A stretch of DNA of 64,000 nucleotides from a virus: the IMG/VR virus record IMGVR_UViG_3300020180_000016, positions 1 to 64,000 of that record; one strand, 5' to 3'. Position numbers and translations under genes: made by a program. Positions within the stretch are counted from its first letter, which is position 1. Each line of letters opens with the position of its first letter. This document shows positions 1 through 64,000 of the stretch, piece after piece. The notes beneath the pieces are model-generated. The model was not told where the DNA came from, did not search any database, and saw only the letters and a program-made list of their open reading frames with translations.

Positions 1-201
1 CTCAGCGCCGCCAAACTAAGTCGCGCCGACCTTAGTTACGCCGACCTCAGCGGTGCCGACCTCAGCGGGGCCGACCTCAGCGGGGCCGACCTCAGCGGGG
101 CCGACCTCAGCGGGGCCGACCTTGGCGACGCCGACCTCAGCGACGCCAGGATGCCCAGGCCCGGCAGGCTGCGAAAGCCCGCAAGGCCGTCGATTGGGTA
201 G
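1..201 (+). CDS. Pentapeptide-repeat protein, C-terminal part (5' truncated by window edge)
   Basis: Frame 1 reads [49 protein letters not shown]...* with a 15-bp unit GCCGACCTCAGCGGG; TAG at 199-201. Confidence 0.85.
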
Positions 202-310
202 GTGTGATTGACATTAATCACAGCCGCACTCTTGTGTTCTGTTCTCAATCCTGCTGCGAAGCCCAGCTCACAAAGAATGGGACTTTTCGCAAGAAACCAA
301 AGGTAATGAC

Positions 311-517
311 ATGCCGATTGACTTGACCAAGATGGACACCTACGCTTATAGAATCGTTCCAGATGACGACGTGGCGACGTGCCTCAAGGTGATTTGCACA
401 CTCCGAAATCTGTCGTTGCAGCCAGTTCATTTTGACGCAGACGTGGCCGTGGTATTGAGCCATGCTCACAGGGTGATTGTAGAAGCCGTCGAGTCTGCTC
501 AGCAACCTGTAAAATAG
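311..517 (+). CDS. Small hypothetical protein
   Basis: 68-aa ORF on the coding strand, AAGG upstream; no recognisable motif. Confidence 0.35.
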   Translation: MPIDLTKMDTYAYRIVPDDDVATCLKVICTLRNLSLQPVHFDADVAVVLSHAHRVIVEAVESAQQPVK

Positions 518-520
518 GTG

Positions 521-549
521 TTGCGACGGCTACACCTACATCGTATAGT
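521..549 (+). promoter_or_regulatory. Sigma70-like promoter upstream of the replication operon
   Basis: TTGCGA (521-526), 17-nt spacer, TATAGT (544-549); TCGTATAGT recurs in three other intergenic sites. Confidence 0.6.
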
Positions 550-555
550 CTATTG

Positions 556-730
556 ACCTTGGGTTAAACCAGACGGGCAGTTTGGGTGACTTGAGGATCT
601 GGCACAGAAACTAGCAATGGCATCGTACAATCTTAGAGCACGAGTGGAGTTCAGGCGTTTCTGTGCCTGCCTGAATCTTCGCTACCATAGCCCACAGTCG
701 CTTCTGCCCGTCGCGACTGTGGGCATTTTT
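556..730 (+). ncRNA. Structured leader/attenuator: two hairpins whose loops are complementary to upstream boxes; the second hairpin is terminator-like
   Basis: Stem 650-657/668-675 with 657-667 = reverse complement of 601-611; perfect 12-bp stem 690-701/713-724 followed by ATTTTT, with loop 704-712 = reverse complement of 572-580. Confidence 0.6.
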
Positions 731-747
731 ACGGTTTCTGATTCATT

Positions 748-1071
748 ATGAGCCAATCTGTTGTAGGGTTCCTCCGCCAGGCTAACGATTTAATCACGGT
801 GTATCGGCCAATAATTTTTTGGGCTGGGTGTGATGGAGCGATATTCATATCTAGGTTGATTTACTGGTCGTCGACGACTCCTGATGGGTGGTTTTGGAAA
901 ACTTACCAGCAGTGGTATGACGACACATCCTTGAGCAAACATAAGATAAAGAGCCTCACAGAAAAACTTCAAGGGTCGGGTGTCTTAGAAGTGAAGTTGA
1001 AGAAGAATGAAAATTTCACTCCTGTGCTCTATTATCGAATCAATCTCGAACAGTTGAACAATTCTTTCTGA
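748..1071 (+). CDS. Stand-alone wHTH domain of a phage replication initiator (paralogue of the next gene's N-terminus)
   Basis: IFISRLIYWS..DGWFWKTYQQW..SLS..KLQ..VLEVK..LYYRIN parallels FLSQLIYWS..NGWFWKSFTEW..CLS..QLQ..ILAVK..LHYRID. Confidence 0.7.
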   Translation: MSQSVVGFLRQANDLITVYRPIIFWAGCDGAIFISRLIYWSSTTPDGWFWKTYQQWYDDTSLSKHKIKSLTEKLQGSGVLEVKLKKNENFTPVLYYRINLEQLNNSF

Positions 1072-1082
1072 GGGTTGGATTG

Positions 1083-2120
1083 ATGAGACAAGCTCGGCGG
1101 GTGTTTGAATCTTTGGTGGGCGTCGGTAACGGCCTCTGGATAAATCGATCCTTGATTAGTTTCATGAGGGACGATCTTGGTGGTGGTGCCTTTCTGTCTC
1201 AATTGATCTATTGGTCAAAGACTTTGCCGGATTCTAGGAATGGGTGGTTTTGGAAGAGTTTCACGGAATGGAAAGATGAGGTTTGCCTCAGTCGATACGC
1301 TGTTGAAAAGTATTCAACCCAACTTCAAGAAATGCGGATCCTTGCGGTTAAGCTCAAGCAGACCGGCAGAGCACCCACACTTCATTATCGAATAGACTGG
1401 GAGGTTCTTTTAGAAGCCTACACCAAACACGTTGATACCGACCATAAAGAGATTGCACAGTCCATTCGCGAAAATTTGCGAATCGACCATAAAGAGATTG
1501 CACAGTCACCCTGCTGGAATCCGCAAATCGACCATAAAGAGATTGCACAGCCACCCTGCTGGAATCCGCAAATCGATATGCTGGAATCCGCAAATCCTCT
1601 ACATAGCTTACTTACAGAAAATAAAATACTGTCGGGGGTAAACCCCGACCGTGCCAAATCTCTAATTTCCAAAGAAAGAAGTGTACCGGCATTTTTTTCG
1701 ACCAACGAGTCCACCGTCAGCCAACCAATCAAATATCCAGAAATTGCCGCGAAGAAACTTTACGAGGGCTTGGCCGCGAAGAGTAAAATCATCCGCCCGC
1801 CAAACCTAATTCAATGGGCTGGGCAAATCCAACAATTCTTTCTTGAAGCTGATGTTGAGAAGGCTGAATTTGACCGTGTGTTGAGTTGGTACGTGGAACA
1901 CGTCGGTGGCAAATATCTAGTAGCGGCATATTCCGCAAAAACATTTTGTGATAAGTTTGTCCGTATAAGAGATAAGATGCAGGAAACTTGCCCGCCACCA
2001 GAACCAGCACACGTCGCACCGGAAGTCAGAATTGACCCGGAAACGGTAAATATGACTCTCGAGGAGAAGAGGGCGTGGGCGAAGAAAATCATGGATAGAA
2101 TGGATGGGGTAATTTCTTGA
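1083..2120 (+). CDS. Phage replication initiation protein (N-terminal wHTH, iteron-bearing linker, C-terminal domain)
   Basis: LSQLIYWS/GWFWKS motif of phage replisome organisers; internal direct repeats; overlaps the helicase start. Confidence 0.8.
   Translation: MRQARRVFESLVGVGNGLWINRSLISFMRDDLGGGAFLSQLIYWSKTLPDSRNGWFWKSFTEWKDEVCLSRYAVEKYSTQLQEMRILAVKLKQTGRAPTLHYRIDWEVLLEAYTKHVDTDHKEIAQSIRENLRIDHKEIAQSPCWNPQIDHKEIAQPPCWNPQIDMLESANPLHSLLTENKILSGVNPDRAKSLISKERSVPAFFSTNESTVSQPIKYPEIAAKKLYEGLAAKSKIIRPPNLIQWAGQIQQFFLEADVEKAEFDRVLSWYVEHVGGKYLVAAYSAKTFCDKFVRIRDKMQETCPPPEPAHVAPEVRIDPETVNMTLEEKRAWAKKIMDRMDGVIS
1439..1596 (+). repeat. Iterons, putative replication origin inside the initiator gene
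   Basis: CGACCATAAAGAGATTGCACAG at 1439, 1484, 1529 (45-bp period); TGCTGGAATCCGCAAATC at 1512, 1557, 1579; AT-rich tract at about 1600-1630. Confidence 0.85.
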
Positions 2121-3484
2121 AGACCGAGAAATACGACGGCACCGCTCCGCGAATGGTTTTAATTGGGATGGTGACTGACCGTGTGGTGTGCGGCCGTGTT
2201 GCGTCGCAGTGGATACCGGAAGGGTTGTTCGATTCATCGTGGATGAATCTTGTAGCGATCCTCATCATCAACTATTTCAAGAAGTACAATACTGCACCTG
2301 GTGACCAATTGATCCATGTCTTTGAGACGTGGGCATCAGAGACGCAGGCTTCTGAGGAAGCGATTCAAGCGATTGAGCGATTTCTGGTTTCGCTGAATGA
2401 TGTGGAGCAGGAAGATTGTTCGGATTACGTTCTTGATCTTGCCGGTAAATATTTCAACAAGGTGCGGCTGGAGCGAGACATTGAAGCCGCCAAGATTGAC
2501 TTACAAGCCGGCCGCGTAGGTGAGGCCGAGGCTCGATTTGAACGACGGGTCAAAGTCAACCTAGGTGCCCGCTCATACGTTGAACCGGCCGCTGACCCGA
2601 ATCTGTGGATGGAGGCTTTCTCCAGAGATCGTAGAAAGCCTTTGGTTCGATTCCATGGTGACTATGGTGAATTTGTAGGCGCTGCTTTCGTTCGTAGTTC
2701 CCTGTTCTCGTACATGGCTCCGGATAAGGTCGGTAAATCAACACATCTGATAGATTTCGCGTATCTAGCTGCTCGGCAGCGAAATCGTGTCGCGTTCTTC
2801 GATACTGGAGATTCGGATGTCGAAGAAGTGATGTTGCGGTTCGCTCTGCGGACTCTCCGATTACCCGAGTATGCGGGAGATTATTCAATCCCGTCTGGGT
2901 GGGGGCCTGATGGGAAATTAGTGAGTTCTGCTCTGCCGCACGAAGAGGCGAACCCACTGGAAGGGTATCGTGAATTTCTTAAGATGTGCCGATCAACGAA
3001 TTCGTTTAGATTAGCATGTTACGAAAATTCGTCAATGAGCGTCGCCGACATTGACGGTGTGCTGGACGATTGGGATGTGGAAGGTTGGCGGCCAGATGTC
3101 ATCGTTCTGGATTACGCAGACATTTTGGCACCGTTGAAAGGTATCCGAGATAAGGATGACCAGATTGACGAGACGTGGAAGGCTCTGCGACGGATGTCTC
3201 AGCGTCGGCACTGCCTAGTGATGACAGCCTCGCAGACCTCATCGCTGGCGTACACGATGGACGATTCGGCCTTGTTGCGGAAGAAACACTTCTCGGGCAG
3301 AAAGACGAAGTTGGCTCACGTCAATGGGATGTTGGGAATTAATGTGAATGACAAAGAGAAAGATTCCGGCGAGGCTCGCATAAACTGGATCGTCCGTCGC
3401 AAGGCGAAGTACAATGAGAGCCATTTCTGCCGCATCGCAGGTAACTACGCTCTGGGTTGTCCGGCGATTGTGAGCAAGCGGTAG
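2117..3484 (+). CDS. DnaB-like (SF4) replicative helicase
   Basis: Walker A APDKVGKST, Walker B VIVLDYADIL, motif TASQT. Confidence 0.85.
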   Translation: MKTEKYDGTAPRMVLIGMVTDRVVCGRVASQWIPEGLFDSSWMNLVAILIINYFKKYNTAPGDQLIHVFETWASETQASEEAIQAIERFLVSLNDVEQEDCSDYVLDLAGKYFNKVRLERDIEAAKIDLQAGRVGEAEARFERRVKVNLGARSYVEPAADPNLWMEAFSRDRRKPLVRFHGDYGEFVGAAFVRSSLFSYMAPDKVGKSTHLIDFAYLAARQRNRVAFFDTGDSDVEEVMLRFALRTLRLPEYAGDYSIPSGWGPDGKLVSSALPHEEANPLEGYREFLKMCRSTNSFRLACYENSSMSVADIDGVLDDWDVEGWRPDVIVLDYADILAPLKGIRDKDDQIDETWKALRRMSQRRHCLVMTASQTSSLAYTMDDSALLRKKHFSGRKTKLAHVNGMLGINVNDKEKDSGEARINWIVRRKAKYNESHFCRIAGNYALGCPAIVSKR

Positions 3485-3653
3485 ATTATTTGGATGTCCA
3501 TCGTCAGGCTGATTCATGACTTAGAGCGAACGGTAGAAAACGGTGCAATTTGGGGTAATAAATTGCACGGTATGTCGTAGACTTGTGGTGTAGGGTAAAC
3601 ACACAAAGGTGACCAAAGGTTGCCGACACACATCCAGATTGAGGAGAATGAAG

Positions 3654-4325
3654 ATGAGCACCGTTGAATCTGCTGCGTCGAATAAGTTGCTGCTTCCGCT
3701 CGAGCGGGCCCGTGCCGTCCTGCTGTTCCTCGGATTCCAACTGGCGCCGAAATGGAACGCCGACCAGATGACCAAGAAGATGCCGCTGTGCGTCGACATC
3801 GACTTCTCGGCCGGTCCGAAGAATGAGCAGGTCAAGTTCGACCTGGCTGAGGTGCTCGAGGCCGTCAAGGCCAGTCGCGAGATTCGTGTCTTCGAAGGCG
3901 ATCAGCCGACCGAGGCCGACCTGGCGAAGAAGAGTGGTGACGACAAGGCCGTCAAGGAAGTCGAGCGGGCTCGCAAGGCCAAGGCTCGGCAAGAAGCTGC
4001 CGAAGAGAAGAAGGCCGCTCGCGAGAAGGCCAAGGCCGAGAAGGAACAAGCCAAGGCCAACAAGGCAGCCGGCAAGGGCAAGCCGGCGAAGGACATGGCC
4101 AAGGGGCGTGGATATTACGCCGGCGTGGTCTGCCGCACGATGGGTTACAAGGACGGCATCACGGAGACGATGATCGCCGAGGTGGATCGTCTCTACGGCA
4201 AGGCCAACCCGCAGGTCTCCAAGGGTGCTCTGGGTTGGGCCATCTCTGCCTTGGAAGGCTTCAACACCGGGGTTGTCGAACCTCAGGTGGCTGACGCTGG
4301 CGCCCCCAGCGATCCGTCGGCTTAA
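3654..4325 (+). CDS. Lys/Ala/Glu-rich hypothetical protein, possibly DNA-binding
   Basis: SD GAGGAG 7 nt before ATG 3654; KAKARQEAAEEKKAAREKAKAEKE tract; inverted repeat GTGCAATTT/AAATTGCAC at 3543-3568 upstream. Confidence 0.65.
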   Translation: MSTVESAASNKLLLPLERARAVLLFLGFQLAPKWNADQMTKKMPLCVDIDFSAGPKNEQVKFDLAEVLEAVKASREIRVFEGDQPTEADLAKKSGDDKAVKEVERARKAKARQEAAEEKKAAREKAKAEKEQAKANKAAGKGKPAKDMAKGRGYYAGVVCRTMGYKDGITETMIAEVDRLYGKANPQVSKGALGWAISALEGFNTGVVEPQVADAGAPSDPSA

Positions 4326-4349
4326 TTGCCGACGGTTTGCTCGGTGCTA

Positions 4350-4438
4350 GAGTGGTGTAAACGGTGTCTGCGGTATTGTGCTTGATAGGCTACTAGGCCG
4401 TCGTACAATACCGCAGACGCCGTTCACACACCACACTC
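4350..4438 (+). promoter_or_regulatory. Long RNA hairpin directly upstream of the modification cluster
   Basis: 4350-4381 pairs with 4403-4438; two core deviations are G-U compatible on the + strand. Confidence 0.55.
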
Positions 4439-4448
4439 AGGTACCACC

Positions 4449-5207
4449 ATGCACATCGTGCTCGCACCGCATCTCGATGACGAGATCATTGGGTGTTATT
4501 CCGTTCTGGATAAGGTCGACCTGGTGCTCTACTTCTCGGTAGATTATCGGGCTGACCAAAATCAGGATCAACGGCCGGGCAGGATTTTGTATGTGCCGGC
4601 CGGCGAGTGGTCCCTACCGCAAATCACCACCCACGATACCGTCTACCTCCCCAGTCAATTCGACTACCATCCACTCCACCGTAAGGTGCGGCGGGTGGGT
4701 TTATCATTGCCTGGTCATAAGATGTTCTACTCGGTGGAGATGAACACCCCGTGGTTGGAAGAGGAAGCCGACCCCGAAGGTAAACGGAATTTGTTTGAGA
4801 AGATGTACCCCGGAGAAGTTGCGACGATCAGCAAATCGGACAAGTATTTCCTCTTCAAGTCCATTCAGCCTTTTGATTCTGTGATCTGGGCTTCTGTGCG
4901 ATTTACGAAACCGTTTATCCATCATTGGCCAGATGCACCCGAAGAGGTGAGTTTCTTAGCACATCCGCATCGGCATTTGTTTCATTTCCAAGTCGATGTC
5001 CAGCAGTTTGACGGTGATCGAGAGATCGAGTATCTCCAATTGTCAAGCCGTGTGCAGACGTGGTTTAAGACTCAGATTTGGGGGTCTTCGACGAGCTGCG
5101 AGGGCTTTGCCAGTCGCATAAAATTATGGTTAGAAACCGTCTACGTCGATCGTAAAGTTCGTGTGAGCGTTTACGAGGATGGTGAGAATGGTGTTGTTTT
5201 GGAGTAG
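4449..5207 (+). CDS. PIG-L family de-N-acetylase fused to a QueD-like (T-fold) domain
   Basis: N-terminal LAPHLDDEIIG and HPLH; C-terminal IHHWPDAPEEVSFLAHPHRHLFHF..DREIEY..SCE..VSVYEDGENG. Confidence 0.75.
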   Translation: MHIVLAPHLDDEIIGCYSVLDKVDLVLYFSVDYRADQNQDQRPGRILYVPAGEWSLPQITTHDTVYLPSQFDYHPLHRKVRRVGLSLPGHKMFYSVEMNTPWLEEEADPEGKRNLFEKMYPGEVATISKSDKYFLFKSIQPFDSVIWASVRFTKPFIHHWPDAPEEVSFLAHPHRHLFHFQVDVQQFDGDREIEYLQLSSRVQTWFKTQIWGSSTSCEGFASRIKLWLETVYVDRKVRVSVYEDGENGVVLE

Positions 5208-5210
5208 GCC

Positions 5211-5675
5211 ATGAATTTGGAGCAGCGTGTTGATGATGCGTTGATGCGGATTCAATTCGTATTGGATACGATGGTGACGCACCCCAATCAAGTCGTGTCG
5301 GCATACAGCGGAGGCAAGGATAGCCGAGCCGTGCTCACGTTGGCTAGGAAGGTGCTTCCCAAGATCATCGCCGTCTATAACGGACACCCGGGCGAGGACT
5401 TTGGTGAAGAGACGGTTCTGATTGTCAAGGAGCCCAAAGCCGTTCACGTCCCGCAATTTCTTGCTTCAGTTGACATCAAGGTGCAACTGGACGGCACCCG
5501 GCGAGACGAAGACAAAGACGTCGTCTTCGGTGGAAAGTTGATCCATCGGAGTGCGATGCCGACGTCGTTCACTGAGAAGGGTGTCTGGGGCTTGGCAGTG
5601 ATGTTTCCGATCTGGGATTGGACCGAAGAAACCGTTCTCGAATTCTTGAGGAGCGAAGGTGTTCGGATTCCGTAA
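5211..5675 (+). CDS. PAPS-reductase-like PP-loop protein (adenine nucleotide alpha-hydrolase superfamily)
   Basis: AYSGGKDS, DGTRRDE, FPIWDWT. Confidence 0.75.
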   Translation: MNLEQRVDDALMRIQFVLDTMVTHPNQVVSAYSGGKDSRAVLTLARKVLPKIIAVYNGHPGEDFGEETVLIVKEPKAVHVPQFLASVDIKVQLDGTRRDEDKDVVFGGKLIHRSAMPTSFTEKGVWGLAVMFPIWDWTEETVLEFLRSEGVRIP

Positions 5676-6207
5676 CATCAAACAGTCGTATGAGGGGGAG
5701 GGTGATTGGCTAGGCATCCGTACTCTCTTTCTGACGTGCCCTGGATTGGAGGAGGCACCTATTGGTGCCTACCGGCACCTTGAGGCCTTGTATATTACAG
5801 TGGATGACAAGGTGGACTTCGACCAAATCATCTCTTACGTCTTCGATTTTTATCGACAGACGACGATCGAGGTGTTTCAGGAATTTTGCCCCTTAGATAA
5901 TTTTTTGAAGTTGCTTGAATCTGAGTTGACGAAGACGTCTCGCTTGATTCGATTCTTTTACTCGGTCGACACCTATTTTCCACTCCGTGAATTTCCGGGT
6001 TTTGTGAAAGTCCGGGTTACGAAGCCAGCAGAGATGTTTCCGCGTTTGAAGGTGGCCAACGATTTTGCCTTCGACGGACATCAAGTCTTGCTCATGCCGG
6101 AATACGGTGGGCCTGACGTAGGTCAGCACATGATGGAAATCTTCGGTTACGTTCAATCCGGCGTCCGTGTGATGCCTCCAGTTCACCATCTTTTGGGAAT
6201 TGATTGA
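5659..6207 (+). CDS. Degenerate QueE-like paralogue lacking the radical-SAM CxxxCxxC motif
   Basis: SYEGEGDWLGIRTLF and VRVMPPVHHLLGI mirror QueE termini (SIQGEG..G.P..F / RL..Q.HK..G). Confidence 0.55.
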   Translation: MFGFRNIKQSYEGEGDWLGIRTLFLTCPGLEEAPIGAYRHLEALYITVDDKVDFDQIISYVFDFYRQTTIEVFQEFCPLDNFLKLLESELTKTSRLIRFFYSVDTYFPLREFPGFVKVRVTKPAEMFPRLKVANDFAFDGHQVLLMPEYGGPDVGQHMMEIFGYVQSGVRVMPPVHHLLGID

Positions 6208-7271
6208 TGCTTCGGATTCTTCCGATTGAGCCTCTCGAGGAGCGATACACCAAGCAGTGGTATGATTGGTTTCCTCAAGAATGTGAGCGGCAAGGAATCA
6301 AGTACGAAGTCATCGACGGGGTGCCATTGACCGATCGTGTTGAGGTCGGGACGTTCCTCGACGTCAATTCGACGATGCACTATAAGGCTACGCAGATTGC
6401 GGTATTGGCGGGGAATATTCGTTGTGGGTTGGTCCACAAGAGTGATACCATCTTTCTGGCTGACGGTGAGATGTTCGGCATGGAAGGATCCATCCGTTAT
6501 CTTTTGCAGATGAATGGATTAGCTGACGTGAAGGTGGTGGCCTTCATTCATGCCGGGAGTTACACCCAAGGTGATTTCGTGCAGCAGTGTTCGTATTTTG
6601 CGGAGAAATATGAACAGGCTTGGGCGAACGTCTTTGACATGATTCTGGTTGGGTCAGAGTATCACGCGCATCGACTCTACAATCATCGAGGGATTCCTCT
6701 CGAGATGATTCAGGTCACCGGCAATCCGTATGACGTCGACGCGGTCAAATCAAGTATCACCTACCGCCCGAAGGTTAAGCGGGTCATCCACACCAATCGA
6801 CCGGATCCTGAGAAGCAGCCAGATGTGACTTTAGACATCTTTGAGGTGTTGAAACAGAAGCATCCGGATTGGGAATTTATGGTAACCACCAGTCGTCGAG
6901 TCTGGGGTGCTCCTGATCTCCGTAAAAGAGCTCTTCGGCTGCAAGAGCAAGGGATCATCCAAGTTCGAGAGAACCTAACAAAGGTCGAGTATCTGAGCTT
7001 GCTCCAAGAGAGCGTGGTGATGACCGGCAACACAATTGAGGAAAATTTTGGATATTGTCTTCTTGAAGCAATGCTGATGGACACAATACCAGTCGTACCT
7101 GAGGATTACAGCCACCCCGAATTGGTTGGTGGTGACAGGCGATGTATGTTTGAGAGTCGAGGTGAGCAGATTATTGGGATTGAGATGGCGATGGATCATC
7201 CGTTTCCCGTTTCTCAATATGCCGAGCAGTATCGGCACAGTCTCCAGAACATTGTCAAGCTCTTGAAATAG
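6207..7271 (+). CDS. GT-B (GT4-like) glycosyltransferase
   Basis: RPDPEKQP and EENFGYCLLEAM (EX7E) motifs; N-terminal PIEPLEERYTKQW. Confidence 0.85.
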   Translation: MLRILPIEPLEERYTKQWYDWFPQECERQGIKYEVIDGVPLTDRVEVGTFLDVNSTMHYKATQIAVLAGNIRCGLVHKSDTIFLADGEMFGMEGSIRYLLQMNGLADVKVVAFIHAGSYTQGDFVQQCSYFAEKYEQAWANVFDMILVGSEYHAHRLYNHRGIPLEMIQVTGNPYDVDAVKSSITYRPKVKRVIHTNRPDPEKQPDVTLDIFEVLKQKHPDWEFMVTTSRRVWGAPDLRKRALRLQEQGIIQVRENLTKVEYLSLLQESVVMTGNTIEENFGYCLLEAMLMDTIPVVPEDYSHPELVGGDRRCMFESRGEQIIGIEMAMDHPFPVSQYAEQYRHSLQNIVKLLK

Positions 7272-7280
7272 AGGTGGTAG

Positions 7281-7733
7281 GTGCTGCACCGATTGAAACG
7301 ACGGATAGAATTCGATGCCGGCCACCGTGTCTTAGGTCACGGCGGTAAGTGCCGCCATCTTCATGGTCACAGATATGTCTGTTGGATTGAATGCGAGTGT
7401 GAGGTGTTGAACGACCTAGGAATGGTCGTCGACTTCGCAGACGTGAAAAGAATCGTAGGTGGCTGGGTTGATGGCAATCTTGACCACAACATGATTTTAC
7501 ATCCGGAAGATCCGTTGTTGGCAGAGGGCATCAATCCAGAGAGCTTGCAGAGTATCTTCGGGTGTCGACTACCGTTCATCATGCCAGCTTCTCGACCCAA
7601 TCCGACAGCAGAGAACATCGCAGCCGTCGTATTTGATAAGGCGTCGCAATTGCTTGGCGGTGCTGGGCTGTGGGTAGTTTCCGTCGAGGTTTTTGAGACA
7701 CCGAATTGCTCAGCTACACATTTCAAACAATAG
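7281..7733 (+). CDS. queD: 6-carboxytetrahydropterin synthase
   Basis: FDAGHR..CRHLHGHRY, GMVVDF, LDH, NPTAENIA, VFETP. Confidence 0.95.
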   Translation: MLHRLKRRIEFDAGHRVLGHGGKCRHLHGHRYVCWIECECEVLNDLGMVVDFADVKRIVGGWVDGNLDHNMILHPEDPLLAEGINPESLQSIFGCRLPFIMPASRPNPTAENIAAVVFDKASQLLGGAGLWVVSVEVFETPNCSATHFKQ

Positions 7734-7742
7734 AGGTGGTTT

Positions 7743-8447
7743 GTGGATCGTGTCAATTGCCAGCCCATCGAGAAGGTGGTGGAGAGTGAAACTCTTGACG
7801 TGCAAGAGGTGTTTGACACGATACAAGGAGAGGGGCCTTTTGCCGGCACACCCGCGACTTTCATTCGGTTGGCGGGTTGCAATTTGAATTGTTCTTATTG
7901 TGATACCGACTATACCAGTCGTCGGCGATCGTTGACCATTGACGATTTGTGGAAAATACTGGAACCGCTACCGGCTCGTGATTTAGTTGTGTTGACGGGT
8001 GGAGAGCCTTTTCGTCAACGTCGAGTCATTGATCTAATGCGAGAGTTCAGCGACCGTGGAACTTTTGTGCAGGTCGAGACTAATGGGACCGTGTATCCGG
8101 TAGGCTTGAGCGGATTGATGGCCGAGACTGAGTCGTGTGCCATCGTTTGCTCTCCCAAGACAGTTGCGGTAAACCCGGCGGTGGCTACTGTGATTGATTA
8201 TTGGAAATTCGTCGTCGCCGCCGGGTTTATCGATGCGAAGGATGGGCTGCCTTTGGAGTCGGTAGGCCCGGAATACGGACGAGTCTACCGTCCGGAAGAT
8301 GTCGACCCTTCCATGATATTCGTGCAGCCTCTTGATGTCGGTGATCCTGAGAAGAACAAGAGGCATCAAGAGGCTGCGGTTCAATCTTGTATGAAGTTCG
8401 GGTACCGACTGTGCCTTCAGATGCAGAAGATTGTCGGGTTGCCTTAG
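7743..8447 (+). CDS. queE: 7-carboxy-7-deazaguanine synthase (radical SAM)
   Basis: TIQGEGP, FIRLAGCNLNCSYCDT, TGGEP, VETNG, CSPK. Confidence 0.95.
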   Translation: MDRVNCQPIEKVVESETLDVQEVFDTIQGEGPFAGTPATFIRLAGCNLNCSYCDTDYTSRRRSLTIDDLWKILEPLPARDLVVLTGGEPFRQRRVIDLMREFSDRGTFVQVETNGTVYPVGLSGLMAETESCAIVCSPKTVAVNPAVATVIDYWKFVVAAGFIDAKDGLPLESVGPEYGRVYRPEDVDPSMIFVQPLDVGDPEKNKRHQEAAVQSCMKFGYRLCLQMQKIVGLP

Positions 8448-8461
8448 AGAGGGGTTTGGCT

Positions 8462-9340
8462 GTGCAATTGTCATGGGATCAGGTTCGATTGCGAGCAGAG
8501 CAAATAGCCGTTCGGATTTCGGAGTACCAGACTTTGTACCCCATTCCACGAGGTGGGGTCTACGCGGCCATGGCCCTTCAAGCCGCCGACCGTCGATTTG
8601 TTATCACGGAAGATCCGCTTAAGGCTGATGTCTTTGTTGACGACATCATCGACTCGGGGCGAACTCGCAAGGCGACTCTCGAGAAATACGGCATGGATCG
8701 AATGTTTGTCGCTTTAGTCGACAAACCGAAAGAAGATTTGCGGGACTGGGTGTCGTTTCCGTGGGAGCGATACCAAAACGAATCTGGTCCACAAGAAAAC
8801 ATCGTTCGCATTCTGCAAGCGATTGGCGACAATCCCGACCGAGAAGGTTTGAAGGAAACTCCGAATCGCGTGGTGAAGAGTTGGGGTGAGCTCTTTAGTG
8901 GTTATAGATACGATACTGAAGAGAAGGTCGCCGACGTCTTGAAGATGTTTGAGCAAGACACCTGCGATGAGATTGTCTTGCTCAAAAATATCTCCTTCAC
9001 TTCGTTCTGCGAACATCACATGCTGCCGTTCACAGGTGTGGCTCACGTAGCCTACCTACCAAAAGAACGGGTAATCGGAATCAGTAAGCTGGCTCGTATT
9101 GTTGAGATATATAGCCGGCGGTTGCAGATCCAAGAGCGGTTGACCCAGCAGGTCACCAAGGCCCTCGATCTGCATCTCCTGCCGCGGGGTTCAGCCTGCG
9201 TGATAGAAGCTCATCATGGTTGCATGGGTTGCCGAGGGGTTCTTAAGCCTGGGTCGACGATGGTGACATCGAGCATCACTGGTGATTTTCGGCAGCCAGC
9301 AACCCGCCAAGAATTCATGTGGATGATTCGAGGATCCTAG
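8462..9340 (+). CDS. folE: Gpt-like phosphoribosyltransferase fused to GTP cyclohydrolase I
   Basis: PRTase: PIPRGG, VFVDDIIDSGRT, WVSFPWE; FolE: REGLKETPNR, CEHHMLPF, GISKLAR, RLQIQERLT, HGCMGCRG. GTG start after GAGGGG. Confidence 0.92.
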   Translation: MQLSWDQVRLRAEQIAVRISEYQTLYPIPRGGVYAAMALQAADRRFVITEDPLKADVFVDDIIDSGRTRKATLEKYGMDRMFVALVDKPKEDLRDWVSFPWERYQNESGPQENIVRILQAIGDNPDREGLKETPNRVVKSWGELFSGYRYDTEEKVADVLKMFEQDTCDEIVLLKNISFTSFCEHHMLPFTGVAHVAYLPKERVIGISKLARIVEIYSRRLQIQERLTQQVTKALDLHLLPRGSACVIEAHHGCMGCRGVLKPGSTMVTSSITGDFRQPATRQEFMWMIRGS

Positions 9341-10401
9341 TGAAAGAGTTGACTCAGAATTTATTGATGATTGATTCGGGGGCGTTCTCGGTTTGGACCA
9401 AGGGGGAGACGATCGACATTGATGATTACATCAAGTTTTGTCTCGATCACCCCGAATCATCATACTACGTCAACTTAGATGTGATACCAGGTCGTCCAGG
9501 TTCCACTGTCCATCGCACAGAAGAAGTCCTTAACGAATCAGCTCGCCAAGGTTGGCGGAATTACTTGAAGATGATTTCCTATCTTCCGCAGGATAAAGTG
9601 ATTCCGGTTTACCATCGCGGCGAGAACTTGTCTTGGCTGGAAAAGTATCTTGACTTCGGGTGCACCTATCTAGGCATTGGGTTGTCTGGCGCATTAGGTG
9701 CGGTGGGCGATGCCAAGAAGTTCTGGTTGAAGGATCTCCGTAGATATTTGTTTGATGCTGCTGGAAAGCCCGTGATTAAGACTCATGGGTTTGCGGTGAT
9801 GGCATGGGAGATGATGATCGCCATGCCGTGGCATTCCGTAGACTCAGCGAGCTGGGTGCGGCATCCGGCCTATGGCAAGATCTACATTCCGCAACGACGA
9901 GGTGGGGAATGGGTGTATGATCGGCCGCCATTTTTTCTGAACGTATCTCCTAAATCACCGTCTCGAGAAGATGCTGGAAAGCATATCGACACACTGTCAC
10001 CGGCGGTCCGTGAGCAGGTTGGGCTGTATCTTGCTCACACCAACATGAAATTGGGTGCTTACACGGTGGTTGAGGTGCCGTCTGGGTACAAGCTCCAAGA
10101 TGGTGAGTTGTGGTGGGATCGCACCAAGTGCGGTCAGATTATGCGGATCTCAGAACGTGGCTTGATGACGTGCTATCAGCAACGATTCTGGATCAACATG
10201 AAATTTATCCACAATGCGAATCGCACAATTGATGTCGATCACATCTACTTTGCAGGTTCGGCCGGCACTCTGATGGACCAGATCGAATACCGGCTGAAGC
10301 ATCGGTTGCTGTCGTACCACACGATCAAGACGTCCAAAAAATGTCTTGATGTTTTGAGGGGTTGGGAAGAACTCATCTCGAACGGGTCGGTGTCCGTATG
10401 A
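9340..10401 (+). CDS. dpdA: DpdA/TGT-like deazaguanine DNA transglycosylase (putative)
   Basis: IDSGAFS, NLDVI, IPVYH, HGFA, SVDSASW motifs of the TGT fold; follows folE/queD/queE. Confidence 0.7.
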   Translation: MKELTQNLLMIDSGAFSVWTKGETIDIDDYIKFCLDHPESSYYVNLDVIPGRPGSTVHRTEEVLNESARQGWRNYLKMISYLPQDKVIPVYHRGENLSWLEKYLDFGCTYLGIGLSGALGAVGDAKKFWLKDLRRYLFDAAGKPVIKTHGFAVMAWEMMIAMPWHSVDSASWVRHPAYGKIYIPQRRGGEWVYDRPPFFLNVSPKSPSREDAGKHIDTLSPAVREQVGLYLAHTNMKLGAYTVVEVPSGYKLQDGELWWDRTKCGQIMRISERGLMTCYQQRFWINMKFIHNANRTIDVDHIYFAGSAGTLMDQIEYRLKHRLLSYHTIKTSKKCLDVLRGWEELISNGSVSV

Positions 10402-10787
10402 CAGAGCCTGGGCAGTTGGTTGACCAGTTTCTGGAGCTGATGTTACCGTGCAAAGATGAACTGGAATACCAAAGGTGCCTAGTCACCTTTGGAGCCGTGT
10501 CCGATCAATCGCCAGTGCAGAGTCTTAAGAACGGAGAGCAGTTGCTCCGTCGTAGATCTAATCGGCGATCCGAGTACCAGGCTGGAGAACGGACTCGTAG
10601 AGATGGCCTTCCTTTCACCTGGGTAGAGTCTAGGGTCATAACTTGGGCCTTATCAGACTCCCCGGAAGGTAAAGGTGCAGCCTCTCCGGAATATCTGGCT
10701 GAGTTATTACAGCGATCGGTTGATGAAGTTTCGAAGGATATCAACCGCAGACAGACTGAGCGAATGGGAATCAAAGGTCTCTGGTAG
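10398..10787 (+). CDS. Hypothetical protein
   Basis: ATGA overlap with the upstream gene; possible HTH (YLAELLQRSVDEV). Confidence 0.55.
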   Translation: MTEPGQLVDQFLELMLPCKDELEYQRCLVTFGAVSDQSPVQSLKNGEQLLRRRSNRRSEYQAGERTRRDGLPFTWVESRVITWALSDSPEGKGAASPEYLAELLQRSVDEVSKDINRRQTERMGIKGLW

Positions 10788-10799
10788 AAGGGAAACTGG

Positions 10800-11834
10800 A
10801 TGCAAATTAATCGAGAAGAATTCCTTCGGGTGCTGCAATCCGTGTCACCTGGATTGGCACAGAGGGAAATCATTGAGCAGAGTTCTTGTTTCATTTTCAT
10901 TGACGGCCGAGTGATGACCTTCAATGATGAGGTCTGCTGCTCGCGAGATTCCCCCTTACCGGAACTTCACGGAGCTTTGCGGGCTCAGAAGACTCTCGAC
11001 CTGTTGAGCAAGTTGACAGAGGACGAACTCGATGTGAGCATGAACGAGGACGGGACAGAACTCCTCGTCAAAGGTGCTGGGCGACGATCCGGGCTCCGAA
11101 TGGAAGCCCAGGTCGTCTTGCCTGTCGACTCAATCGAGATTCCTACGGAGTGGCGAGAACTGGACGCTCGGTTTGCCGAGGGCGTGAGCCTGGTTCATGG
11201 ATGTGCGAGCACGGAGATGTCACAGTTTGTCCTAACCTGTGTTCACATTCATCCGGATTACGTTGAGGCATCGGATCGGTTCCAGATCGCTCGGTTTCCG
11301 ATACCGACCGGGTTTCCGCAATCTATTTTGGTGCGGGCTCAGAGCCTGTGCAAAATCATCGGCTACGATATGACGATGTGCGCCGAGACCGGTGGGTGGG
11401 TTCATTTCAAGAATCCAACAGGCTTGGTGATGTCGATTCGCCGCCATCTGGATTCTGGGTATCGGGACCTATCGGAGTTTATCACCCCGACTGGGACGTC
11501 CAAGGTGACGTTGCCGGGTGGGCTGGAAGAGGCCGTCGGTCGATCCAATCTGTTCAGTTCGGAGAAATCTGACGGTAACGTCATTAAGGTTTCATTCCGG
11601 CCAAATAAATTGATGATCGAGGGCGAGGGTCCGTCGGGTTGGTTCAAAGAACAGAAGCCTGTCGCCTATGAAGGCCAACCCGTCTCATTCTTGATCGCAC
11701 CGAAACTTCTGATCGAGGTTTCCAAGCGGTCGAGTGAATGTGGGATTTCGGACAATCGACTCTTCATCGATGGTGGCAAATTCCTCTACGCTACGGCGAC
11801 TCACGTCGACTCGTCGGCGGTGTCCGTAGGGTAG
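10800..11834 (+). CDS. dnaN: DNA polymerase sliding clamp (beta subunit-like)
   Basis: 344 aa; INREEFLRVLQSV start, VLTCVHI..EASDRFQI motif; replisome context. Confidence 0.75.
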   Translation: MQINREEFLRVLQSVSPGLAQREIIEQSSCFIFIDGRVMTFNDEVCCSRDSPLPELHGALRAQKTLDLLSKLTEDELDVSMNEDGTELLVKGAGRRSGLRMEAQVVLPVDSIEIPTEWRELDARFAEGVSLVHGCASTEMSQFVLTCVHIHPDYVEASDRFQIARFPIPTGFPQSILVRAQSLCKIIGYDMTMCAETGGWVHFKNPTGLVMSIRRHLDSGYRDLSEFITPTGTSKVTLPGGLEEAVGRSNLFSSEKSDGNVIKVSFRPNKLMIEGEGPSGWFKEQKPVAYEGQPVSFLIAPKLLIEVSKRSSECGISDNRLFIDGGKFLYATATHVDSSAVSVG

Positions 11835-11837
11835 TCC

Positions 11838-13043
11838 ATGTCAGGTTTCTTTCCAGCGTCTGAAGTTGTGGCTTACAAGCCACAGATGGTGATTCCGCGA
11901 TGCGGAGCTTGCGGCTTACATCTGGGATGCCAATCACCCAAGATGCCTGTCAGCGGTCAAGGTCGCATGGGCATCTTGGTTGTGACCGAAGCTCCCGGAG
12001 AAGCTGAAGACCAGAAGGGTTCGCATCTGGCCGGCCCTGGTGGTCAATACCTCAGATCGGTGATGTCTAGTCACGGTGTTGACTTAGACCGTGACTGCTG
12101 GACCGTTGGTGCTCTGTCGTGCCGCCCACCAGATAGTCGACCACCCACCACAAAAGAGATCGACTACTGTCGACCATTGGTTGATAAGGCCATCCGCGAG
12201 CTCAATCCAAGGGTTATTCTTGTTCTGGGTGGGGCTGCCATTCGCTCAGTGATAGGGCCGATTTGGCGTGATGATCCCGGTGAAGTCAGATTGTGGACGG
12301 GTTGGAAGATACCTGCACAGAGATACAATGCCTGGATCGTACCTGCTCAAGATCCATCCGAGATTTGTCGGATGGATAAAGATCGCGAGGGGCCGGTCTT
12401 CCGTCTTTGGTTTGAGCGACACGTTGAGTCGGCTCTCAAAGTCGATGGCCGCCCGTGGGACGAGGTTCCCAATTACGCATCTCAGGTAAGAGTCCTTCTT
12501 GACCCAAATCAAGCCGCCGTTTGGATTCGAGAAAAGATTGCGGCTGGTGGGTCGATTGCCTTTGACTATGAGACGAATATGCTCAAGCCTGATGGGCAAG
12601 ACGCTCGAATCGTTTGCTGCTCTATCTGTTGGCGTGGTCGTGAGACGATAGCCTATCCGTGGGTGGGTGAAGCCATTGTTGCATCGAAAGAGATTTTGGA
12701 GTCGGATGTACCTAAGTTAGGTGCCAATAATAAATTCGAGACTAGGTGGTCCCGTCGATTTGGCATCGAAGTGGCGAACTGGAGCTGGGACACGATGTTG
12801 TCCGCTCATCACCTAGATAGCCGCGAAGGGATCACATCAGTCAAGTTTCAGGCGTTTGTGAGATTTGGGCAAGAAGACTGGTCCGCAGCAATCAAGCCAT
12901 ATCTAGAGTCGCCGTCGAGCATCACACCCAATCGGATACACCAGGTAAACTTGCGGTCGCTCCTCGTTTATTGTGGTGTGGACTCTTTGATTGAGTTCAA
13001 GATAGCGATGAACCAGCGGCAGGAGATGTTGAACGGACAATGA
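11838..13043 (+). CDS. Family-4 UDG-like domain + 3'-5' exonuclease (N-terminal subunit of split PolA)
   Basis: CGACGL, EAPGEAED, CRPP..EIDYC; exonuclease AFDYET, NNKFE, WDTML, YCGVD. Confidence 0.85.
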   Translation: MSGFFPASEVVAYKPQMVIPRCGACGLHLGCQSPKMPVSGQGRMGILVVTEAPGEAEDQKGSHLAGPGGQYLRSVMSSHGVDLDRDCWTVGALSCRPPDSRPPTTKEIDYCRPLVDKAIRELNPRVILVLGGAAIRSVIGPIWRDDPGEVRLWTGWKIPAQRYNAWIVPAQDPSEICRMDKDREGPVFRLWFERHVESALKVDGRPWDEVPNYASQVRVLLDPNQAAVWIREKIAAGGSIAFDYETNMLKPDGQDARIVCCSICWRGRETIAYPWVGEAIVASKEILESDVPKLGANNKFETRWSRRFGIEVANWSWDTMLSAHHLDSREGITSVKFQAFVRFGQEDWSAAIKPYLESPSSITPNRIHQVNLRSLLVYCGVDSLIEFKIAMNQRQEMLNGQ

Positions 13044-14386
13044 AGGCCTCAACACCAGAAGCATTTCAATTGATGATGGAAGGCTCCGCGGCCTTGGCAG
13101 AGATGGAAGCCAACGGGATGCGAGTGGATGTTGAGTACCTGAACCGGGCAATTGATAAGACAGCGGAAACTATCCGTCGTATTGAGGACGATCTTCGTGA
13201 CGACGAGGTTTTCCAGATTTGGCGAAAGGTGTACGGTGCGAAGGCTGATTTAGGAAGTCGCGAGCAGTTAGGTCACGTTGTATTCACAGAGCTCGGTGTT
13301 GAGTGTAAGACCAGAACTAAGACTGGTTTGCCTAAGACGGACGGCAAGGCTTTGGAGGACGTAGATTTTCCGTTTGTCAAGTGGTGGGTGGATCTCAAGA
13401 AGCTGGAGAAGGCTCGAGATACCTACTTGATTGGATTACGGAATGAGACCGTTGATGGATTTGTTCACCCGTTCTTCAATTTGCATCTGGCCTACACCTA
13501 TCGCAGCTCAGTTGATCGACCCAGCCTACAAAATCAGCCTATCCGTGATCCACGGCAGGCTAAGATCATCCGCACATCGTACATCCCTCGGAGTCCAGAC
13601 CATGTCTTGCTGGAAAAGGATTACAGCGCCTTGGAATTCCGAGGGGCTGCCAATTTCTGGAAAGATAGGGACATGGTGCAGTATGCCAGCGATCCTAGTC
13701 TAGACATCCATCGAGACATGGCGGCGGAGTGCTACCTGCTCGATTTGGATAATGTCTCAAAAGACTGTCGTGGGTTTGCTAAGAATCAATTCGTGTTTCC
13801 GACTCTGTATGGATCGTCACCAAAGAATTGTGCATCCAATTTGTGGGTGCAGATTGGCCGCAGTGGTTTGAAGACGAAGGCCGGTGTTGGTGTTTACGAT
13901 CATTTGGCCTCTAGAGGAATCGCATCTGCGGAGCAGTTTAAGAATCACATCTTTGAGGTCTCGAAGAAGTTTAAGGCCAGATTCCCTCACTGGGATAAAG
14001 AAAAAGATGTCTGGTGGGATCTCTACCAGAAACGTGGATGGTTTGAGCTGTCCACTGGATTTGTCTGTAAGGGAAATTTCTCTTACAACAATCTGATGAA
14101 CACGCCTATCCAAGGACCTTCGTTTCATTGCCTTCTTTGGTCAATCATCGAGATTGGTAAGTGGCTGAAGAAGTACAAAATGAAGACGAAGTTGATCTGT
14201 GAGATCCACGACTCCATCCTTGCCGATGTTTATCGACCGGAGTTGCAAGACTATCACGAAGTCTCAACTAGGATTATGACGGAGGATATCCGTAAGGCTT
14301 GGCCGTGGATATTGACTCCGTTGGCCGTTGAGACGGACATCGCAGAAACTAATTGGTACGAGAAGAAACCTTTGTTAGCGGCTTAG
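13040..14386 (+). CDS. polA: Family A DNA polymerase, polymerase subunit
   Basis: Motif A DYSALEFR, motif B RGFAKNQFVFPTLYG, NTPIQG, motif C EIHDSI. Confidence 0.93.
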   Translation: MKASTPEAFQLMMEGSAALAEMEANGMRVDVEYLNRAIDKTAETIRRIEDDLRDDEVFQIWRKVYGAKADLGSREQLGHVVFTELGVECKTRTKTGLPKTDGKALEDVDFPFVKWWVDLKKLEKARDTYLIGLRNETVDGFVHPFFNLHLAYTYRSSVDRPSLQNQPIRDPRQAKIIRTSYIPRSPDHVLLEKDYSALEFRGAANFWKDRDMVQYASDPSLDIHRDMAAECYLLDLDNVSKDCRGFAKNQFVFPTLYGSSPKNCASNLWVQIGRSGLKTKAGVGVYDHLASRGIASAEQFKNHIFEVSKKFKARFPHWDKEKDVWWDLYQKRGWFELSTGFVCKGNFSYNNLMNTPIQGPSFHCLLWSIIEIGKWLKKYKMKTKLICEIHDSILADVYRPELQDYHEVSTRIMTEDIRKAWPWILTPLAVETDIAETNWYEKKPLLAA

Positions 14387-14394
14387 GAGAGAAG

Positions 14395-15351
14395 ATGATC
14401 TATGCCAATCCGGTCGAGCTCTATCTCAAGTATCGACCGCAGAATTTCGGTGAAGTGATTGGTCAGGACGAGGCCGTGTCTACCTTGAGTGATCTCGGTC
14501 GCCGTGGGGTTTTCCCTCACGCCATTCTGTTTACGGGTCCGTCGGGATGTGGCAAGACGACGTTGGCTCGAATCATTGCTAAGAAGTTGAAATGCCCGCC
14601 GTTGACTCCGGAAGGCAAAGAGTCTCCGGATTACCAAGAGATGAATGCAGCCGACTGTCGAGGTATCGACGACATTCGAGCGATCGCCCAACGGCTCGGG
14701 ACGGCACCGATGCTGGCGGCTTGCCGCGTCATCTATCTTGATGAGTGCCACGGCATGACTTCTGACGCTCAGGATGCTTTCCTCAAGCTCCTGGAAGATA
14801 CGCCACCGCACATTTATTTCCTTCTCTCGACGACCAACCCAAATAAGCTGAAGAAGACGATTCTGACTCGCTGTCAGCGGGTGGATTGTAAGCCGATCAC
14901 TGAGGCTGGGTTGCGTGAGTTGGTTGAGTCGGTTGCGTTGAGAGAAGGCAAGACTCTCACACAGGCCGTTATCAATCACATCGCCGACTGTTCCGAGAAC
15001 AGTGGTCGGCAGGCTTTGGTGCTGCTTCACGCAGTTTTGGGCTTGGCTGATGAGAAGGAGCAGCTCGCAGCCGTTTCTAAGGTCAGTCAGTCTCGAGATG
15101 CGATTGAGCTGGTGCAGGCCTTGGTGAGCAAGAAGCCGTGGGCGTCGGTCGCCGCAATTTTGAAAGAACTTGACGAAGATCCGGAAGGGTTGCGTCGGCT
15201 CATTTTGGGGTATTGCTCCAAGATTGTTCTGGGTGCCGGTGGGTCGGCGGGTCGGGCCGCGATGATTATTGAAGAGTTCTGGGAGCCTCTCTACGACATC
15301 GGGAAGCCGGGGCTGGTGGTGCGGTGCTACTCTATCTGCAATAATGCCTAG
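14395..15351 (+). CDS. dnaX: Clamp loader, DNA Pol III gamma/tau-like AAA+
   Basis: LYLKYRPQ, GPSGCGKTT, YLDECH, LKLLEDTP, TILTRC. Confidence 0.92.
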   Translation: MIYANPVELYLKYRPQNFGEVIGQDEAVSTLSDLGRRGVFPHAILFTGPSGCGKTTLARIIAKKLKCPPLTPEGKESPDYQEMNAADCRGIDDIRAIAQRLGTAPMLAACRVIYLDECHGMTSDAQDAFLKLLEDTPPHIYFLLSTTNPNKLKKTILTRCQRVDCKPITEAGLRELVESVALREGKTLTQAVINHIADCSENSGRQALVLLHAVLGLADEKEQLAAVSKVSQSRDAIELVQALVSKKPWASVAAILKELDEDPEGLRRLILGYCSKIVLGAGGSAGRAAMIIEEFWEPLYDIGKPGLVVRCYSICNNA

Positions 15352-15438
15352 GAGATACTCACGCTTCCGTCGTATAGTGTAGGTGAGGAAGGATGTGTAG
15401 CATGTTCGAGGTCAACTCGTGGTTGTTGAGGAGCTTTG

Positions 15439-15912
15439 ATGCCAGCACCTGATATCCGTATGCAAATCGATGAGTTGAATCTGCACAAAGAATGGCAGAA
15501 TCAACCGCAGCAGATGATGAACTGGGGTCGATTTGTAGCTGAGTGTCAGCGGATGCTAGACGAAGCCGAGGTTGCAAAGTCTTTAGTCGAGGCCGAATTA
15601 GATTCGGATATTCGAGAGAATTGCACGACCTATGGATTGGACAAGATAACTGAGGCTGCGATTAAGTCAACGATTCCGAAACAGCCAGAGTACACGTCCT
15701 GTGTGAAGAAGATCATTCGGCTCACTTTTGAGTTGAATGAGGCGAAGGCTGTGGTGCGGGCCTTGGAGCATCGTAAATCGGCCTTGGGTGGAATGACAGA
15801 GCTTTTCATACGTGATTACCACTCCGACAAATCAGCTGGATCGGCAGATAAGGAAAGCATTCGAGCTCGCGGACGTCGGCGGCAAGATGAGGACGTGGGT
15901 GATGGTGTTTAA
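15439..15912 (+). CDS. UvsY-like recombination mediator (putative)
   Basis: Helical coiled-coil, KITEAAIK..PEY, ALEHRKSAL; upstream of SSB and RecA. Confidence 0.5.
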   Translation: MPAPDIRMQIDELNLHKEWQNQPQQMMNWGRFVAECQRMLDEAEVAKSLVEAELDSDIRENCTTYGLDKITEAAIKSTIPKQPEYTSCVKKIIRLTFELNEAKAVVRALEHRKSALGGMTELFIRDYHSDKSAGSADKESIRARGRRRQDEDVGDGV

Positions 15913-16060
15913 TTTCTTGCAGGCCACTGCCATTGTACTCTTGGCAATTATCGGAATACCTAGCCTGATTTACCTGTACATCAAAGCTGGGTTTTCAGCC
16001 TATTTCAAAGCAAGACTTGATTTCGAAATGGAGAAGGTGAAGAATGAGTCGCGACGATAG
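15902..16060 (+). CDS. Small membrane protein
   Basis: One hydrophobic helix (AIVLLAIIGIPSLIYLYI); overlaps both neighbours. Confidence 0.5.
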   Translation: MVFNFLQATAIVLLAIIGIPSLIYLYIKAGFSAYFKARLDFEMEKVKNESRR

Positions 16061-17531
16061 ACGGTCCCAGCGAGTTTCAACCGCCCGGCGACGAGCCGAA
16101 GAGCACACGTCCGGATATTCGACGACGTGTCTGAAGATTCCCGAAGGGGTTAGCTTCTTCGAGGCGAAGCCCGGGATGTACACGGTGGACATCGTGCCGT
16201 ACACCGTGAAACGGGGCAAGAAGGACGCCGGCGGTAATCCGTTCGCTGAGCGAGGTGAGTTGCATTGGGAGCGGACTTATTATCGATATCGGCAAGTCGG
16301 TCCGGCAGGCAAGCCGTACATCGCGACGGGCAAGACGTTTAATAAACCGGATCCGATCCAGGATTACATTTCGCAGGAGGCTCGCAAAGCCGACTCCGAT
16401 GCGGCCGCCTTGAAGAAGTTGAATCCGCAGGAACGGCAGATTTTCCTACTCTCGCATCATGAGGACTTGGCCAAGGGATTGAAAATCTGGGATTGTGCCT
16501 TCAATAATTTCGGCAAGCTCTTGGATCAGCGTATCCAGACCAGCCCGGAATCGTTTGGGTGGGATCGGTTCTACTTCCCCGAGCAAGACGGAATGTCGCT
16601 CCGGTTGACAATCATCGAAGACAGTTTTGCTGGAACCAAGTTCAGCAACGTCAAGGCAATTGACTTCGTTCCCCGGTCTGGGCCGCTGCCCGATTCGATC
16701 GGCAATCACGGATACCAGCTCGACGATTTTTTGATCGAGCTTCCATACGAGAATCTCAAGAAGATCTTCTTTGGGATGGATCTCAACGAGACCGAGCAAG
16801 GATCCGCCGCAAGCGAGACGACGCCTAGCAACCCACTGCCAAATCAGGTTGCCACTCCGCCGGCTGTGGATTCTTGCATCGCTTGCGGCGGTACTGGCCA
16901 GAGCACATCCGGATCTCCCTGCGTGCCGTGTCTCGGCAAAGGTACGAAGCAGCATCCGCAGGGAGTGGTGTCGAACCCACCCACAACCACCGCAGTGACG
17001 ACCCCACCGACGACCACAGGTGCAGCACCGGGTGCTGGTGCCGGGGTGGCTCGCGGTACGTCTGGGTACTACGAAGGTCGCAAGGTCAGTGTCGTCCGTG
17101 TCGTGGACGACCAGTTCCTTACGTTGATGGATGAGAACGACGAACTCATCAAGAACGTCCCCTTTGCGAATTTTTCAACGCAACCGCAGACCACGGCGAC
17201 GGCCGAACCTGCAAAGCCGCCGGTTCTGAAGACTGTGCAGGAGATGGGAATCACCAAGGATTCCATTCTTCTCTATAAGGGGACTCGACGTTGCACGATT
17301 GCCCGGATCAATCCGGATAACGTGACGATGACCTTGATGGATGACAATGACGATCTCATCAAGGAAGTGCCTACGTCGGACGTAGGCGTCATTGAGACGA
17401 AGGCCGCCACGTCTCCGTCCGGCCCATCTCAGAATTCGACACCACCTCAGCCGCCAGCAGCGGAGGAGACCAATAAATTGACTCCTGACGACGGTGACTG
17501 GGACGAAGGTTGGGGGAAAGGGAAGAAATAG
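16044..17531 (+). CDS. Single-stranded DNA-binding protein (gp32-like, putative) with long C-terminal extension
   Basis: Position before RecA; acidic/aromatic tail DDGDWDEGW; CxxCxGxG pair; duplicated LTLMD(E/D)ND(E/D)LIK domain. Confidence 0.65.
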   Translation: MSRDDRRSQRVSTARRRAEEHTSGYSTTCLKIPEGVSFFEAKPGMYTVDIVPYTVKRGKKDAGGNPFAERGELHWERTYYRYRQVGPAGKPYIATGKTFNKPDPIQDYISQEARKADSDAAALKKLNPQERQIFLLSHHEDLAKGLKIWDCAFNNFGKLLDQRIQTSPESFGWDRFYFPEQDGMSLRLTIIEDSFAGTKFSNVKAIDFVPRSGPLPDSIGNHGYQLDDFLIELPYENLKKIFFGMDLNETEQGSAASETTPSNPLPNQVATPPAVDSCIACGGTGQSTSGSPCVPCLGKGTKQHPQGVVSNPPTTTAVTTPPTTTGAAPGAGAGVARGTSGYYEGRKVSVVRVVDDQFLTLMDENDELIKNVPFANFSTQPQTTATAEPAKPPVLKTVQEMGITKDSILLYKGTRRCTIARINPDNVTMTLMDDNDDLIKEVPTSDVGVIETKAATSPSGPSQNSTPPQPPAAEETNKLTPDDGDWDEGWGKGKK

Positions 17532-17546
17532 GCCCGGTAGCCTGGT

Positions 17547-17618
17547 AGAGTGGTCGTCGATTAGGTAAGACACCGAGCCGCGATCTCGGAGAAATGGGTT
17601 CAAGTCCCATCCACTCTC
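17547..17618 (+). tRNA. tRNA-like gene, anticodon GCG (Arg), C at position 33, no encoded CCA
   Basis: Acceptor AGAGTGG/CCACTCT; D arm GTC/GAC with GG; anticodon stem CCGAG/CTCGG, loop CCGCGAT; T arm ATGGG-TTCAAGT-CCCAT. Confidence 0.75.
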
Positions 17619-17620
17619 TT

Positions 17621-18757
17621 ATGAGCGATATCAGCAAGAAGCTAAAGGAAGCCACCGCCTTGTCTATGTCAGATACGATGCAGGTGCAGAGAGAAGATTG
17701 GCTGTCCAGCGGCAGTCGTCTAATCAATCTAGCCTGTTCTGGCCTTTCATACGGAGCATTCTGTAAAGGCAAGTATTTCTGGATTGTTGGAGAATCATCG
17801 TCAGGCAAGACGTTTCTGACACTCGGTGTGTTGGCGGAAGCTGCCCGTAATAAGAGTTTCGATGACTACGATCTCATCTTCGATAATGCCGAAGATGGGG
17901 CTCTGATGGATGTGGACCGGTATTTTGGTCACCAACTGGCTGAACGACTTCAGCCGCCAGCCGTAGACGAAGACGGTGAACCCATCTATTCAAGGTTGAC
18001 AGAAGAGTTCTATTTCAATCTGGACGACAGACTTATCCAGGTCGAGAAAGGGAAAGCCAAGCCATTCATTTACCTGCTGGACAGCATGGACTCTTTGGGT
18101 ACGAAATGCGCCAGAGAGAAGTTCAAAGAGAACAAGACGGCAACTCGTAAAGGTACGAAGCCCAAAGGTGATTACGGTGACGGCAAGGCTAAGATAAACT
18201 CGACGTGGATTCGAGACATCACGTCTAGGATTCGAGACACCAATTCTATTTTGATCGTGCTCTCGCAAGAGCGAGACAAGATGGACGCGACGATGTTCGA
18301 TCCTGAGAAAGCCGTCGTCGCTGGTGGTCGAGCTCTGAAGTTCTACGCGTCTTTTCAACTCTGGTTGTCGGTCGGTAGGACTTTGTACAAGAACGTGAAC
18401 GGCAATAGACGGCAGACCGGCATCATTTGCCGGACGTCGATCCGCAAGAACAGATTGTCCGGAAAACAGTGGAGCGTCGAGGTCCCGATCCATTGGTCCT
18501 ACGGTATCGACGACATTGGGTCGATGGTGGACTTTCTCGTCAAAGAAAAGAAATGGAAGCGGGGTAAATCAGACGAGGGAGACAGCGGACCGATCACAGC
18601 TGAGGATTTTGGCTTCGTCGGTCCTCGAGAAGAGTTGATTGATTTGATCGAGACTGGTGGTAAGCCGATGGAGTTGAGTCTGGTAGACCTCGTGGAAGAG
18701 GTCTGGAAGGATATTGAAGTCCAATGCACATTGGACAGGAAACCTAAGTACGATTAA
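17621..18757 (+). CDS. recA: RecA/UvsX-like recombinase
   Basis: GESSSGKT, LLDS, SQERD, GGRALKFYAS, KNR, YGID. Confidence 0.92.
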   Translation: MSDISKKLKEATALSMSDTMQVQREDWLSSGSRLINLACSGLSYGAFCKGKYFWIVGESSSGKTFLTLGVLAEAARNKSFDDYDLIFDNAEDGALMDVDRYFGHQLAERLQPPAVDEDGEPIYSRLTEEFYFNLDDRLIQVEKGKAKPFIYLLDSMDSLGTKCAREKFKENKTATRKGTKPKGDYGDGKAKINSTWIRDITSRIRDTNSILIVLSQERDKMDATMFDPEKAVVAGGRALKFYASFQLWLSVGRTLYKNVNGNRRQTGIICRTSIRKNRLSGKQWSVEVPIHWSYGIDDIGSMVDFLVKEKKWKRGKSDEGDSGPITAEDFGFVGPREELIDLIETGGKPMELSLVDLVEEVWKDIEVQCTLDRKPKYD

Positions 18758-18769
18758 GGAGATGGCACG

Positions 18770-18961
18770 ATGCTCGTACTGTCCAGGCAGAAAAATGAGT
18801 CAATCATCATCGGCGACAATATCGTCATCGCGGTATTGGACATCCGAGGGGACACGGTTCGGATGGGAATTCAGGCTCCTAAGAACGTGACTGTCCACCG
18901 TCAAGAGGTGTACGAGTTAATCAAGCGAGAGCAGGCTCGGTTAGGAACTCCTCCACCGTGA
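18770..18961 (+). CDS. csrA: Carbon storage regulator (translational regulator)
   Basis: [37 protein letters not shown]. Confidence 0.95.
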
Positions 18962-19815
18962 CAACCACACTCTTGGTAGACTGTCATTATATGGCTTGGC
19001 GTGCATTCTACACGACAGGAAAGATGAGTCACGAGGGACAGTTTACGGGAGTGGCTTTTGGCATTCTGAGAGACATCGCTGGGTTAGTCCAATTGCATGG
19101 AGCGACCCGGGCGGTGTTGGCATTCGACAGCAAGGTTAGTCGGCGGAAAGAGATTTACTCCGACTACAAAATTCGGCGAAGTAAAGAAAATCAAACCGAA
19201 GAGCAGCTCCGAGATCGAGAGGCATTCTTCCAGCAGATTGGTCGGCTGAAGAATGATTTGCTGGGTCGATGGGGTTATCGCAACATCCTGGAGATTGTCG
19301 GTTACGAGGCTGACGACATCATTGCGGCTATCGCAGCCGATTTACCAACCAAGGATCAGGCGGTAATCATATCTGCTGATAAGGATTTGCTGCAATGCCT
19401 CCGGCCTAATGTCGTGCTTTATAATCCGACACAGAAAAAGGCCACCACTTACGAGTCGTTCCGGACAAAGTGGAAACTCCATCCGATGCAGTGGGCTGAG
19501 GTCAAGGCCATTGCTGGTTGCGGGACAGACGACGTGCCGGGAATTCCAGGGGTGGCTGAAGCGACGGCTGCTCTGTGGGTGCGAGGTTTGCTCAAAGAGA
19601 AGTCGAAGAAGCGGCAAGACATTGAGAACAATCTCGATATGATTAGTCGCAATAGGAAGCTCGTCGACTTGCCGTTTCCTGGATTGGTTCTACCGCCGCT
19701 GCAAGACGATCAGATCACAGATGCCACTAAGGCCGACGTTGAGGCTGAGCTTGGTATCCGAGCAAAGCGAGTATCTGGATCAAGAAAAGACGATGCACGG
19801 AAGGGGTTCTGGTGA
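18958..19815 (+). CDS. 5'-3' exonuclease / flap endonuclease
   Basis: LLVD, AFD, YKx[32 protein letters not shown]. Confidence 0.92.
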
Positions 19816-20913
19816 TGTTTTGGATTCAGACACTCGAGGGGTTTCCGTTTGATCTTGAAAATCCTGAAGCTGGTAAGATCAGTCCTGGGGCAATCTCTAC
19901 TGGATTGTCAAGGCGATACTGGCGGCACCGCGGGAACATGCCGCTGATGCAGCCTGACGTCTCACCCGTGGCCATCAATCAGCTCCGGGATGCGATCTCG
20001 GCGTACTTCCGCCAGAACGAGGGGCGTGGCCACCGTTGCACGGTCGACGCCTACTTGAGGGTGAATCGGTATCACTACTTCTTCGCTTACCCGGACGACT
20101 ACGCGGACACGTACCTGGGACATGATGAACAAGGTCAGTTCATCCGTCGCCCCCAGCGTCCGGCGTTCGAGATTATCTTTCTGTTCGACCCTGTAGACGG
20201 AACGCTGGATATCTACGCCCACGGCGGAAAGGTCGTGCAGGAGTCGCTCCAGACGATCTTCTGTCGCACTCTGCTCGGCCAGGAATTGCCTCCGGAGTCT
20301 CCGCTGGGCCATCCGTATGAACTCAACGGCCTCAAGTCTCGCAACTTCCTGACGACCGCCCGGCAGACCGATCCCGAAGACGGCATCGAAGAGATTCAGA
20401 TCCGCAAGCTCAGGCTCTCAGTCCTGGGTGGGGCCAAGCGCCGGATCACCCTCGAGGCCGATCCCGATGGCGGCCCCAGATCGATCTACAACATGCTGGA
20501 TGAATGCCTCAACCGCCACAATCTGCCGGACGCGATGTTCAACATCACGCTGGCCCAGTTCCACTTCCGCTTCGTCCACACCGGGCAGGGCCGCCAGCGG
20601 ACGCTGACATTCGAGGTGTCCCACCCCAACAGCAGCAACCTCAAAAGCTGCCGTCACGAAGATCTACGGATGATCGGAGACAAGTACATGCGCCGCTGGG
20701 AAATCGACCGTGCTTGATATTCCCCCAATTCATCCTGGACCGCAAGCGGTCGAACGCGCCCGTCTTCACTTCAGAAGAGGTTGCTCGGTGGCCCCATGGG
20801 TTGGTGGACCGACTCGTCGCTGATGGGCGGGCTCCGTGGTCGATGTCCTCACGCTGTGCCGATATCTAGGGCATTGCTTGTCGTTCTATTCTGTTCTGGC
20901 GGCGGTTAGCTGA
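19812..20913 (+). pseudogene. YfbR-like HD phosphohydrolase gene, interrupted by foreign DNA and truncated
   Basis: WIQTLEGFPFDLENP..ISTGLSR (to 19913) resumes as LCRYLGHCLSFYSV at 20854, then stops before the HD motif. Confidence 0.75.
19915..20853 (+). other. About 0.94-kb foreign insert: 3' part of one gene fused in frame to the HD N-terminus (stop 20717) plus a 5' fragment of the next gene
   Basis: Shift to C/G-ending codons; GC dinucleotide shared at both junctions; no transposase or terminal repeats. Confidence 0.7.
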
Positions 20914-20934
20914 TTTGATCTCAGAGAGGAATAC

Positions 20935-21408
20935 ATGACAGAGGGTGTTACTATTCTTGCGGTAGATCCTGGAACTAAGACTGGGTGGGCCCATTCGTGC
21001 GGCACCTCTGGTACCTGGGATCTAAAGGTCAAAAAAGATGAATCTTCAGGGATGCGACTTATCCGTCTGCGTGGTAAGTTGACAGAGATGAAGGCGAATG
21101 TAGGTGTGACGATTCTGGCCTACGAAGCTAATCGCTATTCCGGACAAGGTAAGAGAGGAAGTGCCCAAGTCGTACAATCGGAGTTCCAAGCTCTGATTAA
21201 AGTATGGTGCCTAGACAACGCTGTGGAGTTCTCCGGCTTGTCGTCTTCCGAGATCAAGAGCTTTGCGACCGGCAGAGGTAACGCCAGCAAGCAAGAGATG
21301 ATCGATGCTGCAATCAAGAAATGGCGACGACCGTTCGACGAGAAAGACAACAATGAAGTCGATGCTCTGTGGTTGCTTGAGTTCGCAAAAGAAAGATTCT
21401 TAGTGTGA
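20935..21408 (+). CDS. RuvC-like Holliday junction resolvase
   Basis: ILAVDPG, AYE, IKSFATGRGNASKQEM, DNNEVDA. Confidence 0.85.
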   Translation: MTEGVTILAVDPGTKTGWAHSCGTSGTWDLKVKKDESSGMRLIRLRGKLTEMKANVGVTILAYEANRYSGQGKRGSAQVVQSEFQALIKVWCLDNAVEFSGLSSSEIKSFATGRGNASKQEMIDAAIKKWRRPFDEKDNNEVDALWLLEFAKERFLV

Positions 21409-22415
21409 TCGACCATCTTTTAATCCAGAATTTCCAGAAGTTTAGTAGGCTGAGGGTCGATTTCGACCCTCAAATCACGGTGTTGGTTGGCCCTTCAGAT
21501 ACCGGTAAATCCACCACACTGCGAGCTCTGCGATGGGTTGGATTGAATGCGGCCGGAGACTCGTTCATCAAGCACGGTGAGCGAGGCACCACCGTGCAGG
21601 TGTTTGCCGAAGGTCGAAAGATTACTCGCCGTCGTGGAGATAACGTCAACACGTATCTCTTAGACGATGCAGAGTTCAAGGCTTTTGGGGTCAGAGTCCC
21701 AGATCCCATCCAGTCGGTGCTCAATCTGAGCCCACTCAATTTCCAAGATCAACACGATGCAGCCTACTGGTTTTCGTCGACCGCTGGTGAAGTGTCGCGG
21801 CAGTTGAACGCGATTGTTGACTTGAGTGTGATTGATGAATCACTTTCGGCAATCAGTAAACGAATTCGGTCCAGTCAACTTGCCGTTGAGATAAATCGAA
21901 CGACACTGAGCGAGGCCAAATCACAACGAGATTCTTTGGCTTGGGTCCTCACCGCCGATATCGAGCTCCAGCACCTGGAAGCTCTCAACCAAAAGAAGGT
22001 GCTTAAAACCACCTACACGGTGCGGTTGGCTGACCTAATACTACGTACCAGGTCACGGCAGCAGCACCAGCAAACGGTAAGGCAAGCCATTTCTTCCGGC
22101 GTTGCCGTTGTTGAGCTGGGGGCTGCCGTGCAAAGGCAAAAGATGAAGGTTGATCGGCTGTTGGTCTTGACCTCAAGAATCAGAAAGTCGGAGAAGATTC
22201 GCCAAAGGCCGATCCCTGATATCACCAGGTTGGAAGATCTCAAGAAACAAATCCAATCAAAATCAACAGGTCGTCTGATTCGTTGGATTCAGACCTTTAA
22301 GAAATCAAAAGCCACACACGATGCGTTGGTGCGAAGATATGAAGGTTTGAAGGAGAAGAAAGAGGCGGTGACTGGAGTTATTTGCCCAACCTGTCGGAGA
22401 CCTATAGATGTCTGA
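21405..22415 (+). CDS. SbcC/Rad50-like ATPase, N-terminal half
   Basis: IQNFQ, Walker A GPSDTGKST, Q-loop, coiled coil, terminal Zn hook CPTC. Confidence 0.85.
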   Translation: MIDHLLIQNFQKFSRLRVDFDPQITVLVGPSDTGKSTTLRALRWVGLNAAGDSFIKHGERGTTVQVFAEGRKITRRRGDNVNTYLLDDAEFKAFGVRVPDPIQSVLNLSPLNFQDQHDAAYWFSSTAGEVSRQLNAIVDLSVIDESLSAISKRIRSSQLAVEINRTTLSEAKSQRDSLAWVLTADIELQHLEALNQKKVLKTTYTVRLADLILRTRSRQQHQQTVRQAISSGVAVVELGAAVQRQKMKVDRLLVLTSRIRKSEKIRQRPIPDITRLEDLKKQIQSKSTGRLIRWIQTFKKSKATHDALVRRYEGLKEKKEAVTGVICPTCRRPIDV

Positions 22416-23376
22416 ATTGCTTGCGGTGCTGTGCTCCGATCTTCATTTCTCATTAAATCCGCCGTCAGCCAGATCAGTTGAGACTGACTGGTACGGTGTG
22501 ATGGAGCGGCAGTTTCGTCAGATCATTGATTTGCAACAGAACGACAACGACCCGGTGCCTTTGATTGTGGCCGGGGATATCTTTGATAGATGGAATCCGC
22601 CACCAGAGCTCATCAACTTCGTGATGCGGTTGTTTGACGAGGTGTGTGTCGATCCTCAAGATTATGGGACTGGAGTCTACTCGATTCCTGGGCAGCATGA
22701 TCTGCCTAATCATCAACTTAGCCAGATTCATAGATCGGCATATGGAAGTCTGGTGCAGGCCAAAATGGTCACCGACCTGCATACACCTATTGAGATTCAT
22801 GCAAATCAAGTGAATCTGATTCTGCATCCGTTTCCGTGGGGAGTTCCGATTACACCTCGAGTGAGGGTGGAAGCTAGATATCCTACCATTCATCTCGCAG
22901 TGGTTCACAGTTTCATTTGGGTGCCTGGTTGCGGTTATGAAGGCGCTCCGGTTGGAAAACTATCCTCATCTTACGCAGAATCGTTGGCCGGCTATGACGC
23001 AGCCGTGTTCGGAGACAACCACCAAGGATTCAGTCGTGACGAGATGTGTGGGGATGCAATCTGCCGTGTCGTCAACTGCGGGACGTTTCTTCGCCGACGG
23101 ATTGATGAAGTCAAATATCAGCCTCGGGTAGGTTTGCTCTATGATGATGGAACCATCAAAGAGCATTACCTAGATGTCGCACAAGATAAATTCCTGGAAG
23201 AGCCGTTAGCTCGGATTCACGAGAGGTTAGAAATCGACGCAACCAAGCTCTTGGACGGTTTTCGTTCGTTGGGCTCTGATTCGTTAGATTTCAGACAGGC
23301 TCTTCAGATTTGTTTTGAATTACAGAGCACAGACAAAGCCGTTCGTGATATTGTGATGGATTGTATGAAATCGTGA
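22408..23376 (+). CDS. SbcD/Mre11-like metallophosphoesterase nuclease
   Basis: SDLH, AGDIFD, GQHD, FGDNH. Confidence 0.88.
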   Translation: MSELLAVLCSDLHFSLNPPSARSVETDWYGVMERQFRQIIDLQQNDNDPVPLIVAGDIFDRWNPPPELINFVMRLFDEVCVDPQDYGTGVYSIPGQHDLPNHQLSQIHRSAYGSLVQAKMVTDLHTPIEIHANQVNLILHPFPWGVPITPRVRVEARYPTIHLAVVHSFIWVPGCGYEGAPVGKLSSSYAESLAGYDAAVFGDNHQGFSRDEMCGDAICRVVNCGTFLRRRIDEVKYQPRVGLLYDDGTIKEHYLDVAQDKFLEEPLARIHERLEIDATKLLDGFRSLGSDSLDFRQALQICFELQSTDKAVRDIVMDCMKS

Positions 23377-23612
23377 CATACTCAGAACCACCTTACATTC
23401 CGACACCAGACGAAGTCCGTGACCGGCTCGAGGCTTTGAACTGGATGCGAGAGATGTCTTGGCACGTCGAGGTGGTTGACACAATTTTCTATCACGATAC
23501 ACCAGAACTACCCACCGTCCGGTTGATGGTGTGGAAATACGGTCCGGTAGAAGCTTATCTTCGGATAGTAGCGATTCTAGATTTGGAGCATGTCTTAGAT
23601 GAATCTCGATGA
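23364..23612 (+). CDS. Hypothetical protein
   Basis: Overlaps both neighbours in the operon. Confidence 0.4.
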   Translation, partial: YEIVTYSEPPYIPTPDEVRDRLEALNWMREMSWHVEVVDTIFYHDTPELPTVRLMVWKYGPVEAYLRIVAILDLEHVLDESR

Positions 23613-23844
23613 GTATGAACGGATCAAGCGAGAAGTTGACGTCGCCAAATCAGATGCTGAGCGTGAGGCTGGTGTAATCCAAGAACAGCTTCGTAGTCTG
23701 AAGCAGGAGTTTGGCGAGGATTCTCTTGATGCCGCTGAGATCTTGCTCGAGAAAGAGACTCAGGTTCTGGCCCAGTTAGAATCCGATTACACCGCTGAGA
23801 TGGTGAAGTTTCGTGAGGTGTGGAAGGATTTGAAATGCTGTTGA
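23599..23844 (+). CDS. Short coiled-coil protein, likely a piece of the split Rad50 arm
   Basis: Heptad-rich; lies between the SbcC halves. Confidence 0.55.
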   Translation: MNLDEYERIKREVDVAKSDAEREAGVIQEQLRSLKQEFGEDSLDAAEILLEKETQVLAQLESDYTAEMVKFREVWKDLKCC

Positions 23845-23928
23845 AAGACATAGCCGATCACAATATCCGATCAGTCGCTCTGAAACTATCTTAGATGATA
23901 GGTTTCATGTACACCTTAGGGGTTTTGT

Positions 23929-24510
23929 GTGATCCAAGATTTACGGCGGCAGTTGAATCTATTGTTGGATCGACACAGGTCTCTCGAGATGGTAGTGCAG
24001 AGAGAATCTCAAGGACTGATTCAATCGGTTGAGCTTCTCTCTAACTGCGAAGAGGCTGGTAAGATTCTCCAGGCCGTCGCCGTCAAGGTTCAGCAGGACG
24101 CCCATCAAGGGATTGCGGCTGTGGTGAGTCGGTGCCTCGAGACAATCTTTGACGAGCCGTATCGATTCGAATTGCAGTTTGAGCAGAAGCGAGGTAAGAC
24201 CGAAGCTCAGTTGACTCTGTTGCGAGGCGATCTGACATTTGTCGATCCGTTGCATGAGGTGGGTGGTGGGGTGATCGACGTCGCCGCCTTTGCTCTGCGT
24301 CTTGCATGTCTGGTATTAGAACGTCCGCCAAAGAGGCGAGTGCTGATTCTTGACGAACCTTTCGGAAATCTTCGCGGCCAGCACCATCGACGAAAGATGC
24401 GAGCTCTGGTACAGGCTCTGGCTGAGGATTTCCAAGTCCAGTTTATCATCAACATCGACCACGATCAGTTTCCCGAGTTCTTGGATTGCAAGGTTATTGA
24501 ATTTAGTTAG
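23929..24510 (+). CDS. SbcC/Rad50-like ATPase, C-terminal half
   Basis: Signature-like VGGGV..FALRLA, Walker B/D-loop LILDEPFGNL, H-switch. Confidence 0.85.
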   Translation: MIQDLRRQLNLLLDRHRSLEMVVQRESQGLIQSVELLSNCEEAGKILQAVAVKVQQDAHQGIAAVVSRCLETIFDEPYRFELQFEQKRGKTEAQLTLLRGDLTFVDPLHEVGGGVIDVAAFALRLACLVLERPPKRRVLILDEPFGNLRGQHHRRKMRALVQALAEDFQVQFIINIDHDQFPEFLDCKVIEFS

Positions 24511-24519
24511 GTGAGAAGA

Positions 24520-25536
24520 ATGCCGTCGAATGACTCAGTCGCGAATGATTTGCGGTGGAAGAAGTTTCCGTTGCTCAGTGACGGATTTGTGTGCCTAGTC
24601 GATGTGATGGGAGATGATTACTCGGTTGTGCAGGCCGCCCGAGTAAGCTACGGTAAGGATACCAGGTTTAATCAGGTCTGCTCTGGTGGTGGTGAGCCTT
24701 ATTTGGATCAGAGCGAGAAATCGAAGAAAGAGGATCTCAATCTTCTTCGGTACCTGATGCGGCATCGACACACCACTCCGTTCGAGATGGCCGAGGTGAA
24801 GTTGCTCATCCGGGTTCCGATGGATTTGTGGCGGCAATGGATTCGGCACAGGACGGCGAATGTGAATGAGTACAGCACCCGCTATGCGCCGGCGATTGAC
24901 TCGATGGATGTTACACCACCTGATGCCTGGCGGTCTCAGAGCGGTGCAAATAAACAAGGTTCTTCGGGTTTTGTGACTGAGTGGCCGAAGGCATTGAAAC
25001 CTGATGGTGAAGGGTTGATTTCTGCTGGTGACTATCTTTCGACGGAAGAGAGGAATTTCCACGATCAGGCCAGGAGACTTTATGAGAAGAGGTTGGCCTT
25101 AGGCGTCGCCAAGGAGCAGGCCCGGAAAGATCTCCCTCTAAGCAATTATACTGAGGCTTACTGGAAGTGCGATTTGCATAATGTGCTCCATTTCCTCGGG
25201 CTGCGGATGGACAGCCATGCTCAGAAGGAGATCCGAGACTATGCGACGACCGTCGGCGAGCAGATCATCAAGCCGTTGTTCCCGGCGGTCTGGGAAGCCT
25301 TCGTCGACTACCGAATGAAATCCATGCAATTGACACGGCTGGACATCGAGATTATTCAAGAGATTCGATCGCTTGAAGGATTCCTTTTGGTCGGTGAGCA
25401 TGAGGCTGCCGACAAAGAGAAGAGATTTCTTGCAGCCTGCACGAACCTCGGCTTCTGGCCAGAAGACAAAAGCAGAGAGCGAGACGAGTGCCGAGCCAAA
25501 TTGGAACGGCTCAGTCTGCTCCCTACCAAGATATGA
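24520..25536 (+). CDS. thyX: Flavin-dependent thymidylate synthase
   Basis: AARVSY, HTTPFE, RQWIRHR..NEYSTRY, EQARKDLP, LRMDSHAQKEIR. Confidence 0.96.
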   Translation: MPSNDSVANDLRWKKFPLLSDGFVCLVDVMGDDYSVVQAARVSYGKDTRFNQVCSGGGEPYLDQSEKSKKEDLNLLRYLMRHRHTTPFEMAEVKLLIRVPMDLWRQWIRHRTANVNEYSTRYAPAIDSMDVTPPDAWRSQSGANKQGSSGFVTEWPKALKPDGEGLISAGDYLSTEERNFHDQARRLYEKRLALGVAKEQARKDLPLSNYTEAYWKCDLHNVLHFLGLRMDSHAQKEIRDYATTVGEQIIKPLFPAVWEAFVDYRMKSMQLTRLDIEIIQEIRSLEGFLLVGEHEAADKEKRFLAACTNLGFWPEDKSRERDECRAKLERLSLLPTKI

Positions 25537-25539
25537 AAG

Positions 25540-25767
25540 ATGGCGATGCGAGGAAAACCGACTCGGCATGTTCCGGGAACAGAGGGTAAAGTCCTAGCCC
25601 TCATCAAAAGGTATGAGGATGGCTTTGATATGTTTCATCCACAAGATGCGACGTATGACGGTCGAGTGCTGGCTACTGATGACGGTAAGAAGGTGGCCGA
25701 TAATCGCGGTCGACGACCCAAGAAGATGAAACCTTTGCAAGAAGATTCTACCGACGTCGTAGAATAG
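25540..25767 (+). CDS. Hypothetical protein
   Basis: PT..PGTEGKV..L..RYE.G..FHP.DA; operon packing. Confidence 0.55.
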   Translation: MAMRGKPTRHVPGTEGKVLALIKRYEDGFDMFHPQDATYDGRVLATDDGKKVADNRGRRPKKMKPLQEDSTDVVE

Positions 25768-25785
25768 TGTGAAAGGAGATCTTTT

Positions 25786-26037
25786 ATGCCTAGCACACTC
25801 ACGATGCCGGACATGGTGGAAGTACCCGTCACGTCTCCGCAGATGAAGAAGAAGTTCCGATACGACCATTGTTGTCCGTCGTGCGGCGAGTCGATTTCGT
25901 TTCAATCATTTTTGGCACTCTTCGCTGGTGAGCCTGTTCAGAAATTCACGGCGAGGAAGAGATCAAGATGTCCGCTGTGTGGTGATTTTGTTGAGGTCGA
26001 GCTCTGTCTGGAGTTCTCAATCCGAGAGGTGAGGTAG
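25786..26037 (+). CDS. Zinc-ribbon protein
   Basis: CPSC..CPLC; SD AAGGAG. Confidence 0.65.
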   Translation: MPSTLTMPDMVEVPVTSPQMKKKFRYDHCCPSCGESISFQSFLALFAGEPVQKFTARKRSRCPLCGDFVEVELCLEFSIREVR

Positions 26038-26613
26038 ATGAGGAAGATCTTTTGTGTGCCGACTCGATGGGTCGGCGGCTACGTGAATATGGACACGTTG
26101 AATTTTGCACCCGATCGGATTAACTCTGTGAGGCGGCTGCTCGAGCAGGGCGAGATGCGGCCGATGGGTGAGCATAAAGAATTGGAAGACGACGAGAACT
26201 GGAAGCAGATCATCCCGTACATCGTCTTCCGGTGCGGGCCGTTCTTCTTGCAATACAATCGCGGATCAACGGCCGGTGAGCAGCGGTTGAAGGAGTTCAC
26301 TTCGATTGGAATCGGTGGGCATATGGAAAGCCCACATCTGATTACCAATATGCTCCGAGAGGTCGAGGAAGAGGTCTCGATCAGCGGTCTCTGGAGCCCT
26401 ACGTTCCGCTATTGTGGGCTGGTGTATGATCCGACGACACCGGTTGGCCGAGTCCATCTGGGTTTGGTGTTCGTTGTCGAGGCTCCTCATCCGGACAGGT
26501 TTCGATTCGAGGCTCGAAAAGAGACGAACAAGCTGCGATTCAATCTGCTAGGCGAGATTGAGAAATACGAGCAATGGTCGCAGGCGATCATCAACAACCT
26601 CAAGGGTCTCTGA
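26038..26613 (+). CDS. NUDIX/MutT-like phosphoesterase
   Basis: KQIIPY, SIGIGGH, REVEEE, VGRVHLG. Confidence 0.8.
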   Translation: MRKIFCVPTRWVGGYVNMDTLNFAPDRINSVRRLLEQGEMRPMGEHKELEDDENWKQIIPYIVFRCGPFFLQYNRGSTAGEQRLKEFTSIGIGGHMESPHLITNMLREVEEEVSISGLWSPTFRYCGLVYDPTTPVGRVHLGLVFVVEAPHPDRFRFEARKETNKLRFNLLGEIEKYEQWSQAIINNLKGL

Positions 26614-26913
26614 TGATGCAGATTGACCGTGAGGTATATCTGCTTGGTGTCAAAATAGGCGGCTCGGCACGTTGGCGGTATGATAGACGTGTCCGAAATC
26701 GTAATAGGCTGCACAGAACCAAACCCATCAAGACAAGATGGAGCCTAGGATGAAATTCCCTCTTGAGATGTATCCGATTGTTCTGATGCTGCTGCAACCA
26801 GTGGTCACTCGGTACACTCACATTCCGCCGTGGAGCGAACTGTGCCACCCACTCTTAAGACGATTGATGGGCAAGAAGTGGTTCGACGTAAAATTCTTCA
26901 CGGTGAATAGATT

Positions 26914-27783
26914 ATGCCTAGTGGTGACGATCTCCAAGAAAGTCGTAATGGCGGACTTCGTAGGAATCAGGTCAGAGCCCGCCTACGAAAACGGCTTACA
27001 CGAGTCGAGGAATTGATGCTGAGAGGCGTCACGTCTCCTAAGCAAATCGCTCTGGCTTTTGGCGTCTTGCCAAGACGAGCCAGTATCTGGATGAAAAAGA
27101 TTCGTGATTCTTGGCAGACCCGAGACAAAGAACGTACCCAAGAAGATCGACGAACAATCCGTATCAAGCAACTGGAAAATATCGCGATTCTGGCTCTCAG
27201 TGAATTTGCCCAGTCCAAGAAAAATTCAAAAGAGAAGGCAGTAGTGAGTCAGACGTGCCGGCAATGCCACGGCGACAAGATTGTCATGGACAAGAATGAA
27301 ATCTGTCAAACTTGTGAAGGACTGAAAATCGACGAGACATTTCCAGGCCAATACTCGATGTGTATGGACTGTAATGGCACAGGATTCGGAACTAAAAGAT
27401 GTCGAGAATGTAGAGGCACGGGAGAGACAAAGATCAATACGTTAAAGGTGAAGCAGGAGTGCGGTGACCCGGCATATCTCACTATTGCGAAAGCCGCCTT
27501 TCTTGAATGTGCCCGACTTGAAGGCCTGACCTTCGACAGTAGAATAACCCTTGGAAAACAGCTTATTGAAGCGTCTGCTGGTGTAGACGGTGTGATTTCG
27601 CAGAAGATTGAAGAGATATACTTTGATGCACCCGTCGATGTAATCATTCAAGCTATGGCGGCGATGGATGAGTTGAGACGGAAAGGTACGAGAATTGACC
27701 CACCACCAAATACTGACCAGACGGCCAGGGGCGAACCCGGTACTGGGTTGACCATAGAGATTGACCCGACTAAGAATGAATAG
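26914..27783 (+). CDS. Putative terminase small subunit (HTH) with inserted DnaJ-type zinc fingers
   Basis: HTH (SPKQIALAFGV), four CxxCxG motifs, GDPAYL..ARLEGL. Confidence 0.55.
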   Translation: MPSGDDLQESRNGGLRRNQVRARLRKRLTRVEELMLRGVTSPKQIALAFGVLPRRASIWMKKIRDSWQTRDKERTQEDRRTIRIKQLENIAILALSEFAQSKKNSKEKAVVSQTCRQCHGDKIVMDKNEICQTCEGLKIDETFPGQYSMCMDCNGTGFGTKRCRECRGTGETKINTLKVKQECGDPAYLTIAKAAFLECARLEGLTFDSRITLGKQLIEASAGVDGVISQKIEEIYFDAPVDVIIQAMAAMDELRRKGTRIDPPPNTDQTARGEPGTGLTIEIDPTKNE

Positions 27784-27966
27784 GTGGGTTCGTATAGTTT
27801 CACAGCCGTTGTAGTAGGTTTGCCGGCTAAATGCCGGCATTTCCATAGAGATTAATCTGCGAAAACGGTAAGAATGTGGTCGAATAGTACCAAAACACCA
27901 AAAGCGCCCTAGGACCAAATGTGCTTTTGGTGGTGAATTTAGGCTTTTACCAGAATGAGGCCAAGC

Positions 27967-28410
27967 ATGATTAATAAGCCATTTGAATTGCGAGTCGAAG
28001 CGAACGGCAATGGAGACTACGGACTCGCCCTGTTCCGCGTCCCGGCCCGAGGGGAAACCGCCAACGGGGAACACTCGGAATTGCAACTGGTAATCCGCGT
28101 TCATGGGACTCCCATGCGGGCGGTGATGGACCAGGTTCTCGGAACCATCAAGCAGGCCGGTTATCGGTCGTCTGATCTTGCCCGCAACCGAAAGGCTCCG
28201 TTTCAGCTCCCCGAAGAACCAGGCGTTCGACTGGGCCTTTTGCTCATGGCGGTCAAGCCGTTGCGTAAATCGTCGCGGATGACAGACATCTCTGAGCAGG
28301 TTCAGTCGATGGCCGACGAGGAAGCGTACTATTGGTTCAGCAAGATGACAGATCACCGCGTCGGGCAGCGGTCGCAGAAAGCCATGCGGATTCTGCTGGC
28401 CTGCGAATAA
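27967..28410 (+). CDS. Small conserved protein of DUF499/DUF1156-type defence loci (apparently intact)
   Basis: EEPGVRLGLLLMAVKPLRK..MADEEAYYWFSK motif recalled from such loci; DUF1156 fragment nearby. Confidence 0.55.
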   Translation: MINKPFELRVEANGNGDYGLALFRVPARGETANGEHSELQLVIRVHGTPMRAVMDQVLGTIKQAGYRSSDLARNRKAPFQLPEEPGVRLGLLLMAVKPLRKSSRMTDISEQVQSMADEEAYYWFSKMTDHRVGQRSQKAMRILLACE

Positions 28411-28432
28411 GGCCAGCGAAAGGAGAATCCCG

Positions 28433-28507
28433 ATGGCCGAAGGCAGTCGGGTCCGAGACCCCGTTCACAACTTCATCGATCTGACCGAGAAAGAAGGAGG
28501 AACATGA
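28433..28507 (+). pseudogene. HD-domain (YwfO/dNTPase-like) gene reduced to 24 codons by in-frame deletion
   Basis: SD AAGGAG; MAEGSRVRDPVHNFIDLTEKE-GGT*; RDPVH..I is the family N-terminus; ATGA coupling to the next gene retained. Confidence 0.7.
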
Positions 28508-29040
28508 TGGATGCCCGCGATTTCGTGGCGATGACGCTCCTGGCGTCCGGTGGCCATGTGCAAGGCAAAACGAAGCTTCAGAAGCTCGTGTATTTTGTGG
28601 GCGTCCTGACGGACTCTCTCGAGGAGTTGGGCTACCGCCCGCATTTCTACGGGCCGTACTCGGATGACGTGGCGTATGCAATTACGCAACTCAAGGCGAT
28701 TGGTGCGCTCGACCAAGTGGTCTCGGAATGGGGCTACCACTTTACGCTGAACGACCCCGGCAAGGCATACGCCGCCGGCGTTTCGCAGCGTTGTTCAGAC
28801 CTCTGGCGGCGAGTGCAGAAGGCTGTCCAAGCATACAACGAAGCGGGCGACAAGGACTACATGGCATTGTCGATTGCTGCGAAGACCTACTTCCTGTTGG
28901 GCCATAAGAAGGCTCCGGCAACCGATGAGGAACTGACGCAACTGGCATCGCAATTCGGTTGGACCGTCTCGGTCGACCAGGTACGGCAAGCTGCGGAATA
29001 TCTGTCCCGGCTTCACCTGATCGAGCCCTCAACAAACTGA
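28504..29040 (+). CDS. YwgA-like / Panacea(SocA)-related wHTH protein, putative antitoxin
   Basis: GKTKLQKLVYF, YRPHFYGPYSDDV; lies downstream of the HD remnant as in ywfO-ywgA. Confidence 0.7.
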   Translation: MMDARDFVAMTLLASGGHVQGKTKLQKLVYFVGVLTDSLEELGYRPHFYGPYSDDVAYAITQLKAIGALDQVVSEWGYHFTLNDPGKAYAAGVSQRCSDLWRRVQKAVQAYNEAGDKDYMALSIAAKTYFLLGHKKAPATDEELTQLASQFGWTVSVDQVRQAAEYLSRLHLIEPSTN

Positions 29041-29065
29041 TCTCTGTCGAAAGCGATGCCTTCTT

Positions 29066-29488
29066 ATGTCCCGTCCCCGTGTACTCATCGAACAGTGGCT
29101 CCCCATTGACCAGATCGGGGCCGAGTGCATGCGCGAGCGGGGGGCGTCTTCGGCGTTGCCCCCGCTGTATTTTCTGCACGTCTGGTGGGCGCGGCGGCCG
29201 CTCACGGTCAGTCGCGCGGCGATTCTGGCCAGTCTGCTGCCGGCTTATCCGACTGGCGACGACGACAGCGTCCGGGCCTGGCCGCAGAAGTTTCTCAAGC
29301 GGTTTCCGACGTTCGACGCCTACAAGCAGTGGTTTCTGAAGCTGATCGGCATTCAGGGGAACCCGGCCACCAGCCGAAAAATTATCGACTGGGCCAAGAC
29401 CCAGGGGCTCAAGCTGACGCCGGCGTCGCACTGGCGCTCGTGCCGGAGATCAAGGTGGTGCCCATCAGCGGGGCCGCTAAATGGCTGA
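29066..29488 (+). pseudogene. DUF1156 adenine DNA methyltransferase, N-terminal fragment
   Basis: LIEQWLP..RER..LHVWWARRPL..SRAAILASLLP; homology lost at about 29415. Confidence 0.8.
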
Positions 29489-29606
29489 CACCCGAAAAGG
29501 CGATGATTGGACTGAATCTGCGAGGGAAGAGCAACGACCGCTTCTGGTTCACGTTCTTCCACGAGGCGGGACACATTCTCAACGACCGCAAGAAAGAGAC
29601 GTTCAC
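29413..29606 (+). pseudogene. ImmA/IrrE-type metallopeptidase domain fragment (HigA-fused family)
   Basis: AGVALALVPE..SGAAKWL..LNLRGKSNDRFWFTFFHEAGHIL (HExxH). Confidence 0.75.
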
Positions 29607-29619
29607 GGAGTCGACAAAA

Positions 29620-30426
29620 ATGAATGATTTGCAGCAGGACTCTGATGCGAAGAACGATAGTCCGCTGATGATTGCGGCAAAGTTCGGCCGGCTGTTCGTG
29701 GGGGTCAACGTCATGTTGATTCCTGATCGGGACCGTGCCGGTGAAGATGTCGCACAGCATTCCGGGCGCGTCCTGCGCGGGATTGCGAAGTCGATCCGCA
29801 TCGCAGTGCTGCCCGGTGAATTCAAAGAGAGTAACGGCGAGGACGTTCGAGACGTTCTCCGGCGGCCGGACGGGCAGCAGCAGGTCGAGCAAGCCATCGC
29901 TGACGCCCAACCAACCGAGCCGATCGAGAATGACGCGGCTGAGAAGGAGACGGTGCCACACACCCCGGTCGGCGATGTCTCAGAATCCGTAACCGCCAAA
30001 GAGATTGAGAAGCCTGTTCGGCCGGATATCCAGAAGCTCCGGATTGCGGAATTGGAAGGTCGGCGGGATGCCTTGCAGCAGCATCTTAAGAATGCACAGA
30101 ACGCTGTCGACGAGGCGAAGAAGGAAGATGCGGACAGATGCTGGGGTTTGGGCAAACCGCCAACCCCAGCATCTCTTGAGACGGTGCAGCATGGCGGCAG
30201 GCATTACAAAGGTATGGCAATCCAACCGGCCGAGTATTGCCATAAGAACGGATTCAAATTTTGTGAGTCGGAGGCGATCAAATATCTGTCACGGTTTCGT
30301 AGTAAGAAGGGCGAGGAAGACGTCCGCAAGGCGATTCACTTCTGCCAGATGATTCTGGACATGGAGTACAGTGTCCAGTCGAATGTGATCTACCCGGAGA
30401 CTAAATCATCGAAGAGCCCGACTTGA
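29620..30426 (+). CDS. Chimeric ORF: gene-start fragment + Toprim fragment + coiled-coil pieces + phage DUF3310 domain
   Basis: GGAG before ATG 29620; IPDRDRAGE..EDVRD (Toprim-like); HGGRHY..IQP.EY..AIKYLSR..KKGEEDVRKA (DUF3310). Confidence 0.6.
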   Translation: MNDLQQDSDAKNDSPLMIAAKFGRLFVGVNVMLIPDRDRAGEDVAQHSGRVLRGIAKSIRIAVLPGEFKESNGEDVRDVLRRPDGQQQVEQAIADAQPTEPIENDAAEKETVPHTPVGDVSESVTAKEIEKPVRPDIQKLRIAELEGRRDALQQHLKNAQNAVDEAKKEDADRCWGLGKPPTPASLETVQHGGRHYKGMAIQPAEYCHKNGFKFCESEAIKYLSRFRSKKGEEDVRKAIHFCQMILDMEYSVQSNVIYPETKSSKSPT

Positions 30427-30686
30427 AACACCCAGCCGTTAATCTTTCTGGTTTGGATGGTGCCGCGTCTTGGATTCGATTTCGAGCAATAAACGAAGAC
30501 ACGCTCGATGAGATTCTGCCTGCTGAATTCTTCGTTGAAGGTCTAACCTGCGAAGACCAGAAGAACAATATCTGGAAAGTGACGTATCGACATGGCCAAG
30601 AAATTGCCGGCGGTTTTAACTCCAGCAGAGAAACTTGCCAAGGAGAAGTCGACGAGATTTGGAAGCCTAATCCCTCACCATCGTAG
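30423..30686 (+). CDS. Hypothetical protein
   Basis: ORF overlapping the upstream stop. Confidence 0.35.
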   Translation: MKHPAVNLSGLDGAASWIRFRAINEDTLDEILPAEFFVEGLTCEDQKNNIWKVTYRHGQEIAGGFNSSRETCQGEVDEIWKPNPSPS

Positions 30687-30961
30687 AAAGCTCAAGGATG
30701 AGATTTTTATTGGTCATTGTTGCCTTGTCCAGCTCTGGTTGCCTCTTTCTCCCTCACAAGTCCGAATGGAAAGATTGCCGCAATGGCCCAGCTCCCATTA
30801 TGTCGAGTTCTGGAGATAACCGACTACTGGGAGAACCGCATTCGCGTTGATTTCAAATATAGGCATTTGGCGGTGACACCAGCACAGAAAGACTTTCGTC
30901 GTCGTATCTTTCATTTGTGTGTCCTCAAATGTCGGCAAGAACGAGCCTCAAGAGATAGAGC

Positions 30962-31918
30962 ATGAAAACCAAAACCATCAAAGCCGTTATTCTCAAGAAG
31001 ATGAGTGACTGGTGGAAATCCATCGAGGACGAGAAGCTCCGTGAGAGAGTGCAGCAAGGCACCATCGTCACTGGCGGCTGCATCCCGTCCATGTTGCTGC
31101 GTGAGCAGGTCAACGACTATGATGTCTATCTCCGCAGCCAGGATCTTGTCAAGGACTTGGCTCGATACTATGTGAATCGGTTCCAGGTGAAGACGAAGAG
31201 TGGAATTGACTGTGCAATTTTCGTCCGAGAAGAGCCTGACGGCCGGATTAAGATCGTTGTCAAGAGTGCCGGCGTGGCCAGTGAGAAGAGAAGTGAGAAA
31301 CAGTACGAGTATTTCGAGGGGGCTGAGGATTCCGCAGGCGGCGAATACGTCCGTGAGGTGATGCAGGATCCTGGGGCCATCCAAGATCGACATGATGAGA
31401 CTGAGGCTGCTATTCTTGAAGGAGCTGACAAGGGGCCGGCCTATCGACCAGTCTTTCTGTCTACCAACGCAATCACTTTATCGTCCAAGGTTCAAATCGT
31501 GCTCCGGTTCTATGGCGAGCCTGATGAGATCCACAAGAACTACGATTTCGTTCACTGCACGAATTACTGGTCAAGTTGGGACAATCAGTTGGTGTTGAGG
31601 CAGCCAGCCCTGGAATCCATCTTGACGAAAGAGTTGAAATACGTCGGGTCGAAATATCCGCTCTGTTCGCTCTTCCGTATCAGGAAGTTCGTTGGTCGGG
31701 GTTGGACGATCAATGCTGGGCAGATCCTCAAGATGGCGATGCAGGTGCATGACATCAATCTCCACGATCCGATGGTTCTAGAAGATCAGCTTACCGGAGT
31801 CGACGTCGCCTACTTCGCCGATCTGATTCATCGGTTAAAAGAGAAAGACGAGAATGGTGAACCTCGTCGTACAATTGACACGGCGTATCTGGTAGAGATC
31901 ATTGACAGGATGTTTTAA
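30962..31918 (+). CDS. Conserved phage protein, nucleotidyltransferase-like fold
   Basis: TGGCIPS..NDYDVY, NAITLS..QIVLRF, YDFVH, SKYPLCSLFR. Confidence 0.7.
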   Translation: MKTKTIKAVILKKMSDWWKSIEDEKLRERVQQGTIVTGGCIPSMLLREQVNDYDVYLRSQDLVKDLARYYVNRFQVKTKSGIDCAIFVREEPDGRIKIVVKSAGVASEKRSEKQYEYFEGAEDSAGGEYVREVMQDPGAIQDRHDETEAAILEGADKGPAYRPVFLSTNAITLSSKVQIVLRFYGEPDEIHKNYDFVHCTNYWSSWDNQLVLRQPALESILTKELKYVGSKYPLCSLFRIRKFVGRGWTINAGQILKMAMQVHDINLHDPMVLEDQLTGVDVAYFADLIHRLKEKDENGEPRRTIDTAYLVEIIDRMF

Positions 31919-31928
31919 TATAACTCCA

Positions 31929-32315
31929 ATGAGAACTGGATTCTTCCCACCCGACCATAAACCAAAGATCATCGGGATTGTCGGATCTCGTCGCCGAAAT
32001 TCAACGGCTGACGAGATTTTGCTTGAAGAGGCATTCTTCCAGGTCTATCAGCCCGGAGACCGGATTGTATCTGGTGGTTGCTCGCAGGGTGCTGACGCCT
32101 TTGCCGAGGTGCTGGCACGCCGTCACGGTATAACGATCATCATACACTACGCCCGGTGGGCAGACGGTAAGGCATCTGGCTTGGCACGCAATACAAGCAT
32201 AGCTCGGGATGCTGACGTGCTCTTGGCCGTCGTAGCTTCTGATAGAACCGGTGGGACTGAAGACACGATCGACAAGGCTCGACGATTCGGCAAGAAGATC
32301 ATCACCATATTGTGA
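31929..32315 (+). CDS. SLOG/DprA-like (DUF2493/YspA-type) protein
   Basis: IVGSR, IVSGGCSQGAD, ARNTSIA, GGTEDTI. Confidence 0.8.
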   Translation: MRTGFFPPDHKPKIIGIVGSRRRNSTADEILLEEAFFQVYQPGDRIVSGGCSQGADAFAEVLARRHGITIIIHYARWADGKASGLARNTSIARDADVLLAVVASDRTGGTEDTIDKARRFGKKIITIL

Positions 32316-32645
32316 GGCTGAGTGATGCCATGATACCTGAGCGACTCGCGGAAATGGATGAGGTGGACAACTGTAAAGCCCGAGGTGACTGGATTACGGA
32401 AATCGCCATCCTCGAGCTTGTGGCAGAAGTGAAGCGGCTGCAAGATCTGATTAAGAAATTTCAGGATCGACGAGTCGAAATCTAAATGTACCTTTTCACC
32501 GTCGAGTACCTAGTCGCTCAAGAGCGCCGGATGTCGGAAGTTGAGGTGACCGACACCAACGACGAGAAAGAAGCTCGATTGGTGGTGTTGAGGCATTACA
32601 TCTCGCGAAAGATTCGAGTCGTTGCTATTCGTCGAGGAGGGTTTG

Positions 32646-34253
32646 ATGACGGGGCCTAGGAAAGCTACCAGGGTCGATCTTGTCAAAGAAGAAGGTCGGG
32701 TCAGGAAAGCCTACCAGAAGATGAGTGCGACCTCTTTCGAGGTATTTTATCGTGGTTTGACAATCGAGTCTGCCACAGGTCCGCGAGTCTTTGAAACCTG
32801 CTCTGCCGATTTCCAGAAAGAGTTCTTTGAGGACGTGGGGCCATCTTTACTCGCCGTTCAGTTAGGGATTCTACCTCCACGAAGACGGTTCTGGCTCGAG
32901 CGGACGAAGAAGTCCTCTAAGGATGCTGACTTAGCCATTATTATGATGTGGCTGATAGCATTTCCACAGAGGCCGCTCTATCTTCAGGTCGGTGCTGCCA
33001 ATCGTGTGCAGGCGGCTATCGTCAAAGACCGAATGACCCATCTACTTCACTGGAATCCTTGGTTAACTGAACACGTCGAAATTGTTCAGTGGGAGGTCCG
33101 TAGTAAGAAGAAAAATCAAGCCGGATCCCATATGGCGCTTTTGCACATCATGAGCTCGGACATTTCTGGTGCTCATGGTGGTATCCCTGATGTTCTGATC
33201 GTCAACGAATTAAGCCACGTAGATAAATGGGAGTTTGTTGAGAATTTGATGGACAATGCGGACGGCGTGGCTCAGGGAATCGTCATCATAGCCACCAATG
33301 CCGGGTTTGTCGGGACGAAGGCTGAGGTGTGGCGCCTGAATGCAATGAAATCACCGCAGTGGTGCTTTCATATGCTGGCTCGACCAGCTCCGTGGCACAG
33401 CAAAGAAACAGTCCTTGAGGCTGAGCAGAGAAATACATCCAGATCACGGTTCAGACGTCTGTGGCACGGCGAGTGGCAGACCGATAAAGGTGATGCTCTT
33501 AATCAGACTTTGATCGAGCGAGCTTTCACCCTCTCAGGGCCAGCCGGTAAGGCTGATCCGACCTGGGATTATATCATGGGCTTGGATCTCGGCATTACCC
33601 ATGACCATTGTGGGTTGGTGTGCATTGGCGTTAATCAGACACTCCGCAAAATCAGATTAGCCTATATGGAAGGTTTTGCCCCAAACGGGGGCGAGGTGTT
33701 CCTTCCAGATGTGGAAAAGGCTTGTGACCGGATTGCTAAGATCTTTCGGCCGTTATGTCTGATCTATGATCCGCACCAAGCTATTCTTATGGCTCAGCAA
33801 CTCCGAGGGAAAGGAATCCCGACCAGGCAGATGGTATTCAGTAGTCCAGGTAATCTGGGACGAATGGCGTCTAGTCTCGTACAATGTTTTGAGCACAACC
33901 TGATCGAGCTCTACGATGAAGATGATCGATTAAAGAGGGACTTGAATAAGTTCAGCATCGTCGAAAAGCAATATGGTCTCAAGCTCGAGGCTACTCGAGA
34001 TGAATACGGACATGCTGACGTCGGCACAGCCTTAGTGATAACTCTTCCGGCTGCTATTGATCTCCTGGAAGGCTTATGGAATCCAGAGTTTGATGGCGAT
34101 TTGATTGCTGTCGAGACTGAGGACTTGACCAAGGAAGAGATCGCAGAGCTACCCGACCATTTCCGTGATTTGTTCGACATGGAAGATGGTGTGAAGAAAG
34201 AACGGCAGATCGAACAAGGTTGGGACGACAGCCCGTTTAAGGATTTGACATAA
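32646..34253 (+). CDS. terL: Terminase large subunit
   Basis: AANRVQA, deviant Walker B LIVNE, coupling motif ATNAG, RRLWHGEW, RNase H-like GLDLG..D, YDPHQ, HAD. Confidence 0.85.
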   Translation: MTGPRKATRVDLVKEEGRVRKAYQKMSATSFEVFYRGLTIESATGPRVFETCSADFQKEFFEDVGPSLLAVQLGILPPRRRFWLERTKKSSKDADLAIIMMWLIAFPQRPLYLQVGAANRVQAAIVKDRMTHLLHWNPWLTEHVEIVQWEVRSKKKNQAGSHMALLHIMSSDISGAHGGIPDVLIVNELSHVDKWEFVENLMDNADGVAQGIVIIATNAGFVGTKAEVWRLNAMKSPQWCFHMLARPAPWHSKETVLEAEQRNTSRSRFRRLWHGEWQTDKGDALNQTLIERAFTLSGPAGKADPTWDYIMGLDLGITHDHCGLVCIGVNQTLRKIRLAYMEGFAPNGGEVFLPDVEKACDRIAKIFRPLCLIYDPHQAILMAQQLRGKGIPTRQMVFSSPGNLGRMASSLVQCFEHNLIELYDEDDRLKRDLNKFSIVEKQYGLKLEATRDEYGHADVGTALVITLPAAIDLLEGLWNPEFDGDLIAVETEDLTKEEIAELPDHFRDLFDMEDGVKKERQIEQGWDDSPFKDLT

Positions 34254-34331
34254 TGAGGGCTACCACCGGGGAATCGAGCACCTCTAAATTTGAGCACTCG
34301 GATGTGCTGATGGCGACCATCGAGCACTTGT

Positions 34332-34482
34332 GTGGTCAGTCCGTTGATGCCGAAAGGCGTTGAGCACGAAGTAATTCCGATCAGAAGCTACGCGGTCGGG
34401 AGACATTCGTCCGTTGATGCCGAAAGGCGTTGAGCACGAAGTAATTCCGATCAGAAGCTACGCGGTCGGGAGACATTCGTCC
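34332..34482 (+). CRISPR. Cas-less CRISPR mini-array, Myxococcus/cyanobacterial type I-B-like repeat, two identical 34-nt spacers
   Basis: R1 GTGGTCAGTCCGTTGATGCCGAAAGGCGTTGAGCAC (34332-34367); spacer 34368-34401; R2 34402-34437 (5' 7 nt diverged); same spacer 34438-34471; R3 stub 34472-34482. Confidence 0.85.
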
Positions 34483-34574
34483 TAGGCATTAAACTGAAGC
34501 TCTAACTCAAATCAATTTTAGGTGTTGCTAATCTCCCAACAAGGCCGCTACCATACACCCACCGTTCTAGGTGG

Positions 34575-35036
34575 GTGCGTTCATTTAAACATAGCGGTTC
34601 CCCCTCTCCACCGCGTAGACCTGTGAGGGAGACTTCGTTGTTCGATGGGATCGAGGCCGTGCATCGGATCAGGCTCAACTATGACCTGGTTGGAGCTCTT
34701 GTATCTTTGATGTTCTTGGATATCGTTTCGGGTGTTCTTCTTGCGGTGTTGATGAAGAAGGTGAGCTCGCCAGTCTGTCGAAAGGGTATGTCGGTCAAGG
34801 CCGGTATCTTTCTTCTCATTTGTGTGGCGGCTATTATCGAGCCTTATGCAAATGGATTGCCAGCCGTTCAAGTCTGTGCCATCTTCTATATCGGCTCTGA
34901 GTCGATATCCATTCTAGAGAAGTTGCAAAGAATTGGGGTTCCCATTCCTAAAGTCTTTGTCGAATCTCTCGTGGAAATGAAGGACAGAATGAACGTATTC
35001 ACTAAGGGGAAGAAAGATGAAACTGCAGACGAGTAG
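34575..35036 (+). CDS. Phage holin (family 4 type); start may be further downstream
   Basis: FLDIVSGVL..SS..KGM..K, ESISILEKL..IGVPIP; multiple TM helices. Confidence 0.8.
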   Translation: MRSFKHSGSPSPPRRPVRETSLFDGIEAVHRIRLNYDLVGALVSLMFLDIVSGVLLAVLMKKVSSPVCRKGMSVKAGIFLLICVAAIIEPYANGLPAVQVCAIFYIGSESISILEKLQRIGVPIPKVFVESLVEMKDRMNVFTKGKKDETADE

Positions 35037-35481
35037 CTCCTTGCAGGCCGGGTGTCTCATCTTCTGTGTCACGCTTATGATTGGGTTCGCTCAATTTGTG
35101 ATCGCGGGTAATCTCCCTTTCTTGTGGTACCCTGCTCCGGATTGGGTTCAGAACCCGGCTTTTAAGATCAAGGCTACACCCAAGGTCAGAGTCTACGTCT
35201 ACGGAGATTTCTCATCCGGTAAGTCACTCCTTTCGACACGGCTGCGAAAGGAGTGGATTGATCTCACCCCGTCACAGACGACGGCTTTACCCTATGAATT
35301 TGTCTTTGAAGAGGATATCCCTACGTGGGCGAGGACTGTACCATTGCTGCACTGGCAAGACAAATCAGGTGAATGGCATCAATGGGACTGGGCTGCAAAA
35401 CAGATCACCACCCCAACTCTCAGACAAAATTTCGATGAAGTGTACCAAGCCACAGAGCGGTACGTTGCAGTTGCTAAGTAA
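35017..35481 (+). CDS. Membrane-anchored/secreted hypothetical protein
   Basis: N-terminal hydrophobic segment. Confidence 0.55.
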   Translation: MKLQTSSSLQAGCLIFCVTLMIGFAQFVIAGNLPFLWYPAPDWVQNPAFKIKATPKVRVYVYGDFSSGKSLLSTRLRKEWIDLTPSQTTALPYEFVFEEDIPTWARTVPLLHWQDKSGEWHQWDWAAKQITTPTLRQNFDEVYQATERYVAVAK

Positions 35482-35499
35482 TTTGATAAGGAGAAGAAG

Positions 35500-35811
35500 A
35501 TGAGCGAAGATAAGCCGGATCGGATTTTTGGTTTGACGTTGGCGACGTGGCAAGGTTTCATCGCTTTGCTCATTCTGTCGTTCGGTCAGGTTATGGCGAT
35601 TTTGAGCAACAATCAGAATGCCGCAATAACCCAAGCCAAGGTGGAACAGCAGATGGTTGTGGCTGAGCAGGCCCGGGCCGAGGCTGTGGTGGCTGCAAAC
35701 AAGACGGCCGAGGTGGCTGAAGAAAAGATTGAGGGTCTGAAGACCAACCTCGCTGAGCAACATGCCGAGACGGTGGATGCTCTGCGAGCTGTCACTGAGA
35801 TGATGAAGTAA
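35500..35811 (+). CDS. TM + coiled-coil protein (lysis region)
   Basis: SD AAGGAG; TM helix followed by coiled coil. Confidence 0.6.
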   Translation: MSEDKPDRIFGLTLATWQGFIALLILSFGQVMAILSNNQNAAITQAKVEQQMVVAEQARAEAVVAANKTAEVAEEKIEGLKTNLAEQHAETVDALRAVTEMMK

Positions 35812-35841
35812 GGATAGAATGCGTAAAATCTTCGTAGTCCG

Positions 35842-36252
35842 ATGAAAGGGAAGAGCATGGCCAAGACTAAGACACCGATTGGGTTCGCTGCAACGGAAAT
35901 CAAGAATGACTTGATGAAGACTCCGGAGTTCTCCTTCTTCGATCCGTCAGCTCTGTTGTCGATTCTGATGACGTTGATTCCGATCATCTTCAAGGGCTGC
36001 CAGACGACGGAAGGCGATCTGAGTGCATCGGCCGTCAAGTCTCGGGTCATGCGACATTGGCGAGCCAAGAAGAAGGACTGGACTTCTGGCATTGTGAAGC
36101 GGGTGCAGGAGCAGGCCTTGGAGACGGCAGAAGAAGAAGGTGCTCCGATTACGAGAGATCAAGCCAAGGTGTTGGCGATTTCGTCGCTGAACCAGATTCG
36201 CACGAACCAAGAAGAGCGGATCGGTGACGTGGTGATGCAGAGCATTGACTAG
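35842..36252 (+). CDS. Hypothetical protein with one TM helix
   Basis: DPSALLSILMTLIPIIFKGC. Confidence 0.6.
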   Translation: MKGKSMAKTKTPIGFAATEIKNDLMKTPEFSFFDPSALLSILMTLIPIIFKGCQTTEGDLSASAVKSRVMRHWRAKKKDWTSGIVKRVQEQALETAEEEGAPITRDQAKVLAISSLNQIRTNQEERIGDVVMQSID

Positions 36253-36298
36253 GTTTCTTCCCACCCACCTACTCACAATTTCTTTTGCAGGATACAGA

Positions 36299-37132
36299 AT
36301 GAGAAGAATGATTCTGTTGTTGGTTCCTCTGCTCATTGCAGCGGAACCTATGCCGCCTAAGGCTGGGATTTTGTTCCCAGTCCCAACCATCACACCTGTG
36401 GTGGTGCACGACCCGGTACCTGATCCTAAGACGGATCAGTCGGCCTTGCTGGATGATGAGTTCTATGTCATTTCGTCTCCAGAGGAATTCTGGATTCGAT
36501 GCGTGCCAATGAAGTCGCCGTTGATCGACATCACATATCAAGAAGGCCCGTTGAATATTCGGGCCAAGTTCTTTGACGGCGACGGTAAATATGAGACGAG
36601 AAAGTTTACGGACAAATATCTCGTTCTCGTGAATGCGACGAAAGGGGCTCTGGGAGCAGTTGATCTGATCGGTATTCCAAAGGGAGTGGATACCGAAGAC
36701 AAGATTCAACAAACCACGCTCAAGATCGGTAATGGTCCTAGGCCCCCGCCGGAACCTGATGTCGATGTCGATCCAGAACCTGACACAGATACCATTCCAG
36801 CCCCGGTGGGGTTTCGTGTCATTTTCAAGTATGAAAAAGATGACTTGACTCCGGAACACTCGATTATGATGGGTGGTGATCCTAGGATTGTGGATTACCT
36901 GAATGATCGATGTGCGAAGGATGCCGAAGGTTATTCGGAGTGGCGGGCATTTGATAAGGACATCCAGTTCAAATCCGGAGCCTCACCGTCGATTAAGGCT
37001 CTTTGGGAGACATCTAACGCCGACGCCCAGCCGTTGCCGAAGGTGGTTATTGCTGTGAATGGAAAGGCTCGTGTCTTTCCGTTCCCTGAGAATGGTAAGA
37101 TGCTTGAACTGCTCAAGAAGTGGGGCGGTTAG
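36299..37132 (+). CDS. Secreted protein with Pro/Asp-rich linker
   Basis: Signal peptide MRRMILLLVPLLIAA; GPRPPPEPDVDVDPEPD. Confidence 0.65.
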   Translation: MRRMILLLVPLLIAAEPMPPKAGILFPVPTITPVVVHDPVPDPKTDQSALLDDEFYVISSPEEFWIRCVPMKSPLIDITYQEGPLNIRAKFFDGDGKYETRKFTDKYLVLVNATKGALGAVDLIGIPKGVDTEDKIQQTTLKIGNGPRPPPEPDVDVDPEPDTDTIPAPVGFRVIFKYEKDDLTPEHSIMMGGDPRIVDYLNDRCAKDAEGYSEWRAFDKDIQFKSGASPSIKALWETSNADAQPLPKVVIAVNGKARVFPFPENGKMLELLKKWGG

Positions 37133-37148
37133 AACCTAGGAGAAGAAC

Positions 37149-37937
37149 ATGCCGTCGTCGCCGTTGTACAAAGGGGAAATCGTCATTGATGATGATTTTC
37201 CGGATAGCAAGATCGAAGAGATCAGCCGTAACATGCCCAAGGGCCTCAATAAGGGATTTGGGGCCAACTACGGTAATCGCGGACTGACCGCCCTTCCGAA
37301 GAAATGGCTGATCCCTCGTAATGAGTGGCAGCCTCGGATCGAAGAGATTCATGCCAGAAAGATGTTACTTTCCGATCGGATTCGGAAAGCCGGTGTGAAG
37401 ATGAAGAACCAAGCCAGCCTGAATTACTGCTGGGTTTTTGCAGTCGTCCACAGCTATGAGATCAATCGGCTGTCGGCGAATATGCCGTACAAATCTTATT
37501 CACCGGTTTCGGTGGGTGGGCCTATCAAGGGCTGGGCAAATGTAGGTGGTTGGGGCTCTGAAGCCATCCAACGAATGGGCCAAGAAGGAGTCAATGAGAC
37601 AGCCGACTGGCCGGACACGGCTCTGGACAAACGGTATTATACGGCGGCTAATCGAGAGAAGGCTCTCGAGAATCGGGTCACAGAGTGGTTTGAATGCGAA
37701 CCGCGAAACATTGACGAGCACATCTCTCTTCTGTTGCATCTACGGTCGGCTGCTGCTGGGCGAAGTTGGTGGGCTCACGAGATTACCGACGTCGACGCCG
37801 TCTGGGTGAATGGGGCGATCGGTGTTCGGTACCGGAATCAGTGGCTTGGTTTCGGTGATGATGGATTTGCGATTCTGCAAGGCAATCGCATGTTGGCTGA
37901 TGACTTGGTTTCCCCTCAGGTGTCGATGGCGGTTTGA
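37149..37937 (+). CDS. Papain-like (C1-type) cysteine peptidase
   Basis: NQASLNYCWVFA, WAHEI, RNQW..FGDDGF. Confidence 0.75.
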   Translation: MPSSPLYKGEIVIDDDFPDSKIEEISRNMPKGLNKGFGANYGNRGLTALPKKWLIPRNEWQPRIEEIHARKMLLSDRIRKAGVKMKNQASLNYCWVFAVVHSYEINRLSANMPYKSYSPVSVGGPIKGWANVGGWGSEAIQRMGQEGVNETADWPDTALDKRYYTAANREKALENRVTEWFECEPRNIDEHISLLLHLRSAAAGRSWWAHEITDVDAVWVNGAIGVRYRNQWLGFGDDGFAILQGNRMLADDLVSPQVSMAV

Positions 37938-37950
37938 AAGAGGAGACGAA

Positions 37951-38640
37951 ATGAGTTGGTTCTTAATCGTTGCTGTTCTGCTCAACCCAGCCTACGAGCT
38001 GGTTCCGTCTAATACCCAGAAGCCTTTATTCGAATTGGTAGACGACAAATCTACCATCATCGGATACACCTTAGGCGACGGATGTGTGCCGTGCAAACGA
38101 GCAGCGAGCGACGACACGCAAGGCAACCTCTCAGTTCACATCGAGTGGAAGGCTCCGCCGGATTGGTACATCAAGGATTTTGTTGAGAAGCATCCAGGCG
38201 AGTATGGTTTCCCGGCCTTCCACTGGAAGAACAAGAAAGGGATGTGGGTCGTCAAGTCTGGATATCTGGATGCCAAATCTTTCAATGCGATGTTGAACCA
38301 CGCTGAGATGGAGATGGAGATGGCAGTGGCCGGACCCAAGACAGGTGTCTGCCGATGTCGCGGATCGAACGAGGGGGTTTGCTTCTGCCGTCAACGAGGA
38401 GTGGTTTGTCGATGTAATGCGTCGACGGGCTCCGTCTGGACATTGGACACGAAGAATAAGCCAATTGCCAAGACCGGTCAGTATGCAAACCCCAATACCG
38501 CAGCACCTGCAGGAACCAACAAGAATGCACCAAGGACCACCGACCAGGCACCGGGCAGTAGCGTAGGTGGTCGGTGGGTTTTGCAGCGGCAATGCACCAG
38601 GCGTGGGTGTTTCTACAATCAGGTTTGGGTTCCGGAATAA
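37951..38640 (+). CDS. Secreted thioredoxin-like, Cys-rich protein
   Basis: SD AGGAG; hydrophobic N-terminus; CVPC..FP; CRC/CFC/CRC. Confidence 0.6.
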   Translation: MSWFLIVAVLLNPAYELVPSNTQKPLFELVDDKSTIIGYTLGDGCVPCKRAASDDTQGNLSVHIEWKAPPDWYIKDFVEKHPGEYGFPAFHWKNKKGMWVVKSGYLDAKSFNAMLNHAEMEMEMAVAGPKTGVCRCRGSNEGVCFCRQRGVVCRCNASTGSVWTLDTKNKPIAKTGQYANPNTAAPAGTNKNAPRTTDQAPGSSVGGRWVLQRQCTRRGCFYNQVWVPE

Positions 38641-38643
38641 TCA

Positions 38644-39405
38644 ATGGTCACCAAGTCGAATACGTCGATACCTATCAGTTATCTTGATACTGATGGGACG
38701 CTTGCTGCAAATTCAGATGTGACGGTGGCGACTCAAAAAGCCACGAAGAGCTACGTCGACAGTGTCGCGACGGTGGCGTCTGATACGATCTGGGACGCCA
38801 AGGGCGACATCGCGGCCGGAACTGCGGCGGACACGGCTGCCAAGCTGACCGTGGGGACGAATGGCTATGTGCTCACGGCGGCCAGCGCCGAAACGACCGG
38901 TTTGAAGTGGGCAGATCCGGGCACGGTGTCCAGCCCGACGGCAAAGGTACACATCGCGGCGGGGACCGCGACCGCCAACACGGCCCCTTTGAAGCTGACG
39001 AGCGGAACAAACCTGACTACTCCAGAGGCCGGGGCGGTCGAGTTCGACGGCAGCACGATATTCTTCACCAACTCGACGCCGACGCGCATCCCGCTCACGG
39101 CTCCTCTGGTCGCGACGACCTACGGGGGCACGACGACATTTGATCTGGCCGTCGGCCGCGTCCACACCGTCACCTTGACCGGCAATCCGACGCTGGCGCT
39201 GAGCAACGTGACGAACCGGCCCTTCTCCATCTGTCTCAAGCAGGACGGGACCGGCTCGCGGACGGTGACCTGGTTCAGCACGATCGCCTGGGCGGGCGGC
39301 GTCGCCCCCACACTCACCACCACCGCCAACAAGTCCGACCTGTTCGGATTCTTACCGATCGGCGGCGGCAACTACCTCGGCCTCGTGTTGGGGCAGAACG
39401 CATAA
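38644..39405 (+). CDS. Fibre/adhesin-like virion protein
   Basis: DGTLAANSD..ATQKA.KSYVD, AKGDI..LTVGTNGYVLTA..GLKW, C-terminal TLTGN..QDGTGSRTVTW..APTLTT domain. Confidence 0.7.
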   Translation: MVTKSNTSIPISYLDTDGTLAANSDVTVATQKATKSYVDSVATVASDTIWDAKGDIAAGTAADTAAKLTVGTNGYVLTAASAETTGLKWADPGTVSSPTAKVHIAAGTATANTAPLKLTSGTNLTTPEAGAVEFDGSTIFFTNSTPTRIPLTAPLVATTYGGTTTFDLAVGRVHTVTLTGNPTLALSNVTNRPFSICLKQDGTGSRTVTWFSTIAWAGGVAPTLTTTANKSDLFGFLPIGGGNYLGLVLGQNA

Positions 39406-40082
39406 TGGCCACTGAAACAAAAATTGCAGGGGCGGGCAGTAGCGTAAACCGTGGCACCGACACTGCATGGAGTAGCCCAGGGTTGGTCACCGCTTCTGAT
39501 TCATACGATGCGATGTGTACAACCACGGCAACCGGAGATAATACGCAACATCTACGTGCGTCAAGCTTCGGGTTCGGCCTACCGAGCGGGTCGCAGATTA
39601 CAGGTATTACCGTCGTGTATCGCCGCAAGGCGCAGTATGCGTCTTCCGCCGTCGAGGTGGAAGTGAAAATCGTAGACGGCAGTACGCAACTTGGCAGCAA
39701 CAAAGCCAGTGGGACAACCTGGGGTCAGTCCTACGAGTTGCGCACAGTAGGCGGGTCTGCGGATACCTGGGGGATTACCGGTGGCAATCTGACAACACTG
39801 TCGGACAACGCCAATTCGACAATTGGCGTTGAAATTCAAGCAGAATCCAACCTCTTCGCGCCGTGCGATTTCAATATCGACTACGTGGAAATGACATTGG
39901 AATACACTGCCGGCGCCGCCGGCACGTACAATGGCACTACGATCGCCAAGGGGGCCAGTGCCTTCTGGCTATTACTGTGCGATGCGTCGCGGGTGGCGAG
40001 TGACAAACTCTGGACGCCGGAGCGGCCCTTGTGGACGCCCCGGCCGGCATATTCTCCCGAGAAACTAGCCAAGGCTGATTAG
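39405..40082 (+). CDS. Beta-rich virion/fibre-associated protein
   Basis: FGFGLPSGSQITGITV..GGSADTWG..IDYVEM. Confidence 0.6.
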   Translation: MATETKIAGAGSSVNRGTDTAWSSPGLVTASDSYDAMCTTTATGDNTQHLRASSFGFGLPSGSQITGITVVYRRKAQYASSAVEVEVKIVDGSTQLGSNKASGTTWGQSYELRTVGGSADTWGITGGNLTTLSDNANSTIGVEIQAESNLFAPCDFNIDYVEMTLEYTAGAAGTYNGTTIAKGASAFWLLLCDASRVASDKLWTPERPLWTPRPAYSPEKLAKAD

Positions 40083-40084
40083 TT

Positions 40085-40741
40085 ATGGCTGTGAAGGTGA
40101 CATACAATCCTGGACTTTCCGGAAAGACTCTCTTCGCAACTGCACAAAGGTTGTCGGACGGATTCTTCTGGAACGAAAGTGGTGCAGCTTGGGAGGCTGC
40201 ACCTACTTTGGCAAATCAGAAATTGTCGCTTTCGGCAGGGAGTGCAAGTAAGGTCACGGTGTATGAAGCCTCGTTTTCGGCAGGGATGGGTGATGCTGGG
40301 CGAATTCTTATCTTCATCCATGATGATGACGTATCCGGTGACCTTGTTATAGACACAATGCCGACGATTGATGTCTATGGTGGTGTTGAAGTCCAGAACA
40401 TGTCCGCCGTGGCCGGCAGTGTCTCCGCCGCGACGAACGTGAAAAATTCAGCCCTTGCAATTACCTCAGGCACCGTAGTTGCTGCTTTTGGTTCAGCAAA
40501 TACGGCTTTGACTTTCGACACCGATCTTGAAGTTGACGTTGATGACTATTATGGGAATGCAAATGGCGGTACTGTGCTCGCATTCTTGGATACGGCTGAG
40601 AATCGACACGTTGCTCGGAGAGTGGTGGCTTCGACTACTGCTGGATCGAATACAAGAGTGACGGTGGAAGAAGTCTTTCCTAATATTCCTGTGGTAGGCG
40701 ATCCGTTCGTCATTCTTGGTAGGATTACGGAGCTATCGTAG
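40085..40741 (+). CDS. Hypothetical virion protein
   Basis: DDYYG, P.VGDPFVI beta-rich motifs; operon packing. Confidence 0.6.
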   Translation: MAVKVTYNPGLSGKTLFATAQRLSDGFFWNESGAAWEAAPTLANQKLSLSAGSASKVTVYEASFSAGMGDAGRILIFIHDDDVSGDLVIDTMPTIDVYGGVEVQNMSAVAGSVSAATNVKNSALAITSGTVVAAFGSANTALTFDTDLEVDVDDYYGNANGGTVLAFLDTAENRHVARRVVASTTAGSNTRVTVEEVFPNIPVVGDPFVILGRITELS

Positions 40742-41182
40742 ATGTATCAGCTCTGGCAATACTACCTTCAGAGTGTAGTCACTACGCAGTCGAGCTCGTC
40801 ATCTCAATCAAGCTCGTCGAGTTCTGAATCAAGTAGTTCTTCAATTTCTTCGAGTAGCAGCCAATCATCGAGTTCGAGCTCCACGTCGTCATCCAGATCT
40901 TCGAATTCTTCGAGCAGTAGTCAATCTTCTAGTTCATCTCTTTCGTCGACATCGTCGTCACCTTCATCTCAGAGCTCGTCTTCGTCCTCATCAAGTAGCT
41001 CCCTTTCCAGTCAATCATCAAGTTCATCGTCAAGCTCGAGTTCCTCGAGTTCACAATCATCTAGTTCTAGTTCTAGCCAATCCAGTTCGTCAAGCTCGTC
41101 TGCTGTTGTAAAGAGCCCGGCCGGAAAGACAGTAGATCACATCGGCCCGGCCGGTTTGACATCTAGAAGAGTGGGCTTGTAG
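40742..41182 (+). CDS. Poly-serine protein
   Basis: About 100-residue Ser tract using mixed TCN/AGY codons; start abuts the upstream stop. Confidence 0.7.
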   Translation: MYQLWQYYLQSVVTTQSSSSSQSSSSSSESSSSSISSSSSQSSSSSSTSSSRSSNSSSSSQSSSSSLSSTSSSPSSQSSSSSSSSSSLSSQSSSSSSSSSSSSSQSSSSSSSQSSSSSSSAVVKSPAGKTVDHIGPAGLTSRRVGL

Positions 41183-41228
41183 GTTCTGGTGTTGTTCTTA
41201 GCCGATGTTCTAGTTATTATAGACGGTT

Positions 41229-41597
41229 ATGACTCTAATCTACGCCTATCAAAATCGAGGCTTGACAGAAGACATCACTATCGTGGATGCTGACGGAGCT
41301 ACGGTAGTTCCGGGTGTCAACGATAAGGTGCGAGTCATCATCGGAAGAGAAGGTCGGTTGGGTGTGGACTTAGCCGATGCCCAGTTGGTGGTTGTGAATG
41401 ACGCACCGACAGCCAATGGCAGCACCTTCAGTAAGAACACACCGTCGTCGGGAGTGAATAGGCTTCGTCTGGATGCTTCCGATTTGGCTTTGATTCCATT
41501 CGGGTCGTGGACGTTGTTCGTGGATATGCTCGATAACGCAGACAGCAGTGAGTGGAAGAATGTTTCTCGTCAGGTATTTGTTGTGGAGCAGACATGA
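41229..41597 (+). CDS. Hypothetical (BppU/Ig-like) virion protein
   Basis: Small beta-rich ORF in the structural region. Confidence 0.55.
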   Translation: MTLIYAYQNRGLTEDITIVDADGATVVPGVNDKVRVIIGREGRLGVDLADAQLVVVNDAPTANGSTFSKNTPSSGVNRLRLDASDLALIPFGSWTLFVDMLDNADSSEWKNVSRQVFVVEQT

Positions 41598-41786
41598 GTC
41601 GGTCTAAGGCTGAGGCTTCGAAACAGAGATCCGCAGCCTTAAAGGCTCAGATATATATATATACTGGACGCCTTGAAATTGCGAAAATCAAGGGTGGGTG
41701 ATCTCGTGGCTTCAGACTTTGATCGGCCACACCAAGAACCTGTCCAGCCTGTCTGATCGGCTTGATAAGCTTGTGGAGATTCTTCA

Positions 41787-42587
41787 GTGAAGCCTATCGC
41801 AGACATGTCTGAGATGTTGCTTCTTCTCGGGCTAGACGACTCAGCAACAACCCGACAACGGGCCTTGGCTCAATTGTGCATTCGTCGAGCCGAAGCTGCC
41901 GTTCGTAGTTGTATTGGCTACGATCCGGTACGGACTTCACGGACTGAGTTCTACCCACAAGGGGATATGTCTCGCTCAGGTCGAACGGCGATTTGGGAAG
42001 TTGATGACACGTCGGCTTACATCCGCCAATTGTCCGAGGCATCGACGGATGAGTTGCAACTCAAACATCTTCCGTTAAGAGAGATCACACATCTCTATAT
42101 TGATTATGATGGTCGGGGTGGGCAACGTACCGGATCATTTGCTGCTGGAACTGAAAAGGTGCTGGGTCAAGATTTCTGGATGTCGGCTGACGGACTCGAC
42201 TCTGATGGTGACCTTTATTCGCTGGACGGTATTCTTCGATCACATGGTCGGTGGCCAGACATCGCAGGTTCCGTGAAGGTGGTGTACGAGGCTGGATACT
42301 CCGATAATGAACTGCACGGCAATGATGATGTGCTGGACGCCTCAGCAATCCTGGAGTCCGTGACCGACGAAGCCACTCGTAGATTCCATAAGGCTTTGAG
42401 TCGTGCAAAGAGGCGGTTGGCTGGGTTCTCAGGGCCGGTGACATCAGAGTCGTTGGGAGATTACAGCTATTCCGCAGATTCTGCTATGTTGTCGGCGTTG
42501 GTTGGCACTAATTTGAATGTGGCAGCGGATGTTCAGATCCGCCTCCAAGAAGGTGGCTTTACCCGGTTTGACATGGGAGTGATGTGA
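41787..42587 (+). CDS. Head-tail adaptor/connector
   Basis: AEAAVRSCIG, VKVVYEAGY, VTSESLGDYSYS. Confidence 0.75.
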   Translation: MKPIADMSEMLLLLGLDDSATTRQRALAQLCIRRAEAAVRSCIGYDPVRTSRTEFYPQGDMSRSGRTAIWEVDDTSAYIRQLSEASTDELQLKHLPLREITHLYIDYDGRGGQRTGSFAAGTEKVLGQDFWMSADGLDSDGDLYSLDGILRSHGRWPDIAGSVKVVYEAGYSDNELHGNDDVLDASAILESVTDEATRRFHKALSRAKRRLAGFSGPVTSESLGDYSYSADSAMLSALVGTNLNVAADVQIRLQEGGFTRFDMGVM

Positions 42588-42952
42588 GCCTCCTCGACGA
42601 ACTTCCGAATCGCTGTTCCATTTACCGTAAAGTCAGAACGGTAGATGGGATGTCTGGGAACATCGACACTCGAGTCTTGGAGCAGTCGAATGTTGAGTGC
42701 TGGCGACAGAGTGCGAACTCGTCAGAAGTGACGACCTTCCAGAAGCAAGACATCACCGTTTCATGCAAGATATATTTCTCGGAGAATCCACAAGTCACTG
42801 AGCAGCATTCCATCGTAATCACTAAGATGAATGGTGAGGCTGTGACGGAAGAGTTCTATGACGTGGTGAGCTATGCTGTGCCGGATGCCGGTGCAGGCTT
42901 AGGGGTTCTCTACCGGGTTATGGTCAACACGAGCACAGGACGAACGAATTGA
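42584..42952 (+). CDS. Head closure protein (putative)
   Basis: CSIYR..DGMSG; size and position after the adaptor. Confidence 0.6.
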   Translation: MSLLDELPNRCSIYRKVRTVDGMSGNIDTRVLEQSNVECWRQSANSSEVTTFQKQDITVSCKIYFSENPQVTEQHSIVITKMNGEAVTEEFYDVVSYAVPDAGAGLGVLYRVMVNTSTGRTN

Positions 42953-43010
42953 AATCGTCTACCAGAATTAAGGTTCTGAAAGCTGTCAAATCAGCGATCA
43001 AGTATTCAGT

Positions 43011-43352
43011 ATGAAAGTCAGTTGCCTTAGTATCGCTGATTATCTCGAGAACCTTCACACGGTGAAAGATGTCTATGACAAGACAATCCGCGTGTCTGTT
43101 ATTCGTCGACCTGTGGATGGGACATCAAGAGATGCCATCAAATTTGATGTGGTTCTTCAATCGTCCACGGTGGTTTTGGTTAATGAAGAATCTGAATATA
43201 TTCTTGAGGCGGGGGAGACGTGCGGGGTTGACTATGAAGAATCGACCCCGGAGAGAAAAGGCTCAGAGCGGGCCCAGGAGTTGAAGAAACAGATTGTGGA
43301 GTTGGCCGTTGGTAAGGGATGGCAGGTTTTGCCGGGGATCATTTCGGAGTAG
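43011..43352 (+). CDS. Hypothetical protein
   Basis: ORF in operon. Confidence 0.55.
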   Translation: MKVSCLSIADYLENLHTVKDVYDKTIRVSVIRRPVDGTSRDAIKFDVVLQSSTVVLVNEESEYILEAGETCGVDYEESTPERKGSERAQELKKQIVELAVGKGWQVLPGIISE

Positions 43353-43363
43353 AGAGAAGAACA

Positions 43364-43786
43364 ATGCCTAAAGAAGAACACAGGTCAGCGGCAGAGTGTC
43401 TGGAGAGAGCTTTTCTTTATCTCCACGAAGTTGCTCTTAACGCGCAGCATCCAAAAGGGCCGTGGATGGCGGCCTTCTGGAAGATTGAGAATGGGAATGT
43501 CTTTCTCTATCGCACCACCTGTCAGTACCCTAGCCAGGACCTGATGGCGGCTTTGGATTTGTTGAAGTCAAATCTCCAGGAAGACATCAACCAGAAGATT
43601 TCCGACCAACCACTGCCGTTGGCCCATCATATCATCAACGAATTGACAAAGAGAGAAGAAGAAAATGTTCAAGTGGTTGTTCCTGCTGATTCGGCGGAAG
43701 GAAGTGTCTCTGCTGCAGAAGGATCTGTATCAGGGGAACCAGAGGATCAATCAACTAACGAAGGACAGAATCAAGTCGGAGGCTAA
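43364..43786 (+). CDS. Hypothetical protein
   Basis: GAGAAGAA leader before ATG 43364. Confidence 0.5.
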   Translation: MPKEEHRSAAECLERAFLYLHEVALNAQHPKGPWMAAFWKIENGNVFLYRTTCQYPSQDLMAALDLLKSNLQEDINQKISDQPLPLAHHIINELTKREEENVQVVVPADSAEGSVSAAEGSVSGEPEDQSTNEGQNQVGG

Positions 43787-44054
43787 GCTGACTCAGCTCC
43801 GGGAAGAACTTGACGAGGCCAAGAAAAAGACGGATGAGATTGTCCGTAAGACGAAGATTGAGATTGACCGGGCCGAGGGGCTGAATAAGAGACTGGAATT
43901 GGCTCTGGATGGATCTCAAGAGGCTCTGCGAATTGCCGAGGACACGATCATCCCGGCTCTAACCGCAGCTAATTTGACGTTTCAGAAGACGTGGGATTGC
44001 CAATCGGCTCAGCTTGAATTCTACAAAGTCGTTAAAGGACAAGGACAAGAATGA
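43665..44054 (+). CDS. Coiled-coil protein
   Basis: GAGAAGAA leader; heptad repeats. Confidence 0.55.
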   Translation: MFKWLFLLIRRKEVSLLQKDLYQGNQRINQLTKDRIKSEAKLTQLREELDEAKKKTDEIVRKTKIEIDRAEGLNKRLELALDGSQEALRIAEDTIIPALTAANLTFQKTWDCQSAQLEFYKVVKGQGQE

Positions 44055-44353
44055 ACACATCTAAAGTTATCCAGGCCTTATCGAATACCATCACCCAGGG
44101 TCTTCAAACTAATCCCAAGAAGACTGGATCGACCTCGACATGGAAGGTCGAGGGAGTTGAGTACGTCACGGCCGCCAAGCAAACTCTCTCCAAGCTCGTC
44201 AGTGAGGATGGTTTTCAGAAGGTGCGTAATGTGAAGAAGGACGGCATTCTTCATGTGGAACTGAAGCACCCTCTGGGTTTGTCGGTGAATGCAAAAATTG
44301 ACGGGGTCGCTCGGTCAATGGGTGATGGCTTTGCTGAAATCAATCTCGACTGA
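44051..44353 (+). CDS. Hypothetical protein
   Basis: ATGA overlap; AAGGA SD. Confidence 0.55.
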   Translation: MNTSKVIQALSNTITQGLQTNPKKTGSTSTWKVEGVEYVTAAKQTLSKLVSEDGFQKVRNVKKDGILHVELKHPLGLSVNAKIDGVARSMGDGFAEINLD

Positions 44354-44380
44354 TGGTTCTGGTTTGGGTGATATATATAT

Positions 44381-44410
44381 ACGGACGCCGTCAGAGACGG
44401 CGTCCGTTTT
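44381..44410 (+). terminator. Intrinsic terminator
   Basis: ACGGACGCCGTC-AGA-GACGGCGTCCGT followed by TTT. Confidence 0.7.
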
Positions 44411-44456
44411 CAGCTCTTCAAAGACAAAATCACTTCGTACCTAATTGGAAGTTTCG

Positions 44457-46064
44457 ATGAAAGCCGTCGAAAGAGCCTTAACGCGGTCTCGTGATCTGGC
44501 AGCCACAGCGAACGCCTTGGCTAATCGGGCCAAGGCTGGAGCGACTGCGGGTGATCTGATTTCACCGTCCGCTTCCGGCCCGTTTGAGAAATACAGAACC
44601 GCCGCCAACAATAAACAGAAATACGCTCAGTTTCGAGGCTGGGTGTATTCGGCTGTGAATGCGATTGCGGAAGAGGCTGCCAAGCAGCCAGTCCAGATCG
44701 GCAAATTAGCTGGCAGTACAAGAGGAAAAGGTAAGCCGAAGTCGTCGAAATATCTGCAAGGTCACGATCGGCTGATGATGGCTAAGACCATCCAGAACAA
44801 GGCCGCATCAAAGCAGATTGAGATGATCCTAGATCATCCGTTGGCAACCGTGCTGGAGAAGCCGAATCCGATCCAGTACCGCTGGCAATTCGTCTATTCG
44901 TTCGTTGCCAATCTGTGTATGACGGGTTGGGGTTACATTATCGGGGACTACGACGAAGACGGTAATCCTACCTTCTTCTCAGTCCCGACAAGTTGGGTGG
45001 CACCGAAGCACGACAAGGGTTTGTTCTCTGAATTTGAGATCAGGAACCCAGACAATCCGTCGGCCAAAGGTGAAGTCTTGGATCGGGATCAGGTGGCGTT
45101 CGCCTACCTTCCGAATCCAGGCAATCTGATGTCGGCCTACTCTCCGACCTCAGCTCAATCAGCCGCCATCAAGATCGACGACAACATCCAGTCTTGCGAG
45201 CTGGCGTTCTTCGACAACGGTATCTTTCCGTCTGTCATTGTCACGATGGGAAAGAATCCGCACCCTGATGGAAAGAGTGACGGTGTTCGTCAGCGGTTGA
45301 CGGCTACCCAACGAAGGCAAGTCTATGCCGCCATTCGTAAGGTTTCCGGTGGTATCGCCAATTACGGCAATCCGGCTATCGTCGATTCGCTGATTGAGCG
45401 AATTGACCGTTTGTCAATGACCCAGAACGAGCTGGGTTGGGACAAGTCTGAGACGAAGGTTCGGTCTCGTATCTTGTCCATCTTTGGTGTGCATCCGTTC
45501 ATCCTCGGCGAGGAGATGGCTGGGAGTTACGCCCAAGCCTTTGTCGTGCAGGATCGGTTCTGTGGTAAGGTGAATGTCTTCTTGGATCTCTTGAGCACAA
45601 TCATGACTGATTTTGCTCCGAGGTTTATAGATGATGAAGACGATCTTTTGGTGTGGTGGCGAGCAGCGACGGCAAACGATCCGTCGATGGAGAAAGGTGT
45701 CTACGAAGGGGCTCGTGGACGGAATGATATCACGCAGAATGAATTTCGAGCCTGGATGGGTTTGCCGCCAGATGAAGATCGAAACGAGTCACAGATTGAT
45801 AAATCGTCAGTTGGTGCAGTCGCCGGTGTTGCCGCACAGGTGACAAAAGGCGAGCTCACTCCGGAACAGGCTACGGCGATTCTTACAGCCTTAGGCTTGG
45901 CTGACGACATCGCGAAGAAGATTGCTGGGACTGGACCTAAAGAGCCTGTTGAGAATCCAGAGGATCAAGGATTCGACGAGGACAATTGGGACCAACCTGA
46001 TGAGGGTGGGTTTCGAAGTGGTCAGGCTATTCTGAAATGCGTACAAGGGATGACATCTGCGTAG
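44457..46064 (+). CDS. Portal protein (HK97-like)
   Basis: WVYSAVNAIA, HPL..LEKPNP, FFDNG..P, FGVHP..LG, ITQNEFRAWMGLPP. Confidence 0.9.
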   Translation: MKAVERALTRSRDLAATANALANRAKAGATAGDLISPSASGPFEKYRTAANNKQKYAQFRGWVYSAVNAIAEEAAKQPVQIGKLAGSTRGKGKPKSSKYLQGHDRLMMAKTIQNKAASKQIEMILDHPLATVLEKPNPIQYRWQFVYSFVANLCMTGWGYIIGDYDEDGNPTFFSVPTSWVAPKHDKGLFSEFEIRNPDNPSAKGEVLDRDQVAFAYLPNPGNLMSAYSPTSAQSAAIKIDDNIQSCELAFFDNGIFPSVIVTMGKNPHPDGKSDGVRQRLTATQRRQVYAAIRKVSGGIANYGNPAIVDSLIERIDRLSMTQNELGWDKSETKVRSRILSIFGVHPFILGEEMAGSYAQAFVVQDRFCGKVNVFLDLLSTIMTDFAPRFIDDEDDLLVWWRAATANDPSMEKGVYEGARGRNDITQNEFRAWMGLPPDEDRNESQIDKSSVGAVAGVAAQVTKGELTPEQATAILTALGLADDIAKKIAGTGPKEPVENPEDQGFDEDNWDQPDEGGFRSGQAILKCVQGMTSA

Positions 46065-46137
46065 GTGGCTTACACACCCACCTTGACCTGGGTGGGTGCC
46101 GTGGTCAGTTGGTGTGCAGATCTACCGTTTACGGTAG

Positions 46138-49100
46138 ATGGTAGGTAGTCTTCACCATGGTAAAGGTGTGCAGTTGAAGACCAAAAACAAGAAGCGAGCG
46201 AAAGCCGCTCTGGGTTATCTGAAAGACGCTCTGGGTTATCTGGAGTCGGCTTTCTCTTCATTTGTAAAGATGGAGAAGAAGCGAGCCTTTGCAATCTATC
46301 AGAAAAAGGTTGCAGTCTCCGTCTTCCAAGCTCAGCAGAAAGAGCTTGAGGATGATCTGTCTGTTCGGGTGGCTGGATTCATTCGAGGTCAGATTGTTGA
46401 TGCTTCTAAGAATCTGATTTCGTCGGCAAAGGATTTTGAGGCTGGCGGCGAATCTAAATCTGTTAAGGGACTAGCACCGAAGGTCTTCAACCCACGAGAT
46501 TGGGATCTAGAGCTCATCCAGACTGTCGCCAAGCCGTTATCAGAAGCGGCTTGCAAGGCGATGGTGGCTCAGTCCATTGAGATGCGGTCTCAGATCAAAT
46601 CTTATAGTCGACTTGGATTCAAGGCATCAACAGCATCAGATTATCTTGATGCTCGAGAATTGCATTTCAAAGACTACCCTCTACCAACACCTTACGGTGA
46701 AGTCTTTATCCGCGTCCCTACGGAATTTCCGCCGTGGATGAAAGATGCAATCAAATCAAATCTCCAGGAGTCGTTCAACCAACCCTACTGGGCTGGAATC
46801 AATGATACGACGGATGGGGATATTGATGGGTTTCTTGAGCAGGCCATCACAGACGGAATGGCTCCTCGAGAGACGGCGAAGACGATGTTGCAGCGATATG
46901 GGTCGGATTACCCGATGACCCGCGGTTTGAATATCGCTCGCACAGAGTCTGGGAATGCACTCAACGGAGCTCGGTCGAAGTCGATGGATGCTCTCATCGA
47001 CGAACTAGGGATGGCCGATGTCATTAAGAAGGTGTGGCTGTCCGTCTTGAGTAAGACGACAAGAGACGAACATGCTCATCTAGACGGTGTGCCGGCGGCG
47101 AGTGATGGGACTTGGGTGTTGGCTGGGATTAAGATTCGATGGCCGAGTGATGTGCGGTTACCGGCTAGCCAGAGATGCAATTGTTTCTGCACGATCGTCT
47201 CTCAATTCGGAATGACGAATAGCACCGCCGACGAATTGATACAAGAATACAACGACATTACGACTAAAAGTTTCTGTCCGACGGGGCCGGGCGGTGGAGT
47301 GGATCCGACGTGTAGTCCAGGTAAATCCAAGACGAACCTTCTTAACATACCAACTGGGGTCGGTGCGGCTTCTTCCTACCATCAAGCCAATCTTAAATCG
47401 TTGCAGAAGATGATGGATAGTGGCGACCACACTACGGCCTTGGACACAGCTCAGAAATTGCATGACTTGAAGGTTGATCCTTTATATTCCAAAGCCTATC
47501 AAACAATCAAAGACGAAGTCGATTCTCAAGCCAACAAACCACCCGCCGGAGCAGTACCGACAACTGCGCCTGGAGTCTCATCCGGATCCAATTGGGTAAA
47601 GACCGGCCCTCAGCTAGGGACTGAAAAGGGCGGCACCTATGAGATGGGTGGTCAAAAGTTCTACGTGAAGCAGCCAGACAATCCTGATCGAGCTCTCAAT
47701 GAAGTGGTGGCTCTCAAGTTATATGCGGCGGCTGGTGCCCAGGCTGTAAACGGTCATATCGTAGACATTGACGGTAAGATTTCTGTGGCTACAGATTGGC
47801 TGGATTCTCAGAAAGCCAATTGGAAGGATCCATCCACGAGACAAGCGGCGGCCGAAGACTTTGCCGTTCATGCCTGGTTGAATAATCGAGACGCCGTCGG
47901 GGCTGGGTCAGAGAATCCGATGGATAATATCCGGATTGCTGACGGGCAGCCGGTGTTGGTCGACGCTGGTGGGTCATTGGCTTACTCAGGGATGGGTGGT
48001 AGTGGTAAGAAGATATTCGAAAAAGATGCCACCGTCGAATTCAACGCTATGCGAAATTCAGACATCAATCCGTCGATGGCTAAGGTGTTCGGAGATATGA
48101 CACCGGAGCAGCTCGTCAAATCGATTGATAAGCTGAAGAATATCGACGACCAGACCATTAATCAACTGGTAAATAAATACGGTCCTGGAAATACTGTCGA
48201 GAAAGCAATTCTAATCAATACCTTGATTGACCGCAAGAAGAGCTTGATCGACATGGGTGAGGCCATGAAGAAGGTATTGCAGCCCAAGGCGAACGATCCG
48301 CCACCAGCAGTACCTAAGGCCGCGGCCAAGAGTGGGGCTATGACGGTACCGCCGCCGCCAGCATTGACGTCGAAGTCTGCTCAGAGTTGGCAGGAGAAGA
48401 TGAATGCGATCTACGAGGCGTCTAAGACTGGAGACGTGAATAAGGTCCACCAAGCCGTCAAAGTCAACATGGAGGCTACCAGTCCGTATCCGAAGAAATT
48501 GGCTGAGTACAAAGCTCAGGTGATTGCCGCGATGCAGAGTGGTGGCGAGCCGCACACGAAGATTCCAGGTAAGGTGACACCGTCGCCGACACCAGATCTA
48601 CTCACCACCCTAAAGATTGATCCATCGAAATTTCTAAAGCCTCCGATATTTTCCTCGAAAGACTTCGCCAAGGTTGCAGAGAATCAAGCTACGGTGGCGA
48701 AGGCTTGGGATATGGCTGCGGCCGGAGATTTGGCTGGGCTTCAGTCTCTTCAATCAGCGTCTCCTAAGGTTCAGGCTTGGAAAGCTCAATTAACGTCTAC
48801 CGTCGCCGATCAGTTGAATCCCTCACCACCACAGAAATATCTAGTCCCAGACTTCGCTGATATAGTAGCCGCAGCACCCTCGGCGAAGTCACCAGTTCTA
48901 TCTAAGATTGGATACTGGAATGTTCTTGGGTCGGTGTCGGTGGCCGAAGAAGGTTATAGTGAGAGCCAGTATGCATCACCAGACGTGAAGGCTAAATTAC
49001 ACAACGACGGTGAATCTGTAGTTGTTAGTCTGGATCTTAGACCTCACGTCCAGTATTATACAGGTATTGGTTACCATGATATGAATGATTCTTTGCGAGA

Positions 49101-49497
49101 GAGTAAACCCACAGGTGAAGCCGCAGCTCTTGCACAGAAAATCATCAAGAGCGGAGTGTCTATTCCAGTTGGTACTAGACTGGAACGATCGCACAAGGAC
49201 CTGGGTGGGTGGGATAATGTTAAACCAGGCACGGTGATGACGGACAAAGGTATTCTTAGCACGTCGCTTTCTGAAAGAGATGGATTTAATGGATCTATTC
49301 GTCTTATCATGCAGGTAGGGTCTGGTGTGAAAGGTTTGCCGGTAAAGAATGTAAGTGGGTTCAAGCTCGAGGACGAGATTCTTTTGGCACCGAATCAACG
49401 GATTATGGTGACTAAGGTTGAGCCTGGGGTTTACGGCTCCAAATTAGTCCACGCTGTAATTCTTCCTACAGAAGATAACCAATGCTGCCCACCTTGA
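46138..49497 (+). CDS. MuF (Mu gpF/SPP1 gp7) head protein fused to kinase-like and ADP-ribosyltransferase domains; true start uncertain
   Basis: IARTE, KVWLS..TRDEH..LDG, NCFC; kinase-like FYVK..NEVVA..NRDAVG..N..VDAG; ART YT..Y..MNDSLR, R, STS, EDE. Confidence 0.85.
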   Translation: MVGSLHHGKGVQLKTKNKKRAKAALGYLKDALGYLESAFSSFVKMEKKRAFAIYQKKVAVSVFQAQQKELEDDLSVRVAGFIRGQIVDASKNLISSAKDFEAGGESKSVKGLAPKVFNPRDWDLELIQTVAKPLSEAACKAMVAQSIEMRSQIKSYSRLGFKASTASDYLDARELHFKDYPLPTPYGEVFIRVPTEFPPWMKDAIKSNLQESFNQPYWAGINDTTDGDIDGFLEQAITDGMAPRETAKTMLQRYGSDYPMTRGLNIARTESGNALNGARSKSMDALIDELGMADVIKKVWLSVLSKTTRDEHAHLDGVPAASDGTWVLAGIKIRWPSDVRLPASQRCNCFCTIVSQFGMTNSTADELIQEYNDITTKSFCPTGPGGGVDPTCSPGKSKTNLLNIPTGVGAASSYHQANLKSLQKMMDSGDHTTALDTAQKLHDLKVDPLYSKAYQTIKDEVDSQANKPPAGAVPTTAPGVSSGSNWVKTGPQLGTEKGGTYEMGGQKFYVKQPDNPDRALNEVVALKLYAAAGAQAVNGHIVDIDGKISVATDWLDSQKANWKDPSTRQAAAEDFAVHAWLNNRDAVGAGSENPMDNIRIADGQPVLVDAGGSLAYSGMGGSGKKIFEKDATVEFNAMRNSDINPSMAKVFGDMTPEQLVKSIDKLKNIDDQTINQLVNKYGPGNTVEKAILINTLIDRKKSLIDMGEAMKKVLQPKANDPPPAVPKAAAKSGAMTVPPPPALTSKSAQSWQEKMNAIYEASKTGDVNKVHQAVKVNMEATSPYPKKLAEYKAQVIAAMQSGGEPHTKIPGKVTPSPTPDLLTTLKIDPSKFLKPPIFSSKDFAKVAENQATVAKAWDMAAAGDLAGLQSLQSASPKVQAWKAQLTSTVADQLNPSPPQKYLVPDFADIVAAAPSAKSPVLSKIGYWNVLGSVSVAEEGYSESQYASPDVKAKLHNDGESVVVSLDLRPHVQYYTGIGYHDMNDSLRESKPTGEAAALAQKIIKSGVSIPVGTRLERSHKDLGGWDNVKPGTVMTDKGILSTSLSERDGFNGSIRLIMQVGSGVKGLPVKNVSGFKLEDEILLAPNQRIMVTKVEPGVYGSKLVHAVILPTEDNQCCPP

Positions 49498-49540
49498 TTG
49501 TCTGGGCTGTGTCGTATAGTCTGGACAGAAAGGTTTAGTC

Positions 49541-50071
49541 ATGCCTCGCGATTTAGAAAAAGAAGTCCTCTTCACACCTGCATTGGATGCGTCTAAGAGC
49601 GGGTACTATCTTGGAGACCGACGCACCGTTGAGCTGATTCTTCGGTTAGCGATTTCCGACATCATGGAACGAATGCTGACCGCCAAGACCGATGACGCGA
49701 AGAAAGATATCCTCAATTCGGTCATGACCAAATACGCCAAGATATTCCTTGGCAAGGTTTCTGAGTATCAGCCTCTTCGTCGATGGAACGAACCTGGTGG
49801 AATAGATGGATTCGTTGCCAAGTGGACAGGGTCTGCTGAAACTGATCCAATGGAGAGGGTGAGGCACGGTGTCTTGAAGTTGTATGGTGAGGTGTTGGAT
49901 TTGAACACCTACGCCAGCACACCCGGAATTCTCAAAGAGCAGTGGGAGTGGCAGCTCGATGCCATTTTCAATCGATACGCTGGGATATTCATTGGAATGT
50001 CTCCAGCCCAGCAGGAAGCCTTGACGTTATCCTCAACACCAGAGAAGAACAATGTCAGCAACGAAGAGTAG
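49541..50071 (+). CDS. Hypothetical protein, candidate immunity protein for the MuF toxin
   Basis: Immediately downstream of the ART domain; own TCGTATAGT motif at 49512. Confidence 0.5.
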   Translation: MPRDLEKEVLFTPALDASKSGYYLGDRRTVELILRLAISDIMERMLTAKTDDAKKDILNSVMTKYAKIFLGKVSEYQPLRRWNEPGGIDGFVAKWTGSAETDPMERVRHGVLKLYGEVLDLNTYASTPGILKEQWEWQLDAIFNRYAGIFIGMSPAQQEALTLSSTPEKNNVSNEE

Positions 50072-50387
50072 AGGTGAGGGTCGATGGGGTAAAGATTTCC
50101 TTCGACCATCGGATGTTGACACGGTTACTTTCAATGAAGAGTTGAAAGCCCGATTCATTCAACTTACCAAGGATTATCTCAAGGCTCGGAAGGTGCCGCT
50201 CAACATTCCGAAAGACTTGGATTCCGACATGCTGTTGTGGCGGACCTTGGCTGTCCGCCATGCAAAGGGAGACCGACGGCATACGCTTGATGAGAAGAAG
50301 GCGATGCCGAGAGTGGCCGAATGGACTCTTAGAGTGAAGGGGGATCTGACTGGACAAGAGCTACCAATTCCGGAATGGAGAAACTGA
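50052..50387 (+). CDS. Hypothetical protein
   Basis: GAGAAGAA leader. Confidence 0.55.
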   Translation: MSATKSRGEGRWGKDFLRPSDVDTVTFNEELKARFIQLTKDYLKARKVPLNIPKDLDSDMLLWRTLAVRHAKGDRRHTLDEKKAMPRVAEWTLRVKGDLTGQELPIPEWRN

Positions 50388-50776
50388 TGACATCTCCATT
50401 ATTAGGCGATTTGAATTCACAGCTCCAGGTAAATCCTGGAGATAGGATTCTGGCTCGGGTTAGTATTGACTTGACCCGAGATCAATATCGCAATCTGTAT
50501 CGACAGGTTCGTCGATTCCTCGGAGAAGACGTTCGGCTGTTGGTTGTCAATTGTTTGACGACTACGATTCTTCGACAACGTTTTAAGACTGAGAGACTGG
50601 CCGGGCCAGAAGACATTAAGATTGGCGGTAGTCCTAGGATAGTCTTGGACTGTTCCGTGATCGATTTGGTGTCGACAGATATATTGATGGTGATCTGTCA
50701 ATCGTCTGTCCTAGACAAGAAAGCAGATCAGATTCGTGAGTGGGCTGGTAAGGAGATCGCAGTTCGAGGTGTGTAG
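50387..50776 (+). CDS. Hypothetical protein
   Basis: TGATG coupling with the upstream gene. Confidence 0.5.
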   Translation: MTSPLLGDLNSQLQVNPGDRILARVSIDLTRDQYRNLYRQVRRFLGEDVRLLVVNCLTTTILRQRFKTERLAGPEDIKIGGSPRIVLDCSVIDLVSTDILMVICQSSVLDKKADQIREWAGKEIAVRGV

Positions 50777-50890
50777 GTTATCTGCCAGATTCGTGTAGAA
50801 TCTTTTGGATAGGTATTGTGGTAATATGAAGAGCCAGCTACTGTCAATATCAATCACTTTGTTGTCGACTCTGCCGAAGGATTTCGAGAG

Positions 50891-51364
50891 ATGGCCCACA
50901 AGAATAACGTGACGTTCGCTCTAGGGACACCTTTTGGCCTGACATCTCGGAACTTGGTCGTCCGCCGAATGGACCGAGCAGGGGATGTGCTCCCCATCTC
51001 AGCCGAGTACGACGACGACCTGGCCGGCGACGCAGAAAGTGCCGTCGTCGCTCTTCCGATCAACACCATCTGGCAGGCTCTTCTGACGGACACGAAGACG
51101 ACCGGTGAAGTATCCAGAACTCAGGTTCTTGGATTCAACACGTCCGAGCTTCAATTCCCCGGCCCGGCACTGCCGACGGGATTTGGAGTTTACGCGACGG
51201 AAGACTTGTCGAGCTCTTCGAGTTCGTCCAGTGATTCGTCCAGTTCCAGTTCGTCGTCGAGCTCGGTATCCAGTTCGTCGTCGAGCTCGGTATCCAGTTC
51301 CTCGCCGTCGTCGAATTCAAGTAGCTCATCGAACTCATCCAGTAGCTCGAGTTCGAGCAGCTAA
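50891..51364 (+). CDS. Virion-region protein with C-terminal poly-Ser tail
   Basis: Beta-rich domain followed by a Ser-dominated tract of about 50 residues. Confidence 0.7.
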   Translation: MAHKNNVTFALGTPFGLTSRNLVVRRMDRAGDVLPISAEYDDDLAGDAESAVVALPINTIWQALLTDTKTTGEVSRTQVLGFNTSELQFPGPALPTGFGVYATEDLSSSSSSSSDSSSSSSSSSSVSSSSSSSVSSSSPSSNSSSSSNSSSSSSSSS

Positions 51365-51379
51365 TCCTAGGGGATGTGA

Positions 51380-51691
51380 ATGGCGATGCGTCAGCCCGAT
51401 CAGTCCGTTGCCTTGCATGAGCAGGGTTTCAATAGTGTCATTCGATATCTCAAGATGTCGAGTCTTGACCGCGTGAAGGATCTCAACCGGCGATGTCTGG
51501 AGCAGATGCAAGCTCTTGGCTTGGAGCCGACTCCGGAAGCGGTCGTGGCGGGTATTCCGAACGGTAGCGATCATTCTGACATGGGGACTCTTCTCAATTG
51601 GTTGAGTCGCATTCAAATGAATGATGCTGACGGGGTTGCTCAGTTGCAAGCCTTGCAAGCCACGGCTCAGCACCGAATTGATGGGGTCTAA
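51380..51691 (+). CDS. Hypothetical protein
   Basis: ORF with SD GGGGA. Confidence 0.6.
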   Translation: MAMRQPDQSVALHEQGFNSVIRYLKMSSLDRVKDLNRRCLEQMQALGLEPTPEAVVAGIPNGSDHSDMGTLLNWLSRIQMNDADGVAQLQALQATAQHRIDGV

Positions 51692-51700
51692 TACCAATCC

Positions 51701-51991
51701 ATGTTCCTGTCCTACCAACAAGCAGACTGCACCTTGCCGGCCGTGCAAACGGCTTCGGCTTTCGACATCCCCAAGAATGCGTCTGGGGTGATGTTGCAGG
51801 CTCAAGGCGACGGGGACGTCAACTATACGATGGACGGAACTCAGCCTGGTGCATCGAGCGGGATGATTTTGCAGGCTGGATTGGCCCCCGAAGAGTTTCT
51901 TATCGAAGATTTTCTTCGAATTCGGTTTGTCAAGAGCGATGATGTGACGAAACTGAACGCTCATTTCTTTGGTGGCCGCGACATCAACTAG
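51701..51991 (+). CDS. Small beta-sandwich virion-type protein
   Basis: VMLQAQ..VNYTMDGTQP..SGMIL. Confidence 0.6.
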   Translation: MFLSYQQADCTLPAVQTASAFDIPKNASGVMLQAQGDGDVNYTMDGTQPGASSGMILQAGLAPEEFLIEDFLRIRFVKSDDVTKLNAHFFGGRDIN

Positions 51992-53395
51992 GTGAGCTTG
52001 GATACTGAAATGACTTTACAAGAGCTGCTGCAAGACGTCCGCTTTCGTCAGAAGGATAATCCGTTTGGTTACGGAATCCAGACGGCAGACCGGTTCACGA
52101 AGAATATCGAGGACTGCTGCGGCTCGAAGATGTGCTACCGTTTTGGTTCTACCAGATCGGATAGCTGGACGGATGTGATGCGGAAGGCGGCCAAGACGCT
52201 GACCTATCACAATCAAGAGATGATCCGCGAAGATGCCTTGGATCTCTCCGCCAGCCTCAAGACTTTCAAATCTGCCCTTGGGTCAGAAATTGAGCTGCCC
52301 AAGAATACGCTGTTGGTATTCAAGCACGTCATCACCACACCGACGAAAGATCGGGATGGCGACATACTGCGAACGGAAGGTGCGAAGCCTGACCCGAATA
52401 TGTGTGGATTGTTCAACCATGCCCACACCTTGCCGATCGGTAAGCACCTGGCAGTAGCCGAACACACGGCACGGAAATTGTCGTCGATCTCTGCGATTGT
52501 GGATGTGAATGATTTAGCCCACGACTCGGTTGTGATGATCGAGAATAAGATGGGCCGGTTCAGTCATGGATTTCGGGCGATCGACTTCGTCAAGAACAAA
52601 CAAGAATCGGGCGGTAAGGCTGCTGTTGGTTTTGACATCAAATCGTTCGAAATTATGGAGTGGTCCTTGGTGACCGTGCCGTCGAACGTGGATGCTCAGA
52701 CTGAAGAGATCCTGCTCGACCTGGTTTCGAAAGGCCAGTTGAAATCTCCGATCGTGAAAACGATGGGTCGCAAAATCAAAGAGAAGAGGCCGGCGTTTTC
52801 TGCAGGGGGTTTGCCAATCACTCTCAACATCAATGTCAAATCCGGTGGAGAAGAAAATGGCACCAAAGAAACCAAATGCGGCTGTGGGCAAAAACCAAAA
52901 GAAGAACAACAAAGCCCACGAGTCGAAGAAGATGACAAAGCCTCAGAATCGAAAGACGCCGACAGCGACGAAATGAAATGTCCCGAATGTGACGGGGCGA
53001 TGAAAGACGGTGTCTGCTCCAAATGCGGATACAAGGCTTCTGCTGAGAAGGGTGCCAAGGCTGGTCGGGTAATCAGCTCTTCCAATAAGGGCAAGTTGTC
53101 CACAGCCCGCGACCATCTCGAAGAAGTCTACAATAAAGAAGCTCTACTTTCCCGTGGTGGGAAGACTATGACCAAGGAAGCTCATAGGTTGGTATCAGAA
53201 GTGATTGACTCGGCGGAGGTTATGGATGCCCCGACCGAACGAACCTACACCGCCTCAGAGGCAATGGCCGTGTTCCTCGCCAAGTCTACTCAGATGGAAC
53301 GGGAACGGATGGCCACATCGTTGGTCGCTTTTAAGACTGTTGAGACCAACGAAAAGGTAGCTGCCGAAATGCAGGGACTTCTGGGTTTGAATTGA
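51992..53395 (+). CDS. Prohead protease (HK97-type) with C-terminal extension
   Basis: DRDGDI, LFNH..PIGK, FSHGF, EWSLVTVPSN. Confidence 0.88.
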   Translation: MSLDTEMTLQELLQDVRFRQKDNPFGYGIQTADRFTKNIEDCCGSKMCYRFGSTRSDSWTDVMRKAAKTLTYHNQEMIREDALDLSASLKTFKSALGSEIELPKNTLLVFKHVITTPTKDRDGDILRTEGAKPDPNMCGLFNHAHTLPIGKHLAVAEHTARKLSSISAIVDVNDLAHDSVVMIENKMGRFSHGFRAIDFVKNKQESGGKAAVGFDIKSFEIMEWSLVTVPSNVDAQTEEILLDLVSKGQLKSPIVKTMGRKIKEKRPAFSAGGLPITLNINVKSGGEENGTKETKCGCGQKPKEEQQSPRVEEDDKASESKDADSDEMKCPECDGAMKDGVCSKCGYKASAEKGAKAGRVISSSNKGKLSTARDHLEEVYNKEALLSRGGKTMTKEAHRLVSEVIDSAEVMDAPTERTYTASEAMAVFLAKSTQMERERMATSLVAFKTVETNEKVAAEMQGLLGLN

Positions 53396-53459
53396 TTCAC
53401 CGGCGGTCGGTAATTTTAGCAATCCCAGATTTTATAGCTGATACGAAAGGAGCACATTC

Positions 53460-55142
53460 GTGCGACTGTCAGCCATGTTGAAGAAATTCCTTGTCGACAA
53501 TTGCGGAGCCAAAGAGACCGCAACCGACGACGAATTTCGTGCGGCCGCCGGCGAGGCGTTTGCAGACGGTTCGTTGACTGCGGAAAAATATCAAGAACTC
53601 GTGACGACCAAGAGCGAGGCTGAGGCCGGCTCGATGCTGGGCTTCTTCAAGGGATTCGGCGATTCTTTGGCGGCCATTCGGAAAAGTCTGGAGCAGGATT
53701 CCGAAGAGGACGATGAAGAGGAAGACGATGAAGAGGAAGAGCCGGCCACCAAGAGCAAGAAGGGTGGCAAGGCTGCGACGAAGGCCACCAAGCAGCCCAG
53801 GACAAACCTGGAAAAGATGGTTACCCGTCTTGGAATGGGTTCGGCAAACGACGACGATGATGGCGACGATGGCGAGGAGAAGTCCTTCTCGGTTCGCGTC
53901 AAGAGTGTTGTCGAGAAATACGACGGCACCAAGTCGGCGGCCATCTATCCGTCGACGACGTCCAAGGGACGAGCTCATCCGTTGGCTGGTCAGCGGATGA
54001 CGGATTACAATGAGACCGGCTTCGCCCGTCCGCTGGACAATTCGTCCGAGCGGGACAAGGCCGTCGCCGGAGCCTACGGTCAGTTCATCGTCAACGTGGC
54101 CATCAAGAAGAGTCGCACCCTCGGTTTCATGTCCATGCCGGAAGAGAGTCGTGATCTCCTCCTATGGGCGATGGACAATGAGAAGTGGGGTGGGTCGACG
54201 GATGGTGGTCAGTTTGCTGACATTGCGGGTCGCAAGTTGACTCCGCATGAGCAGAAGGCCCTGATCGACGATGCGACGAGTGGTGGCCTTGAGGCTGCCC
54301 CTATCGTCTTCGACGACCAGATTATTCAGACTCCTCTGCTCAACGGCGAGCTCTACCCGTGGGTCAACACCAAGCCGCTTGATCGCGGTCGTCGCGTGGA
54401 AGGCGTGGCTACGGGAACGGTTACGTCGAGCTGGGGTGGTGTCGACGACACGGCCATCACGCTCTTCAATACCGCTTCATACGTCACGGCTTTCGACACC
54501 ACAATCTTCCGGTGGGAAGGTGCCATTCGGATTGGGTTGGACTTCCTCAGCGACACCCCCATCGACTTCAACGCCCATATCACCGAGCAATACGGTGAGC
54601 GGCTGCTGGAGGACTTGGACGACGTGATTGCGACCGGAAACGGCACGACCCAGCCAGAAGGTATCATGGTCAAGGCCGGAACGACGTCCATCAATTTCGG
54701 CGGCACGACGACGCTCGGTAACTATGAATCACTTCGATTCGGAGTTGCCAAGCCGGAGCACAAGGGAAGTGCGAAGGCATCCGCGGTCTTCTGTGGAACG
54801 GAAACGAGCTATATGCGAGCTCGTGCCATTCCCGTCGGTTCGTCCGACGCTCGTCGACTTGGTGGAAGCCAAGCCACAATCGGCGGTGTGACGGATTACA
54901 GCGATTACTCATGGATGGGCGTCCCGTACAAGATCAACGAGAGCATGACGAATGCCAAGGTCTTTTACGCGATTCTGGCTCGGTACCGGATGTACCGGCG
55001 GCGTGGGTTTACCATCCGCACCTCGACGGAAGGCGATACGCTTATCCGGAACAACGAGATGCTGATGGTGGCCATGGCTCGATACGGTGGTCAGCTTGAA
55101 CGTGGAGCCGTTGCCGCAGTGACGTCGACGGCTCCTGCGTAA
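53460..55142 (+). CDS. Major capsid protein (HK97 fold) with N-terminal scaffold-like domain
   Basis: SGGLEAAP, DFLSDT, GNGTTQPEGI, ARYGG; SD AAGGAG; followed by terminator. Confidence 0.9.
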   Translation: MRLSAMLKKFLVDNCGAKETATDDEFRAAAGEAFADGSLTAEKYQELVTTKSEAEAGSMLGFFKGFGDSLAAIRKSLEQDSEEDDEEEDDEEEEPATKSKKGGKAATKATKQPRTNLEKMVTRLGMGSANDDDDGDDGEEKSFSVRVKSVVEKYDGTKSAAIYPSTTSKGRAHPLAGQRMTDYNETGFARPLDNSSERDKAVAGAYGQFIVNVAIKKSRTLGFMSMPEESRDLLLWAMDNEKWGGSTDGGQFADIAGRKLTPHEQKALIDDATSGGLEAAPIVFDDQIIQTPLLNGELYPWVNTKPLDRGRRVEGVATGTVTSSWGGVDDTAITLFNTASYVTAFDTTIFRWEGAIRIGLDFLSDTPIDFNAHITEQYGERLLEDLDDVIATGNGTTQPEGIMVKAGTTSINFGGTTTLGNYESLRFGVAKPEHKGSAKASAVFCGTETSYMRARAIPVGSSDARRLGGSQATIGGVTDYSDYSWMGVPYKINESMTNAKVFYAILARYRMYRRRGFTIRTSTEGDTLIRNNEMLMVAMARYGGQLERGAVAAVTSTAPA

Positions 55143-55175
55143 TTGATTCGTAGCTAGGCTGGCCTAGCTCGCAAC

Positions 55176-55220
55176 CACCCGGCAGAGGGTAAATTCTTCT
55201 CCCCTCTGCCGGGTGTCTTT
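55176..55220 (+). terminator. Intrinsic terminator after the capsid gene
   Basis: 14-bp stem CACCCGGCAGAGGG/CCCTCTGCCGGGTG followed by TCTTT. Confidence 0.7.
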
Positions 55221-55269
55221 GAATGAGAAGATACCAGATTCATAGAGAGAAGAAAAGAGAGAAGAAAAC

Positions 55270-55854
55270 ATGGCATTAGTTGTGACAGAGACGGCAGGTG
55301 GCATTATCGTAGCTCCGTTTGCAATCCAAGCCAACCATCCCAGGATGTCGGATCTCTACATCCAGAGTATTCCTGGATGCCGGCTGCGATCGACGGTGTC
55401 GGCGATGCGGCCCGGCCCTCGAGGAATTCCGCTTGACCAGGCCCGCACATTGTCGATGATTCCGGAAGTGCCTGGAATGATCCTCGCCGTCAACCCAGCC
55501 AAGTTGGCTTATCAGATTTCTGATCCGTTGGTTGATGATCCGGAACTTCAATTGGCGATTGGTCGGTACCTTCGGCAACAGATGGGCTCGTCGAATGGGG
55601 CTGTCAAGGGAGTCCCGAAACTCGATGCCTACTTGGATGTTCATCGAATCAAGACGCTGGTACGTGAGATGGTTGCTCTGGTGAAGAGCAATGAGGCAAC
55701 CCTCAAGCACGGCTCACTTCCGGATGACTCGGATACTGACATGCTGCCGGGTAAGTTCCTTCTCAACCCAGGATCTCGTATCGCAAATCAGCAGCCGGTG
55801 TTCGAGGCTGATTGGGACGATTGGTTGCAGAATCTTGTCCGTGCCGGTGGGTGA
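55270..55854 (+). CDS. Hypothetical protein
   Basis: GAGAAGAA leader; position after the capsid gene. Confidence 0.65.
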   Translation: MALVVTETAGGIIVAPFAIQANHPRMSDLYIQSIPGCRLRSTVSAMRPGPRGIPLDQARTLSMIPEVPGMILAVNPAKLAYQISDPLVDDPELQLAIGRYLRQQMGSSNGAVKGVPKLDAYLDVHRIKTLVREMVALVKSNEATLKHGSLPDDSDTDMLPGKFLLNPGSRIANQQPVFEADWDDWLQNLVRAGG

Positions 55855-56372
55855 TGGCCGATTACAGTAAAGCCGTTGAGACTGCTCGGGCTCGTAGGTC
55901 AGCGAAGGCTGGAGCCCGAGCCGTCGAGATTGAGTGGTTCATTGACGAGGTTTGTGACAAGGTCAATCTCACTCTTAAACAGAGAGTGAAGTTGGCAGTT
56001 GAGCTGGTCCATTCCAAGATCACTAGCAACGTCTCAATCCCAGTTGTCCGCCAAGTCTATACCAGACACGAGAAGCCATTAAACTCGGACGGGACTGTTA
56101 ACCTGGCTGGTAAGGCCAAGAAGGTTTCCCGATCACGAGTTATTGAGAGGTCGAAGCCTGGAGAGTTTCCTCGGGCCGATTTGACGCAGTTGATGAAATC
56201 ATTATTCAGTGGAGTAGACGAACCTGTTAGAGGGTTCTACGATGGGTTTATCGGAACACCACTGGATTATGCTGTCGTGCTCGAGCTTCAAATGAACCGT
56301 TCGTTTCTGTTGCGAACGTTCAATGAAGAACGGTCTAAGGTGATGCGGATCCTATCAGGGCCGATCGCATGA
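55854..56372 (+). CDS. Neck protein (HK97 gp10-like)
   Basis: RSKPGEFP..L..S, GTPLDYAVVLE..RSFL. Confidence 0.7.
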   Translation: MADYSKAVETARARRSAKAGARAVEIEWFIDEVCDKVNLTLKQRVKLAVELVHSKITSNVSIPVVRQVYTRHEKPLNSDGTVNLAGKAKKVSRSRVIERSKPGEFPRADLTQLMKSLFSGVDEPVRGFYDGFIGTPLDYAVVLELQMNRSFLLRTFNEERSKVMRILSGPIA

Positions 56373-56872
56373 CCAGCACCGCCGATCTTCACACTGCCGT
56401 CACTTCGATCTGGAATGCATCGACACTCAATACAGAATTCAATTCATATTGGACGGCGGCTCAAAGATTAGGTTTCGCTGTTCTGCACGATCAACTGGCA
56501 GGGCCTTTACAGCCGTTTCCGTATTGTGTCTTTGAGCAAACTCAAGGAGATACGGAAACAAGGATGTCTAGTGGGGTAGGGAATCCAGGTCGAAGAGAGA
56601 TTCGGCGAGTACCTTGGAGCTTTACCGTCCAGACTAGAAAAATGAGCGGAGTGGCTCTGTCGGCCAAGGCAATAGCCGCCGATCTTGTTGATGAGATTAT
56701 GAAGGTGTTTGGGGGCCACCCTACCGCAGCCCCAGCGAATTTCCCAGACCTCACTCAAGGTTACATTCTTCAATGTACCTATGAGAATGAGCTGCCGATC
56801 AGGATTGAAGACGATAATTTCTCGTGGAAGTTGATGTACGCGTTCCGTTTAGATGTTCCAGTTCGCGCCTAG
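56369..56872 (+). CDS. Tail terminator/completion protein
   Basis: PFPYCVF motif; position. Confidence 0.65.
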   Translation: MTSTADLHTAVTSIWNASTLNTEFNSYWTAAQRLGFAVLHDQLAGPLQPFPYCVFEQTQGDTETRMSSGVGNPGRREIRRVPWSFTVQTRKMSGVALSAKAIAADLVDEIMKVFGGHPTAAPANFPDLTQGYILQCTYENELPIRIEDDNFSWKLMYAFRLDVPVRA

Positions 56873-56881
56873 GAATTTGCA

Positions 56882-57670
56882 ATGACTCGTTCGCTGTCGA
56901 ATGCAAAGGTCAGTCTGGCGTTGACTGGGACGGTCCGAAATGCGATGACGTTCAACACGTCTCGCGTCGCTTCTGGGGCTATCAGTCACACCGTCGATAC
57001 GTCGTTGTCGGATGGAGTTTCTTCCGGAGAAGCGAATCGGGCTTGGGAGTACAAGGCAGAGCTGGCCAGCGGAGCGAGTGAGACAATTGACCTGTCTACC
57101 ATGACCGGCATCAATCTTGGTGCTGGTGATGGCAACGACATCGTCGGCCAGACCATGAATCCGATTGCTGAAATTGTAGCCATTGTCGTCAGCAACGAAA
57201 ACGCTAGAACGGTGGCTGGCTACCTTGAAGTTGAACCTGGTGCTGCTAATGGGTGGGCTGGTTTGGGTACCCATACGGTAGCGACAACAGGTGCCTTGGG
57301 TGGACAAGGCACCTTGTTTAAACAGCAGCCCGGTGACCCAGGCTTTGTGCTGGACGCGACGCATAAGAATCTCAAACTGACCGCAAGTGGTGGCGATCTC
57401 ACATACAAGATCACATTATTTGGTCGACATGATGAGGATGAGAGTTCTTCGAGTAGTGTGTCATCAAGCTCGTCAAGTCCGTCATCGCAATCCAGTTCGT
57501 CCTCGAGTTCGTCGAGCTCGCTGTCCTCTTCGTCAAGCTCGTCAAGTAGTGTGTCATCAAGCTCGTCAAGTAGTTCATCATCAAGCTCGTCAAGTAGTTC
57601 ATCATCAAGCTCGTCAAGTAGTTCATCGCCAAGCTCGTCAAGTAGTTCATCGTCTAGCTCTACCAGTTAA
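56882..57670 (+). CDS. Virion protein with C-terminal poly-Ser tail
   Basis: Beta-rich domain followed by a Ser-dominated tract of about 75 residues. Confidence 0.75.
   Translation: MTRSLSNAKVSLALTGTVRNAMTFNTSRVASGAISHTVDTSLSDGVSSGEANRAWEYKAELASGASETIDLSTMTGINLGAGDGNDIVGQTMNPIAEIVAIVVSNENARTVAGYLEVEPGAANGWAGLGTHTVATTGALGGQGTLFKQQPGDPGFVLDATHKNLKLTASGGDLTYKITLFGRHDEDESSSSSVSSSSSSPSSQSSSSSSSSSSLSSSSSSSSSVSSSSSSSSSSSSSSSSSSSSSSSSSPSSSSSSSSSSTS
57534..57646 (+). repeat. 24-bp tandem repeat (5 copies) inside the poly-Ser tract
   Basis: CAAGCTCGTCAAGTAGT at 57534, 57558, 57582, 57606, 57630. Confidence 0.85.
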
Positions 57671-57678
57671 GGAATGCC

Positions 57679-58107
57679 ATGTCATCCGAAAATACCAAGA
57701 CAGGGCGACTCGGCAAATTCGTCGTCGAGAGCACCCAAGTCGCTCGAACGAAGAAGTGGGCCGTCAGCAGGACACTGGCATCAAAGAGCGAATGGGGCGA
57801 TTCAGACTCTGGCGGTTTTACCAATCGGGCTGCCGGGCGTAAAGACGCAACCTTCGATGCAGAAGGTGTGTATGCGACGAACGCTGAGCAATTCGATTTG
57901 TTCAAACCGGAAGACATCGCTAAGGCCGTCCTGTGGATGGACAACCTGACCTTGTACTGGGTGTTTCCGAGAGCCTTGTGTCTGGACTTCAAGATGGAAG
58001 TCGACATTGACGGCGAAACGGTCATCGGCTGGAACTCCAGTTGGGGTGCTGACGGCATTTACTACGCACCTGGCGAAGACAATGCACCGACTGAGACACT
58101 GCCGTAA
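57679..58107 (+). CDS. Tail tube (major tail) protein
   Basis: TGRLGK..KKW..DSDSGGF..AGRKD; precedes chaperone and tape measure. Confidence 0.7.
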   Translation: MSSENTKTGRLGKFVVESTQVARTKKWAVSRTLASKSEWGDSDSGGFTNRAAGRKDATFDAEGVYATNAEQFDLFKPEDIAKAVLWMDNLTLYWVFPRALCLDFKMEVDIDGETVIGWNSSWGADGIYYAPGEDNAPTETLP

Positions 58108-58209
58108 AGTTCGAAATCGTAGTTCTGTGGAATCACGCCTCTGCCTAACTCCCGTTGAGTGTGGTTGGGGCGTGATTGACTTTGCCTGAGAGAAGAAAAG
58201 AGAAGAACC

Positions 58210-58851
58210 ATGTCGGAAGACGTCGCTCGGATTGTTGGGGCTCCATCCCCTACCACAGTCACAATCAATGGGAAGGCTTGTCAGCTCCGTCCGTTGTCGT
58301 TGGTCGAGTTGACTGAGGTGGAACGGGAGTGTCTCCGACATTACCGGAAATCGTACCTTGAGTGCTTCGCAGACAATGCGGCCTCATTGGGTGAGAAGGG
58401 CATGGACATCCTTGAACGCAAAATGGAAGAAGCGGCTCGGTGGGGTGTCGAGGACCTACCATTTAAAGACGCGTTTGACTCCGAGAAGATGGTTTTCAAC
58501 GAAAAGGTTCTGGAGTGGCTCAAAGGTAAGATCGAATTCGATCTGAGCCCTACCGTTAAGGACTACGAGAAGAAGTGCAAGAAAGTCATCGCCGGGCTTC
58601 TCGACAACAAGATGTTGCGAGTGCCTGAATATGAAGCGATGACGGGGCACACACCCAAGCCTGTTAAGATTCCGTACACTAATTGGTGGATTACCGGTTG
58701 TATGGATGGCATGATTACCTTCGTCTGGGTGGCTTACCGAAGTAATGGCGTGTCTCGTGAAGAGGTGGCTCGAGAATTGGGTCACAATCCTAGCCTAATG
58801 ATTCAGCTCTCTCAAGAGCTTGAACGGATGAGTGCTCCGGGAAATGGGTAG
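58210..58851 (+). CDS. Tail assembly chaperone (G-like)
   Basis: Between tube and tape measure; ends in a slippery site. Confidence 0.75.
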   Translation: MSEDVARIVGAPSPTTVTINGKACQLRPLSLVELTEVERECLRHYRKSYLECFADNAASLGEKGMDILERKMEEAARWGVEDLPFKDAFDSEKMVFNEKVLEWLKGKIEFDLSPTVKDYEKKCKKVIAGLLDNKMLRVPEYEAMTGHTPKPVKIPYTNWWITGCMDGMITFVWVAYRSNGVSREEVARELGHNPSLMIQLSQELERMSAPGNG

Positions 58852-59282
58852 GGCTCTCTTCTAAAGACAGATCTGGAGAAGAAGAGTCCACACCGACCAA
58901 AGATCTGCTCTGTGGAATAACACCACGTCATATTCGAGCTCTGTGCGAGAATCCTTGGGAAGGTGGTCGAGCGTACACTCCTCGAGAAGTCGGTGACATG
59001 ACTCTCGACATGATTTATATGCTGCTGGTCGATTCTAGTAGATTGCGAGGAAATCGACCGCTATCAATAGATCCTGAGTCCGTGCCGACTTCTAAGGATG
59101 GCCGAGCCAAAGGTCGAGCAGAAGACGGAACCGTTTTCTATGCTAAGGTGGGTGGTAAGAGTCAGGTTCAGTTAATCCGAGAACGAGCTGAGCAGACTCG
59201 GCAAGCTGAGTTAAAATCCCAGCAAGAGCGACGAGCTCGAGAACGAGAAGAACGATCAAAGAGGCGCCGACGTGGGACTTGA
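58839..59282 (+). CDS. -1 frameshift extension of the tail chaperone (GT-like)
   Basis: G-GGA-AAT at 58839-58845; -1 frame open to 59282 with YTPREVGDMTLDMI; hairpin 58851-58889. Confidence 0.8.
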   Translation, partial: GKWVGLSSKDRSGEEESTPTKDLLCGITPRHIRALCENPWEGGRAYTPREVGDMTLDMIYMLLVDSSRLRGNRPLSIDPESVPTSKDGRAKGRAEDGTVFYAKVGGKSQVQLIRERAEQTRQAELKSQQERRAREREERSKRRRRGT

Positions 59283-61299
59283 ACTAGCCAGAGCCTTTAT
59301 CCGCATCCGTGGTGACTCGACTGAACTTCCTGGTGACTTAGAAGATACCAAGGACAAGGTCAAGGAAGCTCTTGGCGATATCACTTCCGGAATCTTTAGC
59401 ACCTTGGCTTCTTTTGCCATGTTTGGAAGGGGGGTGATAAATCGAGGTTTGCAAGCGGCTGGGGAATTCGAGAAGACTACCGTTGAAATGGAAACGCTTC
59501 TTGGGTCAGCCGAAGAGACATCGAAACTGCTGGCGAAGCTGACGAAATTCGCCGTCGAAACTCCTTTTGAGATGCCCGGTATTCTTCAAGTCACTCAAGG
59601 CCTCATCCAGTTTGGTGAGCGGGGTGATGAGCTGATGAGCACCTTGAAAATCTTGGGCGACGCCTCCGGTGGTACATCCCAGAAATTTCAACTTCTGGGC
59701 ATGGTTTTCAACCAAGTCCGCGGTGTGGGTAAATTGCTGACTCAAGACTTTCGTCAGCTCAGCACCCGCGGAATCATCTCACTGCAAGACATCGCGAAGC
59801 ATTATAAGGTCACTACCACAGTGGCTGAGCATATGCTGTCATCTGGAAAAGTCAAGTTTGAAGACTTCCGGAAGATTATGAAGGGCTTGACGGAAGAAGG
59901 TGGCCGATTTGCCAACGCGATGATAAAGCAGTCCACTACTCTGTTAGGCTTGAATAGCACTCTCTCTGATGCTCGTAATATTGCAACCCGCATCTTGGTG
60001 ATGCCGCTTGTACCGGCTGTGAAAGCCCTCACGCAGGTGTTCATTGCCTTGGCTGGATCCGTTGAAACTGTGGTCAGAATAGGTGGTTCTGCGGTATCCT
60101 TTGCGTTTGTAGGTGCGACGGCCGTGGCCATGCTGGGTGGTGCGGTTAGCGGCTTAATCGTCGTCTTGAATCTTCTTGGACTGACCATCCGGAAAGTCAT
60201 CATCGGCACAGGGGTCGGGGCCGTCATCATTCTAATCGGAGCTGCGATTGGTTTCTTGATTGGGATGATAAAAGACTATGTAGTCGTCCAAAAAGCCTTC
60301 AATGCGGTCTGGGATGGATTGATCGAGGCTGCTCGTCCAGCCTATGATGTTTTGATGAAGTTCTGGAAAGACAATGAAGCCAATTTACTCTACATCAAGA
60401 GTTTGTGGAGTGAAGTTGTAAGAAACAGCATGTCGTTGTTGACAGAATTTGGAGATAAGGCTTCTTCAATTTTTGAGATGTTTATAAGCCTTGTTGGCCG
60501 AGCCGGTGAACTTTTCGCTCAAAGATTTATCGTGATGGCAAGTGTCGCTCTTCGTTTTATATCGCTATTCTTGGAAGGCTTGGCGATTCTGGTGACCGAC
60601 TGGACGATGACTTGGGATATGATGAAGTTGATTGTGGCTTTGGCTGCTCTCCAGATTACGTCGAGTATGGTGTATGCCTACGATTCTATCGTGGCCGTGG
60701 TGATTGCGTCATCATTCGCGATGGTGCAGATAATGAAAGACACGGCCTACAATCTGGTCTTACCATTCGTCGCGGCAACTCAAGCCATTAAAGGTCTCTT
60801 CATTGCCCTGTGGGAAGGAATCAAAACCAAGTTCGCTGGGGGTGATTTCACAGACGCTTTTTTCGCCAAGCTGAACGAAGAGATGGCCAAGGTGGACACC
60901 AAGCTCCGACCTATTGGAGAGAAAGCGGCCAAGGCTTACAAGGCGGCCTACAAACCCCCTGGAGATCCTTATAAGGATTTGATTGACACGACAAAGAAAA
61001 ATATCCAAGAATTGTGGGATAAGATGAAGGGTGCTCGGAACACGAAGTTGACGGCAGACCAAATGATTGCCGACCCAGCAGCTCCGGGTGGGCCAGCGGC
61101 CGTCGTCCCGGAAGCTACCAAGGCTATGCTCAATACCGGTCGATACAGTTTTTCGGATTTTGGCAATAAAATCCAAGATTCTTTGTTAGGTACGAAAGAT
61201 CATGGTGCTCAGCAAGTCGAACTGATGAAGTTGGGTAACGACAAGCAAGACGAGCTCATCAAAGCCGTTAAAGATGCACCCAAACCAGGATTGGAATAA
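59272..61299 (+). CDS. Tape measure protein
   Basis: ELARAFIRI, FAVETPFE, LGDASGG, QV..GKL..QD..QL..GI, central hydrophobic stretches. Confidence 0.9.
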   Translation: MGLELARAFIRIRGDSTELPGDLEDTKDKVKEALGDITSGIFSTLASFAMFGRGVINRGLQAAGEFEKTTVEMETLLGSAEETSKLLAKLTKFAVETPFEMPGILQVTQGLIQFGERGDELMSTLKILGDASGGTSQKFQLLGMVFNQVRGVGKLLTQDFRQLSTRGIISLQDIAKHYKVTTTVAEHMLSSGKVKFEDFRKIMKGLTEEGGRFANAMIKQSTTLLGLNSTLSDARNIATRILVMPLVPAVKALTQVFIALAGSVETVVRIGGSAVSFAFVGATAVAMLGGAVSGLIVVLNLLGLTIRKVIIGTGVGAVIILIGAAIGFLIGMIKDYVVVQKAFNAVWDGLIEAARPAYDVLMKFWKDNEANLLYIKSLWSEVVRNSMSLLTEFGDKASSIFEMFISLVGRAGELFAQRFIVMASVALRFISLFLEGLAILVTDWTMTWDMMKLIVALAALQITSSMVYAYDSIVAVVIASSFAMVQIMKDTAYNLVLPFVAATQAIKGLFIALWEGIKTKFAGGDFTDAFFAKLNEEMAKVDTKLRPIGEKAAKAYKAAYKPPGDPYKDLIDTTKKNIQELWDKMKGARNTKLTADQMIADPAAPGGPAAVVPEATKAMLNTGRYSFSDFGNKIQDSLLGTKDHGAQQVELMKLGNDKQDELIKAVKDAPKPGLE

Positions 61300-62300
61300 T
61301 GGCTTCTAATTTCGACGATCCTAGTTTGTGGCGGATGCGAACTTCCGGCGGGCTTGCCGTCAAATATCTCGGAATTGAAGGTTCGTTTGCCCCTGAGAAA
61401 GCCCAGGTTACTGTCAAGTACCTGATTCGAAGTAGTGATATAGTCTCTTTTATGCTGGAGATGTTTCCAAACCCTATTCGAATTGGTGAGATTGAGGTAC
61501 CGCAGAGCACACCGCTTCCAGGTTTGCCGGGATTGATTGCCAATAACGTCACCTTCAAACAATTCGACGACGGCAAACCGGCTGACCCATTCGGTTTCGA
61601 TCCGTCTGCTCCGGCAGGTACCTATTACCCAGTCATTCAAGTCTCTGTTGATTATGGCCAGCCCAAGGCCTCGCAGGATCCTAAGGCCGACGACCCGAAA
61701 ACATTCTTAGAGATCAGTGGGCATGCTACGGGCGATTACTTGACTACGACGGCACCGAAAGGTAAGTGGATCCCTAAGACTAAGAACCCTGAGTCTCTGC
61801 CTGAGACGAACGTACCTAACGAGGGTGACATTCCGTTTGAAGAATTGCGGCTGCAAAAGCCTGTGGTTGAGAAAAAGGTAGCCGTCAAAGATCCGACGAT
61901 CCCCATCATCCTTCCAGTTCCGCAGACGGAATGGACTGTCAAGTGGTCACAGATCCCATTTGATTATTTCCAGAACGTCCTGATCTACCGCCTTCGTTGG
62001 GGGATGGGGATGGTGAATAGTACCGCCATGCCAGTTCTCTTCGCAGCTCTACCGGAAACGATTCTGTTTGCTGGGTACTCTTACCAACAATCGTACACCT
62101 GGCGAGATGGTAAGATAGGAACTCCTCCCGTTTCGGTTGAGATGAAGTTCCTCGAAAAACGGATCCTTTGGGGTGGTGTTCTGCGGACTCATAATGATTT
62201 CTGGCGTTCCGGTACCGGGTGGGAGACCCTTACCCTTGACGGTACTCGAAAGGTGTTTGAATCCCGTGATTTGAATGGTTTGTTCCAGATCGGTTCGTAA
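61299..62300 (+). CDS. Distal tail/hub-type virion protein (putative)
   Basis: Follows the tape measure; GMVNS..PETILF.G, HNDFWR. Confidence 0.6.
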   Translation: MASNFDDPSLWRMRTSGGLAVKYLGIEGSFAPEKAQVTVKYLIRSSDIVSFMLEMFPNPIRIGEIEVPQSTPLPGLPGLIANNVTFKQFDDGKPADPFGFDPSAPAGTYYPVIQVSVDYGQPKASQDPKADDPKTFLEISGHATGDYLTTTAPKGKWIPKTKNPESLPETNVPNEGDIPFEELRLQKPVVEKKVAVKDPTIPIILPVPQTEWTVKWSQIPFDYFQNVLIYRLRWGMGMVNSTAMPVLFAALPETILFAGYSYQQSYTWRDGKIGTPPVSVEMKFLEKRILWGGVLRTHNDFWRSGTGWETLTLDGTRKVFESRDLNGLFQIGS

Positions 62301-62301
62301 A

Positions 62302-63795
62302 ATGGCAGAACCATTCCCAGATAAGAAGCCGGGTGACCAGCTCTCTGCTGAGCACGTCAACAATCTGAACAGAGCTGGTCGCTGGGTGCGAGACCGAGCT
62401 GGCAGCTCTTTTCTTTCCATGGCTGGTGGACATCCATTAGCACCGTCACCTCACAATCAACGAATTGTGATTGTGGTTGGTATTCAGATTGAAGAAGAAT
62501 CCGATCATTCTTCGTCCTCGTCGAGTTCTGATTCCGCATCGTCGGCTTCGTCTGCATCTTCTGGTTCATTTTCATCCTCAGAAGGTTCCGATGGGTGGGA
62601 CTGTGAAGGTGCCAGCTATCAAGTCCGGATGCGATATTATGACACCGATGATAATGAGTGGAAGACGAATGCCGACGACGAATCATTCTGTATGGACGCA
62701 TCCGAATTTGGAGATCCATTCTCTGTAGGTGACGTTCTTGTTGCTTGGTGGGATCCTCAAAGAGGTGCCTTCGTCCCTGGTAATGTTTCAGGAATAAATG
62801 ATTCGACCGGTGTGTCGAATGCAACCAAATTTGCAAGAGTGACTAATGGATTGAATAGAACGACCGCCTTGAATCCAGCGTTTTTGCAAACAAGTCTTGG
62901 AGTGTACACAGAGGCTATTACCGTTGATCGGACATATTTCAGTGGGTATGCCTTTCCTAACGAAATTGTAGAGGTGCGAAGGGAGCCGACGGGTTGGTTT
63001 GCCTACGGACGCGGGCACACAAAGATTAAGGGAGTTCTTAAGACTGATTTAGAGTCGCGAGGTACCGCCCTTGTTTGGGTGTCGACTCTTACCATTACTT
63101 CGTCAGACGGATCTAGTGACGGCTTCTATGATACCTTCACTTCGTCTGTTAGGGTGATGGAGGCTGTTGGAATTCCGGACGGTGTATTTGTGGCTGGTAC
63201 TGAAATAACTGCTGATTGGCATGACCAAGGGCGGATGTTCCTTGTTGATGTGACCTCAGCTTGTCCGGATACAGTATCATCCCAATCCGGATCGACTTCC
63301 TCGTTGTCGGTAAGCTCTAGGTCAAGTTCGTCCAGGTCAAGTTCTAGTCAATCCAGTTCCGCATCTGTTTCCGACGTGTCAACACAATCGTCGCAATCTG
63401 GATCGACTTCTTCCGCATCTTCTGATTCGTCGGTAACACCGTGCGATGTGTCGGCTATCACAAATCTTACATGGTCCATGTCTGGTGTAGTCTCAGCATC
63501 CTGCTCAGCCTTGTGTGGCGTCTTTAATGGTAGTTGGGCTGCTTCTGGTGTTGCTGGGGGTACGTGGATTGGGTCATTAACCGGTTCTGCTTGTGACGGA
63601 CCGATTGTTTGTAATGTTGATTGGAATCTAACTACTTTCAATAAAGTGACAATGAAATTCATCAGTGGTTCAGTCGAATATGCGAGATATGTAGGAAATT
63701 GTGTTAGTGTCTTAGGTGACGTATTTGTTCTTCAAGTTCCTGATGGCGGTCAATGTGATGAATGGCCTGTCAATATCACAGTGACAGGGACATAG
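62302..63795 (+). CDS. Tail tip/fibre-type protein with two Ser-rich linkers and a Cys-rich end
   Basis: KPGDQLSAEHVNNL start; Ser tracts near 62510-62590 and 63270-63435. Confidence 0.65.
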   Translation: MAEPFPDKKPGDQLSAEHVNNLNRAGRWVRDRAGSSFLSMAGGHPLAPSPHNQRIVIVVGIQIEEESDHSSSSSSSDSASSASSASSGSFSSSEGSDGWDCEGASYQVRMRYYDTDDNEWKTNADDESFCMDASEFGDPFSVGDVLVAWWDPQRGAFVPGNVSGINDSTGVSNATKFARVTNGLNRTTALNPAFLQTSLGVYTEAITVDRTYFSGYAFPNEIVEVRREPTGWFAYGRGHTKIKGVLKTDLESRGTALVWVSTLTITSSDGSSDGFYDTFTSSVRVMEAVGIPDGVFVAGTEITADWHDQGRMFLVDVTSACPDTVSSQSGSTSSLSVSSRSSSSRSSSSQSSSASVSDVSTQSSQSGSTSSASSDSSVTPCDVSAITNLTWSMSGVVSASCSALCGVFNGSWAASGVAGGTWIGSLTGSACDGPIVCNVDWNLTTFNKVTMKFISGSVEYARYVGNCVSVLGDVFVLQVPDGGQCDEWPVNITVTGT

Positions 63796-64000
63796 ATGTA
63801 TTCATACGGTCCTGATTGTTGCTGCGATGAAGTATCACCCACCATAAATCAGTGTGGTGCAGGTGCCTGTTATCCGAATGAGAACATCGCCTTTATTGTC
63901 CAAGATCAAGGATTCACTGAAGGCTGTGATGTACTGATCGGAGATTATCTACTCTGCCGTTCAGGTGAGTGTAGCTGGACGATGGGACTCTTCTACGCTT
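63796..64000 (+). CDS. Cys-rich tail protein, 3' truncated by window edge
   Basis: MYSYGPDCCCDEV..CGAGAC.. open to the end. Confidence 0.55.
   Translation, partial: MYSYGPDCCCDEVSPTINQCGAGACYPNENIAFIVQDQGFTEGCDVLIGDYLLCRSGECSWTMGLFYA

Follow-up and report, generated by a model that had tools for sequence, protein, structure and literature searches.

Pruned defence-locus DNA of planctomycete origin in a phage genome: counter-defence gene in the making, or recombination debris

A stretch of 64,000 nucleotides from a viral contig (positions 1 to 64,000 of IMG/VR record IMGVR_UViG_3300020180_000016; hereafter the window) contains a run of genes of foreign appearance, and raises the question of what genes of a host defence system are doing inside a phage operon. 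The block may be a phage counter-defence gene being born, or it may be recombination debris. The original prediction placed it at 27955-29488, between TerS and TerL. Its foreign character is confirmed by composition, as the GC content is 0.59 compared to 0.50-0.51 in the flanks. All four predicted elements lie where they had been placed, but the block does not end with them: it continues to 29938 through slices of two further genes, and is a strain-specific accessory block of host origin measuring 1,980 bp (27959-29938, + strand). The assignment of TerL is supported (32622-34253). That of TerS is not, as the 289-aa product of the upstream gene matches only a Q-like antiterminator PHROG and, below the Pfam cut-off, a DnaJ-type zinc finger.

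Near-identical sibling phages in at least two other samples lack the block, the contig of a third sibling stops at its left junction, and the block is known from one sample only, a microbial mat. In a contig from another study (X2), position 27958 is joined to 29939, with 62 different letters in between. The joint of contig X3 begins at 27819, and sibling contig L022 ends about 39 nt past the upstream gene. Since the GC content has not been ameliorated and the block is missing in siblings from other samples, it is a recent gain by this phage lineage. In IMG/VR, no further contig was found with close relatives of the DUF7680 or YwgA-like proteins described below, and no other contig with the native DUF3310 stretch that follows the block. 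A search with TerL identified no sibling of the whole phage, none of the 20 viral contigs carrying a 318-aa neighbour gene shares the synteny, and DNA comparison with a phage collection gave no informative match.

The first gene of the block (27967-28410, + strand) is intact, as predicted, and encodes a DUF7680 protein of 147 aa. Its alignment with PF24728 covers positions 1-140 of the 141 in the profile, at an E of 3.2e-37 and with 128 bits where the cut-off is 24, and the protein clearly belongs to this family. In an alignment of 41 members all 36 invariant residues are kept, and two unusual substitutions occur at conserved sites. Part of the native ribosome-binding site (GAGG) is retained ahead of the gene; an in-frame ATG at 27955 would lengthen the protein by 4 residues. 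Natural DUF7680 proteins, all of 147 aa, are 65-95% identical to it, with relatives in Pirellulales and Isosphaerales genomes at 72-76% and in metagenomes at up to 95%; a scan of genome and metagenome contigs returned relatives at 50-76% identity only. The structure model of this protein is unreliable (pLDDT 52).

Natural Planctomycetota loci have the order DUF499 (HmaC), DUF7680, a variable cassette and DUF1156 (HmaB), the neighbours of DUF7680 being recognized by PADLOC as HmaC (1e-117) and HmaB (2.5e-90). A DUF1156 gene lies downstream of DUF7680 in every natural locus with enough downstream sequence, across a gap of about 80 bp to 3.3 kb. This gap is a hot spot for defence cassette swapping; it holds DarT-DarG, GmrSD, a PIN pair, a HipA-like protein with HIRAN, AAA_21 or metallophosphatase. 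Natural HD+YwgA pairs with an ATGA overlap occur as well (L061, L033 and L034). Relatives of DUF7680 and of the YwgA-like protein sit on contigs of eight identical sizes, and these matching sizes, rather than sequence that was read, point to the order DUF7680-HD-YwgA-DUF1156 within one natural locus; the contigs nearest to the donor are Logan/NCBI contigs of 21,974, 14,571, 11,538 and 55,319 bp. Because the natural loci share the gene order of the block, it comes, as predicted, from a host defence locus; this locus is one of Planctomycetota, DUF499-centred and BREX-related (Hma). The phage is uncultivated and infects planctomycete bacteria. The block contains no piece of the DUF499 ATPase, similarity to natural loci beginning at 27957-27962, i.e. 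5-10 nt before the DUF7680 start. The donor architecture and the deletion points are shown by comparison with such relatives.

The second gene is an HD-dNTPase gene reduced to a stub of 24 codons (28433-28507, + strand). Over residues 1-21 the stub is 81% identical (17/21) to the N-terminal end of the HD protein of L061, which measures 511 aa, contains PF01966 and HD_assoc_2 domains and is matched by PADLOC dGTPase (1.8e-13). The HD domain with its H...HD metal-binding residues was lost when about 1.4-1.5 kb were deleted in frame from inside the gene, with a junction near 28489|28490; the stub has no Pfam match and ends ahead of the first invariant His/Asp columns (H56, H88 and D89 of L061). 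The end of the stub retains an AAGGAGG ribosome-binding site and still overlaps the gene that follows by ATGA, as the HD stop overlaps the YwgA start in natural L061.

The third gene (28504-29040, + strand) encodes a YwgA-like protein of 178 aa that is 96% identical to the natural protein P0122 (187 aa). Ten residues (DRSGFEVRRY) are missing through the in-frame loss of 30 nt behind codon Y78 (about 28737|28738); since these internal residues are absent, 'near-intact', the term used for this gene, is correct. The lost residues include G81, F82, E83 and R86 (for each, at least 90% conservation across 45 relatives) and form the tip of the wing hairpin in the P0122 model (pLDDT 91.7). A Y-D repeat flanks the loss on either side; slippage may have produced it. 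PADLOC DarG matches at positions 177-324 of 329 (E 2.6e-7), and the model matches chain 7yk3_B both by Foldseek (E 2e-4, TM 0.63) and by VIA (Z 14.5 over 163 residues, rmsd 3.2; next match Z 8.0). With profile and fold agreeing across the whole domain, the protein groups with the DarG C-terminal domains and has the fold of this toxin-binding domain, which makes an antitoxin-like role a reasonable expectation. In its N-terminal half the model forms a winged helix, with secondary matches to PadR/MarR-type regulators (Z 6-8), and a BFVD fold search with the model returned generic winged-helix viral proteins only. The label 'Panacea-like' is not supported by profile search: at E up to 10, Pfam DUF4065/Panacea gave no match in the phage protein and ten relatives. 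All members of the family share a Y-G-P-x-S motif (invariant G50, P51; x is Y in at least 90%), which resembles the GPV motif without being identical to it. Among 401 Planctomycetota genomes only weak YwgA matches were found, and 401 genomes of Pirellulales order gave one match at 52% (G959), whose contig ends 127 bp upstream of HD.

The remainder of the block consists of fragments. The DUF1156 methylase gene (29066-29488, + strand; PF06634 E 1.6e-17, PADLOC HmaB 8.3e-11) had been described as cut after about 115 codons; codons 1-119 remain, followed by 21 out-of-frame codons up to the stop at 29488. Its similarity to natural methylases ends at the breakpoint 29422|29423, and the stretch 29066-29422 is 91.6% identical to L028 at the protein and 84% at the DNA level. 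Natural DUF1156 methylases measure 859-1,092 aa, and their catalytic domain is absent from the stub. An internal slice of a HigA/ImmA-like gene follows (29422-29604, + strand), 84% identical to residues 224-284 of P0509 (368 aa; HTH_3 and Peptidase_M78). It keeps the HEAGH motif and lacks the HTH and the remainder of the domain, the 61 residues left scoring 20.3 bits against the Peptidase_M78 cut-off of 22, short of a complete domain. A linker of 66 nt for which no aligned relative was found (29605-29670, + strand) separates it from a slice of a Toprim-like protein gene (29671-29937, + strand), comprising the second half of the Toprim domain with its DxD kept and 88% identical to residues 210-297 of P0402. 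The full proteins measure 936-939 aa, P0402 itself has a weak Toprim_2 match, and the slice matches PADLOC RTasDnaG-like (2.3e-6); the similarity stops at the right junction of the block. The Toprim protein P0403 and the YwgA-like protein P0122 are encoded on Logan contigs of the same size (21,974 bp), which hints at a single donor island for both. The deletion of the enzymes, as originally proposed, is thereby confirmed: every catalytic part is lost, and the HD and YwgA deletions are in frame.

Upstream of the block, at the head of the operon that holds it, lies the promoter-like motif TCGTATAGT (27790-27798, + strand). Five exact copies occur in the window against 0.14 expected, a number reached in none of 100 shuffles, and the four copies on the + strand (541, 15370, 27790 and 49512) are all intergenic and just upstream of ORF starts. 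A promoter function of TCGTATAGT is inferred; a sigma-70 promoter scan did not pick up the motif at 27790. The leader also contains a GC-rich hairpin of 7 bp (TGCCGGC / GCCGGCA) with a 5-nt loop (27821-27839, + strand), in a region that forms a second boundary of variation among sibling phages (the end of L022 and the X3 joint); a terminator scan flagged nothing in the leader, hairpin included. Downstream of the block lies a native phage gene (29953-30426, + strand) with a DUF3310 domain at its end (PHROG 5839 at 9e-17), many phage relatives, and coverage by contigs of X2, X3 and X4. It probably starts with the GTG at 29953, preceded by a candidate ribosome-binding site (AAGGAG) at 29944-29949. 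The ORF 29125-30426 had been considered as a selected in-frame fusion and was dropped; given a ribosome-binding site and GTG start of the native gene's own, the frame common to both parts may be due to chance. Several further GC-rich islands are found in the same phage genome.

We propose, with a confidence that falls a little short of even, that the block encodes orphan partners for counter-defence. The phage lineage recently captured DNA of a Planctomycetota defence island, after which deletions trimmed the captured piece. The main piece starts at the DUF7680 ribosome-binding site, ends with codon 119 of the DUF1156 methylase, and includes an HD-dNTPase and YwgA cassette from the variable slot of the locus, with the HigA/ImmA-like and Toprim slices behind it. 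This leaves two non-enzymatic proteins with their own translation signals, DUF7680 and the YwgA-like protein, whose genes the promoter-like element of the phage at 27790 would serve and which would act as orphan partners. The YwgA-like protein would bind the HD effector of the host and keep it inactive, as the DarG C-terminal domain does with DarT, while DUF7680, perhaps aided by the methylase stub of 119 residues, would either titrate the ATPase-methylase complex of the host or cause it to assemble wrongly, to the benefit of the phage. A YwgA-like ORF retained next to an HD gene reduced to a stub, on a phage contig that encodes TerL, has the arrangement expected of an orphan partner. The in-frame HD and YwgA deletions, the preserved ribosome-binding sites and ATGA overlap, and a left junction 5-10 nt before DUF7680 all speak for this proposal. 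Against it, the phage YwgA copy is without its wing tip and the four residues there that at least 90% of the relatives share, the block also contains clearly dead M78, Toprim and frameshifted methylase-tail fragments, and uptake of host DNA by this phage may be frequent. To our knowledge, HD+YwgA has never been demonstrated as a toxin-antitoxin or defence pair; the genomic data suggest that such pairs work like toxin-antitoxin modules.

The main competing explanation, which we consider quite possible if somewhat below an even chance, is that the block is unselected host DNA, acquired by illegitimate recombination and eroding by deletion with no benefit to the phage, possibly taken up all at once as a long piece of a defence island or mobile element. 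Small genes outlast random deletions more easily than large genes, and the intact small ORFs would then survive simply because they are small. In line with this, the block has six gene pieces of which four are fragments that are plainly non-functional, the YwgA copy has lost ten conserved residues between Y-D repeats, the same genome has other GC-rich islands, and the shared 21,974-bp size of the Toprim (P0403) and YwgA (P0122) contigs hints at one donor island. The block occurs in one sample while siblings in at least two others lack it and a third ends at the left junction, and its GC content is not ameliorated, so that selection would have had little time to act. Taken at random from a host genome of 6-10 Mb, however, a piece of DNA would seldom turn out to be a defence locus, and unselected decay does not readily account for two internal deletions that are both in frame with ribosome-binding sites and the ATGA overlap preserved, for a left junction at most 10 nt from the DUF7680 start, or for the insert-bearing phage being the sole form in its sample at 41x. 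Nor does it account for comparable remnants in unrelated viruses: one viral contig (L065) has, beside an endolysin gene, an HD gene without the catalytic N-terminal 168 residues together with a YwgA-like gene, and the DUF7680 gene of another (L066; 1.5e-23) is an orphan, with neither DUF499 nor DUF1156 present in the surrounding 6 kb. The full HD+YwgA pair is present in two other viral contig groups (L062; L063/L064), and viral carriage therefore need not mean anti-defence. On balance, the recurrence in L065 and L066 favours function, whereas the loss of ten residues and the obvious fragments favour debris.

Two further explanations carry less weight. The retained proteins could serve the phage apart from the donor system, for example as winged-helix DNA-binding regulators or in superinfection exclusion, which we regard as improbable. 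The winged helix in the N-terminal half of the YwgA-like protein, with its PadR/MarR-type matches, and the position of the block in a phage operon leader behind a recurring promoter-like motif would suit such a role, but over its whole length the protein matches specifically the DarG C-terminal domain, a binder of protein and not of DNA (Z 14.5 vs 8.0), the conserved wing tip has been lost, no repeats resembling operators were noted, and, with every enzyme gone, nothing suggests an exclusion effector. Far less probable still is a chimera of phage and bacterial sequences joined by the assembler and not present on one molecule. The source is indeed a contig assembled from a metagenome, there is an abrupt shift in composition at the junctions, and sibling contig L022 breaks near the left side. 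A second, independent (Logan) assembly of the source run nevertheless contains a contig of 6,852 bp (X1) that crosses both junctions at a depth of 41.5, compared to 40.2 for the flank contig; no alternative joint was found in that assembly, where the insert-bearing phage is the only form; phage sequence lies on both sides of the block; and internal deletions relative to natural genes are not expected from a chimera of intact genomes.

Returning to the orphan-partner proposal, the original view of a locus captured and then pruned for anti-defence holds for the capture and the pruning, and the DarG-like fold makes its antitoxin-like role reasonable, but the YwgA loss and the dead slices speak against a clean pruning to function. 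An extended version, which seems unlikely to us, sees in the pruned block a set of three decoys, a counter-defence locus caught at birth and copied from the very island that restricts the phage: the protein resembling the DarG C-terminal domain would silence the HD effector, and DUF7680 and the methylase stub would poison the DUF499-DUF1156 (BR/Hma) assembly. If true, the BR/Hma system would have its first natural set of inhibitors, and capture followed by pruning would be directly shown to be a way in which anti-defence genes arise. For most phage counter-defence genes, it is not known where they come from (PMC11825919). In the present case one can see the architecture of the donor together with the junctions, the deletions and a sibling phage without the insert, which makes the capture-and-prune route directly testable. 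DUF7680 and the HD partner resembling the DarG C-terminal domain are also candidate handles on the little-studied DUF499-centred BREX-related/Hma systems. Even as debris, the block would still document frequent host DNA uptake by this phage.

Viral cas genes reportedly act as anti-CRISPRs, judging by the title of a bioRxiv preprint (10.1101/2023.06.24.545427), and by analogy the present block may likewise be a case of virus-borne defence components used against defence, although the defence system is a different one and the evidence here is genomic. Closer parallels are the orphan antitoxin-type counter-defences against DarTG, namely AdfN of T4-like phages (PMC11825919), AdfM of chimalliviruses (PMC13309987) and AdfB of ICP1 (PMC11481870). 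As in these cases, a phage gene resembles the antitoxin half of a host toxin-antitoxin defence and occurs without the toxin. AdfN and AdfM are homologues of enzymatic domains (NADAR and macro, respectively) and AdfB is a small unrelated binder, whereas the YwgA-like protein resembles the non-enzymatic toxin-binding C-terminal domain of DarG, and its presumed target is an HD hydrolase instead of DarT. In the present phage one can, moreover, still recognize what is left of the toxin-side gene, a stub, and the host genes on its flanks.

The DarG C-terminal domain blocks DarT through direct binding (PMC11481870). The YwgA-like protein shares the DarG C-terminal fold of M. tuberculosis DarTG (PDB 7yk3) over its whole length in the model comparison (Z 14.5), and a DarT-DarG pair occupies the same DUF7680-DUF1156 slot in sister loci. 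It differs in having a sequence identity of only 15-17% to this domain, no macrodomain, an HD-domain protein as its natural partner and, in the phage copy, no wing tip. Panacea (DUF4065), an antitoxin domain with a GPV signature motif (PMC8832971), is similar in being a small partner protein encoded beside varied toxins, and the G-P-[VY] motif recalls GPV; membership is nevertheless unsupported, with no DUF4065 match in 11 members of the YwgA-like family at E up to 10. Finally, the donor locus corresponds to the DUF499-centred BREX-related (BR)/Hma systems (PMC12839542; PADLOC HmaB/HmaC) in having a DUF499 ATPase, a DUF1156 N6-methylase and embedded auxiliary effectors. The name DUF7680, for the small gene between ATPase and methylase, has no occurrence in PMC12839542. 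Compared to these systems, the phage has no ATPase and only the first 119 residues of the methylase, together with the small partner gene that lies between the two in the donor.

The IMG/VR record is a linear virus of 81,757 bp (CheckV completeness 87%), of which the window represents the first 64 kb. All long ORFs of the window with protein-family matches lie on the + strand, including a ThyX-like thymidylate synthase and the large terminase (32622-34253). Over approximately 27900-30150 the GC content climbs from about 0.50 to 0.57-0.64, in agreement with the foreign look ascribed to this run in the original prediction. The reality of the join was checked by placing Logan contigs of four public sequencing runs (X1-X4) on positions 25500-32500. 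In X1, the probable source run, a single contig of 6,852 bp (depth 41.5) is unbroken from 27517 past 32500, and the contig to its left has a depth of 40.2. A second assembler thus yields the same junctions at phage depth; no alternative joint at this site was found in the X1 contigs over 25500-32500, and a chimera of phage and bacterial sequence is therefore very unlikely. A 1,157-bp contig from X2 (a microbial mat from another study) consists of 27220-27958, followed by 62 other letters and then 29939-30294, while the freshwater run X3 joins 27819 to 30042 and the contig of X4 ends at 27955. IMG/VR contig L022, with 97-100% protein identity over six upstream genes, ends 39 nt past the 289-aa gene that directly precedes the foreign DNA. 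The junctions in X1 and the block-less joint in X2 together define an accessory block of 1,980 bp (27959-29938), which some of these near-identical phages carry and others lack. No paralogue of any piece of the block was found elsewhere in the window.

The 289-aa gene (26914-27783) had been taken for the small terminase; its sole matches are to a Q-like antiterminator PHROG (2.2e-7) and, below the Pfam cut-off, to a DnaJ-type CXXCXGXG zinc finger, which does not bear out that identity. In lambdoid phages, morons sit behind the late promoter, and if this gene is Q-like the block would occupy the same site. On the other side of the block, the native gene, with a DUF3310 domain at its end, probably starts at GTG 29953 with an AAGGAG ribosome binding site (RBS) ahead, so that the block would lie in the leader of a phage operon and inside no gene. 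The promoter-like motif noticed at 27790, TCGTATAGT, has five exact copies in the window (541, 15370, 27790 and 49512 on the + strand, 51822 on the - strand), where 0.14 would be expected. The four on the + strand are all intergenic, 20-200 nt upstream of ORF starts, and the sequence probably serves as a promoter or regulatory element specific to the phage. Further downstream, the 318-aa protein encoded at 30962-31918 belongs to phrog_4400 (6e-67) and has relatives of 40-67% identity in 20 IMG/VR contigs, none of which has neighbouring genes in common with this phage; the gene thus appears to move alone. Other GC-rich islands (at least 0.57, compared to a window mean of 0.52) occur at 3601-4500, 16701-17300, 19901-20900, 38601-39600 and 53501-55000, and may be other host-derived insertions.

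The first gene of the block (27967-28410, + strand; four residues longer if it starts at the in-frame ATG at 27955), originally described only as an intact small gene, encodes a DUF7680 protein (PF24728, 3.2e-37). It has hundreds of relatives, nearly all of exactly 147 residues and up to 95% identical, the named ones coming from Isosphaerales, Planctomycetes and Acidobacteriota. Mean column identity in their alignment (A4) is 76%, and at two conserved sites the phage protein carries an unusual residue. Despite this high conservation AlphaFold2 gave a poor model (pLDDT 52), and the protein may fold only with a partner. Low-depth contigs from the mat samples X2 and X4 match 28308-28541, including part of this gene, with divergence setting in past 28370, and probably represent natural bacterial DUF7680 loci alongside insert-less phage. 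A homologue without DUF499 or DUF1156 genes within 6 kb (PF24728, 1.5e-23) was seen on a viral, high-GC contig (L066:5803-6417, IMGVR_UViG_3300031471_000118), near a DnaB-like helicase.

Donor-type loci were drawn from genomes and metagenomes; in addition, 401 Planctomycetia genomes were sampled, of which 11 supplied such loci. They share one architecture, in which a DUF499 protein (1,020-1,067 aa), whose end adjoins or overlaps the DUF7680 start, is followed by DUF7680, a gap and a DUF1156 protein (859-1,092 aa). The neighbours in locus L026 match PADLOC HmaC (1.1e-117) and HmaB (2.5e-90), and these loci are DUF499-centred BREX-related systems, alias Hma (PMC12839542); the proposed origin from a host defence locus is thereby substantiated. 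The gap, surveyed in L023, L025, L026, L028, L029, L031 and L049-L059, is a cassette slot: it measures about 80 bp in two natural loci, holds DarT-DarG in L023, L028 and L031 and GmrSD in L026, and elsewhere contains a PIN pair, HipA-like plus HIRAN, a metallophosphatase-TPR protein, AAA_21 plus partner, or unknown genes. Homology of the phage to natural loci begins at GAGGCC, which lies 5-10 nt upstream of the ATG of DUF7680, and stops after DUF1156 codon 119 (29422|29423).

In the phage, the gap contains a 24-codon ORF (28433-28507, + strand) and a YwgA-like gene (28504-29040, + strand, 178 aa). A natural counterpart of this pair is found in a Pirellulales-order genome (G959, locus L061), where the stop of a 511-aa HD protein (PF01966 and HD_assoc_2; PADLOC dGTPase, 1.8e-13) forms an ATGA overlap with the first codon of a YwgA-like gene, which encodes 189 aa and has about 50% identity to the phage copy; two more distant HD-YwgA pairs occur in L033 and L034. 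The L061 HD protein starts with MAEGTRVRDPIHNFISLTEDE and the phage ORF with MAEGSRVRDPVHNFIDLTEKE, directly followed by the last few codons, an AAGGAGG RBS and the ATGA overlap. This implies an in-frame internal deletion of about 1.4-1.5 kb, which took out every invariant catalytic residue, and bears out the original prediction of an HD-dNTPase-like gene cut to 24 codons; no HD enzyme was found in the window. In an unrelated 54-kb phage contig (L065:5265-6489, IMGVR_UViG_3300029594_000216), the gene of a CHAP/amidase/lysozyme endolysin is directly followed by an HD-family gene, which begins only at the DYLLRDS motif and lacks the catalytic N-terminal 168 residues, and then by a 162-aa YwgA-like gene; this makes two viruses in which the partner is kept beside a disabled HD gene.

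The YwgA-like protein has no Pfam family, but matches positions 177-324 of the PADLOC DarG profile (2.6e-7); its close relatives are 186-190 aa long, many of them named 'YwgA' by JGI. Its description as near-intact holds in that it is 96% identical to the natural protein P0122, but ten residues (DRSGFEVRRY) are missing, four of which are shared by 90% or more of the 45 relatives compared. In the P0122 model (pLDDT 91.7) the lost piece is the wing-hairpin tip of the N-terminal winged helix; as it is flanked by two Y-D pairs, the deletion could stem from slippage. By far the best structural match of this model is the DarG C-terminal domain of the M. tuberculosis DarTG complex (7yk3_B; Foldseek E 2e-4, TM 0.63; VIA-align Z 14.5 over 163 residues, next chain 8.0), a domain that blocks DarT via direct binding (PMC11481870). 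A Panacea-like label could not be upheld, as none of the tested family members matched Pfam DUF4065/Panacea, even with the E-value limit raised to 10; the conserved motif Y-G-P-Y-S is reminiscent of the GPV signature of Panacea. Relatives of DUF7680 and of the YwgA-like protein occur on contigs of the same size in eight cases (11,538; 12,422; 7,629; 35,067; 10,590; 13,689; 190,515; 14,571), which suggests that the two genes are neighbours in nature.

The DUF1156 stub (29066-29488, + strand; DUF1156 at its start, 1.6e-17; PADLOC HmaB match) has 91.6% protein and 84% DNA identity to L028 over its homologous part, which ends at codon 119, close to the approximately 115 codons first estimated; its tail is frameshifted. 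It runs into a slice (29422-29604) that corresponds, at 84% identity, to residues 224-284 of an HTH_3 and Peptidase_M78 (HigA/ImmA-like) protein of 368 aa. No relative was found for 29605-29670. The stretch 29671-29934 corresponds to residues 210-297 of a Toprim-like protein of 939 aa, with 88% identity. A 936-aa relative of the latter lies on a 21,974-bp Logan contig, the same size as that of P0122, so that the whole block may derive from one island. A separate 6,868-bp contig of X1 (depth 11.7) matches the block over 27 nt at 29426-29452, beside the DUF1156/M78 junction, and, on the opposite strand, over 21 nt at 29883-29903, within the Toprim slice. A BREX-related/Hma system, an M78 peptidase and a detectable Panacea domain were each searched for in the window and not found.

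An orphan-partner role of the block in counter-defence is a tentative proposal, to which we give close to an even chance. The block comes from a defence locus, all enzymes are gone and yet RBSs are kept on two small ORFs, the HD and YwgA internal deletions are both in frame, the left junction lies at most 10 nt from the DUF7680 start, and no form other than the insert-bearing one was seen in the sample. The disabled HD gene with YwgA in L065 and the orphan DUF7680 in L066, both on unrelated contigs, point the same way, and orphan antitoxin-type counter-defences are established against DarTG, i.e. AdfN (PMC11825919), AdfM (PMC13309987) and AdfB (PMC11481870). That the block is passenger DNA is a serious possibility, which we rate short of even: the YwgA copy has lost its conserved wing tip, DUF7680 is odd at two conserved sites, and the M78 and Toprim slices of the block are dead, as is the methylase tail behind its frameshift. 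Moreover, full HD-YwgA pairs exist in other viral contigs (L062 and L063/L064), the block was found in one sample, and the phage holds several further GC-rich islands. Some other role for the block is improbable.

As a counter-defence element, the block would represent a phage-borne orphan antitoxin or co-opted defence component. Compared to the known orphan antitoxins, the YwgA-like protein has its likeness in the toxin-binding domain of DarG, which is non-enzymatic, and not in an enzymatic domain; its target is presumed to be an HD hydrolase carried within a BREX-related/Hma locus. It also differs in that the antitoxin-like gene is accompanied by a core small subunit, DUF7680, and in that the scars of capture are still visible.

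Follow-up and report, generated by a model that had tools for sequence, protein, structure and literature searches.

The gap between the large terminase and holin-like genes of a phage holds a CRISPR repeat that was very probably inserted at a PAM-flanked protospacer; on the evidence of aligned alleles, we take the repeat-less (empty) allele found in near-identical sibling phages to be ancestral. We see an even chance that the element is a one-repeat CRISPR cassette, made by capture of host array DNA at the targeted site. The cassette could also act today as a guide against those siblings, a function predicted from sequence that we would put at somewhat under even.

The 64,000 nucleotides analysed here (the window) make up the start of a virus record of 81.7 kb in IMG/VR (IMGVR_UViG_3300020180_000016), which is linear and has an estimated completeness of 87%. 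The record is a phage, probably a virulent one, and the repeat locus lies among its late genes; no integrase or resolvase was found in the record. The element occupies the 426-nt gap between the large terminase gene (terL, 32622..34253, + strand; phrog_9 and phrog_2 terminase large subunit), its upstream neighbour, and a holin-like gene (34575..35036, + strand; phrog_199 holin, E 3.5e-13), its downstream neighbour, whose true start is probably near 34639-34680. All 345 TerL homologues come from uncultured sources, and a 99% identical TerL is encoded by a 5.1-kb ENA contig (P0001).

Layout of the repeat element

Tandem Repeats Finder reports a period of 70 nt at 34339-34482, with 2.1 copies and 100% matches, and an exact repeat search gives the two 70-nt copies as 34339-34408 and 34409-34478. 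The 25-nt repeat core occurs twice in the window, against 0.00 expected from 100 shuffles. Read along the + strand, the element starts with R1 (34332..34367), a full 36-nt repeat of the type I-MYXAN family that begins with GTGGTCAGTCCG, ends with GAGCAC, matches Rfam CRISPR-DR33 and contains a hairpin and the handle TTGAGCAC. The spacer position after it is taken by the first copy of S1 (34368..34401), which is native phage DNA, identical to the protospacer of the empty allele. R2 (34402..34437) is a chimeric repeat, composed of 7 nt of native sequence (GACATTC) and the duplicated 3' 29 nt of R1, in which hairpin and handle are intact. The second copy of S1 (34438..34471) is the original place of the native sequence, as judged from the exact 70-nt copies and the allele alignment, and 11 nt of further native DNA, the ‘stub’ GACATTCGTCC (34472..34482), complete the element. 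The hairpins of R1 and R2 are both present in the centroid fold.

The first-pass annotation had described this order of repeat, spacer, repeat, same spacer and stub, and the layout is borne out by the exact copies. Its ‘5'-diverged second repeat’ has a simpler origin: R2 arose when 70 nt were simply duplicated in tandem, with two GTCC tetramers as the microhomology. In run X1, which may be the source sample of the record's assembly, the unit has about twice the depth of its flanks (96 versus 42-45) and a unitig over the copy junction (34383-34438) has single depth (48.9); the duplication is thus real and not an assembly artefact.

In the three-allele alignment, the inserted DNA is a 75-nt fragment (34293..34367, + strand) consisting of AGCAC, which is a repeat end, a 34-nt segment that we call S0, and the full R1. 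S0 (34298..34331, + strand) lies between a junction octamer TTGAGCAC (34290-34297) and R1 and is absent from the empty allele; it is presumed to be a host spacer that was carried along. It forms a hairpin of its own, a self-complementarity unusual for a spacer. The TTGAGCAC octamer recurs in exact 70-nt register, at 34290, 34360 and 34430. Three extra GAGCAC motifs are found upstream (34274-34327): the one at 34276 is native and shared with the empty allele, the one at 34292 is the left junction of the insert, and the one at 34322 is inside S0, where it closes a 10-bp hairpin.

The element is not a CRISPR array in the usual sense. Instead of several repeats with different spacers, it has one true repeat, and both ‘spacers’ are the same native DNA. 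The 78 nt upstream are unlike the leader of the Pirellula array described below, and neither of the two cas families searched (cas6_cmx6 and cas7/DevR) is present in the whole 81.7-kb record, in keeping with the initial description of the element as phage-borne and cas-less.

Other features of the gap may be relevant to expression. A sigma-70-like promoter match (ACGACA-18-CATAAT, 34225..34254, + strand) is weak: this single 9/12 match, compared with 1.3 expected from shuffles, is at chance level and is not evidence of function. A terminator-like GC hairpin (34556..34577, + strand) is located downstream of the cassette, and in the empty sibling its stem is conserved and the loop alone varies. 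The gap also includes a possible small ORF (34253..34363, + strand), an uncertain feature seen by translation and coupled to terL by a TAATG overlap. The ORF is 37 codons long in the empty allele; in the filled allele a TGA within TTGAGCAC stops it after 36 codons and the C-terminus is different. The net insertion of 69 nt stays in frame. No homologues of this ORF were found, including next to terL in relatives.

Some further observations concern the window more generally. The 3' half of S1 (34388-34402) is complementary at 13 of 15 positions to 34604-34618, just upstream of the likely ribosome-binding site of the holin gene; the pair flanks the terminator-like hairpin and may be a native RNA structure or chance. 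One tRNA gene was detected in the window (17547-17618; Rfam, 54.6 bits), and additional tandem repeats are present at 1-147 (15/45-nt period), 1439-1576 (45-nt) and 57533-57660 (24-nt).

Sibling alleles and the insertion junction

An exact scan of JGI metagenome contigs with S1 returned two siblings, L156 and L157, each ~99% identical to the window over kilobases. Together with the window they form an allele series of zero (L156), one (L157) and two (window) repeats. L157 contains one 70-nt unit (R1, S1 and stub) and no downstream repeat. In L156, the repeat is absent and the sequence reads ...CTCTAAATTTGGGCATG|GAAGTAATTCC..., continuing through S1 and the stub into the common downstream sequence. 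Because they are contiguous in this repeat-less sibling, S1 and the stub are native phage DNA. The element had been interpreted as holding an acquired foreign spacer followed by a partial repeat, and neither part of that interpretation survives the comparison. The stub is identical to the 5' end of R1 at 6 of 11 positions, four of which are the GTCC used in the duplication. The siblings differ from the window elsewhere as well. In L156, 46 nt replace 2.2 kb at 27820-30041, a region that the first-pass annotation read as captured host defence genes; ~200 extra nt are present near 31920, and 277 nt at 35208-35484 are missing.

In Logan contigs, the empty allele is found in runs X2 and X4 (freshwater) and the filled allele in X1 and X3 (microbial mat) as well as in X2. 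Run X2 carries the zero- and one-copy alleles together on the same SNP background, and the two-copy allele is at full depth in X1. The filled allele is present in several studies and on two SNP backgrounds, the empty allele having been seen on one; this distribution needs either recombination or an older insertion with later loss. Among the sequencing runs listed as holding the locus, none is an RNA run.

The position of the junction is central to our interpretation. The empty allele reads ...TTTGGGC-ATG-GAAGTAATTCC..., with ATG at -3..-1 of S1, and the empty and filled alleles become homologous again at precisely the base that follows R1. In the filled allele, the 75-nt fragment replaces GGCATG, so that the last base of the repeat abuts the first base of S1 and the ATG is gone; both of the carrier's own copies of S1 are preceded by the repeat end CAC. 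L156, along with contigs of X2 and X4, contains a 34/34 match to S1 preceded by ATG, the PAM being taken from Leptospira.

The relevance of ATG comes from a relative of the repeat. Subtype I-B arrays of Leptospira interrogans have the same repeat 3' half (CTGAATATAACTTTGATGCCGTTAGGCGTTGAGCAC); ATG is at -3..-1 in 37 of 53 of their predicted protospacers, an in-silico PAM; and the arrays are transcribed in the ...GAGCAC sense and cut by LinCas6 into 71-nt crRNAs (PMC9372919). For Leptospira, ATG is likewise given by Vink et al. 2021, according to whom all genomes of a type I repeat cluster share one PAM (PMC8482600). Use of ATG as the PAM in this analysis is a transfer from another phylum by way of repeat-family identity. 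Protospacers for the Planctomycete, myxobacterial and cyanobacterial arrays were sought in GenBank phages, in the viral loci examined and as self-targets, and none were found. ATG has a frequency of 0.017 in the phage genome, and for an array fragment cut at random, ~1 of 70 phases would put its end on the final base of the repeat; the joint chance is ~2.5e-4.

The direction of the change can be judged from the same junction. The empty-allele sequence TTTGGGCATGG differs from the product of a simple deletion, TTTGAGCACG, by three changes in 9-10 nt, whereas the flanks differ by ~1%. This mismatch favours insertion, and the empty allele is therefore taken as ancestral. The opposite direction would apply if the locus were a decayed but genuine mini-array of the form R0-S0-R1-S1-R2, acquired long ago, with S1 a foreign spacer, the stub a truncated repeat and the repeat-less sibling a deletion derivative. 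Such a history would account for the upstream TTGAGCAC in exact 70-nt register, the shared 34-nt length of S0 and S1, the partial likeness of the stub to the start of R1 and the two SNP backgrounds of the filled allele compared with one for the empty allele. We consider it very unlikely, since in the empty allele S1 is contiguous with its flank and has ATG before it rather than a repeat end. Further, deletion between the TTGAGCAC octamers would leave TTGAGCAC, but the empty allele has TTGGGCATG; the stretch at 34262-34297 is repeat-like in the octamer only, and the stub is without the invariant GTG start of the repeat family.

Insertion does not by itself imply a present function. The fragment may be a scar that entered the genome as a copy when CRISPR damage was repaired, or through illegitimate recombination, with loss of the PAM as the sole past benefit and the duplication as neutral slippage. 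The junction and the PAM logic explain the origin of the element with no later function; the polymorphism of zero, one and two copies resembles neutral indels, of which the lineage has others relative to the sibling (such as the 2.2 kb absent from L156); and the duplication used a microhomology of only 4 nt. This account leaves to chance that the 70-nt period exactly restores a full unit of repeat, guide and hairpin. It also fits less well with the full depth of the two-copy allele in X1, with a filled allele that recurs in several studies on two SNP backgrounds, and with an independent group of cyanobacterial proviruses in which a unit with promoter and terminator has been duplicated (L169 as compared with L165 and L171). 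We regard a scar as an improbable full explanation.

Repeat family, hosts and related elements

The repeat belongs to a genuine CRISPR family, as the earlier reading had proposed. On the + strand it matches Rfam CRISPR-DR33 with 30.5 bits (E 7e-5), a score below the gathering score of 39, and the mirror family DR23 matches the - strand. When species-representative genomes are scanned with GATGCCGNNAGGCGTTGAGCAC, at least 120 loci are obtained, mostly arrays with a 70-74-nt period; array-bearing phyla among the matches listed include Myxococcota, Cyanobacteria, Planctomycetota, Acidobacteriota and others. Upstream of the arrays, on the same strand, are cas4-cas1_MYXAN, cas5/Cmx5/DevS, cas7/DevR and Cas8a1/Cmx1. 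The first-pass assignment to a Myxococcus/cyanobacterial I-B family thus agrees with the cas genes that adjoin the repeat, which are of type I-MYXAN or I-B-like in Myxococcus, cyanobacteria and Planctomycetes.

The closest host arrays are those of Pirellula. R1 is identical to Pirellula repeats at 32 of 36 positions and throughout the 3' 28 nt, which answers the suggestion that the repeat be matched to host arrays. In a Lake Erken Pirellula MAG (G001), an operon of cas6/cmx6-cas3-cas8a1-cas7-cas5-cas4/cas1 precedes an array in the same orientation, the repeat of which has exactly the same 3' 28 nt as the phage repeat. The repeat core is present in 10 of 251 genomes of this MAG's family. In array repeats of the Pirellula family, the first 8-9 nt vary freely except for an invariant GTG start; R1 (GTGGTCAG...) conforms to this, unlike R2 (GACATTCG...). 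In run X3 there are also 31-mers at high depth in which the bare repeat core has different flanks, as would be expected of host arrays in X3.

Searches for the donor and for matching spacers were negative within their scope. None of ~1,700 host spacers from arrays (1597, 101 and 14) matches the phage. A donor array with S0-repeat-S1 was not found; S0 has no match in 401 genomes of the Pirellula order and does not occur elsewhere in the phage, in IMG/VR or in the viral and host loci examined. S1 matches nothing else in the phage; exact matches in IMG/VR and meaningful matches in GenBank phages are likewise absent and, with up to 3 mismatches allowed, none occurs in 5 Pirellula-type genomes or the 401 genomes of the order. 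Near terL, the repeat is absent from 30 of 30 relatives, and it is absent anywhere in the whole records of the five closest; its acquisition therefore appears recent.

With a host-matched repeat in a viral gap, a decoy has to be considered. A transcribed solitary repeat of the Racr type would bind host Cas6/Cmx6 and Cascade subunits non-productively and so lower immunity, and duplication would double the dose. In formal terms, L157 holds a viral solitary repeat unit: its one intergenic repeat retains the hairpin and is of a subtype that matches the host. Many solitary repeat units act as Racrs, with inhibition that depends on dose, and a non-targeting crRNA competes too (Camara-Wilpert et al. 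2023, PMC10651486). Transcription of the L157 repeat would likewise be expected to compete for Cas6/Cascade, and lone or few repeats of the type I-MYXAN family are also carried by other viral contigs. A decoy, unlike the element described here, has no need of a repeat joined precisely to a PAM-flanked protospacer, and does not predict a repeat end placed exactly where the PAM was replaced. Moreover, PHROGs recognised none of the ten neighbouring genes searched as an anti-CRISPR gene, the search for promoters gave no strong one (the single upstream 9/12 match is at shuffle level), and the element is dispensable in co-occurring siblings. A decoy role is, in our estimation, unlikely. In the two-repeat allele of the window, the units are no more than 100 bp apart, and the rules of SRUFinder would make them an ‘array’ (PMC10651486); the part of the SRU tables of that paper that was covered has no repeat of the type I-MYXAN family.

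A viral crRNA-like regulator (Cracr) would have its spacer pair in part with a host cas or toxin promoter, which Cascade would then silence. Such viral mini-arrays are known from types I-B, I-C, I-E, I-F and V-A (bioRxiv 10.1101/2024.10.29.618823). In the 18.9-kb type I-MYXAN locus of G001, however, S1 and S0 have only chance-level matches of 10-11 nt; none is PAM-proximal, at least 9 PAM-proximal bases being the threshold used, and none is near a cas promoter. The partial match to a host cas promoter that had been envisaged was accordingly not found, and S1 is native phage DNA. We give this explanation almost no credence.

Repeats of the same family were seen in several other settings. A viral lone repeat in L160 (positions 6113-6189; IMGVR_UViG_3300045925_000242) has the same 19 nt (CGTTCGCTACTCTTTGCTA) on both sides, and the upstream copy is preceded by GGCATG, again with ATG; no repeat-less form of this locus was found in IMG/VR. 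In L170 (~340-430; IMGVR_UViG_3300036841_000114), the 19 nt upstream of a lone repeat begin with the same 14 nt (one mismatch) as the post-repeat sequence; this upstream copy shares bases with a promoter-like -10 box, and the triplet before it is TTA rather than ATG. Four AT-rich UViGs from isolate genomes, probably cyanobacterial proviruses (L165, L171, L159 and L169), have compact units in the order sigma-70-like promoter, repeat, self-complementary spacer of ~40 nt, repeat cut right after the hairpin, and terminator. L169 has two such units with similar spacers and looks like an older duplication. L168 (5540-5720) has three repeats spaced 25 and 20 nt apart and then a terminator, a geometry that resembles crRNA-like regulators with short spacers, and the viral contig pair L004 and L005 has a 3-repeat array with a fourth full repeat ~290 nt further on. 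Orphan units of one or two repeats, far from cas genes, are also present in Pirellula/Planctomycetaceae MAGs (L032 at 7400-7520, L091, L181 and L087); the unit of L032 sits in a defence island with DUF499 and MADS genes, and cas6_cmx6 had no match in the two MAGs checked, which hold L032 and L091.

Proposed origin, possible guide function and meaning

The capture of host array DNA could have proceeded as follows. A Pirellula-like host with a type I-MYXAN system would have held a spacer against S1 and attacked the phage, and the attacked DNA would have been repaired or recombined on the host array as template, by way of spacer-protospacer homology. The copied tract would have comprised R1, the neighbouring S0 and 5 nt of the next repeat, rejoined to phage DNA at a TTG microhomology. 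With the PAM lost, the S1 of the carrier would resemble a spacer in an array and would escape targeting. There are documented cases in which phages and CRISPR loci recombine through spacer-protospacer homology (Varble et al. 2019, as cited in PMC8616872), and spacers of leaderless phage mini-arrays match adjacent genes of close relatives, with recombination with host arrays as the suggested source (Medvedeva et al. 2019, PMC6858448). Against this origin stand the donor array and the host spacers against the phage, not found in the arrays and genomes searched, and the unusual self-complementarity of S0.

For a guide function, host Cas6/Cmx6 would cut transcripts within the repeat to give a crRNA with the TTGAGCAC handle and S1, which could be loaded into host Cascade and directed against co-infecting siblings that retain ATG and S1. 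The later 70-nt duplication would have placed a second Cas6 hairpin behind S1, and a canonical crRNA of ~70 nt (8-nt handle, 34-nt guide and 28-nt 3' tag) can then be made; the prediction for the window allele is 70 nt, compared with 71 nt in Leptospira (PMC9372919). Against the guide, the promoter match is at chance level, and for a locus among the late genes of a probably virulent phage the benefit of a guide made so late is unclear. In addition, the one-copy allele has no 3' Cas6 site. The earlier idea of a guide for inter-phage competition gains a concrete target, the 34/34 protospacer with its ATG flank in siblings, and loses the notion that the guide was acquired as foreign DNA.

Comparison with known systems helps to place the cassette. 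Virus-borne mini-CRISPR arrays (Faure et al. 2019; Medvedeva et al. 2019, PMC6858448) are likewise cas-less, consist of one or two units and have host-type repeats; as appears from the sequences here too, their guides match a very close relative and spare the carrier, and host Cas proteins would be needed. In contrast to these arrays, the cassette would take its guide from DNA native to the carrier and still joined to its original flank, rather than from a spacer acquired as a separate repeat-flanked unit. A single true repeat was imported, the second being a tandem-duplication chimera; the site itself, in its unoccupied form, would be the target; and there is no recognisable leader. With type I-MYXAN systems and subtype I-B of Leptospira (Rfam CRISPR-DR33/DR23; PMC9372919), the cassette shares the repeat 3' half TTGATGCCGnnAGGCGTTGAGCAC, the hairpin, the orientation and a unit of ~70 nt, but not cas genes, a leader or diverse spacers; it is a parasite of such systems and not a member. 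The recombination of Varble et al. 2019 (cited in PMC8616872) similarly joins phage and array DNA through spacer-target homology; there, transducing particles with CRISPR loci are formed, whereas the 75-nt patch stays in a viable phage genome and its event is deduced from the alleles.

The cassette can also be compared, as a functional analogy, with homing endonuclease genes and synthetic CRISPR gene drives: the insert destroys its own recognition site and would direct cleavage of the empty site in relatives. The differences are that it encodes no protein, would borrow a host nuclease, and is at most proposed to convert the empty allele. As a protein-free homing or drive element, the repeat at the PAM-protospacer boundary would turn host Cascade-Cas3 on co-infecting genomes with the empty site, which would then acquire the repeat through recombinational repair templated by the occupied allele. 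Such conversion would have left its footprints in the two SNP backgrounds of the filled allele and in the joint presence of both alleles in X2. Cas3 degrades processively and makes no clean break. Homing of this kind is in our judgement a rather unlikely extension of the guide function.

Viral solitary repeats are currently viewed as RNA decoys, and viral mini-arrays as acquired weapons; we know of no established origin for either. Both are known kinds of element. This locus differs in its candidate guide, which is the phage's own contiguous DNA, in its putative target, which is the unoccupied allele, and in the preservation of three stages: near-identical phages carry the empty site, one repeat or two units, with a junction exactly at the PAM. 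The literature searched contains no report of such elements for the type I-MYXAN family with Pirellula-like Planctomycete hosts, and the locus links a phage group that has no cultured member to hosts of this kind. The series offers a concrete origin, in which array DNA is copied in at a targeted protospacer, and shows how duplication alone could turn a lone repeat into an array-like unit. It also leads to the prediction that one insertion both protects its carrier and arms it against kin. If the homing interpretation were true, many viral ‘solitary repeats’ would be one-guide selfish elements and not decoys.
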